This document shows positions 1 through 64,000 of a stretch of 64,000 bases of DNA, one piece after another. The notes beneath the pieces were generated by a model, which had not been told where the DNA came from, made no database searches, and was given only the letters and a program-made list of their open reading frames with translations. Made by a program: the position numbers and the translations under genes. This DNA comes from Euglena gracilis. Lineage: Eukaryota. The stretch covers positions 24,998,954-25,062,953 of the forward strand of contig CP154954.1 of NCBI GenBank assembly GCA_039621445.1. The letters are read 5' to 3'. How positions within the stretch are numbered: the first letter of the stretch is position 1; each line of letters begins with the position of its first letter.

Positions 1-1
1 T

Positions 2-340
2 TTGATGATGTCATACGATGCAGCAACAAGGTCATTCGTCAGACCCGGGGGACCCCTTCTGATTTCACTAAAACCCCCTTTTAAGCCCATTAGTGCAGAT
101 ACCATTGCTTCTATAACAAAAGAATTTTTGGCCAAGCATGGGGTGACCCCCCAGGTGTGGGGGGGGCACACTCCACCAGAGGGGCAGGAGTTGGTTTGCT
201 CAAAAAACTGGGCCTTTCTGCCCAAGAAGTGTGTGAGATTGGCCAGTGGAGGGGGGTGGAGGCTTTTACAGCCCACTATCAACAACTTGGTGCCCAAGGT
301 GCCCTAGAAAATGCCCTGGCCCCCCTAATTTCAGTGCACA
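2..340 (+). pseudogene. Tyrosine recombinase C-terminal fragment (DIRS type), frameshifted
   Basis: HSTRGAG (HxxR), GQW and AHY catalytic motifs spread over ORFs 2..307 and 157..567. The frameshift falls in a G run. Confidence 0.85.
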
Positions 341-369
341 ATCTGGCCTCACAAGGGCAAAGTGGAGCA

Positions 370-660
370 GATGTGGGATGGAGCAGATGCGGGGATGCGG
401 TTATTGTAGGGATGTGGCCACATGCAAGTAGATGCGGGATGCGGGTGCTGGAGCAGATGCAGCGGATGCAGCTATGCGTGGATGCGGGAGTGGATGCGGG
501 GATGCGGCTATTGGAGAGTGGAGATGCAGGTACGAGAGCGGATGCAGGTCAAATCAGCCAAAAGTGACCAAAGTGGCCAAAAGTAGCCAAAAGTAGTACA
601 AAAGCTCCTAAAGCGGCACAAAGCAACGCAAAATGGCCAAAAGTGACCACACGCAGTCGA
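370..660. repeat. Low-complexity repeats (GATGCGG/GATGCAG, then GGCCAAAAGT-like)
   Basis: Short degenerate tandem units are directly visible. Confidence 0.7.
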
Positions 661-849
661 TAACAACCAAGGAGCAAAAAGGGCACCATCGAGAACCTCA
701 AAGACGATGCAGGGCCATACAGGGCGATGTGGGAACCAAAGGGGTGGGTGACCGAAGGCGCTCGGTTGTTGCGTCCCCCACTTCTGGATGACCCCGGCCA
801 AGTCTTGTTTGAAACCAACTTCTCTCCGGCAACCAGGCTTGTGCTTAGT

Positions 850-1090
850 CGGGTGCCTACCCCACGGGGGGGGGTGGGTGGTAGGGGCAGGCACCCCATA
901 GCCGATCCGACCCCCCCGGGGGGGGTAGGGTTTTGGGGGGTGCCTGCCCCTAGCAGGCACCTCCCTCCGACCCCGGCGCTGAAGGCGCCGGGGGCCCGGA
1001 AAAGGCCATTTTCAATGAAAATTTTCTGGGTCCGGCCCGGACCCCTATCCCCCCCGGGGGGGTGTGCCTGCTAGGGGCAGGCACCCTATA
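850..1090. repeat. Inverted-repeat (MITE-like) segment
   Basis: GTGCCTGCCCCTAGCAGGCAC (~940-960) is the exact reverse complement of GTGCCTGCTAGGGGCAGGCAC (~1064-1084). Further partial copies lie at 851-897. Confidence 0.55.
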
Positions 1091-1923
1091 GCACCCACCC
1101 CCCCTCCCCCCCCCCAGTTGGTAAGCACAAGCATGCCGGCAACCCTCCACCATCGTCAGCGTTGGTCACGGCCCCTCCCTCCCTCACCCCGGCGTTGGGC
1201 TGCCCCGGTGGGGGACGTCCACGTGCGTGGAGTGTGTGCGGGGCTACTTCGGAGAGCAGTGCCGCCAAGCCTGGCCAGCGCCTGACCTCACTGCCCTCGG
1301 GGGCTCGCTGGCCTGCGCTGCCCGCCCCACCATCGGGACAGTGTCACACCTGACAACCTGTTGCGGCCGCGCAGAAGACTGTCCTCGGTTCGGGCCAACC
1401 TGTCATCATGGGGAGTTGTCAGGGTCAAGCATCGATAGCTAAAATGGCCTAAAATGGCCCTCGAGGAAAACCGACCAGGGAGGAAGGGACACCGAGGGCG
1501 AAGCACAAAGACCTTGTGAGCCCGACCCCCCCACCCGTAAAAGAAAATTCATCTTCAAAAGCCCTCGGTCAGAGAGTGGGGGACAGGGGGGGCAGAGGGG
1601 GGGGACCCCCCCAAGGGGAAAGAGAAAACGCCACAGCCGTCACGTCGGAGCCACATCGTCAGCCAACTCCGGCGAGGCGGCACTAAGCAGGGAGTCCTAA
1701 CCCAACGCCAAACAACCACACAACACCGCCGGCGAACAAGGCATGGCCTCACAAGGTCTTTGTGCTTCGCCCTCGGTGTCCCTTCCTCCCTGGTCGGTTT
1801 TCCCCGAGGGAGTACGAGCCTCCCTGGAGGCTGGTTACTTGAGGAGCCTCCCTGGAGCCTCCGGTAGGTAACCAATTTTGTGAACAGGCCATGTTCGACA
1901 CTCCACCACCACAGCACAGAATA

Positions 1924-2085
1924 CTCGTACTCCGTCGAGGCAAGCCGAAAAGGGAGGAAGGGACACCGAGGGCGAAGCGCAAAGACATTGTGAGGCCATG
2001 CCTTGCTCGCCGGCGGTTTGTTGTGTGATTGTTCGCTGCGCTGGGTTAGGAGGTCCTGCTTAGTGCCGCCTCGCCGGAGTTGGCT
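1924..2085 (-). repeat. DIRS right ITR plus right extension
   Basis: 1985-2085 is the reverse complement of 6576-6676, and 1924-1993 is the reverse complement of 2221-2290. Confidence 0.9.
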
Positions 2086-2220
2086 GCTGTGTCTCCGACG
2101 TGGCGACCATGGCACTGTCTTTTTCCCTGGGGGGTCCCCCCCCCACCTCCCCCCTGGCCCCCATCTTCTGACCGAGGGCGTTTGAAGACAAATTTTCTTA
2201 AAGGGGTGGGGGGGTCGGGC

Positions 2221-2326
2221 TCACAATGTCTTTGTGCTTCGCCCTCGGTGTCCCTTCCTCCCTTTTCGGCTTTCCTCGTGGGAGTACGAGACACCTCGGG
2301 CTCCGCACTTTGCCATTGTGAGGCCA
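2221..2326 (-). repeat. DIRS internal complementary region (ICR)
   Basis: Joins the complements of both termini. On the minus strand the junction reads GAGGTGTC-TCGTACTCC. Confidence 0.9.
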
Positions 2327-3330
2327 GATTGTGCACTGAAAAAGGGGGGGCCAGGGCATTCTCCAAAGAACCTTGGGCACCAAGTCTTTGATAATGGGCT
2401 GTGAAAGCCTCCACCCCCTTCCATTGGCCAATTTCACAAACTTCTTGGGCACAAAAGCCCAATTTTTTTAGCAAACCAACCCCTGCCCCTCTGGTGGAGT
2501 GGGGTCCCCAAACCTGGGGGGGGGTACCCCCTGTTTGGTCAAAAAGTCTTTGGTGATAGAAGCAATGGTATCTGCCTTAATGGCTTTGTAGGGGGGTTTT
2601 AACGTAATTAAAAGGGGGCCCCCAGGTTTCATAAAGAAACGTGTTGCTGCCACATAAGACAACATTAAATGAAAGGGCCTGATTTGGGGGCACTGGGGAA
2701 TGGATACAACTCGCTCCCACTTGTGGAGTTTTTGACCTTTGCGTTTAATTTTGATGTAGGGTGCCCCCCCAACACCCTGGTGGTTCTTTGGACCTGTGCC
2801 AAATCAGAACTTCTGTATAAACAGAGGATTCGTGAACAGAAAATGAGTTGTGTACGCAATGTACATATATCAGAGGGCAGGGGGGACTGTGCCAGCCCCA
2901 GGAGGATTGGGAGGGGATCCCAGAATGCACCATATTTCTCCAGGTTCTGGTTCCAAAGCCTTTTGTAAGGTGCCAACATGGCATGGAACCTCAGGCCCCC
3001 AAAGCCAGGGATCAATAGCATAGCACTGTATGCATTGCGTGCTTGGGCTTTTGAAAATTGGAACAGTTGAATTAAAGCGTCAACCACTTGGTCAGTGGTG
3101 GTTTCAGGGGGGGGTACCCCCATTTTTTCCAGAATAACCCATAAAAGCGTAAAGGCACTTTGGTACCTTTTCAAACTGGGGTTTCTTCCCAGGAAATCTG
3201 TAATGATTGAATTTTGTATTTGTTTCCCCTCCAAAATTTGCCTCAGCAAATCATGCAAAGGAGGGGTCACCTGGGTGGTGGCATTTTTTCCCCCCTGCAA
3301 TTGGTGAACATACCCTTGTAAGGGGTGATT
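2300..3330 (-). pseudogene. DIRS tyrosine recombinase (frameshifted)
   Basis: LCLYRSSDLA (catalytic R) and GQW...AHY motifs across ORFs 2665..3645, 2468..2665 and 2046..2474. Confidence 0.9.
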
Positions 3331-3700
3331 TTCAGGCAGCGGGTCCCTGGTACTTTCATTTTTATTAACTGGGGCCACCATGTGGCTGAATCCCAGTAGG
3401 GGGTGACCATCAAAACTTTGGTTTGTGGAAACATTTTTAACCTGGGGAGAAATTTTTGGATTACAGACCAGGGGGGGTTTGCATAAAGTCCTCCCATGTT
3501 GTCTAGTGGGCATTGCAATGCATCCACTGCTGTGGCTTCCCAGTGGGGCCACCTGGCCACAAATTGTGGCAGTTTTTTGTTGCCTGGTGAGGCAAAAAGG
3601 TCTGTTTTCAGGTTTATGTAATTTTTGAACTGCTGCCTCAGCCATTGAAAAAGTTGGGGGTCCAGGGAATAATCCCCCTGTCCATTTCCCACATGCTTAT
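3267..3700 (-). pseudogene. Dam-like DNA N6-adenine methyltransferase domain of DIRS
   Basis: DLFAS...DAL...LYANPPW...P.W...WW signature in ORF 3267..3818, at the usual DIRS MT position after RNase H. Confidence 0.85.
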
Positions 3701-5056
3701 GGGGTCTGCCAGGCATTCCTGTGAAGGAACCCACTTTACTTGTAGGTTTATGTTGTGTTCCATGCACCATTTGAAAAAGGGTCTTTGCATGGAATTGAAG
3801 GGGTCTTTTCTGCCCCACCCTTTTGTTAAGTAATAGTAAATTACTTGATTGTCACTGACAGGGACACAGTTTCTCCTGGCTGGCTGAGGCTTTGAACTGT
3901 GCTTATTGGTGCACTTAATTCCTTGACATTTATGTGCAAAATGGATTTTTTCCTCAAAAATTCTTGCACAATTTTTCCTGTTCGAATGTCCAGCCCCCCC
4001 CAGGCATGGGTGCTGCTGTCTGAGTGCAACTCTCTGGTTGCACTTTGGGGGAAGGGTCTGCCACCCCATGTGTCCAGCAGAAGTTTTATTTCTCTTAATT
4101 GGTCCTTTATTCTTTGAGAAATGGGGTGTTTTGAGTCCCAGGGGGCTGCGGAATTTTCCACCAAAAAATTTGCCAGGGCATCCGTAAAGGCCCTTAGAAA
4201 GGGCAAGGCCATTATATTGCATCTGATTTGGCCAAAAATGGCAGCCAGTTGCCTTTTTGACATGTAATCTTTTTTTCACTATTTTTCCCAGCTCCTTTTT
4301 TACTGTTTTTATTTTCTGGGGGGGCACCTGTAATTTTCCCTCTTGGAAGTTTAGCTGAAATCCAAGATGATTTACGATTTGGGTGGGCTGCAGGGTGGAC
4401 TTTTTTACATTGATTTTGAATCCTGATTTGATTAAATCCTTGACCACTGTGTTCAGGTGATTTTGTAAGATGTTTTGCGTTGGGGCCACCAGTAAAATGT
4501 CGTCCAGGTAAATAAATACCTGGATGCACTTTTTCCTCCACAGCTTTTCGAATGTCTTCACTACAGACATAAAAATTTGGGGCATTACATTTAGGCCAAA
4601 ACAGCCTGCCTGGAATTCCCAGGTCTGCCCCCCCACCTGATGTCTTAGAAAGGGCCTTAGGGCCTGGCTCACTGGGATGTGGAAGTAAGCATCCTTCAGG
4701 TCTATTTTTGCTGCCCAGTGGCCTTTTTCTAACACTGGAAAAATGTGCTGGATGTGATCCAGCTTGAAAGGTTTCACTCGGAATCGTTGATTCATTTCCC
4801 TGCAATCGCTTATTAATCTCCATTCTGTCTGCTCCCCTTCTGGTTTCGAAAGCAGAAACCAGGGGATTAGGTGCTGGGTGGTTGAATCACTCACCCTCTT
4901 TACGGATCCAGATTTTTCGTAATCCAGCAGTATTTTTTCTGCTTGGTGCACGTTCAAATTTGCCCTGGGTTTTGGGTGGGTGGACAATTTTGGTGGTTTT
5001 ACCCAGGGGGGTTGAATGCCATCCCTGATTAGTTGACATGTTGTTGGGGGGGGCAT
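3700..5056 (-). pseudogene. DIRS reverse transcriptase / RNase H (frameshifted)
   Basis: KIDLKDAYFHIP, FGL and YLDD motifs. RNase H motifs SDSS..WG, HINVKEL and LADPIS are in shifted frames. Confidence 0.95.
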
Positions 5057-5691
5057 TTTTTGTCAACCATTTCAGGCTTTTTTGCAGCCTTTGATGGAGG
5101 GGGGTGTCTTCCCACTTTTCCTCCATGCAATTGATTTCTTGAATCAGATGATTGTGGGGGGGGGGCTGGGCTGGAGATGTTGGACCTTTTAGGCTTTTTT
5201 GCAGCCTTTGATGGAGGGGGGTGTCTCCCTCTGTTTCCTCCACTGAATTTATTTTCTGGACAAGATGATTCTGGGGGGGCTGGGTTGGGGGTGTTGGACA
5301 TTGCACCCCTAGGTCCCCTAGGGCTTGGGCCCTTGGAAAAAGAATTTTTTTCTGGGGGGATGTGCATGCACTCTCTCCTCTCTGCTCATCTCTCTGGATG
5401 ATCTTGTTGTTGGGAGACATACCATAGGTCTTAAGGCCCCTGTTTGGCCTATCTGGGCTTCTCCATGTTGATGTGGTTGGTTGACATACCATAGGGGGGT
5501 CTCTGTGGGTCCCCCCCTTGATTGATTGATCGGGAATTGAGAAATAAATGTAGGAGGGGTTCCTGCCCCTCCCACAAAAAGGGCCACTGTGGGTCCCTTT
5601 TCCTCCTGAGGCTGGGGCATTAAAGGGGCCACTGTGGGTCAACCTTTCCCCCTTTTTGGCAGAGGGCCTCTGTGGGTCCCTCGGGGGATTT

Positions 5692-6425
5692 CTACAGCAG
5701 CTGTCTTAGCTTCTTGGTGGCCACTGTGGGTCCACCCTGCTGGTTGGGCATGATGCCCCTTAGCTTCTTGGTGGCCACTGTGGGTCCACCCTGCTGGTCT
5801 CCAAGGTCTCCATGTGTAAATTTATTTCCATAATCCTTCTGTAGGTCTTCCAGGCCTTGATTTGGCCTCCAATCCCACTTGAAATCTGGGGGGGCTGCTG
5901 TGGCCCCCCTTTTCCCCTTGAGAGGGGCTGTTGTGATGGATGATGAATTGGGGGGGTTGGACAGACCTTTTCTGCCCCTTCCTGAGGGGATTTGCTTGTA
6001 AAACTGGCCCCTGTGGCCCCTGTAGTGTTGTCCTCCTTGGCCTTGATTCCATCTCCCCATCGTTTGGCCAATTGTTGTATAGGCGACTGGGCGCCTTTGG
6101 GGGAGATTGCCCACATGTGTGTGCTGTGGTTGTTCAATTGTGGAGCATTTTGGGCCCCCCTGGCCCATCCTTTGCCCATCAAGGGCTGGGGCAGACTTTT
6201 GTCTTCTGGGCCTTCTGGCCACAGTGGTCCAAGGACCGTGGCCGTCACTGGGGGGGAGGTTTGGGCTGGGAAATTTCTGGAGTGGGGGTCTGGGGGGGAA
6301 ACGGCCACGGTTCGCCGCGTGTCGACCGCATCTCCAAGTTCTCCTGCTTCTGCGGCAACTGCTCCAGGACGTCCGTGGCCATGTAATCCCAATTTCTTCT
6401 CCACTGCATTGCTCATTGAAGTCAA
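5692..6425 (-). pseudogene. DIRS ORF1 (gag-like)
   Basis: Lies just after the 5' ITR and shares the DGHGPWTTV.RR.RRQ motif with ORF1 of the second DIRS (40287..41063). Confidence 0.65.
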
Positions 6426-6575
6426 AATTGAAAATTGATAATTGAATTCTCAATTGCTATTCGTCTGAATCGTGTCCCTCTGGATATTGAATTGATATTG
6501 ACTTCTTTTCCCGGTTCTTCTTCGTTCGTGAACTCTTTTCCTTTCTTCTGGGTGTCGAAGTGCAAGTTAGGAATC

Positions 6576-6701
6576 AGCCAACTCCGGCGAAAAAAGGCAC
6601 TAAGCGGGACCTCCTAACCCAGCGCAGCGAACAATCACACAACAAACCGCCGGCGAGCAAGGCATGGCCTCACAATGGCAAAGTGCGGAGCCCGAGGTGT
6701 C
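6576..6701 (-). repeat. DIRS left ITR plus left extension
   Basis: Inverted match to 1985-2085. 6665-6701 is complementary to ICR 2290-2326. Confidence 0.9.
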
Positions 6702-7409
6702 GTACACCTGTCTCTGGTCACCTCAGAGGCACCTGCACGGCAGTTGCACCTGCACAGTTTTGCGCATTTCTGAAGAGGTTTGTGCTTGTGGCAGTTCTCT
6801 GCGTTTGAAAATATCTCATTCACCACGTTATTCATTTATTTATATGCTTGCACCCACACCCACACACACACACACAAACCACGCGTCGGCTGCATTGTGC
6901 GGTTCCCCTCTCTCGCAGATTTTTTGTCTTGCTACGGCGCCTGCTGCCAAGCGGGTTCGGATGGCCGACGGCCAGGTGGACGTTGCCTTGCCTCAAGACT
7001 CGGACTCCCACGACAGAGGAAGGGGGAGGAAGGGACCAAGAGGGCGAAGCACAAGAAGATGGTGAGGTCCTGCTTTCCTTGCCGACTGTTCTGTTCTGGT
7101 GTGTTTGTGCGTGCGCGGGGGGGCTTCTTACTGCGCCTTTGTTGCCGGAGTTGGCGATGATGAGGCCTCCTCCGACACCTTGGCGAAGCTGAACCGTCGT
7201 GGCCCCGCCCCCCCCCCCCCTCTCTCAAAGCTGCTTGGTTGGGGGTCCCCTTTCTGGTTGGGATGTCTTTCTTTTTCTGCCGATTTTTTGGGTGGGAGGG
7301 TTGGGCTCACCATCTTCTTGTGCTTCGCCCTCTTGGTCCCTTCCTCCCACTTCCTCTGTCGTGGGAGTCCGAGACCATTCGGGCTCCGCACTGCAAGATG
7401 GTGAGGTAC

Positions 7410-7520
7410 TGTGCACCCCCCTTTGGGCCATAATTGTGTGAATTTTTGATACGACTCCAAGTCGCAAATAATGAGCTTGGAAGGCCCCAAAACTTTTCCA
7501 CTGCCCCAACTGCTGGAACC
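7410..7520 (-). pseudogene. DIRS family 2 YR C-terminus
   Basis: QQLGQWKSFGAFQAHYLRLG, homologous to family 1 EIGQWKGVEAFTAHYQRLG. Confidence 0.8.
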
Positions 7521-7525
7521 AGTAC

Positions 7526-7951
7526 TGTGTACCAGGCACGTCCCAGCTCTGTAGGATGTCTGCAGAGTGGGTTCTGTAACGGTCGCACTACTGTGGAAAT
7601 CCACAGCTGGTAAGATCGTGGCAGACCCTTCTGGGATCTGCCCCTGGACACGTCAGCACTTTTCTCTCCTTCCCCCACAGGTGGTATTCTTCACTGTCAT
7701 CACTTCCAAGTTTGACCATTGGTTTTGTCAGAGGAAAAAACCCTCGGAACAGTCGGAGTTGACCTCGTAAGAAACTTCTGAGTCTTTGCTTTGTGCTTTG
7801 CTTCTTGGGGAATTGGGCAGAAAAGGGGAAAACCACCTTTCGTTACTCCAAAGACTTTTCCCTATCATAAGTAGGCTGCGCACCAAGGCGAAAGCGAAAG
7901 GCTTTTACAGAAAGTCCCAAAAAGGGGAAAAGGGAAAGCTTTGGACGTACA
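7526..7951 (+). repeat. 5' LTR of the chromovirus
   Basis: TGTGTACC...GGACGTACA, a direct repeat of 31261-31686 with the same length. Confidence 0.93.
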
Positions 7952-7953
7952 GT

Positions 7954-7965
7954 TGGCAGCAGATT
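7954..7965 (+). promoter_or_regulatory. Putative primer-binding site (tRNA-iMet-like)
   Basis: TGGCAGCAGA starts 2 nt after the LTR and resembles the iMet PBS TGGTAGCAGAG. Confidence 0.5.
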
Positions 7966-8902
7966 TAGGCAACGATCGTACACAGACGTTCCACACAGAG
8001 AAACTCTGTGGTTGACTGGTGGTGAGGATCGTACTGAGCCGTGAAACACGGTGAAAGTACTGTTCCTGGCCCCTAGCCAACCTTTAAGCAAGGATACAGG
8101 TCTCAGAAGGCACTGTTTGGTATTCGCCGATACAACCTTTCTGGCCCCTGTTTCACTGCTTATTTGTGTGAATTTTTGGGTTTTTGCCTTTCTACCCGTC
8201 TCAAAAGATGCAGAGCACAACCCCCAACAGCAAATTTGATTATGACTTGTTGATGAGTTCATTGACCAATCTTGATGAAGATTGCGGGGATTGGAACGGT
8301 TCGAATGAAACAAGTTCCAATTCCCGACTCCCCAAGCAACAAGAAGACACATTGCATCAATTGTCATTGTCACAAGGCGAAATGCCTTCATTGTTGCAAG
8401 GGGGTAATGAACCCTCTTCTCATCATTGTCATTGATTGTGCGGGATGTAGGTGGCAAAATGGCTACCTCATCCCGGTTCACCCATCATTGATGCGGCGAG
8501 GGGATGAACCCCTTGCACCTTTATACTTGGTTGCTCATGTTACCCATGAACAGAGTGAGGGGTATTTTCCCTTTACTCTGTTCACACCCAAAAGATCCCC
8601 GGTTTAAGCACCGGTGGGCCTTTTGGAGTGCAACTCGGTGGAAACACCGTGCTTTTTCCAACCCTCCCCTCAATTTCCACCCACCATACCATTTCACGCA
8701 TTGCCGGGATTACCCGCGGAAACTGCGGTTTTCCCTGCTTTGCCATGGAACCCGGATATGCGTCTGGTGGTACCGGAAATCTCTGGTGCCGTTTCCATTG
8801 TGGAGGACTATGAGGAAGATTTGAGAGATAACCTCACCCCCGGTGATGTTTACCGAAATTCTCGGTCAACTCCCAGCGGATCACCCGCTGAGGTAGCAAA
8901 CT

Positions 8903-11900
8903 TTGCATGTCCACCAATGTGTTGCGGAATGCGCAACCATGTTCAACAAGGTTTTGCAGTTTGATGAGGACAATCAAAGGGTTGTCAACACCAAACTGGA
9001 ATATTGCTGGAATTATTTGCAGGAAATCGGCAAATATTGCCAACACAATTTTGAAAGTGCGGGGAAAGACCTTCAACATTTTCGGGAAAGTGTTGACAGT
9101 ATTTTGTGCATCCAAATTCCACAAAACTTCCAACAAATCAGTGAAACACTGCATGAAGTGGAAACGCGGAATGATTCCAAGTTTCTGCATGTGCAAGATG
9201 GTATGAGCCATCTTTTTGCCAAAGTGGAATCATGTTCAACAATGCTACTGCAATTGCAGCAGCAATTACACGGCAAAATGCCACCCCCAAAATGCCGGAA
9301 ATCGGTAACTTTGCCGCGGTTGAGCATTTTGCCGCACTTACCACTTCTTTCAAAGGAGCCCAAAAACGTATTTTGCATCTTTGCTCGGAAATCGAGCATT
9401 TGAAGCAGTTTCAAGCGAAAGTGCAAGAAAATTTTGTTCCCCGTACGCAAATCCAGGTTTTGGAGGAACACATCCTACACTTGGAGCAGAAACCCTGCCA
9501 TTGTGCCGCAAATCAGGATGGATTGACCACCTTGAATGCGAAATTCGCGGATTGCGCACAACGGTTGGATTTTGCGCAACAACAAACACAAACGAACATT
9601 GGCGGTATTAATGCCACCGTTGTCGGTTTGCAGGAGCATGTTTCCGCACTTTCTAAGTGAATTCCCGTCATTAGTGGCATTCAAGCCGCTATTAGGGAAT
9701 TACAAACCCGTTGCACCTTGTTGTCCACCACAGTAACGGAAATTCGCGCACTTCCCAATATCTCGCGCGCTCGGATATCCGAGTCACCGGAATTTTGCTC
9801 ATTTTATAACAAAATGCTTGGTGACGACAAGGAAACCTTGCAAGCATTTTGTACGAGTTTGATTCAACTTGAGGAATCTGTGAATCGGAATGCCCGATCA
9901 ATGCAAGATGAGGTTTCACGGTTGGATGGACGAATTTCTGCGTTGTTGGAAAAGCCAACAGCGGAAAATTCGCGCACTACCACGGAAACCACCACCAAGT
10001 CATCCCACCAATTGCAAATTGTCTCAAATGCAGTAAAAGCGTTTGCGGGTGAACTCCGGAATGTGGAGGAGTCCAAAGGACAACTTGTCCAAGAATTACA
10101 CCTGGTTTCTGAAACGTTACCACACTTGGACGATTTTTCCTGTTACCGCAAACGCATTCGGCATTTGGAGACTGAGGTTGACCGTATTTACGGCCAACTC
10201 CAGTTGGTGGAACATTTGGAAGAAACGGTGCATGACTTGTCCGCAAGTTTGGACAAAATGTCCGCTCCGGTACCGGTTGTGCCACCACCCACCGCGGTAA
10301 GCGCTGCGGTTGGTATTCCAAATGTCCCGGAGTCGCGTTCTCAAATTACTGCTTTTGGAGTAGGAATCCCTACATCCACCGCGAATTTGGTACAACCACC
10401 CGCGAAAACGCGAATTGTGCCACCTTTACTGTTGCGAACACCGCAAACCTACTTTTCACGGGAAATTTCCGATAAGGAAATTGATCCTCCGCTCGAGAAT
10501 TCGAGTCTCCACCAAGAAATTCAACATTCCAACCTTGTTCGAGGAATGAGCCAACACCCCACACCTGGTATTGGTCATGTGTCGCATTCGCGACCATACT
10601 AACCACCAACGGGTTCTGGATTACCAGACCACCCATCGGGTTTTCGGCGGGAAACCCGCCCCACCGGGAGAATTTCACCAAATTTTTCGCAATTCCCGCA
10701 GGAAAATCCTGCCAGCCTCACACTTGGTGCGGGAAATCCTGCTCGGGGTACACATGAAGCGGAAAATCCGCGAAACACGTTTCGTGTTAAGAATTACCCT
10801 GACCCAAACCCCTGGAATACCATCGAGGGTCAGCGGGTTACTCAGAGAGACTTCAAGGGCACCATCGTAATCGCGAACAAGGTGAAGCCCCAATGGGACG
10901 GGGATCCAACCACATCGAGACAATTTTTTCGGACTGGGAGTACTACTGGGCACTAAAGGGACCCACCCAAGACCCGAATCCCGAGGTAGTCAAGATGGAA
11001 TTCATCGATTGCCTACCGAGGGAGGAGCGAGAACGCGCACGCAATTTGGTGATACGTAATGGCGTATCATTCGATGACCTGGTTGAGCAATATGCTTCAA
11101 CCAACTCAAGTCTGGTCACCAGGATTACCCTGGAGAAGAAATGGCGACATTGCGGCCATCGGATCGCAAGTGGAAATCCACTCCTTTGGTATGCCAAATG
11201 GTTAGCACTTGCTTCCGAAGTTGATGTACTTAGCGAGAAGCAAATGCGCGAACAATTCGATGCGGTTTTGTTGCATTTCACACCATCCCTCGTGTAGGAT
11301 ATCTATCGCGAGGAGTTGGCAGGGCATGAAATGACTCTTGCCCAACGTTGGAATTATGTGTCAAAGCAACTCAAGCTCACACAAGTTTTGGGACAATACA
11401 GTCCGCTTTCCAAACGCATCCCACCGCGGGAATCCCTGCGGGTGCGGTTAATGCGTTGCAAAAATCACCCATGTCACCAAGATCACCCACCACGGGATCG
11501 AAAACGCGGAATCAGCGTTCTTCGGACCAAGGCACGGATAAAATGTGCTTTTTGTGCAACAAATCTGGTCACATGTCTCGGGAATGCCCGAATCCTGATG
11601 CACGAAAGCGTATTGGAAGCCCAAGGGGCTCGACCTCCTCACGGCGATCGGGTTCCTCGGCGTTTTCACGACAATCAGGAGTTTCACGTTCTTCGGAGAA
11701 CCACTTTAGCGGTAGTAGGCCCAAGTCACCATCGCGTGATGGTCGGGAAACCCGTCCTTCTCGCGGTCGGTCACCTGGCCCCCCTACCCAGAAACGAGAT
11801 TTCTTTCGCGATTCTTCACGATCTCGTTCGCGAAGTGGATCATCCTCTTCGCGCGAGTCACCGGGGAAACCTCGGTACACCGGTCATGGTCGACGGGAAA

Positions 11901-12227
11901 CCCGTTCACCACGACGGTTTGATGGAAGAACGGAATACCGTTCCGCCCGTCTTGCGGAACCCCGCCACAACTCCCGTTGTTCACTTTGCGGTTCCAAAGA
12001 CCACCACTCATCCAAATGTCCCTGATCTCGTTCACCCCTGGCCCGGCTACGGAAATCGCGGTAAGCGCCGCGAGGACCGTGTTAACTCCTCCAACCGGCA
12101 AAGAGTCGGTTTCAAGATTTCTTGTTTCGAGGAGGACACCCCGGCTTCGGGCAGGGAGTGGGATGAGACCTCGGACGGGAAATTTAATGAGGCCCGAATG
12201 GCGGTGCGCTCATTGAATTCCATCTAG
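8903..12227 (+). pseudogene. gag region: long coiled-coil N-terminus, capsid-like part, two CCHC zinc knuckles with an RS-rich linker
   Basis: CFLCNKSGHMSREC and CSLCGSKDHHSSKC in 11348..12025. Heptad-rich fragments 9232..9660 and 9718..10602. Multiple frameshifts. Confidence 0.8.
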
Positions 12228-12541
12228 TACACCAAAAAGTTCGTTGCCGGCTATGTGGCCGGTTCGGACTTGGAGTAGGGGAGCCCGTGGTCCGAGGGCA
12301 CGGACCTCTGGGCTGATGAACAGATGGAGGTAAGACCTGATCAACCTTGCCCCCCCTGCCCATCCGCCTTCATGGTCAGTACCCGTAATTATTTCGGGTC
12401 CCCTACCCCTCAATCCACATTTCCGCTCGGAATGCTGAGCAAAGTAGGACAGGGTTCATGGGAGAGCTGGCATGCAAACGTATTTCCGCCAGACCATTCA
12501 CTTTGTGTACCACTAATGGAAATACTCGTCCAAGCGGAAAT

Positions 12542-13133
12542 TGTTGGGGGATGAGGACCCTCGCCCGGGGGGGCTGCCGGGGCCGCAACCACTTTTTTCT
12601 GGCCCTGGAGGGCTCAGGCCAGAGCCTTTCTGAAATTGGGCCCCGTTTTCGAACATGCCAACCGGCGGCAAAGGGGGTGAGGTGTGCCCCCCCGACCCAG
12701 GGTCCCCAGTTGCCCTGCGTAGGATCTTTTTTTCCCTCCACTGTTGGTTTTCCCCCATTTTCCAACTTTTGGACCAAAGGGTGGACAAAAACAAAACCAA
12801 CCCACCTACTTAGGATCAAACAGCAGAGCACAACAAACCTGGGACTTGAGAGGGTGAGTGAGTACCTTGAGTTCAGGTGTTGGGTGGGAAATATATATGG
12901 AAATGAATGCCTTTATTTCCTTGGATAATTGAGTTGTCCTCTTTGATCTTTCAATTCTCAATTGACTTTTCTGCCCTTGTGATTCTCAAATCGAATTCTC
13001 AAATTCTTCCTGGAATTTGCTGGGGTTCCAATTCCACTCGCGTGGCGGTTGACTTGCTTGGGTTATTTCTACTGGGGGGTTGCTGGGAATTTTCTCGGAA
13101 ATTTTTGGCTGCCGACGCCAGCGGCAGCCGACA
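12542..13133 (-). repeat. 3' LTR of non-autonomous element copy 1
   Basis: Direct repeat of 19414-20005, with the PPT adjacent at 13134-13144 (minus strand). Confidence 0.92.
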
Positions 13134-13179
13134 CCCCCTCCCTTGCGACGTCAGTCGGACCCGTTTTTCTGCCCCCCTC

Positions 13180-14782
13180 TGTTTTCTGAGTGTCTCCTTT
13201 CACCCACTGGGGGGTCAAACTTGAAAACTTTTCCTTTCCAGCAGCACTCACTTTCCTTCAGCACAGCATAAACCAAGACTTGAAATCTTCATCTGGCGCT
13301 CAGGCGTTCCAGGAGTCAAGGAGTTCAGGACAGTTGCAGCTGCAAAAAACAGAAATTTTTGTAATTAGGATAGGCGCCTCCTAATTCAATTTTGGGTTTT
13401 AAATTTTAAACCTGGCGCCGCCCACACACCCCTCTCTGGACACTGCGTGCCCACTGCCTTCGGCAATTTTTTTGCGGCGCCAAAATTGGCCTTTTTTGGG
13501 GGGACGGCTGAAATTTGCTTTTTTTAAATTTTTGAACGCTGAGTCAGGGGTATAATACAGCTGACCGGGATTTAGTCCAACAATGCCAAGCACCAATAGG
13601 GGGGCCACAGGGCCACCAGCCCACCCCAGAGAGGGGGCCAGTGGGGGGCTGCCAGGGGGAGTCCCAGGGCCTGTGGGTAGGCCCCCTTGTAGCGGTCCTC
13701 CCATCTGGGCCCTGGGCCTGGGCCACTGGCCAGCACAATCCCAAAGCCAATCTTGCAGGGAGGGGGCTCAAATTGAACACACAATCACTGCAAAGAGGCT
13801 TCACCACTTGAATCACTGAAATTTGGGCTGTCCCCTGTGCCGACCTGGAGCCTGAGGTGCACTTGTGGGGAGGACCCTCCTTTCATCTTTTGCCTCCTCA
13901 TTCTCCTTTTTGCTGAACTTGAAATTGGATTGGGAACTTTTGCCAATTTGAAACATTGACTTATCCTTCCACAGACAAATGCCACTTGTACTGGCCATTT
14001 TGTGGGGGGGACTGTGAACCCTGCCCCAACCAACTCAAACAACGGCGTGGCACAAGGATACTCCAGCATTCTGACAACAATGTCTTGAAGACCTTCCCAC
14101 CAGGGGGCAGTAACCCACTTTGGGACAACCAACACCGCATGACCATGATCCTTCTTCAGCTTGCGGATGACATTTGCAATGAGGCTGAATGGGGGATTTG
14201 CCCACAACAATCCAACAATGGAATGTGTCCACTTCACTGTGAAGGAATCTTCCACAAATTGTGACCCAGGTCCCCACCAGCATTTGAATCTCTTGCCTTC
14301 TTCCAAACTGAATGCATCAATGTTGGGGGTCTTCAATCCCAATCTGTCAATGATTTCAACAACATACTGAAATTTTACTGCATACAGCTCAGATTTCCAG
14401 CCCAGTTTTCTGCAGCATTGATCTTCCCAGATTTCTTCATCATTGACAATCCCTGACTTGACACTTTCTGAAATGTCCATTTATTCTGGCCAAACTGGCT
14501 GACTTTTGTCCTCCAGGCCTTGCGCAACAATTGAAGTCTTTGTGTTTTCTGAGTGTCTCCTTTCACCCTCTGGGGGGTCAAACTTGAAAACTTTTCCTTT
14601 CCAGCAGCACTCACTTTCCTTCAGCACAGCATAAACCAAGACTTGAAATCTTCATCTGGCGCTCAGGCCTTCCAGGAGTCAAAGAGTTCAGGACAGTTGC
14701 AGCTGCAAAAAAACAGAAATTTTTGTAATTAGGATAGGCGCCTCCTAATTCAATTTTGGGTTTTAAATTTTAAACCTGGCGC
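13180..14782. repeat. ~240-bp direct repeats (13180-13418 and 14543-14782) bracketing the methyltransferase ORF
   Basis: Near-identical TGTTTTCTGAGTGTCTCC...TTTAAACCTGGCGC blocks. Confidence 0.9.
13785..14480 (-). CDS. Dam-like DNA N6-adenine methyltransferase, 231 aa, uninterrupted
   Basis: IDAF...DSF...W...LLWANPPFS...AVLVVPKW...WW, the same motif series as the DIRS MT domains in this window. ATG start and a basic C-terminal tail (KRRMRRQKMK). Confidence 0.85.
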   Translation of the reverse strand: MDISESVKSGIVNDEEIWEDQCCRKLGWKSELYAVKFQYVVEIIDRLGLKTPNIDAFSLEEGKRFKCWWGPGSQFVEDSFTVKWTHSIVGLLWANPPFSLIANVIRKLKKDHGHAVLVVPKWVTAPWWEGLQDIVVRMLEYPCATPLFELVGAGFTVPPTKWPVQVAFVCGRISQCFKLAKVPNPISSSAKRRMRRQKMKGGSSPQVHLRLQVGTGDSPNFSDSSGEASLQ

Positions 14783-17700
14783 TGCCCGCACCCCCCCCCC
14801 CGAACAAAAACGAGGAGAGTGAAATTGATTTTTTTTGTGGGGGGCGAAAATTCTGTGTTTTCTTTTTGAAACGGGTCTTGTCGCTTTTTTTTTGTTGAAA
14901 ATCAGTGTTACGAGTCTGACCCCCCAGCCATGATATCGGGCACCTTGGGGGACTCTGAGAAATCAGGTCTACGAGGGAAGCCCCCCCACCCCTTTCCTCC
15001 GACAAGCATGGGGAATGGGTCTTTGAACACAAAATCTGAAAATTCTGAGTGAAACCAACTCTGGGCACTCCACCCCAAGGCCTAAGTCCCACGCTACCCC
15101 CTTGGTGAAAATCCTTTTGGCAGCTTTCATTGTGTGAAACTTCATTTGTCGATTTTTTTATAAAAAATTTAAAAAAATCAGGGACCTTGGCCAACAGTGC
15201 CTCAAAAAATGAATTGTGTGGGAAAAAGAAAAGGAGAACGAGAAACCTAGGCATTCCTTTCCAATTCGGGACAGTTGGGTAAGAAAAAGGCGAACGGTGA
15301 GGTGCAAAGGTAAGACGGTTGGTTATATATGGCGGGAATAGTGTACAGACGGGTGTGCGGGTTCGTGTGCAGTTGTGTGTTTTGTGTGTGTGCACGCTCA
15401 CTTCCTTGTCATGCATTCCAAACCGAAAATGACTGGGTCGATCGATTTTTTTTGAATGCAAAGAAAACAGGGCTTCACATTGGCCCTCAGCCACTTTCTC
15501 ACAGGGCTTCAGTGCCCACGTGGCTCGTTTTTTTTTTTTCATTGGCCCACACCAGGGCCTATGGACGGAGGAGGGGTCATCTCCAGTCCAGGGTCCCCCC
15601 CTCCCCCCGAGTTCGGATGCCTCCAAGCTGTGTTCCATGAAAAAATGCCTTTGACCAATATCCAATAGTCCGGACCGAATGAAAAACTGAGTTTTAAAAC
15701 TCCAACTCGTTTTGTCGTCCACCAGAAAAATTATCAAAATCCAACGTTTTTTCCAACCCTTTGTGTAAAAATCCTCCAGAAACAAAAATCCTCAAAAAAA
15801 TCAAAAAACTGAGTCCAACCCACAAGTCCAGGGCCTACAAAAGCCCTCAACAAGATCCAAAATTCCAACTGCCATGTACAACAAACAAAGTCCAACCGAG
15901 ACCAACCAACCCAACAGAAACAACATCCAGCAGCATACCGTTGCATAGGGGCCAGGCCATTCCAGCCCAACCCTGGGCACAACCAATTCACAGCCGAAAC
16001 CAACCGATTCGGCTTGCCAATTAAAATTCACTGCCCCCCCCCCCCCAATCGCACGAGGCAATGGGGGTCAAATGGTCAAATGACAAGGCAAACTCAAAAA
16101 TACTGAAAATTCAAATCCAATTTTCTCAGCCAAAGCAATTTTTCGCTGCCCCCCCCCCCCCAGTCACATGGGGCCATGGGGGTCAATCTGGCTTCAGCCT
16201 CCAAACAAAAAAATAACAAAACTGGGCCGTAATATCCAGACCGGCTGAAATCACACACATGTCAAAAGACGGGCCTTCACAATGTCCCCCCCACCCCGTC
16301 AACCAATGCGGGGAGGGCCATGGGTTAAAAATTCCTGGCTGCAAAACTGAAATCCCCGTTCGATGAAAAAAATTGAGAAAATGGAAATTTCATCAAACCC
16401 CGTCACAATCTGGGGTGTGACCAAAAACAGTCACGGTCACAAAATGACGCATTCCTGTCCCCACCCAAACGTCTCACAGGGTATCCAATTCTGAGTCAAA
16501 AAATTCCAACCGTAAAACCAAATCTGATTTTGATCCAGCACACCATCAAAAAAACAGAGCTCAACACAGTCCCCCCCCCCCAGCTGCACGAGGAGGGAGA
16601 AAAACTGGCTCCAAACCAAAGCAAAATTCTGAGACCCGAAAACATGAAAAATCTGATTCAGCGCTGTGGGAGCAGCCAACCTGGGCCTGGACCTGGGCAT
16701 TGGCCGTGCATCGGGCCACTGCCCACTGCAGGCTCTGTGAGGTCCTTAAGCTTCTCTCCCCAGCACTTCAGTAAATACCACAAACAATCCACAATTGTGA
16801 TCATCATCGTAATCATGTGATTCAATTGCTTGGGTCTCATTGATGTCATTGAAATCTGTTCTTAATCTCATTGAAATGTTCATCCCAGTCCTTGAAGTTG
16901 ATTCTTGGCAAACTCTTGCACTTTTTGAATTTAATAAATTCACTCAAATTCCTTGGTGACTTGTCTGCTTTAGATCACAATGTAATTCAATGTCAATGTA
17001 ATCATCATTGTCCCAGTCAACAAAATTGGACTTGTTGAACAAAACAACCTTGAAATTCTCAGACTCTTTGGCGTTGATTCTCTTCGGTGCTTCTGTTTGA
17101 TTGATTGCTTGAACCTGCATGACAAAGCACACACACACGCACAAAATTCACCACTGGCAACACAGAAGGGAGATTTCTGAATTTTCTTACTGAACCGAAC
17201 CTGAAAATGCCACTGAACTCTGAACCAAAAAGGCACTTAAAATCTGTATCTTGATCCATCCAATGGGTCACACGAAAACTGTGTATGCAACCCCCAAAAC
17301 TGTAAAAATTGCCCTCAGGAGTTTTGCATTGTGAGGCCTCATGTGATTCTCCCTTAAGCAGACTCCTACAGCTGAAAAAAATGCAACAGAAAGTGTTACC
17401 CACAGATCAACAGATCTTTCACTGAAAAACTGAACTGAATGATGATGATGCCACTGATGGGCCCAAAAATGGACTTACCTCAGGGGTGTCTTTTCCTCCT
17501 GGTTTTATCCACCTTGGTTCCCACTGACTGAAAATTGAAACCTTTCCTGAGCCCTTAGATGGGTGGCCACAGGGGTGTTTATTCCTGGCCTGGGTCCAAC
17601 CCCACCCTTGGAACCCCTCTTTGCGCGCTTTCCAAAAAACTTTTTGGTTCGAGTGGTCCATCGGAGGTCTCCCCCCTCCTCAGGAGTTGGCAAAAACCCA

Positions 17701-19401
17701 GATAAAACCTGCCACAGGACTGCTGGGCTGCCACACTCGAAAACCACAAAAAAACTGGACTGAAAAATCCCAAAAAACTGTGCCGATTCTCCAACATATG
17801 TCCCTGTCCGGGGGTAAGTTTCTCTCTGAAAAAACTGTCCCGTGACAAAAAGGACCAGCAAAAACACAAACAATGATCCCACCTGAAATGCCTGATTTGT
17901 CCCCGTCTGGGATGGTGACACATGTCAATGCCGTGCCCCACCCCAAATGACATTCGGGACAAGAACCGAAAACTGAAAACTCTGAAACTGAAAATGAAGG
18001 ATCATTGATCTGGCTGCCTGAACACTAGGAGAAAATTCCCAAGCATCGTGGCTGGGCGTCTCCATTGATGTGGAAAGCAACCGGGGAAAAAACATGCACC
18101 CCAGAAACCAGATTCAAAATGTTTGACTTGGCTGCTTTTCCATAAGCCAAACTCTGTGAACTGAAAATCCAGATTTAAAATTCTGGTTGATTACGCATCT
18201 GCCTCCAACACCAGATCACCATGAAAAACGTATCGCAAAACAATCACAATGCCACAAGCAAATCACAAAAACATACTGATCTGTAAAGTGCTGTGCGGTG
18301 CCAGTCAGTGGTTAGACCTGTGAAAAGACCTCGAAAAATCACCACCACCACTGATGCGGTGGAAACCACCCCCAGCTGTTCCAGGGATTTGCAAATCAGT
18401 CCCAACCCCACCAATCCTGAAACCAACTTGGTCTCAAAAATTGAAAGTCATTCCAGCTGTTTTTGGCAGGCCTCCAGAATTTTTTTGCCTGTCTGAATTT
18501 CCTTGGCTGTGCGGCAAAATCCGAGGAAGATTTCTCAGAAGACACTGATGACGGCTGCAAATTTGTGACATGTCCAGAATTCAGATTCACAGGCACAAAA
18601 TTTTCTGGACTTAGAAATTTTTCATTGGGCTGTAACTTTTCAATGATTTGCAATTCAAAGATTTTCAGCCGTTCCTCCAGAATCTTTTCTTCACTCTCCA
18701 GCCGTTTTGACAGAGCCTCGCCCTTCTCACACAGGGACTGGATGCTTTCAGAAAAACGATTTTCAATTTCACTGCAAGTTCATGTGTAAAGGTCATGAAA
18801 ACTATCTGCCAAATTTCTCAGACGGGTTACAACTTCAGCCATCCGTCCCTCCAAGTGGCTGGACTCACTTTGGCTGGGCACTTCCTCCAGTTTCGTCAGT
18901 CTCTCGTTCAGGGAAAAAGTGTTTAAAAATAATTCTGTGATACCTGCCTCAACTTTTTGCCACCACTCATCCCAAGGGTCATTAAAAGTTTCAGGTTTTG
19001 TGACCTCTGAAGTTTCCACACTGTCTGATTTAACACTCACCTGTCCTGATTCAGATTCACACGCCACACCTCTGATGTGCAAAACATTTGGACAAGCAAA
19101 TCTCTGTGGTTTAACTTCAGGTTCTCTTGGCAGTGACCTTTTTGGGCTTACCCCTGACGCTTTACAAGATTGACATGGAGAAGCTGAGGCAGGGCCATGA
19201 GAATGTCCAATGGCTGCTTCACATCTGAGTTTCCAAAACTCCCTCTGAGACGCCAGATATTCAGCCTCCCTTTTTCTTTGTTCCTCTGTTTGGGTATCAC
19301 TGAATTCAATTCCCAACAATTTGAAGTGGTCACAGTATTCTTTGATTTCTTTTTCATCAAAGGAATCTAAAAATTCTTCACTGACAGAGTCAGTGAAGCC
19401 A

Positions 19402-19413
19402 CCTCTGCTACCA
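19402..19413 (-). promoter_or_regulatory. tRNA-iMet primer-binding site
   Basis: Minus strand reads TGGTAGCAGAGG directly after the 5' LTR. Confidence 0.85.
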
Positions 19414-20005
19414 TGTTGGGGGATGAGAACCCTCGCCCGGGGGGGCTGCCGGGGCCGCAACCACTTTTTTCTGGCCCTGGAGGGCTCAGGCCAGGGCCTT
19501 TCTGAAATTGGGCCCCGTTTTCGAACATGCCAACCGGCGGCAAAGGGGGTGAGGTGTGCCCCCCCGACCCAGGGTCCCCAGTTGCCCCGCGTAGGATCTT
19601 TTTTTCTCTCCACTGTTGATTTTTGCCCATTTTCCAACTTTTGGACCAAAGGGTGGACAAAAACAAAACCAACCCACCTTCTTAGGATCAAACAGCAGAG
19701 CACAACAAACCTGGGACTTGAGAGGGTGAGTGAGTACCTTGAGTTCAGGTGTTGGGTGGGAAAGAAATATGGAAATGAATGCCTTGATTTTTTTGGATAA
19801 TTGAATTGTCCTCTTTGATCTTTCAATTCTCAATTGACTTTTCTGCCCTTGTGATTCTCAAATCGAATTCTCAAATTCTTCCTGGAATTTGCTGGGGTTC
19901 CAATTCCACTCGCGTGGCGGTTGACTTGCTTGGGTTATTTCTACTGGGGGGTTTCTGGGATTTTTCTGGGAAATTTTTGGCTGCCGACGCCAGCGGCAGC
20001 CGACA
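19414..20005 (-). repeat. 5' LTR of non-autonomous element copy 1
   Basis: Direct repeat of 12542-13133. Confidence 0.92.
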
Positions 20006-21149
20006 AAATCCGCATTCAAAATTTCTCCACTAAAGTTGAAATTCTAATTGACACTGGTTATCGCATTGAATTGCTTTTTCGGTTGGGATTGATACCGACC
20101 CCGCTCTTGGTAAGCGCCAAGAAACCGAGCAAAGTTACAACCGCGGATAACACCCCCATGTGCGGTGGTGTTTTTGGGATGTGTGCTCGAGATACTCTTG
20201 CCCATCATTCCAAAGCATCACTCACCCCCCCCACAATTACAACATTTCACCAATATTTGGGGTTACGAGTCCGGAATTCACAGGTCTGACGTAATTTTGG
20301 GGTACCCATTTTTACGCCAGTACCGATTGGTTGTGGATTGCCACTCCCACGGCTTGCGCACAGCACCCACCACTTCATTGCCACCCAAACCACCATTACC
20401 GCTGGCGTCAGCCATGACGACCACCACTTTTTCAACACCGTTATCCACAACGGCAACACCGTTATCCACCACACCAACAACCGGTTTGCACACCCGGGGT
20501 ACGGAGAAAGCCTCCCCCCTACCCAATGACACACCCACATGCGTTCCACATGAGGTAGGGCAAGCGATTAGCGTTACCCCCGCCGTTCCACTGGGTTACA
20601 AGACGAAAGCCCAAAGGCCTGCAGTGATCACGGTGTCGAGTAGTCGCCCAGCTACACCACCACTCCGTTTCCCACCAGTTGTGCCGAATCCAGGCACACC
20701 TGTACAGGACTCACCGGCTAAGGCCATCGACACCCACTTACACGCACACCCGTCACACCATCACACTTCCTACCAATGTGTGCACTGCAGGAGAATTTAC
20801 ACCCAATCGGATTTCGATTGTGGATGTTTAGTTCAATGTACGACACTAATCGCAATTCCGAATACGGAATACGCACGCCATGATACACTTGGTTGTAGCC
20901 CGCAATGCGCGGAGATACACCGAGTTCTCCAACAACGCGGATTAACCTCGTTGTTTGGAAACGCGAAAAGCGTTTTGCCTAATCACCATCCCGAGTACAC
21001 TTGGCATTAATTTGATGCGGAATGGGGAAACCCCCAGCCTGTCCAAACTCCCTTGGGATTAACCCTTGCGGTAGTAGAAGACAGCCCGCATGTTTGTGGA
21101 TCCATTCATTGTGTTTCGTCACTCCTACCCGGAAATCGGGTGCATGAAA

Positions 21150-21590
21150 ACGCGAAAGGCGTATGGAATGCTTTTAATTTTGGTCAATATCGCATTTTGG
21201 AACGATTGTTTTCCAAAATCGCGAGATTGGCTGATTCTTTTGATTTGGCATTGGAAATCGATGCCTTTTCATCCAATGCACATGCCCGTTTGCCACGTCA
21301 TTAGTCACAACACTCGAACGCATTTGATAAATTTTGGGGATACGGTGTTATGGATGCACCCCCCTCCAAAACTTATCGAATGTGCGGTTGAGAAAATTCT
21401 GCGGGATGAAGCCCGTGGAGTTATTCTCAAACCCATCATTCCGGAAGCGTAATGGTTCACTCGACTATCGTATGTGTGTTTTTACTGGTGGGATTTACCC
21501 ACTAATGTACCGATTTTTGAAGATTTTTGTGGTAAAATATTACCACCCTTGCAAGAAATCATTTTTCGTGTATGTTTCTTCGATGCATTT
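21150..21590 (+). pseudogene. Dam-like methyltransferase domain embedded in gypsy pol, between PR and RT
   Basis: EIDAFSS..ARLPRH*..NAF..W / VLWMHPP..LI..AVEKILRDEARGVIL.P...*WF..L, which runs into the RT frame 21474..22148. Confidence 0.7.
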
Positions 21591-24552
21591 GGAATGTCCG
21601 AATTTGCGGTGCCGAGGAAGCTCGGTAGCCCCAGGGATACCCTGGCGGTTTCCGCAGTCATCGAGAGTGCAGGTCAGCATCCTAAGTCAGCCGAATTCTG
21701 TTCGCGGATCACCCGCGAATTTCACGGTGTGCTGGAAAATCCAGTATACGCGTGCGACATCGACCCCGCGATACGGGGTCCGTTCGGTGTTTGTAAGATC
21801 GAGCTTGAGGAAGAAGCTAAACCAATGCACCGAAAATTTTTTCGATGTTCGGGAGAACGCAAACAAGCTCTCAATGAAATGATTGAGAAGCTTATTCAGC
21901 GCAAGTGGATCGTACCCTCGAAAAGCGAGTGGACATCCCAGGCATTCGTTGTTCCTAAACCTCCAGACCCCTCCGGTCAGAAGAAATGGAGACTGGTACT
22001 GTATCAGCGGTACCTGAACTCCCAAACAAGGGATGATCCCTTCCCGCTCCCCCTGATCGAGGATTTGATCACCAAACAATCGGAAAACCGGTTGTGGTCA
22101 ATTTTTGATCTGGAGGACCGGTTTTCACCAAATGCACTTGCACCCTGACTCACAAACATACACAGCATTCGTGACATCCAAGGGTGTGTACCAATGGACG
22201 GTACTCCCCATGGGTGTTAAGAATGGCCCAGCCATGTTTAAGCGCATGATACAATGGGTTCTACGCGATTTACCGTTTGCCATTGTGTACATTGATGATG
22301 TGCTGGTGGGAACACCACCATCAAAAAAACATGTGCTTTTCGCGAAAGGCGCGAAAATGCATTTGTTTCGGATACTTATAAAATTTTGCCGTCACATCCT
22401 CAGCAATTGACAGCGGAAAGCCGCTCCGAGTAAACTCGAAGCCATCAAGAAATGGACCACTGAGATAATCAAACCGATTACACACCTCAAAGGATTTTTG
22501 GGATTAGTCCAATACTACGCGATATATATGAAGGACTTCGCGAAAATCGCGGTTCCCCTCACCAAACAGCTCAAAGACCGGGCTGTTGACAACACCAAAG
22601 TCATTTGGGATGACCAAATGCACGTGGCCCTTGAGAAAATCAAGGTTTTGCTTTTGGAGAATGTTGTCCTCGAAATCGCGGACCCGTACAAACCATATGT
22701 GCTGGAAGTCGACAGCAGCGATTACGCTGTTGACGGAGTTCTTAGCCAGCATAACGCGGTGAATGAACTCCGACCTGTGGCTTTCTTCAGCAGAAAGCTA
22801 CAGGGCGACGACGGAAAAGGTCCAGTCAAGTGGAGTATACGCGAGAAGGAAACCGACGCAATCGTGCTTATACTCCAGAAATTCCGAAGCTGGGTAGCCA
22901 GTAGCCTCGTCCAGATCCTCGTCAAGACCGAGCATGAGAGTCTACAGCACTTGTACACCGAGGATTTGAACAAGGCCATGTCATCGGTCGGAAGGCGATG
23001 CAGATGGCATGAATTCTTGAGTCAATTCACCCTTGTGGTTATATATACCCCTGGTCATAAACAAAAAGTAGCGGATCCGCTCAGTCGGGCCCCTTGGTAT
23101 TACCATGGGAACCCGGATGAGGGAGACGCGACTTTTCATGGAAGTCAGGAAGCTGACTAGTACGCACGTCGAAACGACGCTGCGGACAATCTTTTGGATT
23201 CTTTTCCTGTTTCACAACGAAGCACGTCCGGACCCCGGCGTATTACACGCACGGAGTCCCCTTCCCCACTGTTCTTTCACGAATGGGATTATAGTCGTTA
23301 TCCGGTGTATGACACCATTGTCACCAGACTTCGTAATGGCGAAGTACTGGACAATTACACTCTTTCACCTTTACGGTTGGTTTTTCGCAATGAATCGGGT
23401 TACAAATATTGTATTACCCAGGACCTGGTTGATGATGTGATTTTTTGTGTTATCACAACCATGGTCACCCTGGGGCCCCCAAACTTCTTTCGTTGGTGGG
23501 CCGCAGGTATTGCACAACCCTGAGCGAGAAAGAGCTTTACTCACGCTGTTTGCGAAAAGCGCAACGGTGTCAAATTTGTCAAGCGGTAAAACCCGCAGAG
23601 GTACCCCCCCCCCTGGTACGATGGACTTCTTCCCCGTACCCCCTGACAATTTTACATCCCTCTGCATGGATTTTCTGGAAATAGAACTGTGCAAAGGAAC
23701 GGACGACAAAATTTACGATTACGTTTTTGTTGTCGTCTGCAGGCTGAGTGGGTACATTGTAGCCATTCCATGCCAGAAGTCAAGGTTGACTGCCCAAAGT
23801 TTGGCAACTATATTTTTGGAGAAATGCATTTGGTTAATAAGTTTACCGAATGAAATCGTGAGTGATCAAGACCACTTGATTTCTTCAAGGTTTTTCACCA
23901 CTTTGTGCGGTTCACTCGGAATCGAGCAGAATTTTCCATTATATACCGACCCAAAGGCAATGGTAGAGCCGAGGCAGCCGTGAAATCCGTTGTGAATATG
24001 CTTCGCCTTTCACTGGCTGACTCGCGCAGCAACTGGATATCAGTTCTACCATGGTCTTTGTTTTATATCAATACCCTACCATGGTTGGTTTTGCCTCACT
24101 CCCCCTATAAATTAGTTTTCGGACGGGACCCTCCGGCCAAAGGGGATGTCCCTTCGGAGAGACCCGCCCGAACGAGTGTCAGTTGCGAGACCTGGTTTGC
24201 AGAAGTAGAAAATCTACGTTCTTCAGTCCAGAAGCGCGTGACTGATATTCATGGAACTAAACGGAAATCGTTTTTGCAGAATTTCAAGTCACCTGTGTAT
24301 AGTCCCGGTGACCGCGTGTGGGTACGGAATAGCCGTACTCACATGCAGTCTTCCAAGCTGGACCCCCTCTGGCTCGGCCCCTGTGAAATCCTAGAAAGAC
24401 TAGGTACCAGCGGGCGTTACAAGGTTGCATTACCGAATGGTGTTGAGGACGTTCATATGGACGATTTCAAACCATACCTGTAGCCACCGGATGGGAAACC
24501 CATCCCGTGTCTGCACTTCAAACCCCGTTGCAGATTACCTGAGACGGACGAC

Positions 24553-24741
24553 TTTGTAGTCGATAAAATTATCGATCACAAAGTCGACAGAGGTATGCAC
24601 CTTTGGAAGGTCCGCTGGAAAGGGTATGGGCCCGAGGATGACACCTGGGAGCCAGCAACCAGTTTTGTTGGGTATGTCCAGCAAGATTGGAAGTTGTTGA
24701 ACAAGAAGCATAACATTGATGTTTCCATGACAAGTTTTTGA
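24553..24741 (+). pseudogene. Chromodomain at the integrase C-terminus
   Basis: FVVDKIIDHKVDRGMHLWKVRWKGYGPEDDTWEP, in frame with the integrase after one premature TAG at 24481. Confidence 0.9.
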
Positions 24742-25152
24742 GAACGCATGGGAAACCCATGTTGTTTTCTTCTCTTTTTATCAGTGATTCTTATCATTCT
24801 TTCTTTCCGCAGACTTTTTAGCAAATAATACTCAAGCGGTTACCCTTACACACCTTACAACCAACAACCCAAACATCCCACCGTACCGACCCGGGGCGGT
24901 ATCATGCTGCCGTGTGGAAGGGCAGCCAGGCGGAGGACCGCCTTACCACCCCACAACTCACCCTCAACCTGACCAATATGCGTACCGATACGGCACGCAA
25001 CCACCTGCACGGACTGCGGCTCAGGGAAACCCTGAAGCCAGCAGCAGTAGCAGGATGACCCAAATGCCCGCGGAAGCGCGGCCATCTCAGCCATCGGGCT
25101 CTCGTCGCCTCCCACAGTATGCGGGTGTGATGATCCACCGCCGGCGGAGACG

Positions 25153-26550
25153 ATGAGCCGGGTTATGCGTATGAGCGCAAACCCGGCACCAGACCACCTC
25201 ACCCAGGCATTGTGGGACGACCACTGCCGTAAAATTTTGACCATCGCGAATACCCCTCCGGCCCTGTGGTGTATGTGCGCCCAGGCGACGATCACCGGTC
25301 TGGTGTATTACACCGACGCGGGCGCGTCGGGATTCGCAGCGGACATTACCATGCGTGACCTGGGCGTGGAAGTCCCACCACAGGTCGCACGGCAGGTACC
25401 ACCAGTTGGCACTTACACTGCACATTTTCGTGCTCACTCCCCCGGATTACCCGAGGAAGAGACCGTGGAAGCACCTGTCCCGAGTGAACATCCACGTGTG
25501 AAAAAAAGTATTTTTCGATCCCATGAGCGCATGCCCCGGCGTTATTATCCTGCGCAGGAGCATGTGTCTCAGTACACCGTCTCTGGGGATTACCCCCAGG
25601 AGGCGCCAATGCCACGGGATCAGTACGTGTATCCACCTCAACCCCACCCAACCATTCCTGACCATATCCCACGACGTCCTGCGGAGGGAAACCCTCCCCC
25701 GACGTCTGACTCTGCCCGAAGCGCTCGTCCGCGCGAAGCTGCGGCAGCGCCTCGTGCGGCGCCAGTCCCTCCGGTACAGGATGAACCCGTTAACCCGTGG
25801 GCTGGGCGGCCGTTCGAGACTTAGGAGGAGCGTCAACAGTATGAATATGCTGTGACAATCCAACGACAAATAGCACGTCGTCCCCCTGTTTTCGCCGGCC
25901 GGGGATACCCTGCCCAGGCGGAAATGACACGAGAAGAGCGCCAGCAGTATGATGCTGCTGTGTCGGCTCTCACAGGAGTCCCAGCTCCATCACGATCAAG
26001 TCAACCAGCGCGACAGCAGGACGTTGCTGTGGCGGAAGCGCCTCCAGCACGGCCCACAAGCTCCGCCGCCGGCAAGCGTGACCGCGGCCCGGAACATCTG
26101 ACGCCGCAGCCACAGCGCCGCTCGCCGAGGTCGGAAAATCCGCCCGCGGCGATGCACGTCGACGCTGAGGAGAAAGCTCCGCCAGCGCCAGACGTGACGG
26201 CAGAACGGGCACGTCGGGAAACCAGACCATCCCCAATCGCACCGGTTTACTCGAATCGTCGTGACGCTGAGCAGGAATTTGCTCGAACGCCAAGCATGGA
26301 ATCCGTGACTTACCCTGTGTTTACACCAGAAGACCCAGAATTCTGGGAATACATTAACCTGGATTACCGGGCGACATTCGAATGGCTGTCTAACACGATG
26401 GGTAAGGGTAAAGGCAAGGGCAAGGGTAAAGGAAAAGGAAAAAGTCAGGAGAAAGGTGGGAAAGCCCCACCTGGCAAAGGCGGAAAAGCCGCCTGGTCAG
26501 CTCCAGGCAAAGGCGGAAAATCTGCCGGACCCCAGCAGGCAAGGGCGTAA
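25153..26550 (+). CDS. Accessory ORF A of the chromovirus (Pro/Ala-rich, GK-repeat C-terminus; one in-frame stop at 25822)
   Basis: ORFs 25153..25824 and 25852..26550 are in the same frame, with an EERQQY motif on both sides of their junction and a GKGKGKGKGKGK tail. Confidence 0.55.
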
Positions 26551-26594
26551 AAGCCGCCGAACCTTCGAAAACGAAGGATTATGACGCTGCCTCA

Positions 26595-27677
26595 GTGTTC
26601 AAGTACCTGGAGGAGATCTGGCCGAAAATCGACGAAGATCTCCAAAAGTTCACAGGGGCAGGCAACGTGATCCACCGACCACCGGATGCGGTGCTCGAAG
26701 TGGTGCAGAATCGTATGAACGATCACTGCAAACGTTATTTCTACAGTGCTGAACTTCATGCGTTTGAGGGATACCCTCATTCGACTGAAGTTGTCCTGGA
26801 CCGGATGCCCGGTTTCTGGGAGCTCTGGTTCTGGTTGGGATACCCCTGCCAGAATTTCGGCATTTTTACCGACCGAAACGGTCTGACGTACATCGATTGT
26901 ATGAGTACTTGTGAAAACGGCGAAACGTTCGTCGCACAGCTGAAGGAAATCTTCACGCACATGTATTCCGTTGGAGCACTGGGAATCCAGTGGAAGTATT
27001 ACCCCCTGCCGGAGAAACTCCAGGCGCAGGCCGCGGTAATGTTCACGTGCAACCTCCAGGTATTCTTGGACACCATGTATGACATGCTGTTCAAGGTACT
27101 CGACGTGGACCTCGCGTACCCCCAGCGGTTCAAACTGGAATGCCAGTTTTGCAAGGAAGTTCACATTGTTGACTTCTGGAGTTTCGGAGAACGCGGAAAA
27201 CCGCATCCGACTGCCGAAAGTCCCGGCAGCCAGCCGACCAGGAGATTCCTCCTGCATCAGTGCCGGAATCCCAATATCGGAACGCAAGACCGGAAGATGC
27301 TGAAACAGCACCGGCAGAAAATATTTCTGCTGCAGCAGTACTGGGACAGGGCGTGGATTACCTACGTCCTGGAGGTCTACATATATTTCCTGGAGTACCT
27401 GACCACCGATGTGGATGTACACAGAATGTGGTTACCTCGGGGATACACCGAGGTGGCGCCCAGACCCAATGACCCTGACCAGCGCAGGATGAACCTGCGA
27501 CCGGACTGGGAAGAGGCCGAAATCGGCCTCCAGGAACACCTGTATACCCAGTTCGGGAATATCCTGATGTGGGAAGATTTCCAGATGCTTTTTCGCGGCA
27601 CACGAGGGAAAAGTACCTCGTTATGCGTTGCCGCTGCCCGCTTTCCTGGAGGAAACAGGAGAATTCGGCGTGACTGA
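26595..27677 (+). CDS. Accessory ORF B of the chromovirus, unknown globular protein
   Basis: 360-aa protein-like ORF, aromatic-rich, containing CQFC..H..HQC. Probably frameshifted near its end. Confidence 0.6.
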   Translation: MFKYLEEIWPKIDEDLQKFTGAGNVIHRPPDAVLEVVQNRMNDHCKRYFYSAELHAFEGYPHSTEVVLDRMPGFWELWFWLGYPCQNFGIFTDRNGLTYIDCMSTCENGETFVAQLKEIFTHMYSVGALGIQWKYYPLPEKLQAQAAVMFTCNLQVFLDTMYDMLFKVLDVDLAYPQRFKLECQFCKEVHIVDFWSFGERGKPHPTAESPGSQPTRRFLLHQCRNPNIGTQDRKMLKQHRQKIFLLQQYWDRAWITYVLEVYIYFLEYLTTDVDVHRMWLPRGYTEVAPRPNDPDQRRMNLRPDWEEAEIGLQEHLYTQFGNILMWEDFQMLFRGTRGKSTSLCVAAARFPGGNRRIRRD

Positions 27678-27927
27678 GAATTGTCGACAGCAGTGGGAAG
27701 ACCTCTGCCGGATCGACGACGACGAGCCACAACCTCCACCCGGAAGCTGGGTGAGAGCGTCGTGGCCGCCCCCATAGCCCAACTCTGACAGAAGTGAAAG
27801 TATAAGCTTTTACCGCCTGACAGATGCACAAGGGTGCTACAGAAGCGGAAAAGACCCGCGTACTGCAGCACAACTACACACAGAGGACTCCCCTCCGGAA
27901 GCGGAGGAGGACGAAGAAGAGGTCCCC

Positions 27928-30341
27928 ATGGCCGAGGATGAACCTCAGCCAGCGGAACCTCCGGCACGGGAAACCCGTAGCCCATCGGTCGTGATGCTGG
28001 ACACTGTGGCGGAAACTGCCCAGCGCCCAGGATCGCCGACAGGCGAAATGACACCCGTCCCACCGTCACAATCGTCACTGGGTACGCCGGGCGGACCGAC
28101 CCCTCCGCAGGAAAACCCGCCGGAGACGGTACCCCACACGCCTGAAGGTATTACGTCTCAAGCTACCTGTTTCCGGGGAAACCCTGTTGGCAGAGGAGCC
28201 AGCGGAGGAGCCCACTTCAGGTGAAGAACCTGAACGGCGCACCTCGCTGGGCGGACGCGTACTCGGTGGCTTGCGGTCCCTGATCGCAGTTGTCACTCCA
28301 CGTGGCAATGCGGCCAGTTCTTCCACGGCTGCGGCGGAAACTGCCCAACTGGCGGAAGACATACCTGACACAACAGCCATGGTGGAGGATGAACCTCCCC
28401 CTGCAGCGGCGCCACCGCCGGTGTCGGAGGCGACACGGACGGAAGGCGAACAGACAGCTATGGCAGTGGAAACGACACCAGCCGTGCCAGTACAGGATGA
28501 ACCTGTATCAGCACCGGTAGCGCCAGCCGAGGTACGGGATGAACCCACACCTCAGCGCATTTCCACCGCCACTGCACCAAAGCATTCAGGCACACGGACA
28601 ACCGCGCCTGAAAAACAGGCCGAGCGGACGTCCATGCCCCCACCACAGGCTCAACCAGCGCGAAGTGCGCCGGCCAAGCCTACACCCTCACCATCCCCCA
28701 CGGCTGCCCCTGGGAAACCCACGGAAGCTGCGAAGGAACGCGTAGGACGACCTTCAGCTCAGGAAACCCCTGCTGAAGGTCAACGACGCTCGGCGTCGGG
28801 GAGAAGACCCCGGTCCCAGGCGTCACCACGCACCTGGGCAAGCAAGCGCTACGCCGAACGGCGGCCCTCGGATGCTCCGGAAACCGGAAGTCCGAAGGCC
28901 CCAGCGAAAGCAAAGCCAGGCGCCGCGCCCCTTGTAAGCCCACACCGAAATCCGGTGATCAGCCACCACCGAAAGGCGGTGGTGGTGCTGGCGGTCAGAG
29001 TGCTGTGTCCTCTTCTCGGGGATCGACCTCGGGACAAGGATTCACGCACGTCACATCATCCGGCTATGGGAAAACCTCACAGCCGAAACCTACGTCAAAG
29101 GGGCAGGGAAAATCCCGCGCCTCGACAGCCGAGACACCTTCGGAAGACGAAGTTATCCTCCACTGGAACGCGGTCAATCAGGATGATCCTGAGATTCATG
29201 ACCTGAAAAACAGGTACATGATGATCGACCACAAACTGAGGACACAGCAATGCCTCAACCGGTGGATTGAGCCACTGTTCTGTCAGGGCCGAAAATGGTC
29301 CTTTGATCAGAACGTGACCTGGAATTATTATAATTCCAGATCCCCTCGTGTTTTGGCCCAATACTTCGGTGAGGAATTCGTTATCGACAAAACAACGGAA
29401 AACCGTTTTGTGTGGCTTTGCACTGTATGCTACAAGATGTATAACAGTGCACCTGACTTGGGATTACCCCTTGTCCATGTGTGCAACCCTGTGGATCGGA
29501 AATCGTTCCACAAGGATGTATACATCCCCAACTGTGCCGCCTTGGTATGCGCCAAGTGCGTGGACAGTTGGACCCACAGCACAATTTTAACTACACCGAG
29601 CGAGACGATACGAATGTACCGATACTCTGCGTCAATTGCCTTCGAGGTACCTTCTGGCAAACTGCGGAAGGCGCAGTTCGCACAATCGTGCCAAGTGTCC
29701 AGAAGCCACTGGAGGAATACTCCACCTTGCACAAAAAGTACAAGGACTTTTTCAAGTACTCCAACCTCAAGCTTGACGACTACCGCCACACGGGAATGGC
29801 CCGTGGGTGGCAGATCGACAGTGGGGCGATACGCCTCGCTGCTGAGGAAGCAGGGGTAAGATTACTTTACCTCTGGGAGACAGCAGACAGGGAAAAGATA
29901 CTTTTTCGCCTGTTCCAGACCCAGGACCGAAACGGTCGCTGGTGTCTGCCACAATGGACATCCGAAAACCACGGGATGACCTGGAAAGACCGGCTTGGGG
30001 CCGTATTACGACCCCATACAGTCCGCGCGGAATGCGCATATCACATGCCAATTGACTTCCACCCGGGGAATGCCCCGCAGGTGTCAGCCAATCACCCACG
30101 GACGAACTACTTCATCTTGCCAGCCACTCTGCCCAGGAAATTCTGGGAGAAGCTGCAGTGGTTCCTCGGGGAAAGAGCGAGTGTAACCAAGCACACAGTG
30201 CCAGAAGGATGGGTTCGGGACTGGGTGGCACCTGACTTCGAATACGAATCGCCAGAAACCTGGCTCGTAGATAGGCCACCACCACCACAATTTCAGATGG
30301 TCCTTGCGGAAGATCCCTTGGACTCCCGCCATGATTATTAG
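27928..30341 (+). pseudogene. Accessory ORF C (disordered N-terminus, Cys-rich zinc-finger-like C-terminal domain), frameshifted
   Basis: Overlapping frames 28187..29206, 29005..29859 and 29481..30341 with CTVC..HVC..C...CAKC..CVNC. The C-terminus is conserved in the second copy at 45510-46441. Confidence 0.6.
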
Positions 30342-31250
30342 CGGCTGGAACGGATGTAATGCCCAAACAGCATTACCAGGCTCATGTAAGGTAAGTGCCG
30401 GCATGGAGCCTGGACACCCATATACTATATATATACACACTGGTAGCGGAAACCGCTAAACAGCCCTGGGATGAACCTGGGTCTGTGTCACCCTACGCTC
30501 TGGATGGAAGCATCCAAGAGCCCCCCCCCCCCCGCCACCACCCCTCTATCAATGGCCATGCGGACGGAAACTGTCTGCAAGAGGTAAGCGCCTCTTATTG
30601 CGTCGTGAAGGAGCTACTGTTGTGAAGACCTTGGCAGCCGGGAAACCTTGCAAGCCGCTAAGTGACACACAGCACACAGCGCACACGCCGTAATAATAGG
30701 CCAACTTGTCACTTTTCGGCCCTAAGGCCCCTTAAGGCTGCCAGACAGCAAAAATTCTGTTCTGGCCTAAGCCAGCCCCCCTCTCCTCCCTACTTTCCCC
30801 CCACCCCCGCAAAGCTGCCGCCGGCAGTCGGTTTTGTAGGTAGGATTTTGTTTCCTAGTGCGGATATGACCGCCTAGGATCCCTATCCGGGTATAACCAG
30901 GATAGGAGCCTGCCCCCCCCCCCTTCCACACCTCTCCCCTGGGGTTTTCAGCGAATCGCTTGACCAACCCCGCGTGCCTTTGGCACACCCAAAGTGGGTG
31001 GACGGGACACGTTGTCAGGAAACCTGCCAAGCCCCGTTTCCCACACTGGGCTTTTTCACACCCCACCTAAGCCGAAACGGCTAATAGGTAACCGCGAAAC
31101 GCGGCTAACCTTTTGCGCGTTTTTTGGGCTTTGGGTGGATGCCACTGTCAGAGGCACCGAATGGAGAAGTGAACCCCACCTGGGGCAGCGTCAGATATCC
31201 TGAATGGACCTAGGAATCCCTGGTCCATGAAGGAAATCGGGCGTAGCCCT

Positions 31251-31260
31251 GGGAGGGGGA
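31251..31260 (+). promoter_or_regulatory. Polypurine tract
   Basis: GGGAGGGGGA directly before the 3' LTR. Confidence 0.85.
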
Positions 31261-31686
31261 TGTGTACCAGGCACGTTCCAGCTCTGTAGGATATCTTCAG
31301 AGTGGGTTCTGTGACGGTCGCACTACTGTGGAAATCCACAGCTGGTAAGATCGTGGCAGACCCTTCTGGGATCTGCCCCTGGACACGTCAGCACTTTTCT
31401 CTCCTTCCCGCACAGGTGGTATTCTTCACTGTCTCCACTTCCGAGTTTGACCTTTGGTTTTGTTTGAGGGAAACACCCTCGGAACAGTCGGACTTGACCT
31501 CAGAAGAAACTTCTGAGTCTTTGCTTTGTGCTTTGCTTCTTGGGGAATTGGGAAGAAAAGGGGAAAACCACTTTTCGTTACTCCAAAGACTTTTCCCAAC
31601 CATAAGTAGGCTGCGCACCAAGGCGAAAGCGAAAGGCTTTTACAGAAAGTCCCAAAAATGGGAAAAGGGAAAGCTTTGGACGTACA
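31261..31686 (+). repeat. 3' LTR of the chromovirus
   Basis: Direct repeat of 7526-7951. Confidence 0.93.
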
Positions 31687-31689
31687 CTC

Positions 31690-32500
31690 TTCTTCCACTT
31701 GCAAACCAGCATTTTTCCACCATAAAACCGCAGCTCGTCTGGTGCTGTGGGGTTTCCAGTGGGTCGTGTCTACCCCCCCTCTTGCAGAATTTCTTTCACT
31801 CTTTCTGAATTTCAAAGGTCTTTTGCCATCCAAAGACCATAACAAATTATTTTTGTGCCCAACCTTGTGGGCTGTCCTTTCCACATACTCTTTCATTAAA
31901 TGCCACAGGCTTATGAGGGGTGTGTGTGGCAAATTCAAAACTTCCACCCATCTTGGGATTTGCCACCCTTTCCTTTGCAATAAAATGAAAACTTTTTCAC
32001 CCACGAAACTGATTTTTCGGTGTTTCCTGGCTAGATCAACTCGCCTGTGGAGGGCCAAAAGCCTCCAACAGATGATGAGTCTGTTTCTCAGCTCTTTCAC
32101 AGAGAGTTCTGAGAGGGGTTTCGATTGTCTGATCATGTTGTCTAGCAAATCAGTGGGGTCCCAGAAAAGGGCATACTTGCAGACATTGGAATTCCACTTT
32201 CTTTTCAATGGAGACAAAAGAGGGGAAAACCTCAATGACCCAAACCCTGGGAGTAACAATGCTGCTGCATATGCATTCGTGCAGTGTTGAGGCTGTTAGA
32301 AGCCAGATCAAGGATCGCCTCAGCCATCCTGTGGACTGTGCAATCCTGCAGGGCACCCCTTTGTTCAACAATTGGCCCACCAAATCCATGAAGGCTGAGT
32401 CATATCTTTTGACATTTCCGAGATTTTTTATGTAAGTGTCGATACTGGACATCAAAAATTCCTGGGATTGTAATATTTGCCTGACACAATCAAGCAGGCC
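31690..32500 (-). pseudogene. DIRS family 2 tyrosine recombinase (main part)
   Basis: KYALFWDP, LALHRRVDLA and WKPHSTRRAA motifs. Confidence 0.85.
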
Positions 32501-32509
32501 AAATTCCAC

Positions 32510-32941
32510 CTTGGGGGGGCATCTCCTCCCCCCAGCAGTTGGTGAACAGACCCCATTGGGGGGGGGTACCAACAAAACTTTGCTGCCTGGCTGCCTGATT
32601 GACATTAATTGGCGCCACCATGATGTTGAAGCCCAGTGGGGTACGATCAACAGACATTTCAGGTCTGGGTTTAGCATCAATCTCTGAACCCACTGGGGAA
32701 TGATGCTCCAGGGGGGGTTTGCATAAACTTGGGGGAGGCCCCTCAAATCTGCCCTTAAGGCATCCACCAGCAAAGCCCCTTGGTGGGGGTATCGACAAAC
32801 AAACTTGGGGAATTTTTTGTTGCTGGGTGCGAAAAACATGTCCACCTCTGGGGACATTTTCATTCTGAAAAATTGAAGAATTTGGTGAAAGATGTTCGGG
32901 TTTAGGGTATAATCCCCTGGGTCCTTTTGCTCTCTGGTCAA
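32510..32941 (-). pseudogene. DIRS family 2 Dam-like MT domain
   Basis: VDMFFA..N.K..KFV.RYP..DAL..VYANPPW..VPHW..SWW. Confidence 0.85.
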
Positions 32942-34350
32942 GGAGTCTGCCAGTTGTGGGAACCCAAACCACCTGCAAATTGATTTGCTTTTCTTGGCAG
33001 TGATACAGCAGGGGTTTTAAGATGGAATTTAGGTATGGCTTTTTGCCTCCCCAGTTTGTTAAATAACTTACAGCCACCTGGCTGTCAACATGAAGCACAA
33101 TTGTTTGCTTTGGTTTGGCTAGTGCTTTTACAGTTTCCACTGCAGCTTGTAATTCTTTTTGATTGATATGAAGGACATGCGGGTCCCTCCAAAAATCCTG
33201 CACCTTTTGGCCTGAAGCTTTGTCCAGCCCCCCCCCCCCACTGCCATTGTTGTCCTGTCTGAAAAGAGATTCTGAGAGGCCTGGGATTGAAATGCCCTGC
33301 CAACACCTGGCTGTAAAAAAGCCTTTAATTCCACAATTTTCTCCTTGACCCCCTGGGGAATGGTTAGGGTGTGGTCCCAACCCCACTTTGTGTGCAGGTC
33401 CACCATTTGCAAAGTTGATCTGTCAGAATTCTGAGAAAAGGCATTGAGACTAAATAGCTTCTGACCTGACCCACAATCGAACTGAGTTTCCTGCAGCTCA
33501 TTTTTTGTGCTGTGAGCACCTTGCCTAGCTCCTTTCTGAGGGACTTTTTTAGCTTTTCTTGAGGAATTTCTAATTTGCCTTTTTTTTAGATTGATCCACT
33601 GGCCCAAATGCTTTATTTTCTGTGTTGGTTCCAGACAGGATTTGGGGAGGTTTAATCTGAAACCTGCCAGTAAAAGGTGTCGTTTTATTTCTGACAAATG
33701 TTGGGCTGCTGTCTGTTTTCTGGGGGCTAACAGCAAAATGTCGTCCAGGTAGATGAAAACCACCTTTCCCTCCTTTCTCCATTTTCTTTCCCAGACTCTC
33801 ATGAGAGTCATAAACTTTTGTGGCAGGCTGCTGATGCCAAAGCATGCAGCCTGAAACTGCCACGTTTCCCACCCACTTGCATGCAAACATGTTTTTCCAG
33901 GCTGCTGGGCAGCTTTAGGTGAAAATAAGCATCTTTCAGATCGATTTTCCCACAGAACCAACCCTTTTTTAAAATATGGGAAAATGTTTCCCATGTGTTC
34001 CAGTCTGAACTTCTGGGGGGTGAAGTGGAGATTTAACTGTCGACAATCTCAGATTAATCTTTCTTTTGTATTTTCCCCCTCTTTTTTGGTGATGAAATAA
34101 GGGACAAAATGTTTTGCCTCCTCTGGGGAGATTTGCCTGGTTGCCCCTGCACATTCGTATTCCCTCAGAATTTTCTGGGCAGTCATTATTCCTTGGGGAG
34201 TTTTGAAGGGAACTTTTAAGGACATCTGAGGGGGGAGGGGAAGATCTGCCCTGACCCCTTCCCTTATCAGGTTTAATACCTCTGTGCTGGCACCTGCCTT
34301 GACCAAATGAGGAATGCTGGCCTGTAGGGCCTTGTAGGGCGGCACCCCTG
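32942..34350 (-). pseudogene. DIRS family 2 RT / RNase H
   Basis: FQAACFG, IYLDDILLL, HINQKELQA and VDSQV in shifted frames. Confidence 0.9.
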
Positions 34351-34803
34351 GGTGTAATGTGTCTGGGGATTCCACAGGCCCCATCACTGGGGTCCTTCCC
34401 CCTGGCTGCCCCATCACTGGGGCCCCCTCTGGCTGCCCCATCACTGGGGCTGCAGTTGGCCCTGCCATAGGGCTTCCCAAAGACATGCTTTCCTCCTGTT
34501 TTTGAATAATGGGGGAAGGTCTGTGTCTGTTGTGCGGTGGTACATATAATGCTGGGCTGAATATCTTCTGGGGGGGGCCTGCCTGAGCCAATCTTAGGCC
34601 TCCCCCCCCCCAAGAGCTGATGTGTTGTGGATGGTCTGGATGGTATTGGCCACCATTTGCCTTCAGGGCCCTTTTGGCCTCCAGTGGCACTCTGGCCTGC
34701 TTGGCATCCATTGGCCTTTTCTCCAGGACTTCTCTGTCCTTCTGGATTCCCCATATAGGCCATCATGGCCTGTTTTGGGCATTGTCTTGCTGCTCGTGTG
34801 CGG

Positions 34804-37800
34804 TGTCGGCTGCCGCTGGCGGCGGCAGCCAAAAATTTCGCAAAAATGTCCAAGAAACTCCCGGTAGGAACCACCAAAGCAAGTCAACCACCACGCGAGT
34901 TGAATTGGAACCCCAGCAAAAAATCAAGAAGAATTTGAGAATTCGATTTGAGAATCAGAAGAGAAGAAAAGTTAATTGGAGACTTGAAGAGCAAAAAGAT
35001 CAATTCAAATATCAAAGAAAGCCAAGGCATTCATTTCCACATTATTGTCCCACTCAACACCTGAACTCAAAGGTACTTGCCCACCCTTTCAGTCCCAGGT
35101 TTGTTGTGCTCTGCTGTTTGATCCTAAGTAGGTGGGTTGGTTTTGTCTTTGCTCACCTTTTGATCCAAACGTTTGAAAAGGCAAAACAGTGGAGGCTAAA
35201 AACGATCCTACGCGGGGAGACAGGGGGACCTGGGTCGGAGGGGCACACCTCACCCCCGTCACAGTCTGTTGATTTACTGGAAAACGGGGCCTACTTTCAG
35301 AAAGGCCCTGGCCTGAGCCCACCAGGGCCGCAAAAGGGAAGTGGCCCCGGCGAAAGCGGCAGCCCCCCCGGGCGGCGAGGAGGGTCCTCCAATCCCCCCA
35401 ACGTGGTACGCAGAGGTGGCTTTACTGACTCTGTCAGTGAAGAAAATTTTGATTCTGTTGATGACAAATCAGTAACCCCCAACATGGTTAGCAGAATCTG
35501 TTTCAATCTTGAAGGCGGTTCTTCAACTCTGAATGGTGAAACGGAAACAGATGACCATCCTGTTCTTTTTGAGGATTCTGACAGTGAAAATTTTGAGGAG
35601 GGATTCAACCAGCATGAGCTCAGTCATCTTGAGGGACTTCCTCTGACTGTTTGGCGTCAGAGGATTGAATTACGAGTTGCGCAAATTGACAAAACTGTCC
35701 GAGGTTGGTGTTTTGACCTTGACACCCGTTTTGACAAAAATTCCGTGTCCCTGTTTGGGAGAGACAAGGCTCTGACAAAACAGGTGGTTGACGTGCAATG
35801 TTTATTAAGTGTGGCAAAAGAAGAAATAGGACGATTGGCGGAACAAATAAAAACGTTGGAACTGCAAATCGCTGAAAAGCTGCAGCCCAGTGAAACAAAG
35901 TTGCCAAGTCCAGAAAATTTTGTGTCTGTGAATCTAAATTCTGACATGTCACGAATTTGCAAACATCATCAGTGTCTTCTGAAAAATCTTCCTCAGATTT
36001 TGCTGCACAGCCAAGAAAATTTCGACAGACGAAAAAATCCTGGAGGCCTGCCAAAAACAGCTGGAACAAATTTCAGTTTTTCAGACCAAGTTGGTTTCAC
36101 GATTGGTGGGGTTGGGACTGGTTTGCAAATCCCTGGAACAGCTGGGGGTGGTTTCCACCGCATCAATGGTGGTGGTGAGTTTTATTTCAGCAGGTCTAAC
36201 CACTGACTGACACAGCACAGCACTTTACAGTGTCGAGTAAATTTCAGTGATTTGTTTTGTGATTTTTGTTTTGTACTTCCTTTGTGTGATCTGGTCGGAG
36301 GCAGATGAAAAGTCAGCCAGAAGTTTTAAATCTGGATTTTCAGTTTTCAGAGTTTGGCTTATGAAAAACAGCCAAGTCAAACATTTTTGAATCTGGTTTC
36401 AGGGGTGCAAATTTTTCCCCAGTTGCTTTCCACTTAAATGGAGACGCCCAGCCACGATGCTTGGTATTTTTCTCCTAGTGTTCAGGCAGCCAGATCATAA
36501 ATTTCAGTTTCAGAGTTCTCAGTTTTCGGTTGTCCCGAATGTCATTTTGGGGGGGGGGCACGTTGGCATGTGTCACCATCCCCGACGGGGACAAGTTAGA
36601 CATCTCAGGTTGGATTTTTGTTTGTTTTTTTTCTGGTCCCTTTTGTCACGGGACAGTTTTTCCAGTGAGAAACTTCACCCCCGGACAGGGACACATGTTG
36701 GAGAATCGGCACAGCTTTTGAGATTTTTCAGTCCAGTTTCATTGTGGTTTTCGAGAGTGGCAGCCCAGCAGCCCTGTGGAGGTTTTATCTGGGATTTTTC
36801 CAAATCCTGGGGTCGGGTGGAGACCTCTGATTGACCACTCGAACGAAAAAAGTTTTTGGGAAAGCGCGCAAAGATGGGTTAGAAGGGTGGGGCTAGACCC
36901 AGGCCAGGAATAAACACCCCTGTGGCCACCCATCTAAGAGCTCAGGAAAGGTTTCAATTTTCAGTCCAAGTGGGAACCAAGGTGGATAAACCCAGGAGGA
37001 AAAGACACCCCTGAGGAAGTTCATTTTTGGGCGCATCAGTGGCATCATCATCATTTGGTTCAGTTTTCAGTTAAAAATCTGTTGCTCTGTGGTTTGCACT
37101 TTCTGCGGCATTTTTTCGGCTGTGGAGTTTGCTTAAGGGAGAAAAACTCAGAAGTGGGGGACGCCTCACAATGCAAAACTCTTAAGAGCAATTTTTGCAG
37201 TTTGAAATTTGTTGCAGCAGTTCTGGTGTGACCGATTTGATGGATCAAGATACAGATTTTTTAGTGCCGTTTTGGTTCAGAGTTCAGTGGCATTTTCAGG
37301 TTCGGTGCAGTGAGAAAATTCAGAAATATACCTTCTGTGTTGCCAGTGGTGAATTTTGTGCGTGTGTGTGTGCTTTGTCACGCAGGTTCAAGCAATCAAT
37401 CAAACAGAAGCACCGAAGAGAATCAACGCGAAAGAATCTGAGATTTTCAAGGTTGATTTGTTCAACAAGTTCAAGTTTGTTGACTGGGACAATGATGATT
37501 GCATTGACATTGAATGACATTGAAATCTAAAGCGGACAAGTCATCAAGGAATTTGATTGAATTTATTGAATTCAAAACGTGCAAGAGTTTGCAAAGAATC
37601 AACTTCAAGGACTGGGATGAACATTTCAATGAGATGGAGAAAAGAACAATGACATTTATGAGACCCAAGCAATTGAATCACATGATTACGATTGTCATGA
37701 TCACAATTGTGGATTGTTGTGGAGTTGCAGAATGGTGGGTACATTTATTTTACTCAAGTGCTGTGAAGCGTAATGGCCGACCAAAAGAGCCAGCAGTGGG

Positions 37801-40419
37801 CAGTGGCCCGATGCACGGCCAAAGTCCAGGCCCAGGTTGGCTGCTCCCACAGCGATGAATCAGATTTTTCATGTTTTCGGGTCTCAGAATTTTGCTTGTG
37901 GTTTGGAGCCATTTTTTTCTACCCTCCTCGTGCAGCTGGGGGGGGGGCTGTGTTGAGCCCTGTTTTTTTGATGGTGTTGTGGATCATAATCAGATTTGGT
38001 TTTACGGTTGCAATTTTTTGACTCAGAATTGGATACCCCTGTGAGACGTTTGGGTGGGCACAGGAATGCATCATTTTTTGACCGTGACTGTTTTTGGTCA
38101 AACCCCAGATGTGACGGAGTTTAATGAAATTTCTGTTTTTCCCATTTTATTTGTCGAATGGGGATTCTGATTTTGCAGCCAGGAATTTTTAACCCATGGC
38201 CCTCCCCGCACTGGTTGATGGTGGGGGGGGGCGGCATTGTGAAGGCCCGTCCTTAGACAGGTGCTGGATTTGAGTTTGATTTCAGTCGGTTTGGATATTA
38301 CGGCCCAGGTTTGTGATTTTTTTTGTTTGGAGGCTGAAGCCAGATTGACCCCCATGGCCCCATGTGACTGGGGGGGGGGGCAGCGAAAAATCGCCTTGGC
38401 TGAGAAAATTGGATTTGAATTTTCAGCACTTTTGAGTTTGCCATGTCATTTAACCCCCATTGCCCCGTGTGACTGGGGGGGGGCAGTGAATTTAAATTGG
38501 CAAGCCGAATTGGTCAGTTTTACGGATGTAAATTGGTTGAGCCCAGAGCTGGGCTGGATGGCCTGGCCCCCATATAACCGGTATGCTGCTGGATGTTGCT
38601 TCTGTTGGGTTGGTTGCTCTCGGTTGGACTTTGTTTGTTGGATGTGGCAGGTTGGAATTCTTGATTGGATTTTGTTGAAGGCTTTTGAAGGCCCTGGACT
38701 CCTGGACTTGTGGGTTGGACTCAGATTTTTGAATTTTTGAGGATTTTTGTTGCTGGAGGATTTTTATTCAAAGATTGGTAAAAAACCTGGGATTTTGATA
38801 ATTTTTCTGGAGAATGAAATATGAGTTGGGATTTTAGAACTCAGAATTTTGATTCGGTTTGGATGATGGATATTGGTCAAAGGCATTTTTTCATGCAACA
38901 GCTTGGAGGCATCCGAACTCGGGGGGGAGGGGACCCTGGACCGGAGATGACCCCTCCTCCGTCCATAGGCCCTGGTGTGGGCCGACGATAAATAAATAAA
39001 AAAACCCAGCCACGTGGGCACCAAAGCCCTGTGATATAGTGGCTGAGGGCCAATGTGAAGCCCTGTTCTCTTTGCGTTCAAAAAAAAAATCGGCCCAGTC
39101 ACTTTCGGTTGAAATGCACGACAAGGAAGTGAGCGTGCATACACACAAAACACAAAACCGCACACGCACACAAACCCGCACACCCATCTGTACACTATTC
39201 CCCCATATAACCGTCTTACCCCCTCACCATTGCACCCATTCACCTTCAACCTTTTCCTCACCCTTCTGTCACGAATTGGAAAGGAATGCCTGGGTTTCTC
39301 TTTTATTTCCCCACACAAGTCGTTTTCTGAGGCACTGTTGGCCAAAGTCCCTGTTTTTTTTAAAATAAAAATGACTTCATTCGACTTCATTCAAAATCGA
39401 ATGAAGTCTCACACAATGAAAGCTGCCAAAAAAAAGAGAAAGGATTTTCACCAAGGGGGTAGCGTGGGACATAGGCCTTGGGGTGGAGTGCCCAGGGTTT
39501 GTTTCGTTTGGAGTCGTTTTTCAGATTTTGTGTTCAAAGACCTGTTCCCCATGCTTGTCGGAGGAAAGGGGTGGGGGGGCTTCCCCCGAAGACCTTATTT
39601 TTCGGAGTCCCCCAAGGTGCCCGATATTATGGCTGGGGGGGGGTCAGACTCGTAGCACTAATTTTCAAAAAAAAGCGACAGGACCCGTTTCAAAAAAAAA
39701 AGAACCACAGAATTTTTCCTCCCAAAAAAAACAACAATTTCACTCTCCCCGTTTTTGTTCGGAGGGGGGGTGAGGCAGAAAAACGGGTCCGACTAACGTC
39801 GCAAGGGAGGGGGTGTCGGCTGCCGCTGGCGTCGGCAGCCAAAAAATTCCCAAAAATGCCCAAAAAACCCCTGGTAAGAATCACCAAAGCAAGTCAACGA
39901 CCACGCGAGTTAAATTGGAAAAAACAGCTAATATCAAGAAGAATTTGAGAATTCGATTTGAGAATCAGAAGAGAAGAAAAGTCAATTGGAGACTTGAAGA
40001 GCAAAAAGGTCAATCCAAATATCAAAAGGAAGCCAAGGCATTCATTTCCACATTATTGTCCCACTCAACACCTGAACTCAAAGGTACTTGCCCACCCTTT
40101 CAGTCCCAGGTTTGTTGTGCTCTGCTGTTTGATCCTAAGTAGGTGGGTTGGTTTTGTCTTTGCTCACCTTTTGATCCAAACGTTGGAAAAGGCTAAACAG
40201 TGGAGGCTAAAAACGATCCTACGCGGGGAGACAGGGGGACCTGGGTCGGGGGGGGGCACACCTCACCCCCTTCACAGTCTGTTGATTTACTGGAAAACGG
40301 GGCCCACTTTCAGAAAAGCCCTGGCCTGAGCCCACCAGGGCCGGAAAAGGGAAGTGGCGGCCCCGGCGAAAGCGGCAGCCCCCCCGGGCGGCGAGGAGGG
40401 TCCTCCAATCCCCCCAGCA
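34804..40419 (+). mobile_element. Non-autonomous LTR retroelement (LARD-like), copy 2, lacking the MT cassette
   Basis: LTRs at 34804-35403 and 39814-40419. PBS-like TGGTACGCAGAGG. PPT AAGGGAGGGGG. Flanks GCGG/GTGG (4-bp TSD with one mismatch). Interior is collinear with 14790-19413 in reverse. Confidence 0.9.
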
Positions 40420-41063
40420 GTGGTTTGTGTTGGAAAATGTTGGGGGAAAGTTGGACGTACCTGTCCCCAATGGGCTCTTTCCAACTGGCTGCCGTAGCCT
40501 TGCCCCTGGGCCCACTGCCCTCTTGAATAATGGCTGCCACAGCCTGATTCTGGTCCCCAGGTCCATCTGGATGATGGCTGCCATAGCCATGATGACTTGA
40601 CTCCTTTTGATTTCTGATATTTGTTGAAAGGCTGCCATAGCCCTTGTTTTGCCCCCTGGAAGGTGGGGGACGTAGAAGAAGAGGGGGAGTCTGTTGGACC
40701 TGTGATGGTATTTCCCGTCTGTCTTCTTGTCCTCCTGACCACAGTTGTCCAGGGTCCATGGCCGTCGTTGAGCTGTGGGATTCGAACTTTTTCTGGGAGA
40801 TTGGAAAGAGGGGGGGTTGCGACGGCCACAGACTGGTGTTCTGCTGCTGCTCCGTCATCGTCTCCAGCGCCTGCTGCTCCTCTGCTCTTCTCCGTCTCAG
40901 ATTCTTTCTTTGAAATTGCTTGCAGTGTCGCTTGTTCCATGTTGGTTGCTCTGGCGCCTGCTGGAACTCCATCTTCTTCAGCTTCTGTAGCCTTTGCCGG
41001 GGTTCTTTCTTGCTCCGCTGGGCCGCTGGACACCAGGTATGTTGCATATTTCATGGAAATCAA
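40420..41063 (-). pseudogene. DIRS family 2 ORF1 (gag-like) N-terminal part
   Basis: Follows the left ITR and contains DGHGPWTTVVRRTRRQ, shared with family 1 ORF1. Confidence 0.65.
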
Positions 41064-42699
41064 AACTTTCTTCCTCCGCCTTTCTATATGGTCTTGAATT
41101 GTTCTTCCTCCGCTGTATTGATTGGTTGATGTGGTGAACGTTGTTGAACTCGTTGAGTGGAAAGTCTTTCTCCTTGAGGTCGAAGGGCAGAATTAAGAAT
41201 TAGCCAACTCCGGCAACAAAAAGCAGTAAGAAGCCCCCCCGCGCACGCACAAACACACCAGAACAGAACAGCCGGCAAGGAAAGCAGGATCTCACCATCT
41301 CGCAGTGCGGAGCCCGAATGGTCATAGCGCAACTGGGATGCCATTGTCGGTGAGGACAGTGAAACATTATTGTTGTGGTGTTTGTGGCTTTATCACCTGC
41401 AACAATCGTCATTTGTGGCGACACGTTGAAGGGTTTCATGTCCATGTTTAAAACAAAAATTTTTCCTGTTTCTTTTGAGCTCCATCCCCAGAATAATTTC
41501 TAAATAAAATTGATCTAATTTTTATTTCTGCGGTGTCTCCCAGCTCTCCCAAATCCAATTTTTCCGCTTTTTGAAACTCCAATTTTTTGTCACCAAATGC
41601 CCAATTTTGTTCTATTTCAGATAAACTCAATGGAAATTTGTTTGCGTCACAGTTTTAACCAATTAGAAAATAGCCAGGGTATTCTTCGGCACTGCCCCCC
41701 CAAAAAACAAAAAAAAACCTTTGTTCCCGTTCAAGCAAAACACGCTACTGGGCAAACTGGTTTCCCCTCTCGTGCATTGTCCGGGGCTCCCCATCCTGCT
41801 CGGGTGCCTCTCCAGGTCGATGATGATCCTGGATCAGAGATACGGCAACACACGTTTATCCATTGCGTACTCGTCATGCATTCATCCATCCATCCATTTT
41901 CCAAAGAATCCGATTCCTGATTCCCTCTTGTTCACCGATTCCTGGTTCAGCTCAGAAATCATGTTTAGGTCGTGGCTTATCCGTAGTTGTGTGATCCCAT
42001 ATTCACCTGTTTTATCGTGTGTTGATATCGTGTCCTCTGTCAAACATATCATTTTGATACATAAAAAATATCCTACCCCGTATGAATAACAAATGCATTT
42101 CCTGTTTTATACCACTGGTGTATTGTTGCTATATCATTATTTTTATTTTTTGGCCGAAAACCTATGCTTTTCGGCCAATGCTATCTATCCCACATGTCCT
42201 CCTGTGGATTCAGAGCAATATGCGTCACCGTTCAGAAGCGTCCTGCACTTGGGATGTAGGTTGGAAATTTCGGTGTTCACGGATCTCTGAAGGTAACCCA
42301 CTGCGGAACCAATTGCGGATGCATTATTTGGCGCCTCATTGTCACTTGATGCAAGTCTTCCGGGTGCAGAACAGGTTGCTTGCCAGGAGGAGGGGATGGC
42401 AATGGGAGATGGCTTCTCAGACACGCAGATTGAGTGTGCGGCCACTACAGTGACGCTTGGATTGACGCCACCACACCATGCTGCAACTGTCACCACTGAA
42501 AGTCCCCCGGACGCACACGATGCAGAAGATCCAACGATCAGGACTGTGTCGCTGGGTTGTTGTGGACGATGCCGGTGCCACCACTCCGTGGGTAATGCAT
42601 TCCTCTCATTCCCAATATCCTCCTGCTCGCATGTGCAAAATCATTTAAAACTTTTGAGTCGGGCTGTGCAATGAATTTACGCCTGTTTGGGAACATGTT

Positions 42700-43541
42700 T
42701 TTGAGAGTGCTGCATATCCTAAGCCCCAGGACGCTCGGTGCACGGGCTATGATGGCAGACCTTGTCGTTGGATCTTAAAAGGGTGGACTCGCCCTTACAC
42801 AGAGGTGGGCACGACCATGGTGCACGTTTTTCACTTTAAGAGGTACATGTGCGTACAACATTAACGTCCAGGCAGCCCGCAAGTCTACCGTGCACTGGAT
42901 CCCACATTTAACGAAGAGATAAGTGATCCGCGTGTGCAAGTGTCATTCCCAGTGGTGGAGATTGGTGCCAAGAATTACACGTACGAGGTGTTGTTATATG
43001 TTCGCAACCTCGTCCTCACACACAAATATGCGGTTCGCACATTCGGAATCTGTCGCACTCCTCTTAGGTAGCTGCCGCTGAAGCTGCGGCATTACACCAT
43101 CCGGGCACAATCACTCTGGAGAAGCCGCTTGCAAAATATATTCCTTGCGACCGCACACTGGACGCATTGGCGTTCTTCACCTGGCAGTCGCAATACAATG
43201 CCAGTACCCTTGCAAAGGACTCCCTATTCGCGGAAGAAGCAATCTGTCTGCATTTTGATGTGACCTACAAGGCGGGCAGTGGCATCTGGGTGCGGAATCC
43301 CGCAGGGGGAATGATCGAGCTGTCCTACATTGTTTCATCCATCCTGGGGTCCAATGGCGTTGCCTTGGCATCCACGTTGATTCCCACTGAAAAGTGGGAG
43401 CACATTGCTCCGCTGTTTCCGCAAGTGTTCCAACGGTTGCGTGGTATTGGCGAACCTCTGCAAATCTGGGTGGATCAGCAGGCCCACGTGCACGTGCTAC
43501 CGGTGTTTTTTACTAGTTTTCCCGGCGACGTCTCTCATTGA
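42700..43541 (+). pseudogene. Decayed DDE-transposase-like sequence (MULE/DUF6729-like pattern)
   Basis: LHFDVTYK...ILGSNGVAL...E....L....QRL....P..IWVD spacing recalls the first two acidic residues of MULE-like DDE domains. Several stops upstream. Confidence 0.35.
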
Positions 43542-44222
43542 CTCCTGTTTCCGGTGATTTTTTTGCTCTTTTACGGCCTTTCAAACGGTCGCTTTTTTAA
43601 CGCGGTCTTTTCTAAAGCATTCCCCGTTTGGCGGAATTCATTGCAAGGCAAACGGTCCTGACGGGGATTATCAGAAGTGGCACGTCAAGGTATCCAACCT
43701 GGTGCATGAGTATTTTCCAGACACCACATGCCAAGTGTGTCAAGATTACTGGCATTTCAAGCAGAATCTGACGAGTGGTTTGGACAAGACATCCGAGGTA
43801 TCGTGAATTCAATAAGGAGACGAGGCTGGTGCTGGTGCGCCTTCGCCTGCAAACCACCACGGACAGCGGACTCACTCCACCAACATCGGCCGAAGACTTG
43901 CGTGGCGCCTTGCAGACTCACCATCTCGCTGTCGTGTTGCCAGCGTCATGTTTTTGGGTGAGGTTCCCTCTTTGGGTGATGTTGGGATTTTTCTCCCTCT
44001 AATACGAATGCGCTCCTTCTCTGCCCTTGATAATAAGGAAGAAAACGCCCCTGAGTCGGGACCAGCTGTTGGGTTCCAAGGTAGACGCGAGGTGATGCTC
44101 ACGATTTGTTCCGGAAGTATTCCTGACCAACGGACCAATACAAGTTGGTGAGGGGGCCAGCCTTCCAGAAGCACTGTGATTTTTCCCTGGCTTCTGCGAA
44201 GGGTACCGCCTTGGGCCTTGAG

Positions 44223-46441
44223 TGTACGTCCAAAGCTTTCCCCCTTTTCCTTTTTTGGGACTTTCTGAAAAAGCCTTTCGCTTTCGCCTTGGTGCGCAAC
44301 CTACTTATGGTAGGGAAAAGTCTTTGGAGTAACAAAAAGTGGTTTTCCCCTTTTGTTCCCATTTCCCAAGAGGCAAAGCACCAGGCAAAGACTTCAGAAG
44401 TTTCCGCTGAAGTCACGTTCAGTTGTTTCGAGAGTTTTCCCTCAAACAAAACCAATGGTGAACTTTGAGACGATGACAGTAAAGAATACCACTTGTGCGG
44501 GAAGGAGAGAAAAGTGCTGGGGCAGATCCCAGAAGGGTCTGCCACGATCTTACCAACTGTGGTTTCCACAGTGGTGCGATCGTCACAGAACCCACTCTGA
44601 GATATCTTACATAGCTGGGACGTGCCTGGTACACATCCCCCTCCCAGGGCTACGCCAGTCAGGATATCTGACGCTTCCCTGGTGGGGTTCACTTCTACTC
44701 CATTTGGTGCCTCTCCTTTCCGCACAGTGGCATCCACCCAAATCCCAAAAAAACGCGCAAAAGGTTAGCCGCGTTTCGCGGTTACCTATTAGCCGTTTCG
44801 GCTTAGGTGGGGTGTGAAAAAGCCCAGTGTGGGAAACGGGGCTGGCAGGTTTCCTGTCAAAGTATCCCATCCACCCACTTTGGGTGTGCCAAAGGCACGA
44901 GAGGTTGGTCAAGCGTATTCGCTGAAAACCCCAGGGGAGAGGTGTGGAAGGGGGGGGGGCAGGCTCCTATCCTGGTCATACCCGGATAGGGATCCTAGGC
45001 GGTCATTTCAGCACTAGGAAACAAAAAAATTACTTACAAAACCGACTGCCGGCGACAGGTTTGCGGGGGTGGGGGGAAAGTAGGGAGGACAGGGGGGCTG
45101 GCCTAAGCCAAAACAGAATTTTTGCTGTTTGTCAGCCATAAGGGGCCGTAGGGCCGAAAAGTGACAAATTGGCATGTTATTACGGCGTGCGCGCTGTGTG
45201 CTGTGTGTCATTTAGCGGCTGGCCAGGTTTCCCGGCTGCCAAGGTCTTCACAGCAGCAGCTCCTTCACGACGTGATAAGAGGCGCTTACCTCCTGCAGAC
45301 GGTTTCCGTCCGCACGGCCAATGTTGGAGGGGGGGGGCTCATGGATGCTTCCATCCAGAGCTCGTGACAGACCTGGGTTCGTCCCAAGGCTCATTAGCGG
45401 TTTCCGCTACCAGTGTACGATCCTACAGGGGGGTCCAGGCTCCATGAAGGCGATTAGCTTACATGGGGTCTGGTAATGCCGTTTCGGCATTTTTTCCTTT
45501 CAAACCGCGAGTAATCATGGCGGGAGTCCAGGGGATCTTCCACCAGGACCATTTGGAATTGCTGTGGTGGTGGCCTGTCCACGAGCCAGGTTTCTGGCGA
45601 TTCGTAGTCGAAGTCAGGTGTTACCTAGTCCCGAACCCATCCTTCGGGGACTGTGTGCTTGGTTACACTCGCTCTTTCCATGAGGAACCGCTGCAGCTTC
45701 TCCCAGAATTTCCTGGGCAGAGTGTCTGGCCAGATGAAGTAGTTCATCCGTGGGTGGTTGGCTGACACCTGCGGGGCATTCCCCGGGAGGGGGTCAATGG
45801 GCATGTGATGCGCACATTCCGCGCCCACTGTATGGGGTCGTGATACGACCCCAGGCCAGTGTTTCCAGGGCAACCCGTGGTTTTCGGGTGGCCATTGTGG
45901 CAGGCACCAGCGACCGTTTTGTTCCTAGGTTTTGAACAGAGGGAAAAGCGTCTTTTCACTGTCCACTGTCTCCCAGGGGTAAAGTAATCATACCCCTGCT
46001 TCCTCAACCCCCCAGTTAGAAGCCCCCCGGGGCTACTATTCGGTCACTGTGGGGAAAACCCGAGGGGGGACTTCTAATTGGGTACCCTTTGTCTGAAGGG
46101 AAAACTTCGGCCGGCGTTCGATCCGGGGATCGAACGCCGGCCAAGTTTAAAAAACTGCAAGACGCATTTATTCTAGTTTTGGGTGGATAGGCCATGTTTC
46201 AAGGATACTAGATATCACTTTTGTTCCCAATGTCGACCTTTTTTCGTGGATAATTTTCGAGTTTTTCACCATTTTTCGGAAATGTTTTCGTCAAATTTCC
46301 CCCGGCTTCGCCGGGGGGGGGGGCTGTTATTTGGATTTTTGGCGGGGAACCTGAGGGGGGGGTACATTCGTACCATCTCGCTCCGTGTATGTGTAGTAAA
46401 AATTGTGCGTGTGGGTCAAACTGTCCACGCACTTGGCGCAT
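44223..46441 (-). mobile_element. 3' fragment of a second copy of the chromovirus (LTR 44223-44635, PPT, 3' UTR, end of ORF C)
   Basis: Reverse-complement homology to ~29550-31686, with an unrelated insert at ~46006-46360. Confidence 0.9.
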
Positions 46442-46443
46442 AG

Positions 46444-46762
46444 TGTACGGTCTTCCCTTTGACTCCTTTTGTCCCGGAAAAGCCTGTTTTGCTTTCTCCT
46501 GGTGCGCACCTACTTAGGTGAGTAAAATCCTTGGAGTAACAAAACCCTTTTTCCCAATTCTCCTACGCTAAGGCAGAGCACAAAGAAAGTTGTTGTGAAA
46601 GGATTTTCCTTCACAGTCGTGTTCAGTCCTTTCAGAGGTTCATCCTCTTACTTCAAAACAGTCAGAATGTGAGGAATAGAATACCATCTGTGAGGAAAAG
46701 AGATCACGGCCTAGGAGGATCACTCCGAGCCGAAGTCCTGTGAGGGTGAGAGTAATGCACAT
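46444..46762 (-). repeat. Diverged LTR-like relic related to the chromovirus LTR
   Basis: Starts TGTACG and shares AAAAGCCT..TGGTGCGCA.CCTACTTA..TTGGAGTAACAAAA with 44223-44340. The right boundary is uncertain. Confidence 0.55.
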
Positions 46763-46804
46763 ACCAAGTTCTCAAGGTGGGAGGGGGGGCTCCCGGATCT
46801 GGAC

Positions 46805-47100
46805 TTGGGGGGGGGGTTGTGTGCAGCCCCTAGGGTCTGCCCACGGTCGCCAAAGGTCGCCAAAGGTCGCTATGGGTATTTCCTACTCAGTCTTTTTTGC
46901 ATTGTAGCGGCGTAGGCAACTGTTCCAGGGCCCTAAAAAAAAAATCCCTTGTGTGTGCAACACCTTTTGTGTGTATGTTGCGCTAATTTGCCGTGGAGCG
47001 CATTTTTTGACATCGACCTGCCCACGACCTTTGGCGACCATGGCGACCTTTGGCGACCCTAGGGTCTGCCCACAACCCCCCCCCTCCCAGGCCAAATCTA
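46805..47100. repeat. Inverted-repeat (MITE-like) segment
   Basis: GGGGGGTTGTG..CAG.CCCTAGGG and GGTCGCCAAAGGTCGCC are mirrored by GGCGACCTTTGGCGACCCTAGGGTCTGCCCACAACCCCCC. Confidence 0.55.
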
Positions 47101-47672
47101 CCCCCCGGGAGGGGGGAGAGTCGAGGATGAAGGGTGAAGGGTGAAGTAGGAGAGCGGTGAAGGGCACAGTACGGAGGGGGGATAGCGAGTGTGAGAGGAA
47201 AGTGTATAGCGGCAGGGAAGGTTCAATGGAACGGCCATGGGGACTATTGGGTGTTGAGGTTGTGGCAGCGACAAGTTTAGGTTTTGGGGAGTTGGCTCAG
47301 GGAAGGCTCTGTTTTCAGTGCGGTAAGGGTTTGGACGTCTTTGTAGACTTGGTCCATTCGTTGCAAGGTGTGATTTGCTTGTTTTTTGGTTTGATTAGTC
47401 TTGTGGTTGGTTATGCGTACGGTTGGTGTGTCATGGAGTCTTCGGCCCTGTGGTCAAATTGCTCACTCCGTTTCATATGGGCAATGGGTGGTGGGATCCA
47501 CCGTTCCAGATGTCTCCGCCACTGTACCTCAAGCCAGCTGGCGGGCCACTTCTCTTGCCAATATGAGACACAGGTTGCTGATGGTTGGGTACCGTTGTTT
47601 ACTTTTTTGACAAGTTGGGGATTGTTTAAGGACAATTGTTTGTTCTGGGTCTAGGGGTCGTAGTGGTCTTCT

Positions 47673-50000
47673 TTACAGACAATACGGCTGGTGTATGGTG
47701 TTGGTTACTTCTGGATATGTGTCGTTGCCTGCATACCGTCCCAAGATTACTTGTCGCGCGATCTCTCGCGCAACAGTTATTGATAGAAGCTGCCATGTGT
47801 CGGCTTCAGTTTTGCGTTTTGACCATGCATTTTGTTGACCGAGGAGAAGTTTCATCAGTGTTGACATTAAGGTTAGCGCTTCTTGGCCTAGGCCGCCATA
47901 GCAGTCAACAACAAATGGAATGCAGGTCCATCCCATCCTCCCACAGGTGACGTCATATTTTGAATGTTTTTCCTTCTCTTGGCGTTCATACCATTCAGTT
48001 AGTTCAGCTGTGTCACGCAACGGTCTGTACGGTGCTGCTGTGTGTCTCACTGTGATATCCACTGCTCCAGGACCATTGGCGTCAAGTCTGCTGACGAGGA
48101 CATCGCCCGGGCGTGTTCTCTCTGGACCTCCTTGTTCTTTTTTTGCAAGTCCTGGATTGCACCATGTCGCCGCGTGATGCCATTTGAGCTGCAGCATACA
48201 AGGTGATTACCCAGGTTGTCCATTGGCTTTGTGCAGCGTGGGCACGTTGATCCCGTTGGTGGACAAACTGGTGCTCCCAGTGACCACTTTAGAAATCCTT
48301 TGAATTCGGCAGAAGCGACCAATGTTTTCAGTCCAGAGGATGGTGTGACAGAAGCCCAGGCCATTGCGTGGGGCCGCTGTTGGCTTGCGAACCGGACGGC
48401 GTCTTGACCGTGAAGGTTGGAGGATAATACCTTTTGTCGTTGTTTCGCAAAGCATTCACCCCACCACTTCTGTTGAATGTGAGGGCTTTGGGCTTCGTTC
48501 AGGAGTGATACATCCGCAGCCCATGTTTGCGTTGGGGGAGTTCCTTCGAGGACGGAGTTGGCAGAGGACAGGCACTCCGCAGTGTCTTTCGGTACTCCTC
48601 GGTCTGCAAGGCTCAGGGTGCGTCTGCCATTGCTGACAAACGTCACAATGCCGGATATACGTGCTGGGAGACGTTCCCGTGATGGGTCCCGAATTCCGAG
48701 TCCGCCATGACGCACGGGTAGGGTGGCCTGAGCCCATTGGTTGTCGTCGATTGGGGATCCAACAATGTTGCTCATTGTGTTCCTGATTTCTTTGGTCAAC
48801 AGAGCACATGCGTCATTTGCCTGCCCCAGTTCTGTTGCACGCATGAGGTCATTAACTTTGCATGCATCTAGGCAGGTTCGTAAGAGGCAGAACTGAATAT
48901 GGGCTTGCGGCAGGTTCAAATGGGCCCGGCAAGCTTTCTGCACACCTGTTACACGTTCAGCCCACACTTCCCCCGCAAAGCCTCCGCTTTGTGGATGGCA
49001 TACCGGGATTCCCAGGGCCCGTATACCAGAATTAGGGGAGTAGTTCACGATTGGGACTGCACGAAGTGGGCTGTTTTGCGGCATGTGTTGAGGTGTATGC
49101 CTAGTAGCGTCCCCTGTCGTTGAATTTCTGTAATTGCTGCATGTAATTGTGGGAGGGTTCCCAGGTTGTGTCCATCATCCAAATACCACAATTGTAGTGG
49201 CACCACGTCTTGCAAGGACTCGACGAGAGATTGCAACGCCAAGGCGAATCCGGCTGGGCCACAAGGGTCCCCTTGTTGTACGCCAGAGGCACTCCGAAGG
49301 TGTGATGACCCACAAAAGAGCGGGCTGTGTTCGGCGTAGCAACTCTCGAACCAAACGTACGCCTCCGGGCAGCGTTTAGCCACTTCAGCAACGACTGTCT
49401 TTCTTTTTACGCAATTAAAAGCATTGCTGAAATCTACCTTTAACAAAGCCCAGGTACTGTCCTGTTGCATGTGCAGGTGATTTACTTCTTGCTGCAGTCC
49501 CATAGCAATGAGTTCACATGCCCCCTGGACCCCTACACCGCATTGTAGTGGCTGCATTTCTTTAAGGCTGTCCCTGATTTTGGGGTGCCTCATCAAATAT
49601 TTGCCCACCAATTGCGCAGGCATTCCCCAGCTGCAATTGGTCGCGTGCCATCCTTCTTTGGGTCAGGAATGGGGTTGGTATTGCCAAGCTCATCAAGGTT
49701 TTCGCTTGGATTGCAGGGTTTTCGAAGAGGAGTCAAACGGGCACCAGCGAAAATCCATGCCGCAGAGTTGTGAATTCCGTTTGTCAAACATGTTCGGACG
49801 AATTGGTCCAAAATTGTGAGGAGCTGTTCTGATTGTGTCCCCAGGGGATCAGAGAGCATGTCTTTTAGATGATCTGGACGAAGTCCAGACGGTCCTGGTG
49901 AGGACTCCTTCGGGAAAGACATGACTGCTTTCCGTATTTCAATTAGGCGCTCCCTGGTTGCATCTTCAAAGAGATCACGCGAACACGTGTGATATGTCTC
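47673..50000 (-). pseudogene. CRE-clade non-LTR retrotransposon ORF (RT + CCHC finger + restriction-like endonuclease), 5'-truncated and frameshifted
   Basis: SSPGPSGLRPDHLK, RPIAAGE, VDFSNAFN, GVQQGDP, WYLDDG, LPVRHGGLG, CPRC..H...C, RHGAI, RPGDV..VDIT and PFVVDCYGGLG motifs. Confidence 0.9.
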
Positions 50001-50039
50001 GCTAATTCCCATAGGATCTGCCACGATCGTCATGCTGTG

Positions 50040-50467
50040 TTCATCACAGCCGTCAGATTGTGACGGATCCAGACTCTGCAGGTTTCCTACAGAGCTGGGA
50101 TCGTGCCTGGTACACAACCCCCTCCCAGGGCTATGCCAGATTTCCTTCTTGGACCAGGTCATCCCAGGTCCCGTCCGGATATCGGACACAGTCCTGTTCG
50201 GGTTTCTGCTTTCCAGAACACGGATCTCTTTTCTCCACAGGGGCGCAACCCAAGAACCCGAAAACGCGCAAAAGTTTACCGCTTATCGCGGTTACCTATT
50301 AGCCGTTTCGGCTTAGGTGGAGTGTGAAAAAGCCCAGTGTGGGAAACGGGGCTGGCAGGTTTCCTGTCAAAGTATCCCATCCACCCACTTTGGGTGTGCC
50401 AAAGGCACGAGAGGTTGGTCAAGCGTATTCGCTGAAAACCCCAGGGGAGAGGTGTGGAAGGGGGGGC
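50040..50467 (-). mobile_element. Third fragment of the chromovirus family (partial LTR, PPT, 3' UTR)
   Basis: GTGCCTGGTACACA-ACCCCCTCCC LTR/PPT junction. 50287-50467 is almost identical to 44777-44957. Confidence 0.85.
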
Positions 50468-50779
50468 GAGGGGGGTACTGGGTAGTCGACCGACTAGTCT
50501 GTCGACTACCCAGTTGCCCTACCGACTAGTCGACCGACTAGTCGGTCGACTAGTTGGTACAAGGGGGGGGGGTACTGGCTATGGGAGCAACTGGCTAGTC
50601 CTAGTCGGTCGAGTAGTCGGTCGACTAGTCGACCGACTAGCCACTCTAATGTACCAAAAGGGGGGGGGGGTCACCGACCTTTTAAGCCCCCCCCCAACAT
50701 TGATTTGACTTGCTTTGAACTAGAATCTCAAAGAAAGCACGTCTAAAGCCTTCAAAGTTGTCAAAAAACATCCCTTTTG

Positions 50780-52000
50780 TTGCCAAAACGGTTCAGCAAC
50801 ACAAGGGATTTTGTTATTTTGGGGCCCTGGGACAGTTGAGCAACAGAAGGGATTGGCTTCCAAAACGGTTCGGCAACACAAGGGATTTTGTTATTTTGGG
50901 GCCCTGGGACAGTTGAGCAACAGAAGGGATTGGCTTCCAAAACGGTTCGGCAACACAAGGGCTTTTGTTATTTTGGGGCCCTGGGACAGTTGAGCAGCAG
51001 AAGGGATTGGCTTCCAAAACGGTTCGGCAACACAAGGGATTTTGTTATTTTGGGGCCCTGGGACAGTTGAGCAACAGAAGGGATTCGCTTCCAAAGCGGT
51101 TCGGCAACACAAGGGATTTTGTTATTTTGGGGCCCTGGGACAGTTGAGCAACAGAAGGGATTGGCTTCCAAAACGGTTCGGCAACACAAGGTATTTTGTT
51201 ATTTTGGGGCCCTGGGACAGTTGAGCAGCAGAAGGAATTGGCTTCCAAAACGGTTCGGCAACACAAGGGATTTTGTTATTTTGGGGCCCTGGGAGAACGG
51301 TTCGGCGACACAAGGGATTTTGTTATTTTGGGGCCCTGGGACAGTTGAGCAGCAGAAGGGATTTGCTTCCAAACTGTTCGGCAACACAAGGGATTTTGTT
51401 ATTTTGGGGCCCTGGGACAGTTCAGCAGTAGAAGGGATTGGCTTCCAAAACGGTTCGGCAACACAAGGGATTTTGTTATTTTGGGGCCCTGGGACAGTTG
51501 AGCAACAGAAGGGATTGGCTTCCAAAGCGGTTCGGCAACACAAGGGATTTTGTTTTTGGTGCCCTGGGACAGTTGAGCAACAGAAGGGATTGGCTTCCAA
51601 AAGGGTTCGGCAACACAAGGGATTTTGTTATTTTGGGGCCCTGGGACAGTTGAGCAACAGAAGGGATTGGCTTCCAAAATGGTTTGGCAACACAAGCGTT
51701 TTTGTTATTTTGGTGCCCTGGGACAGTTGAGCAACAGAAGGGATTGGCTTCCAAAACGGTTCGGCAACACAAGGGATTTTGTTATTTTGGGGCCCTGGGA
51801 CAGTTGAGCAGCAGAAGGGATTGGCTTCCAAAACGGTTCGGCAACACAAGGGATTTTGTTATTTTGGGGCCCTGGGACAGTTGAGCAACAGAAGGAATTG
51901 GCTTCCAAAACGGTTCGGCGACACAAGGGATTTTGTTATTTTGGGGCCCTGGGACAGTTGAGCAGCAAAAGGAATTCGCTTCCAAAACGGTTCGGCAACA
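50780..52000 (+). repeat. 77-bp tandem repeat array, about 16 units
   Basis: Unit ACAAGGGATTTTGTTATTTTGGGGCCCTGGGACAGTTGAGCAACAGAAGGGATTGGCTTCCAAAACGGTTCGGCAAC, with no spacers. Confidence 0.97.
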
Positions 52001-52004
52001 CTAC

Positions 52005-52114
52005 ACAAAAATCGTCCATGTCACCCGGACACACGGTGTGTCCGGGTTATGGGCGCCGCAGGCGCCCATAACCCGGACACACCGTGTGTCCGGGTTACAA
52101 TGGACGATTTTTGT
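52005..52114. repeat. ~110-nt palindrome (perfect 35-bp inner stem, GCA loop, 15-bp outer stem)
   Basis: 52023-52057 pairs with 52061-52095 and 52005-52019 pairs with 52100-52114. Each arm is itself palindromic. Confidence 0.95.
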
Positions 52115-52502
52115 CTATATCCGTTGACTAAGAGGCCCAAGACACACACTGTGTCTCGTGGAACTTAGCCACGCAATGTCTACCCCGTATTTTTTTGCAA
52201 TTTTTTGTCAAATTTTCAGTTCACGAGGACACACACTGTGTCTCGTGGACTGCCAGTCCACGAGACACAGTGTGTGTCCCCGTGGACTGGGACACACACT
52301 GTGTCTCGTGGACTGGCAGTCCACGAGACACAGTGTGTGTCCTCGTGAACTGAAAAAAATCAAGAATTCCCACTGGTCCGACCAACAAGTGCCCCCTAAT
52401 AACTTGGCCTTTCGGCAACTTTTGGCTTAGAGCATAAAGGTTTCTCGTGGACAAGTTTCACCACATTCCACTACCTGTCCTTGCAGTTTTTTCTTTCGAA
52501 AA

Positions 52503-53975
52503 ATGAAGAAGACCGCAAACAGTGTGGACCGCATGCTCCCCCGACCCCCGAAACCAGATGAATTTGTTGCTACACTGGAAAAGTATTTGGTCGATTTGCA
52601 GAAGGGCCCTGCTGTTGACCCAATACACGGTACGTTGTTGGCCAACGTGTTGGAGGAGAAGCCAAAAGGGACCGCAAAGGCTGAGCGTGTAGCTGTTACA
52701 CGCCTGTTGGAGTTCCAGCAGATGTGTAAACATCTGAACGCTCAGTATGAGGACCTGGATGGCTTTTTTTCCGCATGGGCTGGTTGGGTCATTGACCCCA
52801 GATATTTGTTTGATGAGGCTACCCTCATCAATCAAGCTGAGCAACAACGCCGGGCACAGTGTGGCACCACATTCAAATTCGAGACATACCTGCCTTCTAC
52901 TGTCCGAGGTCATTTCAACTCTCTCGCACGGGTGTTCACATCTGTTGACCCGGACGGCACTCTGGTTCCATCTTCCAAAAAACAGTTTCCGCAACTGAAC
53001 CGCCTCATGACGTCGGCTCTGACGCGAGAGAGTTCCCGGAAAGCTGTGGGTACGGCTGCCCACCCACCTGTGGAAGTTCTTCAGGACGAGGAACTTCCTA
53101 CCGTGCTGGCTTCCGTGGATTGGCGCAAGCCTTTTGAGAGCCAACGTGCAAACATCCTCATTTTGGCGTACAGCACGGGGTACCGAAGTGAGGTTTTGAG
53201 GCGGTTGGAAGTGGGCTCTTTTGTGGAAACGCGGACCGAAGATGGAAAACGAATGCTCCAATGCAGCGTTGGGACCATGAAGAATCACTCTTCAACGTTG
53301 GAGACCACTGATGTCGCCCTCCTTCAGCAATTGATTGTTGAAGGGTCGGACCCTGCAACGTGTCCCATCAGAGCATTCGACAGACAGGTTGCCTTGGTTT
53401 CCGCCTCGCCACCCGGCCTCCGTGGAAATTGGCTCTTCCGCTCGTGCAAGCCCCTGGCAAGGACGTTGTCTGAACCTCAGACAACGGATGAGACCTTCAG
53501 AGGTGTGGCCGAGTGGGTGGGTGCGCAGGTGGGCCGGCGTGTAACATTCAAGGATGTTGCACGCCGGGCCGCCATGACTCGACTGGCAAACAACCCCGAT
53601 ATTTCGGCTGACGACGTGGCAAAGCACTTCCACGTGCACCGAAACACCGTGGCTGTTTACCATCGTGCAGGCAAAACGGTACCCATCAAAGCGGCCACAA
53701 TCCTCTCCACCCGGGTGACAAAGCAGGAGAAAAAAAAAGCCACCCCCCCCAAAGTGGAGCATGCGGCCCAACACGACGCTGGTCCCGCCGTACCTGTTGG
53801 TCAGCACGCGACAGGGACAGAGACTGCCGCGCCACCTCCAGTCACTGAAGGGCAAGCAAAATCTGAAGGAGGCGAGCAGCATGAGTATGACAGCATTGCT
53901 CTGCCACAATTCATCTTTCCCCTCCTAACAGACCTTCCGAGCCGAACCGCGAGCCAGCCAAGGATGTCAATCTAG
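52503..53975 (+). CDS. Tyrosine recombinase (Crypton-like), 490 aa, uninterrupted
   Basis: YSTGYRSEVL (R), MKNH (K), CPIRAF, WLFR, DVARR (in the HxxR position), HVHRNTVAVY (H...Y), and a KKEKKK-like basic patch. Confidence 0.8.
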   Translation: MKKTANSVDRMLPRPPKPDEFVATLEKYLVDLQKGPAVDPIHGTLLANVLEEKPKGTAKAERVAVTRLLEFQQMCKHLNAQYEDLDGFFSAWAGWVIDPRYLFDEATLINQAEQQRRAQCGTTFKFETYLPSTVRGHFNSLARVFTSVDPDGTLVPSSKKQFPQLNRLMTSALTRESSRKAVGTAAHPPVEVLQDEELPTVLASVDWRKPFESQRANILILAYSTGYRSEVLRRLEVGSFVETRTEDGKRMLQCSVGTMKNHSSTLETTDVALLQQLIVEGSDPATCPIRAFDRQVALVSASPPGLRGNWLFRSCKPLARTLSEPQTTDETFRGVAEWVGAQVGRRVTFKDVARRAAMTRLANNPDISADDVAKHFHVHRNTVAVYHRAGKTVPIKAATILSTRVTKQEKKKATPPKVEHAAQHDAGPAVPVGQHATGTETAAPPPVTEGQAKSEGGEQHEYDSIALPQFIFPLLTDLPSRTASQPRMSI

Positions 53976-54046
53976 GACATGGGGACGTTCTCACGTATGC
54001 CTCAGCGGTATTATCCAAATGCCTACCTCTGACGCATCACAGTGGC

Positions 54047-54469
54047 ATGGAGGTCATCGTAGATGAGGAGCCCGAGTTCTGCACGCAGCCGTCCCGCAGC
54101 CGTCCTTGGCCGCTGAAACTGGAGCGCGACGATGACGACCTGGCCGTCGAGCGCAACCGCGCTCAGTGGTCCAAGTGGACCATTTTTGGCGCTCCCCCAT
54201 CTGCGGAGCACGCACCGGTGGCCCAGGACATGTCAAACATTCCCTCCCTTTTCCCTGCCGTCTCCTCCTCCCGGGCAAACAAACGCCCTCGTCCTGTCCG
54301 TCCCAATTGTGGGTTTTGTGGGGTCACCGTTCCTTTGAACCCACCCTGTCGTGAGCTAAATGCTGTGCTCTGTGATGCATGTGGGCTGTCGTACCACTGG
54401 AAGTGTGCTAACCTGGTGCGTCCCCCAAAGCATGGGTCCTGGATTTGTGAGTCGTGTGTTGGTCAGTAA
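54047..54469 (+). CDS. PHD-finger protein, 140 aa (possibly the spliced or read-through C-terminus of the YR)
   Basis: CGFC..LCDAC..YHWKC..L..PP..GSWICESC, a C4HC3 pattern with the conserved Trp. Confidence 0.85.
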   Translation: MEVIVDEEPEFCTQPSRSRPWPLKLERDDDDLAVERNRAQWSKWTIFGAPPSAEHAPVAQDMSNIPSLFPAVSSSRANKRPRPVRPNCGFCGVTVPLNPPCRELNAVLCDACGLSYHWKCANLVRPPKHGSWICESCVGQ

Positions 54470-54770
54470 GGCGTAACGCTGCGCTCCTCGTTACGTCTCC
54501 TCGTTGTCTGTCATGCCGTTCCGTGTCCCGACGACCATTGTTCCAATTTTGCGCCAACTGTCTCTCAGCTGTTACAGCTCACGGTTGTCCGGTGACCATC
54601 TTTCCATGCATTGCATTAGATGTAGAACACCTCGCATTTCTGGCAAACACCTTTTATTTTTCAGTCCACGAGACACAGTGTGTGTCCCAGTCCACGGGGA
54701 CACACACTGTGTCTCGTGGACTCAGTCCACGAGACACAGTGTGTGTCTTGGGCCTCAGTCCACGGATATA

Positions 54771-55188
54771 AGGGATTTTGTTATTTTGGGGCCCTGGGAC
54801 AGTTGAGCAACAGAAGGGATTGGCTTCCAAAACGGTTCGGCGACACAAGGGATTTTGTTATTTTGGGGCCCTGGGACAGTTGAGCAACAGAAGGGATTGG
54901 CTTCCGAAACGGTTCGGCAACACAAGGGATTTTGTTTTTTTGGTGCCCTGGGACAGTTGAGCAGCAGAAGGAATTCGCTTCCAAAACGGTTCGGCAACAC
55001 AAGGGATTTTGTTATTTTGGGGCCCTGGGACAGTTGAGCAGCAAAAGGAATTGACTTCCAAAACGGTTCGGCAACACAAGGGATTTGTTGTTTTGGGGCC
55101 CTGGGACAGTTGAGCAACAAAGGAATTGGCTTCCAGAACGGTTCGGTAACACAAGGGATTTTGTTATTTTGGGGCCCTGGGACAGTTG
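54771..55188 (+). repeat. 77-bp tandem repeat array, continuation (about 5.5 units)
   Basis: Same unit and orientation as 50780-52000, resuming essentially in register. Confidence 0.97.
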
Positions 55189-55575
55189 ATCACTAAAAAT
55201 AATGTTTATGGTGCATTTTTCGCTGTTTGAAATATGTTCTACGAAGTTTTAGGCCAAACAAGGAAAATCAGTATTGGGGGGGGCTTAAAAAGTTTGTGAC
55301 CCCCCCCTTTTGGTACATTAGAGTGGCTAGTCGGTCGACTAGTCGACCGACTAGCCAGTTCCCCCCACCGACTAGTCGGTCGGCTAGTAGTCGGTGAACT
55401 AGTCGACCGACTAGTCGGTCGACTACCCAGTACCCCACCCCCCCACTCTAAGTCGTGGAGCCCGTAGTGTTTGCAGTTCTTTGCCCTTAAATCAGATTGA
55501 AGCACAACGCAGTGAATGTACTCACCCTTATGTCCACACCCTTATGCTCTAAGCCGAAAATCCGCACAAGGCCAA

Positions 55576-56240
55576 GCATTGTGGGGGCCTTTGGGCATCG
55601 GACCAGGCGCCTTTGGCGCTCGGTCCCCCCCCCTAAAGTGCCCCCCAGTAACTTTGCCTTATGCCCATATCTCGTTTTCCAGCGCTAGCCGCACGATATG
55701 TTCATGGTTAGGGTCATCCGGATGAACATTTCATACATTGGTTTCTATTCATGAAAAACAGGGTGTATTTCCTATTCAAGAAAATATTCCTTGTTTTTCG
55801 TGAATACCTTTTTGTGAAAAACAGAGCAGATTTTTGTGAATACCCTCACCCCCCGCCCCCTCAAAGTGGCCACCCTCCAGGCAACATGAAACCCCAAAAC
55901 GGCCACTGTAGGGGAGGGGACACTTTGGGGGGGAGGCACTTTTCACTTTCTTTGGCACCTTCGGCGCCAAAAGAAAGTGGCCACTTTGAGGAGGGTAAAC
56001 CAAATTTGCCAAAAGATTTTGGCCACTCTGAGGGGGGGAGACACTTTGAGGGGGTGGGGTGAGGGCAGGATTTTTTCTCAAAAAGTGGAAAAAAAAGTTC
56101 CCCAAATGCCCCAAACCATGGCTTGAAGCACACCAACAAAATACAGGGAAGGCGAGGGGCCTTTCTATTCACAGTTACAGAAAAATCGTGGGCTCTAACC
56201 CGTATACAGGGCGTAAAAAGGGTTTTGCCCACAATTTTTA
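55576..56240 (-). mobile_element. Degenerate remnant of the hairpin end of the YR/PHD family, with a small inverted-repeat insert (~55843-56065)
   Basis: 55576-55760 resembles 61530-61740, and 56100-56240 resembles 61855-62045 with a collapsed hairpin (AAAAATCGTGGGCT.TAACCCGTA...GCCCACAATTTTT). Confidence 0.7.
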
Positions 56241-56638
56241 AATAATCACCCCCCGTTTCGCCACTTTGGCCACGCCTGACCCGTGTTCCGGCGTGCTTTT
56301 GTGGCCCAAAATGGCCATTTTGGGGAGTTTTTGGGGGGGGGCAATTTTTGGTAAAAAAAACCAATTTTTTCCAAAATATCTCGTCAATGAAGCAAAATCA
56401 AAGGAAATGTCCAAACAGCAAAAATGAAGCCCTTGGAACACCCTATCCAACTTTACCATTCCCCCAACTCTTCGTGTAGCCCGAGTTACGGCCATTTCGT
56501 TTGGCCAAAACTTTGGCCCATTTCAGGGGCAATTTTGGGCCGTTTTCGGGGGTCAAAATGCTCATTCAACCCTGTTTGAATTTTGAATGGATTTTTTTTA
56601 GAAAAAATATTCACCATTCATGTTGTTTTTCCCCACAG

Positions 56639-56760
56639 TGTGACATGTCTCAGCACCAATTGGTGCTAACATGCTTCCATGGCCCACGATACTGCACTTT
56701 TTGTAATGAATTTATCTTCGGCCTTACATATCAAGGGTTTGCTTGCACCCAATGCGGCAT
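56639..56760 (+). CDS. Probable host exon encoding most of a C1 (DAG/phorbol-ester-binding) domain
   Basis: HQLVLTCFHGPRYCTFCNEFIFGLTYQGFACTQC follows a TTTTTCCCCACAG acceptor. The donor site is unclear. Confidence 0.65.
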
Positions 56761-57572
56761 TGCTTTCCAAGGGATGCTTGATTGCAATTTCTTGTGTCAT
56801 GTGTTAGAGCAGGAAAAAAATTCCCTAAAAATACACATTCCAGAGATTCGGTATGGCACAAGCCCAACCCCCAACACGTCCCTCAAAAATGGGTTTCAGG
56901 GGCGGCTCCCCTGTGACCCCGTGACCCCGGCAATGGAGCTTGCGCCTCCCGTCACCTTCAAAACGAGTATTGTTCAAGGACCAGGAACCAACCAAATACA
57001 AGCGCAAAGCCCAAATGAAAGGAAGCAACAAACAAGTGATGCAGGAAAAGTGTGGGATTTGGCATACCAAGCCTTCTTGAGTTTCATGAGAACTCATCAA
57101 TGCGTTCCTTGGGGGATGTTGTTTTAGTCCCAAAATCTTTTGCCCACAAATTCATTCATATGTTGTTCTCACACGAACACGAACACAGAAAAATATCCCA
57201 ATTTCCCACCTTTTTTTGCCGTCGACTTACACATGGAGGCTTTGCCTCCCCTGTGACCTCTGTGACCAATCCCCCTGTGACCCCCCCCCCCTGTGACCCC
57301 TCTGTGACCCCAGCCCACCCCCTGCGTTGCTTTTATGAGGAGAACCAGGCAAAGCTCCAGCCAGTGACGTAAAAATGGCAGAATGACAGACAAAAAAGTG
57401 TAGGATTGCTGAAAAATTTCCAGGAAAAATTTCCAGGAAAGATTTCCGCAATTTTTCCATGAAAAGTTAAATTTATTTTTCCAATTGGAAAAATAGGAAC
57501 AATATTCTCCCTTTTCTGTGGGTTTTTGCAATGATTGGTTGGCACATCCGGGCCTTGTCAACTTTAAACGTT

Positions 57573-57647
57573 GCAACAGGCTCAGTGGTAGAGCACAGGG
57601 TCATTGACCCTACGGTTCTGGCATCGATGCCCAGTTCGCTGCTTTTT
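57573..57647 (+). pseudogene. tRNA-like relic or SINE head
   Basis: D-arm/A-box GGCTCAGTGGTAGAGC, AGGG/CCCT anticodon stem with a 7-nt loop, degenerate T-arm CTGGCATCGATGCCCAG, T5 tail. The acceptor stem is broken. Confidence 0.45.
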
Positions 57648-59124
57648 GGGCTTTTCTTTTTTTCTCATTAAGAATATTCCTGTATAGGCAAAAGCCTAGT
57701 TTCTCAATTTTGGAACCCCGGGAACCCTCAGGTGGTCGATTTGAAGAGAAAACTCGTTCCTGTGCGGTTCATTACTCTTCTCAAACCAAACAGAACAGAA
57801 AATGACCACAAAATTCGATTCTGATTCTGGCCGATCTGACGATCGCGAGCGTATCTCTGGCTGCGTGCATTGTTGAGGTTCCAAGTTACCCCTCGATTGA
57901 AAGCTCTTTTCAATAGACGGCCAGCGGTGATGATGACAGTTTTCCACGATGCATGGTACTCTTATTCCAAAACAACACCAATTTTCACCAAAATTGGATA
58001 CCCACACTATGGTCCCCAAATGGCAAATCTCATTCTGCTACATGGTTATAACGGAGGTTAGGCAGGGGTGGGGGGGGGGGGTTGGGGGCTTCGCCCCTAA
58101 AGGAATTTCAATGGAGAAACTTCACCGGTGAAGTTCACCGGTGAAGTTCACCGCCATGTGTTTCCAATGAAGAGGGGGGGGGGTGGGGGGGTCCCGCCCG
58201 AAAAACCCAAAGTTCACCGCCTGATCTCCAACAGTCATATCACCACCCCATTTTCCCATTTTACAGTGGTTTTTTGCAATGATGTGGAGGGTGGAATTTA
58301 GACCAATTTCTCAGGACATTTTATTTGTTGATGTGCATTCACACAACTTCATTTGGCAAAGACCCAAAAAGACCCCTTCAAGGATTTGGACGAGCTTTAA
58401 CGACCCCATATGTGTGGTTTCCTTTTCAAAAAGTCAACCCCCTAAATGCCCCTTTTGGGGGCTGATGTTGACTAGTCCCCATCCTTGGTCATTTTTATAT
58501 CATGGAAAAATATTGGAAATATTTCCAAATTTTCCGCAATTTTCCTGCAATTTTTCTACAATTTTTCCATCGGAAAAATGAAAATTTATTTTTCCGCAAA
58601 ATAAGCAACCCTAAAAAAGTGACAAACAAGTATTTCATTTTTACCTTTTGTTTTTTTTTAACATGGTGCCAAATTGGATTTAGGGGGCTTGGCAATTGTT
58701 CGCCACACTCCCCAGATGGCAGGAGGGGTTGCAATGGTGTCAGGAAAGTTTCTGTTAACTACTTTGGCTCATGATACAAAAATTTTAAGAAGAGATCAAA
58801 GTGATGAAAAAGTCCAAGGGGTTTCCCCAATGGTTTGTATTGCACCAGCTGTGTGGAACGAAGGTTAGCACGGGCCCTGCTGGGGTAGGCAATAGATTAT
58901 CACCCTGATTCCGTCCCAATTTCCAATATTTTTGTTGAAGCCATGAGCATCCGGATTCCATCTTTCTGAAACAACTTCATTTGACCCGCATCTCTGAGTT
59001 GTGGGTGTGTCAGTCGGGGTCGCGGGGTTTGTGGTACTGGGGTGGGGTCCCCCAGGACCCCCCCCCCCCAGGGGTGGGTGGGTGGGGGGACCCCCCCTCC
59101 CCCCGGTCTCAAAAAGAACCCCTG

Positions 59125-59280
59125 GCTCGATTTTGCAAACACCGAACGGACCGCATTTCACCGGGTCGATGTCGTAGGCGTATACTGGATTTTCCAGCAC
59201 ACCATGAAATTTGCGGGTAATCCTCAAACAGAAATCGGCTAATTTAGGATGTTGTCCAGAACTCTCAATGACTGCAGAGA
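59125..59280 (-). pseudogene. Small fragment of chromovirus pol
   Basis: RITRKFHGVLENPVYAYDIDP..GPFGVCKIE matches the protein encoded at ~21705-21803. Confidence 0.85.
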
Positions 59281-60326
59281 TTTGGACCAGGGGTTAATTG
59301 GGAAGGTGTCACACAGTTTCATTTCTCCTTTGGGTGCCGTTTTAGGCTCCTAGTTCTGGGTGCCTTCTCGTTAGATGATAGAAGTCTTCTAATTTTTTTT
59401 GCTTTCAAACACAACTTTTTGCCATGATTCAGGGCTTTGGATGAGAAAAATGTTCTCTTTTTGAGCCAGACACTGTGCCCCTTCGAAATGGTCCAAAATT
59501 TTCCAACCATGCGGCTTGTGTGACCGCCACCACAAGTGAATTATTCGAGAACTGTGTCCCCCGGCTTCACGTCCGAACTGGCGTCTGAGGAATCACGGCC
59601 GATTTCGCCCCAAATACCCACGTTTGGGACATTTTTTTTGGCGACTTTAGTCCGATTGGTGGCCGATTGAAATTGGTAGATTTCACACGTCTGATTCCAT
59701 GCTGCCCTTCGATCAAAAGCTCTTCTCTTATTTTTTTGGCAATCGTATATTCCAAAAGTTGACATATTGTTCCTGTCATATCTCAACACATGTCATACGT
59801 TTTTTTTTTCAGCTGGAGAAAAGTTGTCATAGCCAAGCACTTTTGACTATTTTTTCTTTTGGTTTATCTTTTTTTTTTTTGTTGGTTGACAGGACAAATG
59901 TCGGCATGTCATTTTAATGACAGCAGACAAATGCGACTTTAGGTCTGTCGGCATACAGAGGGAGAAGGTATCAATCGAAAGCTCTCAACAATACCTTTCG
60001 AACGATACCCACAACTCAACCACACTGCACAGGGCTCTGAAAATCGCCGATCGCATGTTCCGACGCTGATTGCAAATTGTACTGTTCAGCTGCCATGTTG
60101 CCGCTCGATCGAAAGCTCTTCTCAAGGACTTTTCAGCAAATGGCCTCAGATTTCAGCCATGCTGCAATGTACTCTTATTTCAGAAACTACTCAAAATTTG
60201 CAAAGTGAAATTATTGCCCAATTTGCTCAGATATGCTTACCACATGCGTGCAAACCATTTTGGACACTTTCTGGCACTTTTTATTCTTTATCCTGGGCAG
60301 AGCAATCCCAAAATGCACGCCTTTGT

Positions 60327-62050
60327 TGTAACCATGAATTGAGGCCCGGCGCCTGCCCTGTATTTCGTGGGTGTGAACACGAAATACAGGGCGTTATTTT
60401 CAATTCACGAATACAGGCTGTATTCGTGAATTGGGTATTCACGAAATACGGGCTGTATTTCGTGAATTGGATTTTTTTTGTGTTTAAAACAGTTTCTGAA
60501 ACTAGAAACCTCGTTGCATCACATGATCCGAAGCGATTCAGAAAAAAACCAAATGCACAAAGCAAAAGAAAATTGAATGGCATATCCAGGGTGAGAAACG
60601 AAGGCGGTGCACAACCAGTGCAACGTCAGACAGCAAAGTGCTGTGGATTAACGCGGGGAAAGCTAACGTGGTTTGCACGAATGACACACCCATGACCCAT
60701 GTTTGGGCTCATGGCATAAATTCACACAACGCCAGTGGTATGAAAGGGAACAAACATCACACCGCACGCGGTTCATGTCACGACACGGGGAGCGAGGGGG
60801 AACGACCACACCACATCTGGCACACATGGGGGCGGCTGACACAAGGCGGCGTTTTTTGGAGGGAGGGGCATTGGAATTTGTGGACACAGAAACGGCAGGA
60901 AACACAGATGGCAAGTCAGAAAGGTCCTGCGCTACTGCTGCTCCCTCCTCCGCCGGAGGTGCCTCCCATGCCAGCCGCCGCCCCGGAGGATGGTACAAAC
61001 GGGGTTTCTGGCTGAGAAGTGGCGTGCATGCGGGCAAGGGCGTTCAGGTAACCCCTGAACGTGGATGCTTTCAATTGTCGGAATTTGAATGTCTGGCCAC
61101 ATTGGACCCGGCGTTGGTCCTCACATTGCTTGATGACCGCTTGCCCATCAAACAACAGTGGTGGATCAATCAACCAGGCCGCCCACGCACAAAGGAAAGT
61201 GTCCAGTTCGTCGTAGACAGCGCCAAGCGCACTGCACACCTCCTCGAATTCAAGGAGGTGAGCGAATGCGGATTGCTCTGTCCCTTCTGAACCAGATGCT
61301 TTCTTTTTGGTAGCCTCAAACAACAGGTTACCGTGCAGGGGGTCAACAGCAGGTTCTTTCTTTTCTCCCAACCCTGCTTAATGGTGGCCAAAAATTCAGC
61401 AACTTTTGGGGGTTGTGGCAACATTCTGTCCATGGTGTTTGCCGCTTTCTTCGACATTTTTCAGAGAACAGACTGAGGAGAAACACAGTGTGAAGGTGCA
61501 AAAATAGCACTTTTTGCTCTAAAACCGAAAAGCATTGTGGGGGCCTTTGCGGGCCTTTGCTCTTGCCGTTGCTCATCCCCATCGGCGCCCCCCCCCAAAG
61601 TGCCCCCAAATAACTTCGCCTTGCACCCAATAACTTGGCTTTACACTCATATCTCGTTTTCCAGGACCAGGGGTTGGTTATCAATGTGTTCCAGGTCATC
61701 TCGACAATGTTTTCACATTTGGGTTTCAATTCACGGAATACAGGGCGTTATTTTCAATTCACGAATACAGGCTGTATTCGTGAATTGGGTATTCACGAAA
61801 TACAGGCTGTATTTTGTGAATAGGATTTTTAGAAAATTTTGGGCAAAAAAGCGCCCCAAAAGTGCCCTAAACCATGGCGTGAAGCACACCCACGAAATAC
61901 AGGGCAGGCGCCGGGCCTCTTAATTCACGGTTACAAAAAAATCGTGGGCTATAACCCGTACACAGGCCGTATAACGGGTCAAGGGCGCCTACGGCGCCCT
62001 TGACCCGTTATACGGCCTGTATACGGGTTATGCCCACGATTTTTATATAG
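60327..62050 (-). mobile_element. Second, diverged and internally deleted YR/PHD element
   Basis: Inverted repeats 60327-60375 / 61885-61935, hairpin 61936-62045, YR N-terminus (MSKKAANTMDRMLP..) at 61000-61457, PHD finger at 60663-60830. The catalytic domain is absent. Confidence 0.85.
60663..60940 (-). pseudogene. PHD-finger coding region of the second YR element
   Basis: CARC..CDVCSLSYHWRCVNL..PKHGSWVCHSC, homologous to 54047..54469. Confidence 0.8.
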
Positions 62051-62599
62051 TTTCAAGGACATCAGACAGGTTGGTACGACGGGGCATTTTTCCACGTATC
62101 CCGGGGGGGCAATTATTTGGGTTTTTGTTGAAAATCCTTGGGGAGGCTTTTATTCAGGGGGGGGGGGCTATTATTTGGGGGGGTTTGACGGGTGGATTTC
62201 GCCGACATTTAACCCCCCTTGGACAAAATCCTAGCTGACTAGTCGACGGTCGTAAAGATGGTGTCTGGCTGGGTCAAATCACCCAGAAATGGTTTGAATA
62301 GTGTCAAATGAGTGCTCTTCACCATATAAGCATCCAGAGGTAAAATTGCAGGGTCCGTGTGTGGGTCAGTGGGGCTCGGTGAGGCTCCAGAAGGGTAAAG
62401 TACCACTGGCAGACAAGGGTGAAAATGAAAATCCCTTACAAATATTTTGCATTTTGAGGGGGCAGAATACTCCCCCCTGACCTGGGCCTCAATTCGGGCT
62501 ATTTTCTGTGCAAATAACGTTGTGAAGTGGCCTCCTCGGGGGGGGGGGTGCCCCCGCACCCCCATCAAATAGCAAACTCCTGTTGTGCTGACAACCCTC

Positions 62600-63240
62600 T
62601 TGGGGGGTCTGACCCCCCCCCCAAAATAAGACCCCGGTCTTATTTTTGGGTCCGTTGCTGGAAACCTCCAGGGGGGGCCTTATTTTGGGGGGGGTCTTAT
62701 TTTTGGATTTTTTCTTGACCGACCTGCTGGGCCCGAAAAAGCACCATTTTTCAGGTTCCCGCGAGTTCTAAATTTTTTCTTTTGGCGCTTCGCGCCATGT
62801 GTAAATTGGTGTAATTTAACATTTACCCTGTTTTTTTTTCCACTTCAAAAATCTGAATTTTTTTGAAATTTCATCATTTTTGTGCATGAAATTGGGGTTT
62901 TGGGTAATTTTTCATGGAAAAATTTCACCGTCCCCGGCGCTTCGCGCCGTCAAGGGGGGTCTTATTTATGGGGGGGTCTTATTTTTGGATTTTTGCTCAA
63001 TCGGACCAGGGGGGTCTTATTTTTTGGGGGGGTCTTATTTTTGGGGGGGGTTTAGTCCTTGTTGTGGGTGATTTTGACTGGGTTGTGCTTGCCGCTATAT
63101 GGAAAATCTCACGGGCAGAGGTAAAATTTTGCTAAAAAGTGGCAAAAACGGATATTTTTATCCAAAACTATTGCAATATTCACCCCGTCTGGGGGAGGCG
63201 TTTTTCGGGGGTTTTATTTTTTGGGGGGGTTTACATTGTA
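62600..63240. repeat. MITE-like cluster of GGGGGGTCTTATTTT repeats
   Basis: About 8 copies of the motif, one inverted copy (AAAATAAGACCCC) and two GGCGCTTCGCGCC mini-hairpins. Confidence 0.5.
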
Positions 63241-63560
63241 AGGTAAATGCCATCAAGTAAAGATGCATCCCATGCCCTCATTCACAAGAAATGTGAAGCT
63301 CAAGCCAACACTGCAGCATATTCACGGTGCCCTGGGTTTAAGGACGAGAATCGACCAAACAAAGAATTCCGAGGGGAGCGGATCACACTTAAGGAGTCCA
63401 CCGCATCTTTCTGGTTTTGGATCTACAAGATTTATTTATTTGTGCGCAGAAACAAGAAATATTTTTGCTTATGCTTCCTCTTTTCCTTTTGTAAGTGGAG
63501 CGTGACTTTGATGAATGACCAAAGCCGATGTCATTTTCAAAGCATCATGGATGGAATGTT

Positions 63561-64000
<440 letters not shown>

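Follow-up and report, generated by a model that had tools for sequence, protein, structure and literature searches.

A free-standing DAM-type methyltransferase gene in a probable 1.6-kb non-autonomous retroelement of Euglena gracilis

A 64,000-nt stretch of the Euglena gracilis genome (contig CP154954.1, positions 24,998,954 to 25,062,953; hereafter the window) contains an intact ORF for a putative adenine methyltransferase within an LTR element. Which mobile unit does this gene belong to, and what might its product do? A preliminary description had assigned the gene to a non-autonomous element of about 7.5 kb with LTRs, a primer-binding site (PBS), a polypurine tract (PPT), a 4-bp target duplication and no RT or integrase. 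We confirmed this outer structure at 12542-20005, referred to below as host element A:

12542..20005, minus strand: host element A, 7464 bp
19414..20005, minus strand: 5' LTR of element A, 592 bp
19399..19413, minus strand: PBS of element A, TGGTAGCAGAGGTGG (TGG type), directly after the 5' LTR
14792..19398, minus strand: internal region of element A, lacking pol; its 5' end holds a coiled-coil ORF
13134..13144, minus strand: PPT of element A, AAGGGAGGGGG, adjoining the 3' LTR
12542..13133, minus strand: 3' LTR of element A, 592 bp
20006-20009 and 12538-12541: 4-bp target duplication, ATTT
34802..40414, plus strand: sister element B, 82-85% identical to A, with an empty site at ~39770-39774

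The LTR pair of element A (TGTCGG...CAACA) is 97.1% identical. Pfam searches of stop-to-stop ORFs of ≥ 110 aa between 12.4 and 20.3 kb returned no RT, RNase H, integrase or any other domain, and tblastn with 19 retroelement proteins or pieces of them yielded no pol match in either A or B. The 7.46-kb host is a LARD-type non-autonomous LTR element.

The methyltransferase gene itself comprises the following features:

13785..14480, minus strand: stand-alone DAM/PCIF1-type adenine methyltransferase ORF, 231 aa
14187-14198, minus strand: NPPF motif, residues 95-98 of the protein
13785-13787, minus strand: stop codon of the ORF

As had been described, the NPPF-containing ORF is unbroken, reads in the sense orientation of the 7.46-kb element and precedes the PPT of that element, by ~640 bp. 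It is also stand-alone, with no fusion to RT/RNase H: an in-frame stop lies immediately 5' of its ATG, and its bounds fall just around the methyltransferase domain, with its own start, a basic tail (SSSAKRRMRRQKMKGG) close to the C-terminus, and the stop. The direct repeats of ~240 bp reported on either side of the ORF were recovered as 254-bp copies (13180-13432 and 14543-14796) that are 97.2% identical. The combination of ORF, repeats and surrounding LTR element structure is far beyond chance.

Ownership of the gene by the 7.5-kb element was not supported. In a blastn comparison of the two sister elements, positions 12546-13173 of A aligned with 40414-39774 of B, and 14792-18679 with 39770-35836; sister B is devoid of 13174-14791, i.e. 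of both repeats as well as the ORF. The same empty site was observed in other copies, in at least nine contigs of sequencing run X1 over five listed joints (13173..13177 to 14791). Since sister B and the public-run contigs are missing exactly 13174-14791, the gene belongs to a nested unit of ~1.61 kb, a discrete insertion into element A that we refer to as the mini-element:

13174..14791, minus strand: nested insertion flanked by G-runs, missing in sister element B and in the empty-site contigs
14543..14790, minus strand: 5' terminal repeat, TGCGGG...AAAACA
13429..13437, minus strand: PPT-like run of purines, AGAGAGGGG, ending 2 nt short of the 3' terminal repeat, read from the sequence
13180..13426, minus strand: 3' terminal repeat, TGTGGG...AAAACA

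The terminal repeats are ~248 bp long with TG..CA ends, their outer base being set by the empty-site joints together with a joint of 13426 to 15340 (see below). Within the 5' repeat lie an A/T-rich box and, at 14713-14703, a T-run that leads into CAG. The insertion point is 40 bp upstream of the LTR of element A, where G-runs on both flanks would mask any target duplication and the empty-site contigs share at most four letters across the joint. The RNA form of an LTR element comprises only R-U5...U3-R. The mini-element has both repeats in full, TG..CA ends and a purine run ahead of its 3' repeat, and so has the appearance of an integrated cDNA. A tRNA-type PBS was not seen after the 5' repeat, where the sequence reads CAAAGACTTCAATTG... 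and lacks a TGG in its first 5 nt; the host PBS has no match within the mini-element at ≤ 2 mismatches. The spliced-leader RNA, considered as a primer of reverse transcription, was dropped as its 3' end would not pair. Beside the ORF there are no recognizable remnants of PR, RT, RNase H, IN or gag; the mini-element likewise contains no tyrosine recombinase remnants or inverted terminal repeats, its termini being simple direct repeats only. Within the 64-kb window, we found neither a second copy or solo repeat nor an autonomous partner with matching termini, and Rfam and ARAGORN searches of the window returned no RNA family and no tRNA gene respectively.

The methyltransferase cassette is multi-copy, which contradicts the possibility, raised at the outset, of a one-off captured fragment. 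A 3-kb stretch around it was found in 20 run rows from 15 studies, with 6292 contigs in run X1, and listed sites inside the cassette were each covered by 1 to 26 distinct contigs; run depths are summed contig depths and were not taken as copy numbers. In one X1 contig the repeat's first base (13426, which corresponds to 14790) is linked to position 15340 of the host; this joint, a single 30-letter contig junction, suggests a second insertion site.

The description of the ORF as a homologue of Dam-like methyltransferases was borne out by its homologues, by the NPPF motif and by the class-I methyltransferase fold of a predicted model. Database searches returned 1457 homologues at E ≤ 1e-3, and Pfam Dam was present in 36 of the 45 that were scanned. 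On the 231-aa protein itself the Dam profile (PF05869) did produce a match, but at 15.3 bits (E 0.016) this stays below the curated cut-off of 28.1, which several relatives pass (e.g. P0045 with 37.8 bits and P0079 with 42.2 bits). All residues conserved across the family are present, including D55, F57, N95-P96-P97, P120 and W122, and G70, W84, W93, K107, F148 and W162 are retained as well. Judged by sequence, the ORF is a member of the eukaryotic transposon-borne DAM family, within the PCIF1-like group of N6-adenine methyltransferases.

DIRS1 elements had been taken as the reference for this domain, and the window contains two DIRS-type arrays with which to compare it:

3270-5062 and 32153-34048, minus strand: DIRS-type arrays with an NPP[FW] methyltransferase domain

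These two domains proved much more distant (21-22% identity; tblastn E 1e-6 to 3e-6) than those of DAM-carrying Ty3/gypsy polyproteins, which matched the ORF at E 6e-23 (L001 pol), 4e-21 (P0152) and 7e-18 (L002). In all three polyproteins the DAM lies between the protease region and RT, so that, as far as alignments tell, the closest domains of known context are DAMs at this position in some Ty3/gypsy elements. The nearest relatives overall (P0004, P0005, P0006 and P0007; 37-45% identity) are ORFs of 192-242 aa that begin with M inside contigs of 1.0-1.4 kb, and they cluster with the window ORF in a tree (SH-like 99 for P0004/5/6). In P0004, P0005 and P0006 this basic tail is found again just ahead of the stop, P0007 shows a less pronounced basic segment, and gypsy-embedded DAM domains have no such tail. 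By sequence, then, the solo form recurs among the nearest relatives, and the basic tail may be nuclear or nucleic-acid-binding. Longer fused forms did not turn up in a word-based protein search, which says little, since an exhaustive HMMER search did find fused gypsy-type DAM forms. The N-terminal extensions of 15 homologues grouped into one family; in the 14 homologues whose extensions were searched with Pfam, only Dam was returned, even at E ≤ 1. A metagenome scan with a six-row alignment detected 16 loci, comprising two chromovirus-like DAM-LTR elements (L001 and L002), a 702-aa ORF with the methyltransferase domain at its end (L011) and 13 Dam genes of prokaryote or phage type. None of the 16 is a close copy of the window ORF, and a direct-repeat scan of 12 of them revealed no solo DAM unit with terminal repeats.

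An AF2 model of the 231-aa protein (pLDDT 84.1) predicts a class-I SAM methyltransferase fold that is closest to PCIF1/CAPAM. This was the best structural match both in Foldseek (6irw_B, E 2.4e-5) and by VIA (6irx_A, Z 11.3, rmsd 3.0 over 141 residues); the next match reached Z 8.8, and the structures of Erm, KsgA/DIMT1, METTL5, T4 Dam (Z 7.9) and EcoDam (Z 7.5) scored Z 7.5-8.8 against the model. The NPPF catalytic motif is common to PCIF1/CAPAM and the ORF, whereas the 231-aa protein is without the WW and helical domains of PCIF1/CAPAM and shares only 11-13% identity with it. Sequence searches of solved structures gave no useful match with the ORF and one chance match (E 1.6) with a 65-sequence profile.

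Purifying selection was not evident among close copies: relative to the majority of contigs, the window copy has two synonymous and three non-synonymous codon differences. At a divergence of ~1%, most copies would be expected to keep an unbroken ORF by chance. Run X20, a leaf-litter metatranscriptome and the only certain RNA library, contained a single contig of 238 nt in the ORF and covered host parts too. With a small share of words, five records and possible DNA carry-over, this is a weak hint of RNA. In run X15, whose RNA label is a guess, a 1279-nt contig ends at the T-run then CAG at 14703 with 23 letters beyond, and its opposite end is at an A-run near 13519. It could represent a trans-spliced, polyadenylated mRNA or, alternatively, an assembly break at DNA homopolymers.

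We consider it probable that the ORF is the sole gene of a multi-copy, non-autonomous element of ~1.61 kb that is bounded by TG..CA repeats and nested in an unrelated LTR element. Two other accounts of the cassette have to be weighed against this. A subfamily of the 7.5-kb LARD-type element could have captured the methyltransferase together with the repeats and carry both along in retrotransposition. The cassette is indeed sense-oriented inside its host and near the PPT, all junction contigs among those listed involve the host family, and the divergence of the cassette repeats (97.2% identity) equals that of the host LTRs (97.1%), as would fit a cassette that travelled with host copy A or arrived at about the same time. 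Such capture is nevertheless distinctly improbable, given that sister B and several genomic copies precisely lack the unit with both repeats, that the unit has TG..CA ends and a purine tract of its own, that one contig places the repeat end at a different host position (15340), and that close solo relatives occur on separate contigs of 1.0-1.4 kb. Somewhat less improbable, and still unlikely, is a decaying, internally deleted Ty3/gypsy or DIRS DAM element whose ORF is intact through youth and whose protein is inert. The close copies bear no sign of selection, the ORF domain is nearest to gypsy-embedded DAMs, and CpG is depleted (observed/expected 0.14 for the ORF, 0.24 for the cassette and 0.65 for the whole window), which fits a long-methylated, silenced repeat. 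A recent preprint (bioRxiv 10.64898/2026.05.21.726589) regards 46.1% of eukaryotic DAM proteins, the 'orphan DAM-only' ones, as remnants of this kind. Against a remnant, however, speak the lack of any PR, RT, RNase H or IN trace on either side of the ORF, the fit of the ORF to its domain, the recurrence of its basic tail and stop in P0004, P0005 and P0006 at 37-45% identity, and the retention of every family-wide conserved residue.

The chemistry of the protein raises a separate alternative, in which the element is the same and the enzyme, similar to PCIF1/CAPAM, acts in N6-methylation of RNA at or near the transcript 5' end, or the protein only binds RNA or RNA polymerase II. We judge this unlikely. 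In the predicted model, a cap-specific adenosine methyltransferase is the top structural match by a clear margin (Z 11.3 versus 8.8, 7.9 and 7.5); Iyer et al. (2016) place the DIRS1 domains in the PCIF1 clade; and related DAMs expressed in dam-deficient E. coli gave no gain of 6mA in DNA, according to the same preprint (bioRxiv 10.64898/2026.05.21.726589). The preprint also reports, in contrast, that in three species DAM-LTR insertions carry more 6mA than other LTR elements do. Moreover, sequence profiles call the domain Dam (PF05869), and a common fold does not reveal the substrate.

Under the favoured reading of a nested mini-element, a complete double-stranded DNA copy would have integrated into the 3' part of host element A, presumably with the help of RT and integrase from other elements acting in trans. 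The 231-aa protein would be made from an mRNA starting in the 5' repeat, and may then methylate adenine in the element's own cDNA, in an RNA:DNA hybrid (6mA) or in RNA. Such a mark could favour expression of the element or its escape from silencing, as has been proposed for DAM-LTR elements. The retro-mobilized 6mA writer of the preliminary description thus stays a proposal, against which stand the missing 6mA gain from related DAMs in dam-deficient E. coli and the judgement of Iyer et al. (2016) that the DIRS1 methyltransferase domains are inactive. A broader and more tentative idea, possible but at present doubtful, is that of a recurrent class across several eukaryotes: minimal LTR-type retroelements whose sole cargo is a free-standing, basic-tailed adenine methyltransferase, which exploit the RT and integrase of autonomous elements and supply, possibly also in trans to other elements, an adenine mark on cDNA or RNA that shapes how the host treats new insertions. 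If this class exists, some of the eukaryotic 'orphan' DAM-only sequences (46%) that are at present taken for debris would be functional units.

Retrotransposons with DNA or RNA modification enzymes offer a view of how mobile elements adapt to the epigenome of their host. If the mini-element is what it appears to be, a high-copy unit of terminal repeats and a DAM gene, the enzyme module can be maintained and propagated without RT and integrase at its side, which would argue for a function worth keeping, and DAM-only matches in genome surveys are not necessarily debris. A single 231-aa ORF is, moreover, a simple natural construct for testing what DAM enzymes methylate.

How new is this arrangement? 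The earlier contexts of DAM domains were DIRS elements and then, in a 2026 preprint, Ty3/gypsy elements, always as parts of a polyprotein. The initial premise of novelty is weakened by this preprint (Fernandez-Moreno et al., May 2026; bioRxiv 10.64898/2026.05.21.726589), which reports DAM domains in non-DIRS LTR (Ty3/gypsy) elements as well as many DAM-only sequences, the latter treated as remnants. A search of a limited body of literature found no non-autonomous LTR element carrying only a methyltransferase. The mini-element is a small new twist on these recently reported DAM-carrying retrotransposons. With DAM-LTR retrotransposons it has in common the methyltransferase family and the TG..CA LTR-type repeats, but it differs from them by its free-standing 231-aa DAM, its size of 1.6 kb, the lack of gag, PR, RT, RNase H and IN, and the lack of a visible PBS. 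DIRS1-type elements similarly carry a related NPP[FW] methyltransferase domain; theirs, however, is part of an RT-RNase H-MT polyprotein accompanied by a tyrosine recombinase, neither of which the mini-element possesses, and it is also without their inverted terminal repeats and internal complementary region. TRIMs and LARDs are short LTR-bounded units without pol that are mobilized in trans, host element A being a typical LARD-like case. To our knowledge they carry no enzyme gene, whereas the mini-element, in which their defining PBS was not seen, consists of one intact enzyme ORF between its repeats.

The 231-aa methyltransferase ORF (DAM ORF) lies inside a host LTR element, element A, which was mapped as follows.

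Features of element A and of the unit within it
12542-20005 (-): host LTR element A, 7464 bp, surrounding the ORF and its direct repeats
20005-19414 and 13133-12542 (-): LTRs of element A, 592 bp, 97.1% identical, TGTCGG...CAACA
TGGTAGCAGAGGTGG: putative primer site of element A, abutting the 5' LTR on its internal side
AAGGGAGGGGG: polypurine tract of element A, abutting the 3' LTR on its internal side
14796-14543 and 13432-13180: direct repeats flanking the ORF, 254 bp by blastn, 97.2% identical
13785-14480 (-): DAM ORF, 231 aa, TAA immediately ahead of the ATG

The preliminary description of a 7.5-kb element with LTRs, primer-binding site, polypurine tract and 4-bp target duplication was accurate in all these parts, both outer flanks of element A being ATTT. 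The lack of RT and integrase was likewise confirmed: no stop-to-stop ORF of ≥ 110 aa between 12.4 and 20.3 kb matched any Pfam family (175 of the 180 such ORFs in the window were scanned), and tblastn queries from 19 retroelement proteins or pieces of them detected no pol remnant in element A or in its sister copy, element B. The Ty3/gypsy element at 20114-24480 (+) has RT, RNase H, integrase and a Tf2-type SH3 domain, each in a frame of its own, and yielded no DAM domain.

The unbroken ORF with its NPPF motif was found as described, and so were the repeats bracketing it, previously put at ~240 bp. Its assignment as a gene of the 7.5-kb element had to be abandoned, given the copies that lack the whole unit. 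Element B (34802-40414) lies in the opposite orientation to A at 82-85% identity, and blastn aligned A 12546-13173 with B 40414-39774 and A 14792-18679 with B 39770-35836; B crosses the site within four bases and lacks 13174-14791, both 254-bp repeats included. Had B lost the stretch through repeat-to-repeat recombination, one repeat would still be there; this is therefore an insertion in A, and we refer to 13174-14791 as the cassette. In the public sequencing run X1, at least nine contigs skip 1613-1617 bases (five listed joints, 13173..13177 to 14791), and more join 13175-13179 to 14825-14832 with different letters between. These contigs stem from further genomic host-family copies in which the site is empty.

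The inserted unit opens with TG (14790-14789 and, at the second repeat, 13426-13425) and closes with CA (14544-14543; 13181-13180); its 3' repeat is preceded, at a distance of two bases, by the purine run AGAGAGGGG. One X1 contig, with a shorter side of 30 letters, joins the repeat's first base (13426) to host position 15340; this is consistent with a second insertion site and defines where the repeat ends on its outer side. The target duplication is unreadable because both flanks are G-runs; empty-site contigs have at most four letters in common across the joint. The sequence past the 5' repeat does not start with TGG, and the primer site of the host was absent from the cassette at ≤ 2 mismatches. 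Each cassette repeat also holds, after TG, 13 letters that match the central part of the euglenoid spliced leader exactly, as that leader is given in the abstract of PMC3621762 (13183-13195 and 14546-14558, +), at the repeat's outer end and antisense to the ORF. These two matches (two copies of one repeat) compare with 0.15 expected at ≤ 1 mismatch; the match was noticed post hoc, ends after 13 letters and may be due to chance.

The cassette is multi-copy, as judged from contigs and run records (summed depths were not taken as copy numbers), and is not the one-off captured fragment that the preliminary description had considered. The 1618-base stretch was present in 20 run records from 15 studies, with about half of the sampled words in 19 records and 0.10 in one metatranscriptome. 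X1 alone contributed 6292 contigs on 12500-15500 at ≥ 90% likeness, with 1-26 distinct contigs per listed variable site in the cassette and 1-76 in the host parts. At position 14483 the window has A, and all contigs from X1 and two further runs, X2 and X15, have C; the codon before the ATG is GAA in the family and TAA in the window copy. A 98% identical homologue, P0001 (284-aa gene call, 1460-nt contig), agrees with GAA, and the ORF start is unchanged in such copies because the upstream frame has no ATG. Other copies carry ∼63 extra letters at 13631 (an X15 contig; X2 loose ends in both directions), so the 3' untranslated part is polymorphic for an indel. C>T and G>A changes predominate among the copy-to-copy differences in run contigs, and CpG observed/expected ratios are 0.14 for the ORF, 0.24 for the cassette and 0.65 for the window, a pattern that fits long-term cytosine methylation of the repeat.

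Exhaustive HMMER against 1.84 billion representatives returned 1457 homologues at E ≤ 1e-3 (229 at E ≤ 1e-10), and 36 of the 45 homologues scanned had Pfam Dam at E ≤ 1e-3. The ORF itself matched Dam (PF05869) alone and below threshold, its 15.3 bits falling short of the 28.1 cut-off. NPPF and the remaining family-conserved residues are present in the window ORF. Its AlphaFold2 model (pLDDT 84.1, pTM 0.71; 65-sequence alignment) ranked PCIF1/CAPAM, the cap-specific adenosine methyltransferase, first in Foldseek (6irw_B, E 2.4e-5), with KsgA/Dim1 and DOT1L next. A Foldseek-independent search gave 6irx_A a Z score of 11.3 (rmsd 3.0, 141 residues), the next match scoring 8.8, T4 Dam 7.9, E. coli Dam 7.5 and M.TaqI 7.3. 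PCIF1 as best fold match agrees with the assignment of DIRS1 domains to the PCIF1 clade by Iyer et al. (2016). Absence of a methyltransferase fold was named earlier as grounds for refutation; the predicted fold instead upholds the earlier reading and supports a putative DAM/PCIF1-type enzyme as the ORF product.

Dam-like domains also occur in two DIRS-type arrays, both in broken, overlapping frames, the first extending over 2668-5062.

DIRS-type arrays in the window
3270-5062 (-): RT, Dam-like domain
32153-34048 (-): RT, RNase H, Dam-like domain

The cassette protein is 21-22% identical to these domains (tblastn E 1e-6 to 3e-6), and its matches to DAMs in Ty3/gypsy polyproteins reach E 6e-23, 4e-21 and 7e-18; by sequence it is much closer to these pre-RT DAMs than to the DIRS domains of the window. 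Examples are the 1674-aa homologue P0152 (Dam 536-660, RT 808-973, RNase H, integrase) and two metagenome loci, L001 and L002, with DAM ahead of RT, L001 adding integrase and a chromodomain match that is weak and below cut-off. In the L001 contig (7454 bp) the first and last 91 bases are identical, so it represents a chromovirus-like DAM-LTR unit of 7363 bp that the assembly closed into a circle, from a collapsed LTR or a tandem. In a quick FastTree of 152 domains, a short domain leaving many forks open, the window ORF and P0001 cluster with homologues P0004, P0005 and P0006 (SH-like 99). The larger group around them also takes in the gypsy-embedded domains, at other positions, and the DIRS domain of the window comes out as a remote outgroup. 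For the DIRS-type RT (3641-5062, -), the closest ESM Atlas clusters are recorded mostly from Euglenozoa (scores 0.97 and 0.96, phylum known for three members each), and a cluster near the methyltransferase ORF is likewise euglenozoan (0.87). These clusters hint at a euglenozoan genome, which would connect the window with the Euglena elements in the preprint of Fernandez-Moreno et al. (bioRxiv, May 2026).

Elsewhere in the window, a 514-aa open frame (52431-53972, +) without a Pfam match looks tyrosine-recombinase-like by eye (...HVHRNTVAVYH... near the C-terminus), with a weak, sub-cut-off PHD-finger match (53891-54466) and a weak C1-domain match (56480-57124) downstream. A 77-bp tandem repeat forms two blocks (50663-52084 and 54630-55237), and a 12-bp tandem repeat of palindromic character lies at the window end (63502-63998).

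Solitary DAM genes may be debris. A recent preprint interprets 'orphan DAM-only' sequences, 46.1% of its set, as degenerated remnants (Fernandez-Moreno et al., bioRxiv, May 2026), and this orphan set may contain the cassette family. Close copies show no sign of selection (window and majority differ by two synonymous and three non-synonymous codons), and at ∼1% divergence most copies would keep the 696-base ORF unbroken by chance; together with the CpG depletion, this counts against anything more than debris. On the other side, P0004-P0007, known here from proteins alone, are 192-242-aa ORFs starting with M on contigs of 1009-1380 nt, and the window ORF, P0004, P0005 and P0006 share a basic motif, S-x-x-R-R-x-R-R-K/Q, just ahead of the stop. 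P0007 has a weaker basic stretch only; the motif is also C-terminal in many further homologues listed, and missing from the three gypsy-embedded domains examined. These recurring short ORFs, their basic tail and their grouping in the tree count for a solo form beyond debris, although the 'solo' label among homologues is loose and surely takes in fragments. A further 15 homologues carry a related N-terminal extension of ∼90-260 aa and stop a short way past the DAM, mostly in a basic tail (P0015, P0054, P0067, P0072, P0081, P0087, P0088, P0093, P0094, P0097, P0101, P0102, P0109, P0120 and P0146). No Pfam family was found in the extensions of the seven scanned. The 15 represent a third, undescribed architecture besides the DIRS and gypsy contexts.

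X20, the only run recorded as RNA, yielded a 238-nt contig over 13807-14044 with three differences, host parts being covered at similar depth. A 1279-nt contig from X15, whose RNA label is a guess, covers 13519-14703 with 63 extra letters at 13631; it ends in an A-run and in a T-run followed by CAG, which could reflect processed mRNA or merely an assembly break. Collectively, we lean towards a nested, multi-copy, non-autonomous terminal-repeat element whose sole gene is a free-standing DAM/PCIF1-type methyltransferase. Such a cassette would be mobilized in trans, and its DAM protein would act on the element's own nucleic acid.

In its TG..CA terminal repeats and purine run, the cassette resembles an LTR retrotransposon and appears to behave as a miniature one, yet we do not class it as such, since a search for a primer-binding site was negative and no target duplication can be read. 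It differs from DIRS1-type elements in having neither inverted terminal repeats nor an internal complementary region, and neither side of its ORF showed remnants of protease, RT, RNase H, integrase or recombinase. The preprint reports 10,030 eukaryotic DAM proteins, 53.9% with retrotransposon features, and at least four moves of the domain from DIRS to Ty3/gypsy elements; DAM representatives conferred no 6mA on dam-deficient E. coli, and in three species DAM-LTR insertions carried more 6mA than other LTR elements did (Fernandez-Moreno et al., bioRxiv, May 2026). P0152, L001 and L002 belong to these DAM-LTR elements, with which the cassette shares a kindred domain, but as a free-standing ORF rather than embedded in a polyprotein. 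An LTR-bounded unit reduced to the DAM gene is absent from the preprint's Results and Discussion and from the literature retrieved. Relative to these sections, DAM-carrying LTR elements were already known, and what is new is a terminal-repeat-bounded unit with the DAM gene alone.

What the first reader, a model, noticed from the sequence alone, without database searches (positions are those of the whole stretch)
21150..21590. Dam-like methyltransferase domain inserted between protease and RT in a chromovirus pol
Seen: IDAF...NAF..W...LWMHPP...EKI..D.ARGVIL.P...WF motifs lie directly upstream of the RT frame, with HPP in place of NPP. Known: canonical Ty3/gypsy pol is PR-RT-RH-INT, and the methyltransferase captures I recall for LTR elements are cytosine DNMTs in dinoflagellates and charophytes. 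Inference: a gypsy lineage combines a DNA-methylation writer with a chromodomain reader in one polyprotein.
Basis: partly seen in the sequence, partly recalled or inferred. Interest (0 to 1): 0.75.

Follow-up and report, generated by a model that had tools for sequence, protein, structure and literature searches.

The report
Eroded Dam-like domain in dead chromovirus
A broken copy of a very abundant gypsy-type jumping gene really does carry a phage-like adenine-methyltransferase domain between its protease and reverse transcriptase, a design first described in a 2026 preprint, but in this whole branch of elements the catalytic residues have been replaced, so the domain probably no longer methylates.

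Summary
Window 21164-21596 (+) encodes all 147 positions of a Dam-like (Pfam PF05869-type) domain. It lies between protease and RT of a Ty3/gypsy chromovirus (LTRs 7526-7951 and 31261-31686). The copy is dead: the domain has two stops and a 2-nt deletion, the rest of pol has at least five more indels, and a 7.5-kb LTR element is nested in the protease.

The domain is not an artefact. 27 of 36 related polyproteins carry it, and 24 of 25 domain pieces hit PF05869. A model of the closest relative (pLDDT 93) matches phage DNA N6-adenine methyltransferases (E 2e-8).

HPP is not a private mutation. Other genomic copies and the closest relative share it. In the window's clade 0 of 13 members keep canonical NPP[F/Y/W], against 133 of 148 other Dam-like domains, yet the domain stays conserved (52% identity, no gaps). 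I read it as a retained, probably non-catalytic methyltransferase fold.

The class (DAM-LTR retrotransposons, some with chromodomains) was described in bioRxiv 10.64898/2026.05.21.726589. This scan had already noted it twice in this genome (e1-7360013, e1-7361912) and in other genomes. The "writer plus reader" reading is only partly supported.

The parts
7526..7951 (+). 5' LTR of the chromovirus (TG...CA)
   Evidence: 405 of 426 bases identical to 31261-31686.
7952..12541 (+). Leader and gag region, broken by frameshifts. Holds a zf-CCHC knuckle in ORF 11330-12022. It ends with the N-terminal piece of the protease frame (ORF 12279-12554).
   Evidence: Pfam zf-CCHC E 1.1e-6 and 6e-4 in the read-through. 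The frame continues across the nested insertion.
12542..20005 (.). Nested 7,464-bp LTR element that splits the protease. It is not part of the chromovirus. It has 592-bp LTRs 97% alike, TG...CA ends and a 4-bp target duplication AAAT. No pol domain was found. It itself carries a 1.6-kb insertion at 13180-14796.
   Evidence: Self-BLAST, junction sequences, no Pfam hit in its long ORFs. Homology to relatives' pol starts exactly at 20005-20008.
20006..20330 (+). Aspartic protease core (LIDTGY with Asp codon at 20050-20052, then ILGYPFL), with a frameshift near 20172-20178
   Evidence: ORF translations; collinear blastx to P0003/P0004/P0005 residues about 85-141; indel at 20172 absent from other copies. 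No Pfam protease hit; the motifs are recognised from recall.
20331..21163 (+). Pro/Thr-rich, poorly conserved linker between protease and Dam-like domain
   Evidence: ORF 20114-21010 translation. In six full-length relatives this linker has 17% mean pairwise identity and 27% gaps.
21164..21596 (+). Dam-like (PF05869-type) methyltransferase-fold domain, complete in length but broken. TAG stop at 21302-21304, 2-nt deletion after 21338, TAA stop at 21450-21452.
   Evidence: profile hits and translation; other copies have G at 21450 and an extra GT after 21338; relatives hit PF05869.
21357..21368 (+). Motif IV, HPPP in place of canonical NPP[F/Y/W]
   Evidence: Shared by other genomic copies (loose-end consensus) and by P0001 (HPPL).
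21597..22410 (+). Conserved Dam-RT junction and reverse transcriptase (frameshift near 22118-22145)
   Evidence: Pfam RVT_1 E 8.7e-15 in ORF 22069-22410; blastx collinearity; indel at 22118.
22411..23160 (+). RNase H (Ty3/gypsy type)
   Evidence: Pfam RT_RNaseH_2 E 1.4e-20 and RT_RNaseH E 2.7e-20.
23161..24483 (+). Integrase: zinc-binding region, DDE core (rve, about 23657-23932) and SH3 (about 24307-24462). It has frameshifts near 23441, 23591-23604 and 23931.
   Evidence: Pfam rve E 1.5e-8 and SH3_Tf2-1 E 2e-7; blastx; indels absent from other copies.
24484..24741 (+). C-terminal chromodomain (about 24553-24660); pol ends at 24741
   Evidence: Pfam Chromo E 2.2e-11. P0003 aligns to residue 1746 of 1748 at 24732.
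24742..31260 (+). 6.5-kb 3' region with long + strand ORFs and no recognisable domain. It ends in a polypurine tract (gggaggggga). It may hold nested material. No DNMT was found.
   Evidence: No Pfam hit in ORFs of at least 110 aa, in three-frame read-through or in PHROGs. PPT seen.
31261..31686 (+). 3' LTR of the chromovirus
   Evidence: No target-site duplication was seen around the pair.

Best explanation
The region is the Dam-like domain of a dead copy of a very abundant LTR retrotransposon of the Ty3/gypsy chromovirus type. The element's layout is LTR, gag (zf-CCHC), then pol with protease, a Pro/Thr-rich linker, the Dam-like domain, RT, RNase H, integrase, SH3 and chromodomain, then LTR. 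It belongs to the recently described class of DAM-LTR retrotransposons.

Shown:
- The domain is a compact class-I methyltransferase fold of the phage N6-adenine (PF05869) type.
- It is translated in frame as part of Pol in many intact relatives.
- It is under constraint.
- In this copy it is broken by two stops and one frameshift.
- In the window's clade the residues that define adenine-N6 catalysis are replaced. These are the Asn and the aromatic residue of motif IV, plus a Trp that is otherwise nearly invariant.
- The putative AdoMet-side residues (the Asp-x-Phe of the VDAF strand) and the fold-defining residues are kept.

Inferred, about 50% likely: in this clade the domain no longer methylates adenine. 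It is kept as a non-catalytic module next to RT. It may bind nucleic acid or AdoMet, or act as an adaptor on the reverse-transcription complex, much as catalytically degenerate methyltransferase subunits are kept elsewhere (METTL14 is the analogy I recall).

The chromodomain presumably steers integration as in other chromoviruses; this follows from established knowledge and was not tested here. The confidence of 0.55 is for this whole package. Identity and architecture alone I put at about 0.95.
For: Architecture:
- Pfam finds RVT_1, RT_RNaseH, rve, SH3_Tf2-1 and Chromo downstream.
- Blastx is collinear with 1,600-1,800-aa relatives.
- LTRs are 405 of 426 identical.

Domain present in relatives:
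- 36 related polyproteins were found.
- 27 of 36 carry the domain over at least 90 of 147 profile positions.
- 14 of 16 scanned whole proteins have PF05869 at E <= 0.01, always upstream of RVT_1, and 6 exceed the 28.1-bit cut-off.
- 24 of 25 isolated domains hit PF05869, best E 1.5e-11.
- PHROG 111 'DNA methyltransferase', E 1.4e-6.

Fold:
- AF2 model of P0001's domain: pLDDT 93.4, pTM 0.89.
- BFVD: phage DNA N6-adenine methyltransferases at E 2e-8, TM 0.72-0.77 over 141-146 columns; 16 hits at E <= 0.001.
- PDB: PCIF1 Z 10.6, PH1948 10.4, METTL5 9.3, KsgA 9.1, T4 Dam 8.4.

Erosion:
- Canonical NPP[FYW] occurs in 0 of 13 members of the close clade, 10 of 14 of the more distant chromovirus relatives and 133 of 148 other Dam-like domains. 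The window has HPPP.
- Trp at profile position 95 is kept in 4 of 13 of the close clade, against 99% of 148 others and 14 of 14 far relatives. D35, F37, W60, W66, P69, K80 and P93 are kept in 13 of 13.
- No canonical tetrapeptide occurs elsewhere in 12 of 13 close-clade proteins that carry the domain (13 of 14 counting P0011, which starts in RT). P0002 has an SPPF in the unconserved linker.

Constraint:
- In six full-length relatives the domain has 52% mean pairwise identity with no gaps, against 17% and 27% gaps in the adjoining linker.

Clade:
- Window plus P0001 has SH-aLRT 100. The 14-row eroded clade has SH-aLRT 100 and is nested among canonical-motif relatives.

Copy-specific breaks and shared HPP:
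- T>G at 21450 in almost all depth of other copies, and in 5 of 5 and 4 of 4 RNA reads.
- GT inserted after 21338 in 16 and 20 contigs and in 3 of 3 RNA reads.
- The loose-end consensus reads ATG CAC CCT CCC.
Against: - No biochemical data exist for this clade, and loss of activity is inferred from sequence alone.
- The His could conceivably act as a hydrogen-bond partner in place of Asn.
- 7 of 13 close-clade members still have Asn.
- The preprint reports more 6mA-methylated DAM-LTR insertions than other LTRs in Euglena gracilis. If that holds for this family it would argue for activity, direct or by recruitment.
- The window's own pieces do not reach Pfam significance.
- The relatives are unnamed metagenome predictions. 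Their activity as elements is inferred only from long open frames.
- I could not compute dN/dS because no DNA of relatives could be fetched.
- The tree is a quick search on 142 columns.
- The role of W95 in the base pocket is my inference; I could not inspect coordinates.
Confidence: 0.55

Rival explanations
1. The domain is still an active N6-adenine DNA methyltransferase, a 'writer'. It marks the element's cDNA or new insertions with 6mA, which host AMT1 then maintains, keeping chromatin permissive. This is the preprint's model. On this view HPPx is a tolerated variant of motif IV.
For: - The fold and most conserved residues are kept.
- The domain is constrained.
- 7 of 13 clade members keep Asn.
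- The preprint reports a higher share of 6mA-methylated DAM-LTR insertions in ichthyosporeans and Euglena gracilis.
Against: - 0 of 13 clade members keep the full NPP[FYW].
- The aromatic residue that follows PP in 147 of 148 other domains is aliphatic, small or Pro in 11 of 13; the two that keep it have lost a Pro.
- W95 is also lost.
- Representative eukaryotic DAMs gave no 6mA in dam-deficient E. coli.
- That motif-IV changes abolish activity in studied amino-methyltransferases is from recall, not from a call.
Confidence: 0.25
2. The domain acts on RNA or on the RNA:DNA hybrid of reverse transcription, not on duplex DNA. This would resemble cap-adjacent or rRNA adenosine methyltransferases.
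For: - The best solved-structure matches are RNA adenosine methyltransferases: PCIF1/CAPAM (Foldseek E 2.4e-3, TM 0.66; Z 10.6), METTL5 (Z 9.3) and KsgA/DIMT1/Erm (Z 8-9).
- Two DIRS-like copies in the window hit Pfam PCIF1_WW weakly (E 0.0017 and 0.36).
- Giant-virus PCIF1-like proteins appear in BFVD.
- The domain sits next to RT.
- The preprint itself raises a hybrid substrate.
Against: - Phage DNA adenine methyltransferases match much better than PCIF1 (E 2e-8 against 2.4e-3).
- A fold match does not give a substrate.
- The eroded pocket argues against any adenine-N6 chemistry in this clade.
Confidence: 0.12
3. The arrangement is an artefact. On this view it is a DIRS fragment nested in a gypsy element, or a mis-assembly, not a true gypsy polyprotein domain.
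For: - The window is a nest of transposons with three other Dam-like domains: 3270-3851(-), 13788-14480(-) and 32153-33016(-).
- The preprint warns of nested insertions and chimeras in Euglena.
Against: - The domain is in frame inside uninterrupted 1,600-1,800-aa ORFs that run from protease to chromodomain.
- The chromovirus Dam domains group apart from the window's DIRS-like and stand-alone Dam domains.
- Tens of thousands of contigs of two DNA runs cover the PR-Dam-RT stretch.
- No repeats flank the domain.
Confidence: 0.02

Closest known systems
[quoted passage not shown]
   Same: Ty3/gypsy-type LTR element whose pol carries a DIRS-type, prokaryote-like DAM (PF05869) domain together with a chromodomain. 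The family is abundant and weakly transcribed. The domain has a compact fold with a small beta-sheet.
   Different: - The main text says the Asn-Pro-Pro pocket is well conserved. It holds neither 'inactive' nor 'non-catalytic', and 'degenerated' occurs only for orphan remnants. Here a whole clade lacks the canonical motif.
- The main text does not state a PR-DAM-RT order ('protease' occurs 0 times).
- No DNMT is present here, so this is not one of their 'EpiLTRs'.
- Whether this family is in their data set I cannot tell. The organism is coded and the figures and supplements were not seen.
MT (Dam-like) domain of DIRS tyrosine-recombinase retroelements. The preprint states that DAM-like domains were previously reported only in a subset of DIRS. 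The original descriptions by Goodwin and Poulter are recalled, not read.
   Same: Homologous domain. The A1 profile finds the window's two RT-RNase H-Dam copies at E 9e-11 and 5.7e-7. The VDAF...W...NPP...P.W...W pattern is the same.
   Different: - DIRS order is RT-RNase H-MT with a tyrosine recombinase. Here the order is PR-MT-RT with a DDE integrase and chromodomain.
- The DIRS-like copies in the window keep NPPW.
Phage DNA N6-adenine methyltransferases of Pfam PF05869 / PHROG 111
   Same: Sequence-profile hits and the best structural matches (E 2e-8, TM about 0.75).
   Different: Identity is only 13-22% in the best 13 BFVD matches (E up to 5e-6). The domain is embedded in a eukaryotic retroelement polyprotein, and motif IV is eroded in this clade.
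PCIF1/CAPAM cap-specific adenosine-N6 methyltransferase (PDB 6irw, 6irx)
   Same: Top solved-structure match: Z 10.6, 128 of 147 residues aligned, rmsd 2.8.
   Different: Identity is 9-12%. PCIF1 is a large host enzyme acting on capped RNA. That it has an NPPF motif is recalled. Fold likeness only; membership is not claimed.
Retrotransposons that captured cytosine DNMTs (de Mendoza et al. 2018, Nat Commun, PMC5890265; listing and start of abstract seen)
   Same: A retroelement carrying a DNA-methyltransferase-type domain.
   Different: Those are C5-cytosine enzymes of a different family. No such domain was found in this element.

Membership tests
DAM-LTR retrotransposon (2026 preprint) | A DAM (PF05869-type) domain encoded within the element's pol | tested here: met
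   Relatives: 14 of 16 whole proteins and 24 of 25 domains hit PF05869. The window copy matches the relatives' profile in three collinear pieces, E 1e-13 to 8e-10. Alone it gives no Pfam hit.
DAM-LTR retrotransposon (2026 preprint) | Ty3/gypsy-type LTR element (RT, RNase H, DDE integrase, LTRs), not DIRS | tested here: met
   RVT_1, RT_RNaseH(_2), rve and SH3_Tf2-1. LTR pair with 405 of 426 identical, TG..CA ends and a PPT. No RT tree against Repbase was built.
DAM-LTR retrotransposon (2026 preprint) | Placement in one of the five named DAM-LTR lineages (for example the Euglena group) | not testable with these tools
   Their sequences, figures and supplements are not on hand. The organism is coded. 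Earlier scan notes call the genome Euglena-type. My only own support is a spliced-leader-like 13-mer found twice in the window.
Chromovirus | Chromodomain at the C-terminus of the integrase | tested here: met
   Pfam Chromo E 2.2e-11 in ORF 24484-24741, directly after the SH3 domain. The same is seen in 10 of the 16 relatives scanned.
Catalytically competent N6-adenine (amino) methyltransferase | Class-I AdoMet-dependent methyltransferase fold | tested here: met
   Model of the closest relative's domain, pLDDT 93.4. Matches to phage Dam-type models and to solved methyltransferases at Z 8-10.6.
Catalytically competent N6-adenine (amino) methyltransferase | Motif IV (D/N/S)PP(Y/F/W) | tested here: not met
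   The window has HPPP and other genomic copies read MHPP. 0 of 13 in the clade are canonical, against 133 of 148 in the wider family.
Catalytically competent N6-adenine (amino) methyltransferase | AdoMet-binding residues | tested here: inconclusive
   D35 and F37 of the VDAF strand are kept in 13 of 13. I could not inspect the pocket or dock AdoMet.
Catalytically competent N6-adenine (amino) methyltransferase | Open reading frame in this copy | tested here: not met
   TAG at 21302-21304, a 2-nt deletion after 21338 and TAA at 21450-21452.
Catalytically competent N6-adenine (amino) methyltransferase | Measured methyl transfer | not testable with these tools
   The only published assay of eukaryotic DAMs, in E. 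coli, was negative.
DIRS retroelement | Tyrosine recombinase and RT-RNase H-MT order | tested here: not met
   The order is PR-MT-RT-RH, followed by a DDE integrase (rve).
EpiLTR (DAM + DNMT + chromodomain; 2026 preprint) | A cytosine DNMT domain in the same element | tested here: not met
   Pfam gave no hit at all (E <= 0.001) in the ORFs of at least 110 aa of 24742-31260, and only zf-CCHC and NPV_P10 in those of the gag region. Three-frame read-through of 24742-31260 and 7952-12541 gave the same at E <= 0.01.

The most novel reading that the evidence does not exclude
A whole clade of chromoviruses keeps a captured Dam-type methyltransferase fold under purifying selection after losing exactly the residues that hold and methylate the flipped adenine: the Asn and aromatic residue of motif IV, and a conserved Trp. 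On this reading the domain is a retroelement 'pseudo-methyltransferase'. It would work as a non-catalytic nucleic-acid or AdoMet-binding module on the reverse-transcription complex. Alternatively it could be the scaffold partner of a catalytic Dam-like protein supplied in trans by the many canonical-motif copies in the same genome; three lie in this very window. If so, DAM capture by LTR elements need not be about writing 6mA at all.
Probability: 0.4. Interest if true: 0.6.

Novelty: new member of a known kind. Interest (0 to 1): 0.35.

Why it matters
The element class is new to the literature (one preprint, 2026), and its proposed role, self-deposited 6mA to keep chromatin permissive, is untested biochemically. 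A clade with the fold kept but the catalytic pocket gone is a natural experiment. Within one genome, HPPx or NPP-aliphatic families can be compared with NPPF families for 6mA, expression and copy number. That comparison would show whether the domain's benefit depends on catalysis. Beyond that, this copy is an ordinary dead transposon in a nest of transposons.

Tried and rejected
- Whole genome: not held. I made no genome-wide copy census or consensus.
- Pfam on the window's own pieces: no Dam hit.
- PDB by sequence, with the stand-alone ORF and with profile A1: 0 hits at E <= 10.
- DNA of relatives, for dN/dS and element ends:
  - P0003 and P0001 as single queries found no confirmed locus in metagenome contigs.
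  - So no dN/dS was computed.
- Organism:
  - Cluster look-up gave no names for the relatives. Only the weak hit P0036 is named, a chrysophyte entry.
  - No Rfam family and no tRNA in the window.
  - A 23-nt euglenid spliced-leader motif typed from recall had 0 matches at up to 3 mismatches.
  - A 13-nt part of that motif occurs twice.
- Tyrosine recombinase near the two RT-RNase H-Dam copies: none by Pfam at E <= 1 or by PHROGs at E <= 0.01. 'DIRS-like' therefore rests on domain order only.
- DNMT in the element: none.
- Target-site duplication around the 7526/31686 LTR pair: none seen. The two LTRs might stem from recombined copies.
- Earlier-findings look-up by sequence: nothing.
- Complex prediction for a degenerate/canonical Dam pair: not run, because binding is only a speculative reading.
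- Chance resemblance and nested-DIRS chimera: considered and rejected (see rivals).
- In some searches I represented the window's domain with 11 X at the first break. later showed that these residues are present in a short ORF, so the tree row lacks them. The placement with P0001 (73% over 128 columns) does not depend on them.
Full report
1. WHAT IS IN THE SEQUENCE

Window 21164-21340 translates to WNAFNFGQYRILERLFSKIARLADSFDLALEIDAFSSNAHARLPRH*SQHSNAFDKFWG. Window 21339-21596 translates to DTVLWMHPPPKLIECAVEKILRDEARGVILKPIIPEA*WFTRLSYVCFYWWDLPTNVPIFEDFCGKILPPLQEIIFRVCFFDAFGM.

A profile built only from relatives (A1, 25 sequences) was run against all six-frame ORFs of at least 25 aa in the window. 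It hit three collinear pieces here: profile positions 3-47, 59-97 and 100-146, with E 8.3e-10, 3.9e-10 and 1e-13. The eleven missing positions are the short SQHSNAFDKFWG stretch. So the whole 147-residue domain is present, at 21164-21596, almost exactly the coordinates given. By themselves the window's pieces give no Pfam hit.

2. THE ELEMENT AROUND IT

Downstream, Pfam finds these domains:
- RVT_1 (E 8.7e-15)
- RT_RNaseH_2 and RT_RNaseH (E about 1e-20)
- rve (E 1.5e-8)
- SH3_Tf2-1 (E 2e-7)
- Chromo (E 2.2e-11)

Blastx against full-length relatives is collinear from the protease to the last residues of pol (P0003 residues 85-1746). The frame changes near 20178, 21340-21370, 22120-22145, 23445, 23590-23612 and 23890-23960.

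Homology to relatives starts exactly at 20005-20008. This is because a 7,464-bp LTR element (12542-20005) is nested in the protease. It has 592-bp LTRs 97% alike, TG..CA ends and a 4-bp duplication AAAT.

Upstream of the nested element the frame continues (ORF 12279-12554). A zf-CCHC gag ORF lies at 11330-12022.

A 426-bp LTR pair bounds the whole: 7526-7951 and 31261-31686, 405 of 426 identical, with TG..CA ends and a polypurine tract before the 3' copy. I saw no target duplication.

The 6.5 kb between the chromodomain and the 3' LTR has long ORFs but no recognisable domain and no DNMT.

3. IS THE DOMAIN A FAMILY FEATURE OR AN ACCIDENT OF THIS COPY?

A search with 21306-22148 (TAA read as X), restricted to longer proteins, gave 36 related proteins with E <= 0.001 among 1,019 candidates. 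Many cover 95-97% of the query.

- Of 16 that I scanned whole, 14 have PF05869 (Dam) at E <= 0.01, always 200-300 residues upstream of RVT_1. Six exceed the curated 28.1-bit cut-off (P0015, P0016, P0023, P0025, P0026, P0027). P0003 and P0007 gave no hit.
- 27 of the 36 carry the domain over at least 90 of 147 profile positions. I did not inspect the other nine one by one. P0011 starts in RT and P0031 holds only the last 36 residues.
- Of the 25 isolated domains in A1, 24 hit PF05869 (best E 1.5e-11) and no other family.
- P0001's domain also hits PHROG 111 'DNA methyltransferase' (E 1.4e-6).
- Several carriers are uninterrupted 1,600-1,800-aa proteins that run from protease to chromodomain (P0003, P0004, P0005, P0007, P0008, P0010).

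This rules out a nested-insertion chimera.

4. FOLD

The AlphaFold2 model of P0001's domain was made with A1 as its alignment. P0001 is the closest relative, 73% identical to the window copy. The model has mean pLDDT 93.4 and pTM 0.89.

Against predicted viral structures, the top hits are phage 'DNA N-6-adenine-methyltransferase' proteins. They score E 2e-8 to 5e-6 with TM 0.65-0.77; the top four align over 141-146 columns. Sixteen hits have E <= 0.001, and giant-virus PCIF1-like proteins follow.

Against solved structures, Foldseek's best is human PCIF1/CAPAM (E 2.4e-3, TM 0.66). The all-against-representatives aligner gives these scores:

| Match | Z |
|---|---|
| PCIF1 (128 residues aligned, rmsd 2.8) | 10.6 |
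| PH1948 | 10.4 |
| METTL5 | 9.3 |
| KsgA | 9.1 |
| T4 Dam | 8.4 |
| M.BseCI | 8.2 |
| M.TaqI | 7.9 |
| E. coli Dam | 7.9 |

Z values near 8 are common background by the tool's own note. What carries weight is that the whole list is class-I methyltransferases, mostly adenine-N6 enzymes, together with the BFVD result.

'Dam-like' is therefore right.

5. HPP: PRIVATE MUTATION OR CONSENSUS?

Not private. I laid two DNA runs of the coded organism A on 20006-24741 at 85% likeness or more. This placed 40,910 and 27,119 contigs, so the family is very abundant.

Differences between other copies and the window copy:
- G instead of T at 21450 in almost all depth (388,627 of 389,328 and 247,387 of 247,591), and in 5 of 5 and 4 of 4 RNA reads. 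The TAA stop is therefore copy-specific.
- An extra GT after 21338 in 16 and 20 contigs and in 3 of 3 RNA reads. The frameshift is therefore copy-specific.
- Indels also at 20172, 22118, 23441, 23591, 23604 and 23931, the very places where I had inferred frameshifts.

The consensus of 14 loose contig ends at 21339 reads ...TTA TGG ATG CAC CCT CCC, that is LWMHPP. No difference at 21357-21359 is among the 40 best-supported rows, but 400 rows were not shown.

Motif IV among relatives:

| Sequence(s) | Motif IV |
|---|---|
| P0001 | HPPL |
| P0004, P0007, P0014 | HPPA |
| P0005 | HPPS |
| P0013 | HPMF |
| P0003 | NPSL |
| P0002 | NPHY |
| P0006, P0012 | NPPV |
| P0008, P0009 | NPPI |
| P0010 | NPPL |

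6. THE EROSION IS CLADE-WIDE AND SPECIFIC

Canonical NPP[F/Y/W] counts:
- 0 of 13 proteins of the window's clade
- 10 of 14 of the more distant chromovirus relatives
- 133 of 148 other Dam-like domains found with the stand-alone ORF of this window (1,457 proteins at E <= 0.001, best 150 listed)

In that wider set, Asn is present in 144 of 148 and an aromatic residue after PP in 147 of 148.

Of the positions conserved at 75% or more in the wider set, the clade keeps Y11, D35, F37, W49, A55, W60, L65, W66, P69, K80 and P93 in 13 of 13, and F56, D84, W100 and F121 in 12 of 13. It has lost three:
- N68: 7 Asn, 6 His
- the aromatic at 71: 2 of 13
- W95: 4 of 13, against 99% in the wider set and 14 of 14 in the far relatives

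No canonical tetrapeptide appears elsewhere in these polyproteins, except an SPPF in P0002's unconserved linker.

In a quick maximum-likelihood tree (72 rows, 142 columns, SH-aLRT only), the window copy pairs with P0001 (100). The 14-row eroded clade has support 100 and is nested among canonical-motif chromovirus relatives, so the loss is derived. The stand-alone ORF falls in a separate 41-row clade (97). The two RT-RNase H-Dam copies of the window pair with each other (97).

7. THE DOMAIN IS NEVERTHELESS CONSTRAINED

Mean pairwise identity in six full-length clade members:

| Region | Identity | Gaps |
|---|---|---|
| Dam-like domain | 52% | none |
| Protease region | 50% | |
| PR-Dam linker | 17% | 27% |
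| Integrase zinc region | 62% | none |
| RNase H, integrase core, SH3, chromodomain | 72-88% | none |

(The Pfam RVT_1 span scores 47% with 31% gaps because some relatives carry an insertion there; 50-residue windows within the RT reach 85-90%.)

I could not obtain relatives' DNA for dN/dS.

8. READING

Shown:
- This is a dead copy of an abundant, weakly transcribed chromovirus family. Only 39 and 228 RNA reads were laid from about 5-6% of two runs, on both strands and mostly under 95% alike.
- Its Pol carries a phage-type Dam fold between protease and RT.

Inferred:
- The three residues lost are the ones that, in studied amino-methyltransferases, contact the target adenine. This is established knowledge for motif IV as I recall it, and my own inference for W95.
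- The rest of the fold is kept.
- I therefore think the domain in this clade is most likely no longer an adenine methyltransferase and is retained for a non-catalytic role beside RT (about 50%).

Rivals:
- An active 6mA writer despite HPPx (about 25%). The preprint's finding of more 6mA on DAM-LTRs in Euglena gracilis is the main point in its favour.
- An RNA- or hybrid-directed enzyme (about 12%), suggested by the PCIF1, METTL5 and KsgA matches.
- Artefact (about 2%).

9. WHAT IS KNOWN

A full-text search (DIRS + methyltransferase domain + retrotransposon + adenine) found 6 papers. A second (Euglena + retrotransposon + chromodomain + methyltransferase) found 1. A third (3 of 4 terms) found 42, of which 10 were listed. 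The only one on this subject is bioRxiv 10.64898/2026.05.21.726589.

From that preprint I read the outline, Results and Discussion and ran term searches. Its supplements are closed and its figures are not held. It makes these points:
- It describes DAM-LTRs as new.
- It names five lineages, among them a Euglena DAM-LTR/DIRS group and a chlorophyte DAM-chromovirus-like clade.
- It notes elements with chromodomain plus DAM plus DNMT.
- It states that the Asn-Pro-Pro pocket is well conserved.
- It reports a negative E. coli methylation assay.

Its main text does not mention a clade with an eroded motif. The supplements that I could not see may bear on that.

Earlier notes of this scan say that the genome is Euglena-type. 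They also show that the same PR-Dam-RT arrangement with an altered motif was already found twice in this genome (e1-7360013, e1-7361912) and that similar elements occur in fungi. My own support for a euglenid host is only a spliced-leader-like 13-mer present twice (0.15 expected by chance).

10. VERDICT

This is a new member of a known kind. Its modest extra interest lies in the clade-wide, specific loss of the catalytic pocket with retention of the fold.

Noticed in passing
window 13180-14796 (ORF 13785-14480, - strand): A 1.6-kb insertion inside the nested LTR element. It is bounded by 254-bp direct repeats (13180-13432 and 14543-14796, 97% alike), each starting with TG and then a spliced-leader-like 13-mer TTTCTGAGTGTCT. 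On the opposite strand it carries an intact 231-aa ORF that is only a Dam-like domain with canonical NPPF. The ORF is 98% identical to the metagenome protein P0037 and belongs to a separate 41-row clade of mostly short Dam-only proteins. The homologous element at 34802-40424 shows the empty site.
   Followed up: partly
window 12542-20005 and 34802-40424: Two copies, in opposite orientation and about 82-85% alike, of an LTR element with LTRs of about 600 bp and no recognisable gag or pol domain in its long ORFs. It looks like a non-autonomous, LARD-like element. The first copy is nested in the chromovirus protease with target duplication AAAT.
   Followed up: partly
window 3270-5062 (-) and 32153-34048 (-): Two decayed elements with the DIRS-like order RT-(RNase H)-Dam. 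Both keep motif NPPW (Pfam Dam E 3.5e-4 and 5.9e-4; weak PCIF1_WW hits). No tyrosine recombinase was found nearby by Pfam or PHROGs. The 64-kb window thus holds four Dam-like domains.
   Followed up: partly
window 24742-31260 (+): 6.5 kb between the chromodomain and the 3' LTR with long open frames (for example 26430-27674 at 415 aa, 28052-29203, 28777-29856) and a (GK)n run. There is no Pfam or PHROG match. The last 1.4 kb plus the LTR recur inverted at 46006-44220. This may be an extra ORF of the family or nested material.
   Followed up: partly
window 50783-52001 and 54770-55198: Tandem arrays with a 77-bp period (self-matches offset by multiples of 77), about 84-97% alike between units and between the two arrays.
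   Followed up: no
window 59125-59287 (-): A short fragment of the same chromovirus family, from the stretch between the Dam-like domain and RT. It is 85% identical in DNA and 78% in protein.
   Followed up: no
window 53891-54466 (+) and 56480-57124 (+): Weak, sub-threshold Pfam hits to a PHD finger (E 1.3e-4) and a C1 domain (E 1.4e-5) in ORFs of unknown context.
   Followed up: no

Follow-up and report, generated by a model that had tools for sequence, protein, structure and literature searches.

A 110-nt palindrome at one end of a small tyrosine-recombinase transposon of Euglena gracilis (E1) is an integral, terminal and orientation-specific part of that element and carries two copies of the element-specific core in a conserved frame. 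With a probability of about one half, this palindrome is an end-specific cis-acting module, namely a site of recombinase assembly or crossover, of a small Crypton-like transposon with non-Crypton ends. The DNA evidence consists of three copies of the palindrome (H1, H2 and H3, belonging to the elements E1, E2 and E3) within a single stretch of 64 kb, here called the window, and all statements on copy number are local to it. E1 and its insertion site comprise the following features:

50663-52001, plus strand: left target part of a 77-bp satellite, outside E1
52002-54769, plus strand: E1, complete copy of 2768 bp, with hairpin, terminal inverted regions, recombinase ORF and PHD ORF (satellite register, TRF)
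52005-52114, plus strand: H1, the terminal hairpin of E1, made up of foot, class-B site, central palindrome, class-B site and foot
52023-52047, no strand assigned: first class-B site of H1, ACCCG-GACACAC-G-GTGTGTC-CGGGT, self-palindromic (fold and site search)
52048-52070, plus strand: central palindrome of H1, TAT-GGGCGCC-GCA-GGCGCCC-ATA, with the loop G-C-A on the recombinase sense strand
52071-52095, no strand assigned: second class-B site of H1 (fold and site search)
52116-52352, plus strand: hairpin-proximal terminal inverted region of E1, with the tip TATATCCGTTGACTAAGAGGCCC and class-A sites CACGA-[GACACAC core]-TCGTG (self-BLAST, site search)
52503-53975, plus strand: tyrosine recombinase ORF, 490 aa, with the candidate catalytic residues R228, K260, R354, H379 and Y386 (fold and motif)
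54047-54469, plus strand: PHD-finger ORF, 140 aa (Pfam PHD, E = 3.6e-5; score 24.1 bits, cut-off 24)
54662-54769, minus strand: distal terminal inverted region of E1, with the inward tip ATATCCGTGGACTGAGGCCC, 2 nt shorter than the proximal one (self-BLAST)
54770-55237, plus strand: right target part of the 77-bp satellite, outside E1

A sequence-only reading of the window had proposed two 110-nt palindromes, and both are present, H1 at 52005-52114 and H2 at 61936-62045. Folded as single-stranded DNA, H1 reaches -68.1 kcal/mol (z = -19.6) and H2 -65.3 kcal/mol (z = -20.6), and in neither case did any of 200 shuffled sequences fold as well. The stem of H1 consists of 35 perfect base pairs closed by a 3-nt loop and that of H2 of 28 bp, one mismatch and 10 bp, which agrees with the previously given lengths of 35 bp perfect and 39 bp with one mismatch; both stems extend on into the feet AAAAATCGT/ACGATTTTT. 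The frame CTAYAYAAAAATCGT..ACCCG..CGGGT..GGGCGCC-GYA-GGCGCCC..ACGATTTTT, which the two hairpins had been said to have in common, is seen once H2 is read on the minus strand. From the outside inwards along the element, the modules are arranged as outer foot TAYAY-AAAAATCGT, class-B site, GGGCGCC-GYA-GGCGCCC, class-B site and inner foot ACGATTTTT, whereby the central GGGCGCC-NNN-GGCGCCC is invariant in both intact hairpins. The foot 9-mer AAAAATCGT occurs six times in the window as compared to 0.94 expected occurrences, and five of these six are hairpin feet. The sixth, at 10130, is isolated in unrelated sequence and was discarded as a hairpin foot.

The arms of H1 had moreover been described as palindromic in themselves. 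This holds for H1, with the correction that the arms of H2 are sub-palindromic too; a single arm folds with -12.7 kcal/mol in H1 (each arm), while the two arms of H2 reach -6.5 and -5.0 kcal/mol. A branched T or cruciform fold, suggested on the same grounds, is possible, but in single-stranded DNA it is far less stable than the plain hairpin, by 16-27 kcal/mol (H1, -51.8 vs -68.1 kcal/mol; H2, -38.7 vs -66.2 kcal/mol).

The boundaries of E1 can be read from the interrupted target. The array of 77-bp satellite units breaks off after 52001 (..GGCAACAC) and is taken up again in phase from 54770 onwards (AAGGGATTTT..), and joining the two parts restores one canonical unit exactly. These boundaries were obtained by printing the satellite in register, and TRF independently gives array ends of 52001 and 54770. 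The insert spans 52002-54769, from TACACAAAAATCGT.. to ..CCACGGATAT, and the palindrome begins 3 nt inside its left edge. Since the array resumes in phase, E1 went in as one unit, hairpin included. At this one insertion site the target shows zero duplication and zero loss. No short direct repeat or common overlap sequence was seen at the E1 junctions, the termini being TACAC.. and ..ATAT, and the crossover point is therefore placed by the boundary alone. The hexamer ACACAA is present in the target and in the outer foot and was considered as crossover overlap, but its position misfits a simple crossover model. Within the element, 52116-52352 is an inverted match to 54662-54770 at 90-98% (self-BLAST), and the proximal tip ..TAAGAGGCCC has two extra nucleotides compared to the distal tip ..TGAGGCCC, in E1 and E2 alike.

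E1 contains a second palindrome at 52214-52355 (142 nt, 100 nt from H1), which forms a perfect stem of 67 bp with -93 kcal/mol and holds four class-A sites; at the equivalent place E2 has two small 15-bp hairpins, at 60395-60475 and 61750-61830. Long palindromes per se are thus not specific for the terminus, because E1 holds this longer one, and it is the conservation across elements that marks the terminal module. Palindromic repeats are found around the insertion site as well: arrays of a 12-nt palindromic unit (TAGTCGACCGAC / TAGTCGGTCGAC) at 50473-50650 and 55328-55436 flank the whole 77-bp satellite island that hosts E1, and this island may itself be a bounded element. A long array of 12-nt period (GTACACGTATAC-like), palindromic throughout and with many sub-threshold Rfam matches to miRNA precursors, occupies 63502-64000 and runs past the end of the window.

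The E1 ORF at 52503-53975 is assigned by fold and motif only, and on this basis it is predicted to encode a Cre-fold tyrosine recombinase. An AF2 model computed from a 5-sequence alignment has a mean pLDDT of 64, with most of the core at 70-90, and shows a two-domain Cre-like fold. Among PDB structures, those of Cre/lox match this fold best (E = 8.7e-7, probability 1.00), followed by XerA, XerH, the Tn1549 integrase (E = 2.6e-4) and the integron integrase IntI; no telomere resolvase or protelomerase is among the best 30 PDB fold matches listed. R228, K260, R354 and Y386 are invariant in all five family members and H379 is present in four of the five, with the spacing of tyrosine recombinases. 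Pfam Phage_integrase matches the protein with E values of 0.012-0.17, below the cut-off, and a PDB sequence search with the recombinase profile gave no hits at E values up to 10. A word-index search yielded four relatives, and a profile search against 1.84 billion representatives yielded 367 at E values up to 0.001. Among the 150 matches listed of these 367, all have at most 507 aa, many are fragments, and there is no RT-fused form. The recombinase family is real but obscure. One relative bears the name 'Genlisea aurea hypothetical protein' and may be a contaminant; the language-model neighbours of the recombinase include an ALOG/Phage_integrase cluster, which serves as a lead only, and for one member of a neighbour cluster Haptophyta is recorded. 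A scan of prokaryote genome contigs with a recombinase protein pattern returned 29 matches, none of which was confirmed.

The remaining copies lie downstream of E1, on the opposite strand:

55574-56246, minus strand: E3, a relic in which 0.5-0.7 kb from the hairpin-proximal end of an E2-like element survive (BLAST to 61530-61979 of E2)
56181-56239, minus strand: H3, a collapsed hairpin (-12.5 kcal/mol, z = -3.4), the third copy, missed by the sequence-only reading
60328-62049, minus strand: E2, deletion derivative, distal end uncertain by about 12 nt (60316-60328; inverted match, tblastn)
60675-60962, minus strand: PHD-finger remnant in E2 (Pfam, tblastn)
60991-61451, minus strand: what is left in E2 of the N-terminal recombinase domain, sharing 48-62% identity with E1; the reading frame changes between residues 27 and 33 (tblastn)
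61936-62045, minus strand: H2, the terminal hairpin of E2, with class-B sites at 61954-61979 and 62003-62028 and the loop G-T-A on the minus (sense) strand

Of the two recombinase (YR) elements that had been assumed in the window, E1 does bear a recombinase, whereas E2 lacks the catalytic domain. It is a deletion derivative, since tblastn with the E1 proteins recovers from it only recombinase residues 2-27 and 33-156, followed by PHD residues 49-137. The ends of E2 are marked by an inverted match of 60316-60375 to 61946-61885 (90%). While its coding region is dead, its hairpin has a single mismatch, which fits selection for, or recent use of, a cis-acting site. H3 retains both feet and one class-B site, and the other site and the centre are gone, apparently through deletion between the two direct copies of ACCCG..CGGGT. 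Short-word BLAST of the flanks found no empty sites for E2 and E3 in the window. This leaves a margin of about 12 nt for the distal end of E2, and insertion without target duplication is seen for E1 alone.

Several observations attach to this region. The 11 nt that adjoin the presumed distal tip of E2 on its outer side (CACGCCTTTGT, within 60316-60327) match the inner foot (CACGATTTTTT) at 8 of 11 positions; they represent either what remains of a foot at the end lacking a hairpin, or target sequence that resembles the foot. Both terminal tips of E2 have GGCGCC adjoining GAGGCCC, and a palindrome at 55596-55625 within the E3 relic, GGACCAGGCGCC-TTT-GGCGCTCGGTCC, has the same hairpin-centre motif GGCGCC. 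A short motif, in which TCTTATTTTTGG or CTGTTATTTGG comes after a run of G, is scattered around E2 and elsewhere (62100-63240, 46316-46341 and 56032-56078). An ORF between E3 and E2 (56480-57124, plus strand) gives a C1-like zinc-finger match with E = 1.4e-5, just below the cut-off.

To survey the copies, a covariance model made from the three hairpins was run unfiltered over all 64 kb. Those three are recovered by construction; the model also returns the other palindromes of the element and unrelated arrays, and it reveals no solo hairpin in the 64-kb window. All three hairpins are attached to an element end, and in all three element copies the module occupies the same end, the one that precedes the recombinase in the direction of its sense strand. 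A hairpin widespread as a solo MITE, or one absent from most recombinase copies, had been named as findings that would refute the proposal of the sequence-only reading; within the window neither is seen, and 3/3 copies are element-linked. A DNA pattern of the central hairpin was also found at two loci in actinobacterial contigs, and these are short GC hairpins without feet or nested sites, i.e. unrelated.

The class-B sites, which form the arms, read ACCCG-GACACAC-G/C-GTGTGTC-CGGGT in E1 and ACCCG-TATACAGGCCGTATAA-CGGGT in E2, and the frame ACCCG..CGGGT occurs four times in the window as compared to 0.55 expected occurrences, each time as a hairpin arm (4/4). The class-A sites are subterminal palindromes of the form CACGA-[core]-TCGTG, and within each element their cores agree with those of the class-B sites. 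Accordingly distributed are the cores themselves: GGACACAC occurs ten times in the window, always in E1 (four times in the hairpin, six times in the terminal regions) and never in E2, and ATACAGGC occurs four times, always in E2 (once in the hairpin, three times subterminally) and never in E1. Since the arm cores are common to subterminal repeats outside the hairpin, they point to protein-binding sites. Moreover, the 'variable' stem is in part constrained, because its core tracks the repeats of its own element. Judged from the sequences, such element-specific cores are what would be expected of binding sites co-evolving with an element-encoded protein, and the terminal frame is kept across elements whose proteins are 48-62% identical.

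For an analysis of covariation, H1 and H2 were aligned over their full length, with H2 read on the minus strand. Among the 49 pair columns common to the two hairpins, 36 are identical, 12 have changed on both sides and one has changed on one side; 100% of the columns are paired, and neither any of 500 column shuffles nor any slid register reaches the observed values. The variable core is 1 nt longer in one hairpin, and this difference is matched on both arms. The covariation check that had been proposed, run here on the copies of the window, thus supports pairing maintained by compensatory change. The accompanying description, 'conserved in structure, not sequence', is correct as to structure, the pairing having been kept through 12 two-sided changes in 49 columns, but overstated as to sequence, as 36 of the 49 pairs are sequence-identical. 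In terms of an attC-type site (structure kept, sequence free except in the outer boxes), the two intact copies yield 12/49 compensated versus 36/49 identical pairs. Compensatory change cannot separate recognition of a duplex, of a cruciform or of a folded strand, because arms that bind the same protein must change together. Recopying of one arm from the other in each cycle is argued against, because it would erase a conserved bulge: a single unpaired A is found 4 nt before the inner ACGATTTTT, on the inner arm, in all three copies (H1, H2, H3).

Further asymmetries are seen with respect to the recombinase sense strand. The loop on this strand is G-C-A in H1 and G-T-A in H2 (2/2 loops), and two of the three mismatches, namely that of H2 and that in the foot of H3, are G.T on this strand. 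Triloops of the type cGNAg are of high stability. The bulged A, the G-Y-A loop and the sense-strand G.T mismatches, seen in two to three copies, are compatible with strand-specific folding, whereby the orientation counts for loops (2/2) and mismatches (2/3) are far too small for significance.

These asymmetries bear on the best-surviving alternative, in which the site is an obligatory folded single strand as in integron attC sites; the recombinase would read shape and extrahelical bases and exchange one strand, and replication would resolve the junction. The survival of pairing through the two-sided changes and the matched indel, the bulged A at the same place in all three hairpins, the strand of the G-Y-A and of the G.T mismatches and the duplication-free insertion of E1 would all suit such a process. 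However, sub-palindromic arms, with cores that recur in repeats outside the hairpin, are not needed for a plain hairpin but are expected for duplex sites bound by dimers, and the large share of sequence-conserved pairs is unlike attC. Furthermore, the strand bias comes from too few loops and mismatches to be significant, it is not apparent where single-stranded DNA would come from, and HUH and Rep genes are absent. We consider this alternative unlikely, and we are equally doubtful of the more general notion of a eukaryotic transposon that reads folded DNA (hairpin or cruciform, GNA triloop, marker bulge) rather than duplex sequence. If true, recognition of folded DNA would parallel, in the nucleus, the single-strand recombination of the integron attC or CTX type, and the cruciform would double as a ready Holliday-junction-like substrate that defines one element end. 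The proposal of the sequence-only reading, i.e. a recombination, resolution or replication site of a single-stranded or hairpin-ended intermediate, is borne out insofar as the hairpin is terminal, element-linked and kept paired; its step to such an intermediate does not follow from the compensatory change, which is equally expected if both arms bind the same protein as duplex DNA.

A regulatory role is very improbable. As promoter or insulator palindrome, or as a transcribed hairpin feeding small-RNA control, the module would be suitably placed, being upstream of the gene in all copies and about 390 nt before the recombinase start codon, and its long perfect stem is like that of small-RNA precursors, with sub-threshold Rfam matches to miRNA precursors. 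Those matches are nevertheless far below the gathering scores (42.9 vs 80; 48.8 vs 87), the module is retained in E2, where no gene remains to be regulated, and the exact edge of the insertion falls at the conserved feet. Membership in a known RNA family was rejected, as none of the 51 Rfam matches at E values up to 0.1 reaches its gathering score, and those to the hairpin are of a generic kind, to miRNA precursors.

There is only a very slim chance that the palindrome serves replication of an extrachromosomal form, be it as an origin or as a self-priming hairpin for copy-out or amplification. A compound hairpin with two sub-palindromes is parvovirus-like in outline, and the three copies are clustered within 10 kb, but no replication initiator, polymerase or HUH gene was found in the 2.8-kb E1, and the strand with G-Y-A has the hairpin at its 5' end instead of its 3' end.

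More far-fetched still is a site of the telomere-resolvase type, at which a replicated hairpin-telomere junction would be cut and resealed by the recombinase into the two closed hairpin ends of a linear intermediate. Although a near-perfect palindrome adjoins the tyrosine-recombinase gene and its centre is invariant outside the three loop positions, the enzyme fold matches best to Cre, Xer and the Tn1549 integrase, the palindrome is whole and confined to one end, with none at the other, the insert boundary lies 3 nt outside the palindrome and not at its centre, and this centre is an odd, non-symmetric 3-nt core. Just as improbable is an independent foldback or MITE-like element, or a repair by-product, lying beside the recombinase element with no role: long palindromes do arise easily and are abundant in this region, but three independent copies share position and orientation and have cores matching their own element, E1 was inserted together with its hairpin, and the window holds no solo copy.

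For the preferred reading, an end-specific site of recombinase assembly or crossover, the following course of events is proposed. A Cre-like recombinase, possibly together with the PHD protein, would bind the element-specific cores in the hairpin and in the subterminal repeats. The element would leave as a circle, in which the palindrome would sit exactly between the two inverted tips, as the centre of dyad symmetry in a large junction. At the outer foot, strands would be exchanged with those of the target, giving the E1 join ..GGATAT/TACAC.. with no target duplication. In the circle, an outer spacer of 5-6 nt (TACAC in E1; TATAT plus the next base in E2) would separate the foot from the other tip, the inner mirror of this spacer being 2-3 nt long, and cues for the side to be cut could come from these unequal spacers, from the G-Y-A centre and from the bulged A of the inner arm. 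No target duplication is made by transposons with a heterology-tolerant recombinase, such as those of the Tn916/Tn1549 type, and by analogy the outcome seen for E1 resembles theirs. New in this architecture are the arm palindromes with an element-specific core that recurs in the subterminal repeats, as well as the oriented bulged A, the G-Y-A centre and the 2-nt difference between the tips.

To our knowledge, eukaryotic tyrosine-recombinase DNA transposons are rare and mechanistically almost unstudied, with ends that are usually hard to define, and we know of hardly any DNA transposons described from euglenids. E1 offers sharp ends, an exact insertion boundary and a readable site grammar, with two frames around an element-specific core and a compound palindrome at one end; this makes the pairing of protein and site, the place of strand exchange and the recognition of DNA structure testable. 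Element-specific cores in conserved frames would represent a natural case of co-evolution between recombinase and site and would be of use for the design of orthogonal Cre-like systems.

In the protelomerases or telomere resolvases (TelK, TelN, ResT) the target palindrome adjoins a gene of the tyrosine-recombinase type, but the E1 enzyme is predicted to fold like Cre and Xer, and the palindrome is unbroken, lies at one end only and does not form the boundary of the element. The inverted terminal repeat of AAV is a compound terminal hairpin with two small internal palindromes and a longer stem. AAV differs in having the HUH protein Rep and a hairpin at both ends; moreover, the two inner palindromes within a hairpin of E1 or E2 are near-identical to each other, which makes the plain long hairpin the stable fold. 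Integron attC sites are imperfect palindromes whose outer boxes are conserved while the interior varies; pairing is kept more than sequence in them, and extrahelical bases mark the strand. The predicted E1 and E2 hairpins are likewise palindromes with conserved outer feet, a variable interior and a bulged base, but they belong to a eukaryotic element, are much longer, nearly perfect and mostly sequence-conserved and contain nested palindromic sites; in addition, the palindrome of E1 is a transposon end and not a cassette site. Tn916 and Tn1549 have a tyrosine recombinase, imperfect inverted ends and circular excision. E1 is like them in its tyrosine recombinase, its imperfect inverted ends and the lack of target duplication, whereas they are bacterial, large and conjugative, with an N-terminal arm-binding domain, an Xis protein and no terminal compound palindrome.

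Eukaryotic tyrosine-recombinase retrotransposons with inverted terminal repeats are represented by the DIRS1 type (PMC6681497). No RT or RNase H domain was found within 52002-54769; E1 thus differs from DIRS elements in being without RT, RNase H and methyltransferase, and the absence of an RT places it outside that group. A tblastn search with the E1 recombinase against the DIRS-like elements of the window found nothing, and hhalign of the family profile against the ORF at 2668-3696 (minus strand), which adjoins a DIRS-like RT, gave no similarity. The window itself contains retroelement ORFs at 2668-5062, 32153-34883 and 47676-50282 (all minus strand) with RVT_1 matches. Two of these ORFs also match a Dam-like methyltransferase weakly, and the elements are DIRS-like or DAM-bearing. 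Terminal repeats of the one at 47676-50282 may be represented by a 197-bp repeat at 44760-44956 and 50270-50466 (97%), and a window RT is 61% identical to the EukProt record EG_transcript_6737, which suggests a euglenid-like host. Elements with DIRS-like RT and Dam have recently been described in Euglena gracilis, and those of the window resemble them (bioRxiv 10.64898/2026.05.21.726589). Fragments of a Ty3/Gypsy-type pol (RT-RNase H, integrase core, Tf2-like SH3 domain) lie at 22411-24480 (plus strand).

Cryptons come closest in kind. They are characterized by 4-6-bp direct repeats at both termini, without terminal inverted repeats or long direct repeats, and their standard model involves a circular intermediate (PMC3212892). 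E1 is like a Crypton in being a small DNA element with a tyrosine recombinase as its sole enzyme and no reverse transcriptase; beside the recombinase, only the PHD-finger ORF shows a domain. It differs in its inverted terminal regions of about 110-240 bp and in having no terminal direct repeat, and furthermore in its palindromic site arrays, the 110-bp palindrome at one end and the extra PHD ORF; the Crypton-associated Pfam domains DUF3504 and ALOG were not found in E1 at E values up to 1. Cryptons are thus the closest kind, but the ends of E1 are not those by which Cryptons are defined. The literature within our scope, which did not extend to Repbase and subscription journals, contains in its accessible text no recombinase transposon with a terminal compound palindrome and no such elements in Euglena, and E1 is apparently an undescribed small element. 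E1 represents a new architectural variant among eukaryotic tyrosine-recombinase DNA transposons, in which the terminal compound palindrome is most likely the end-specific recombinase site.
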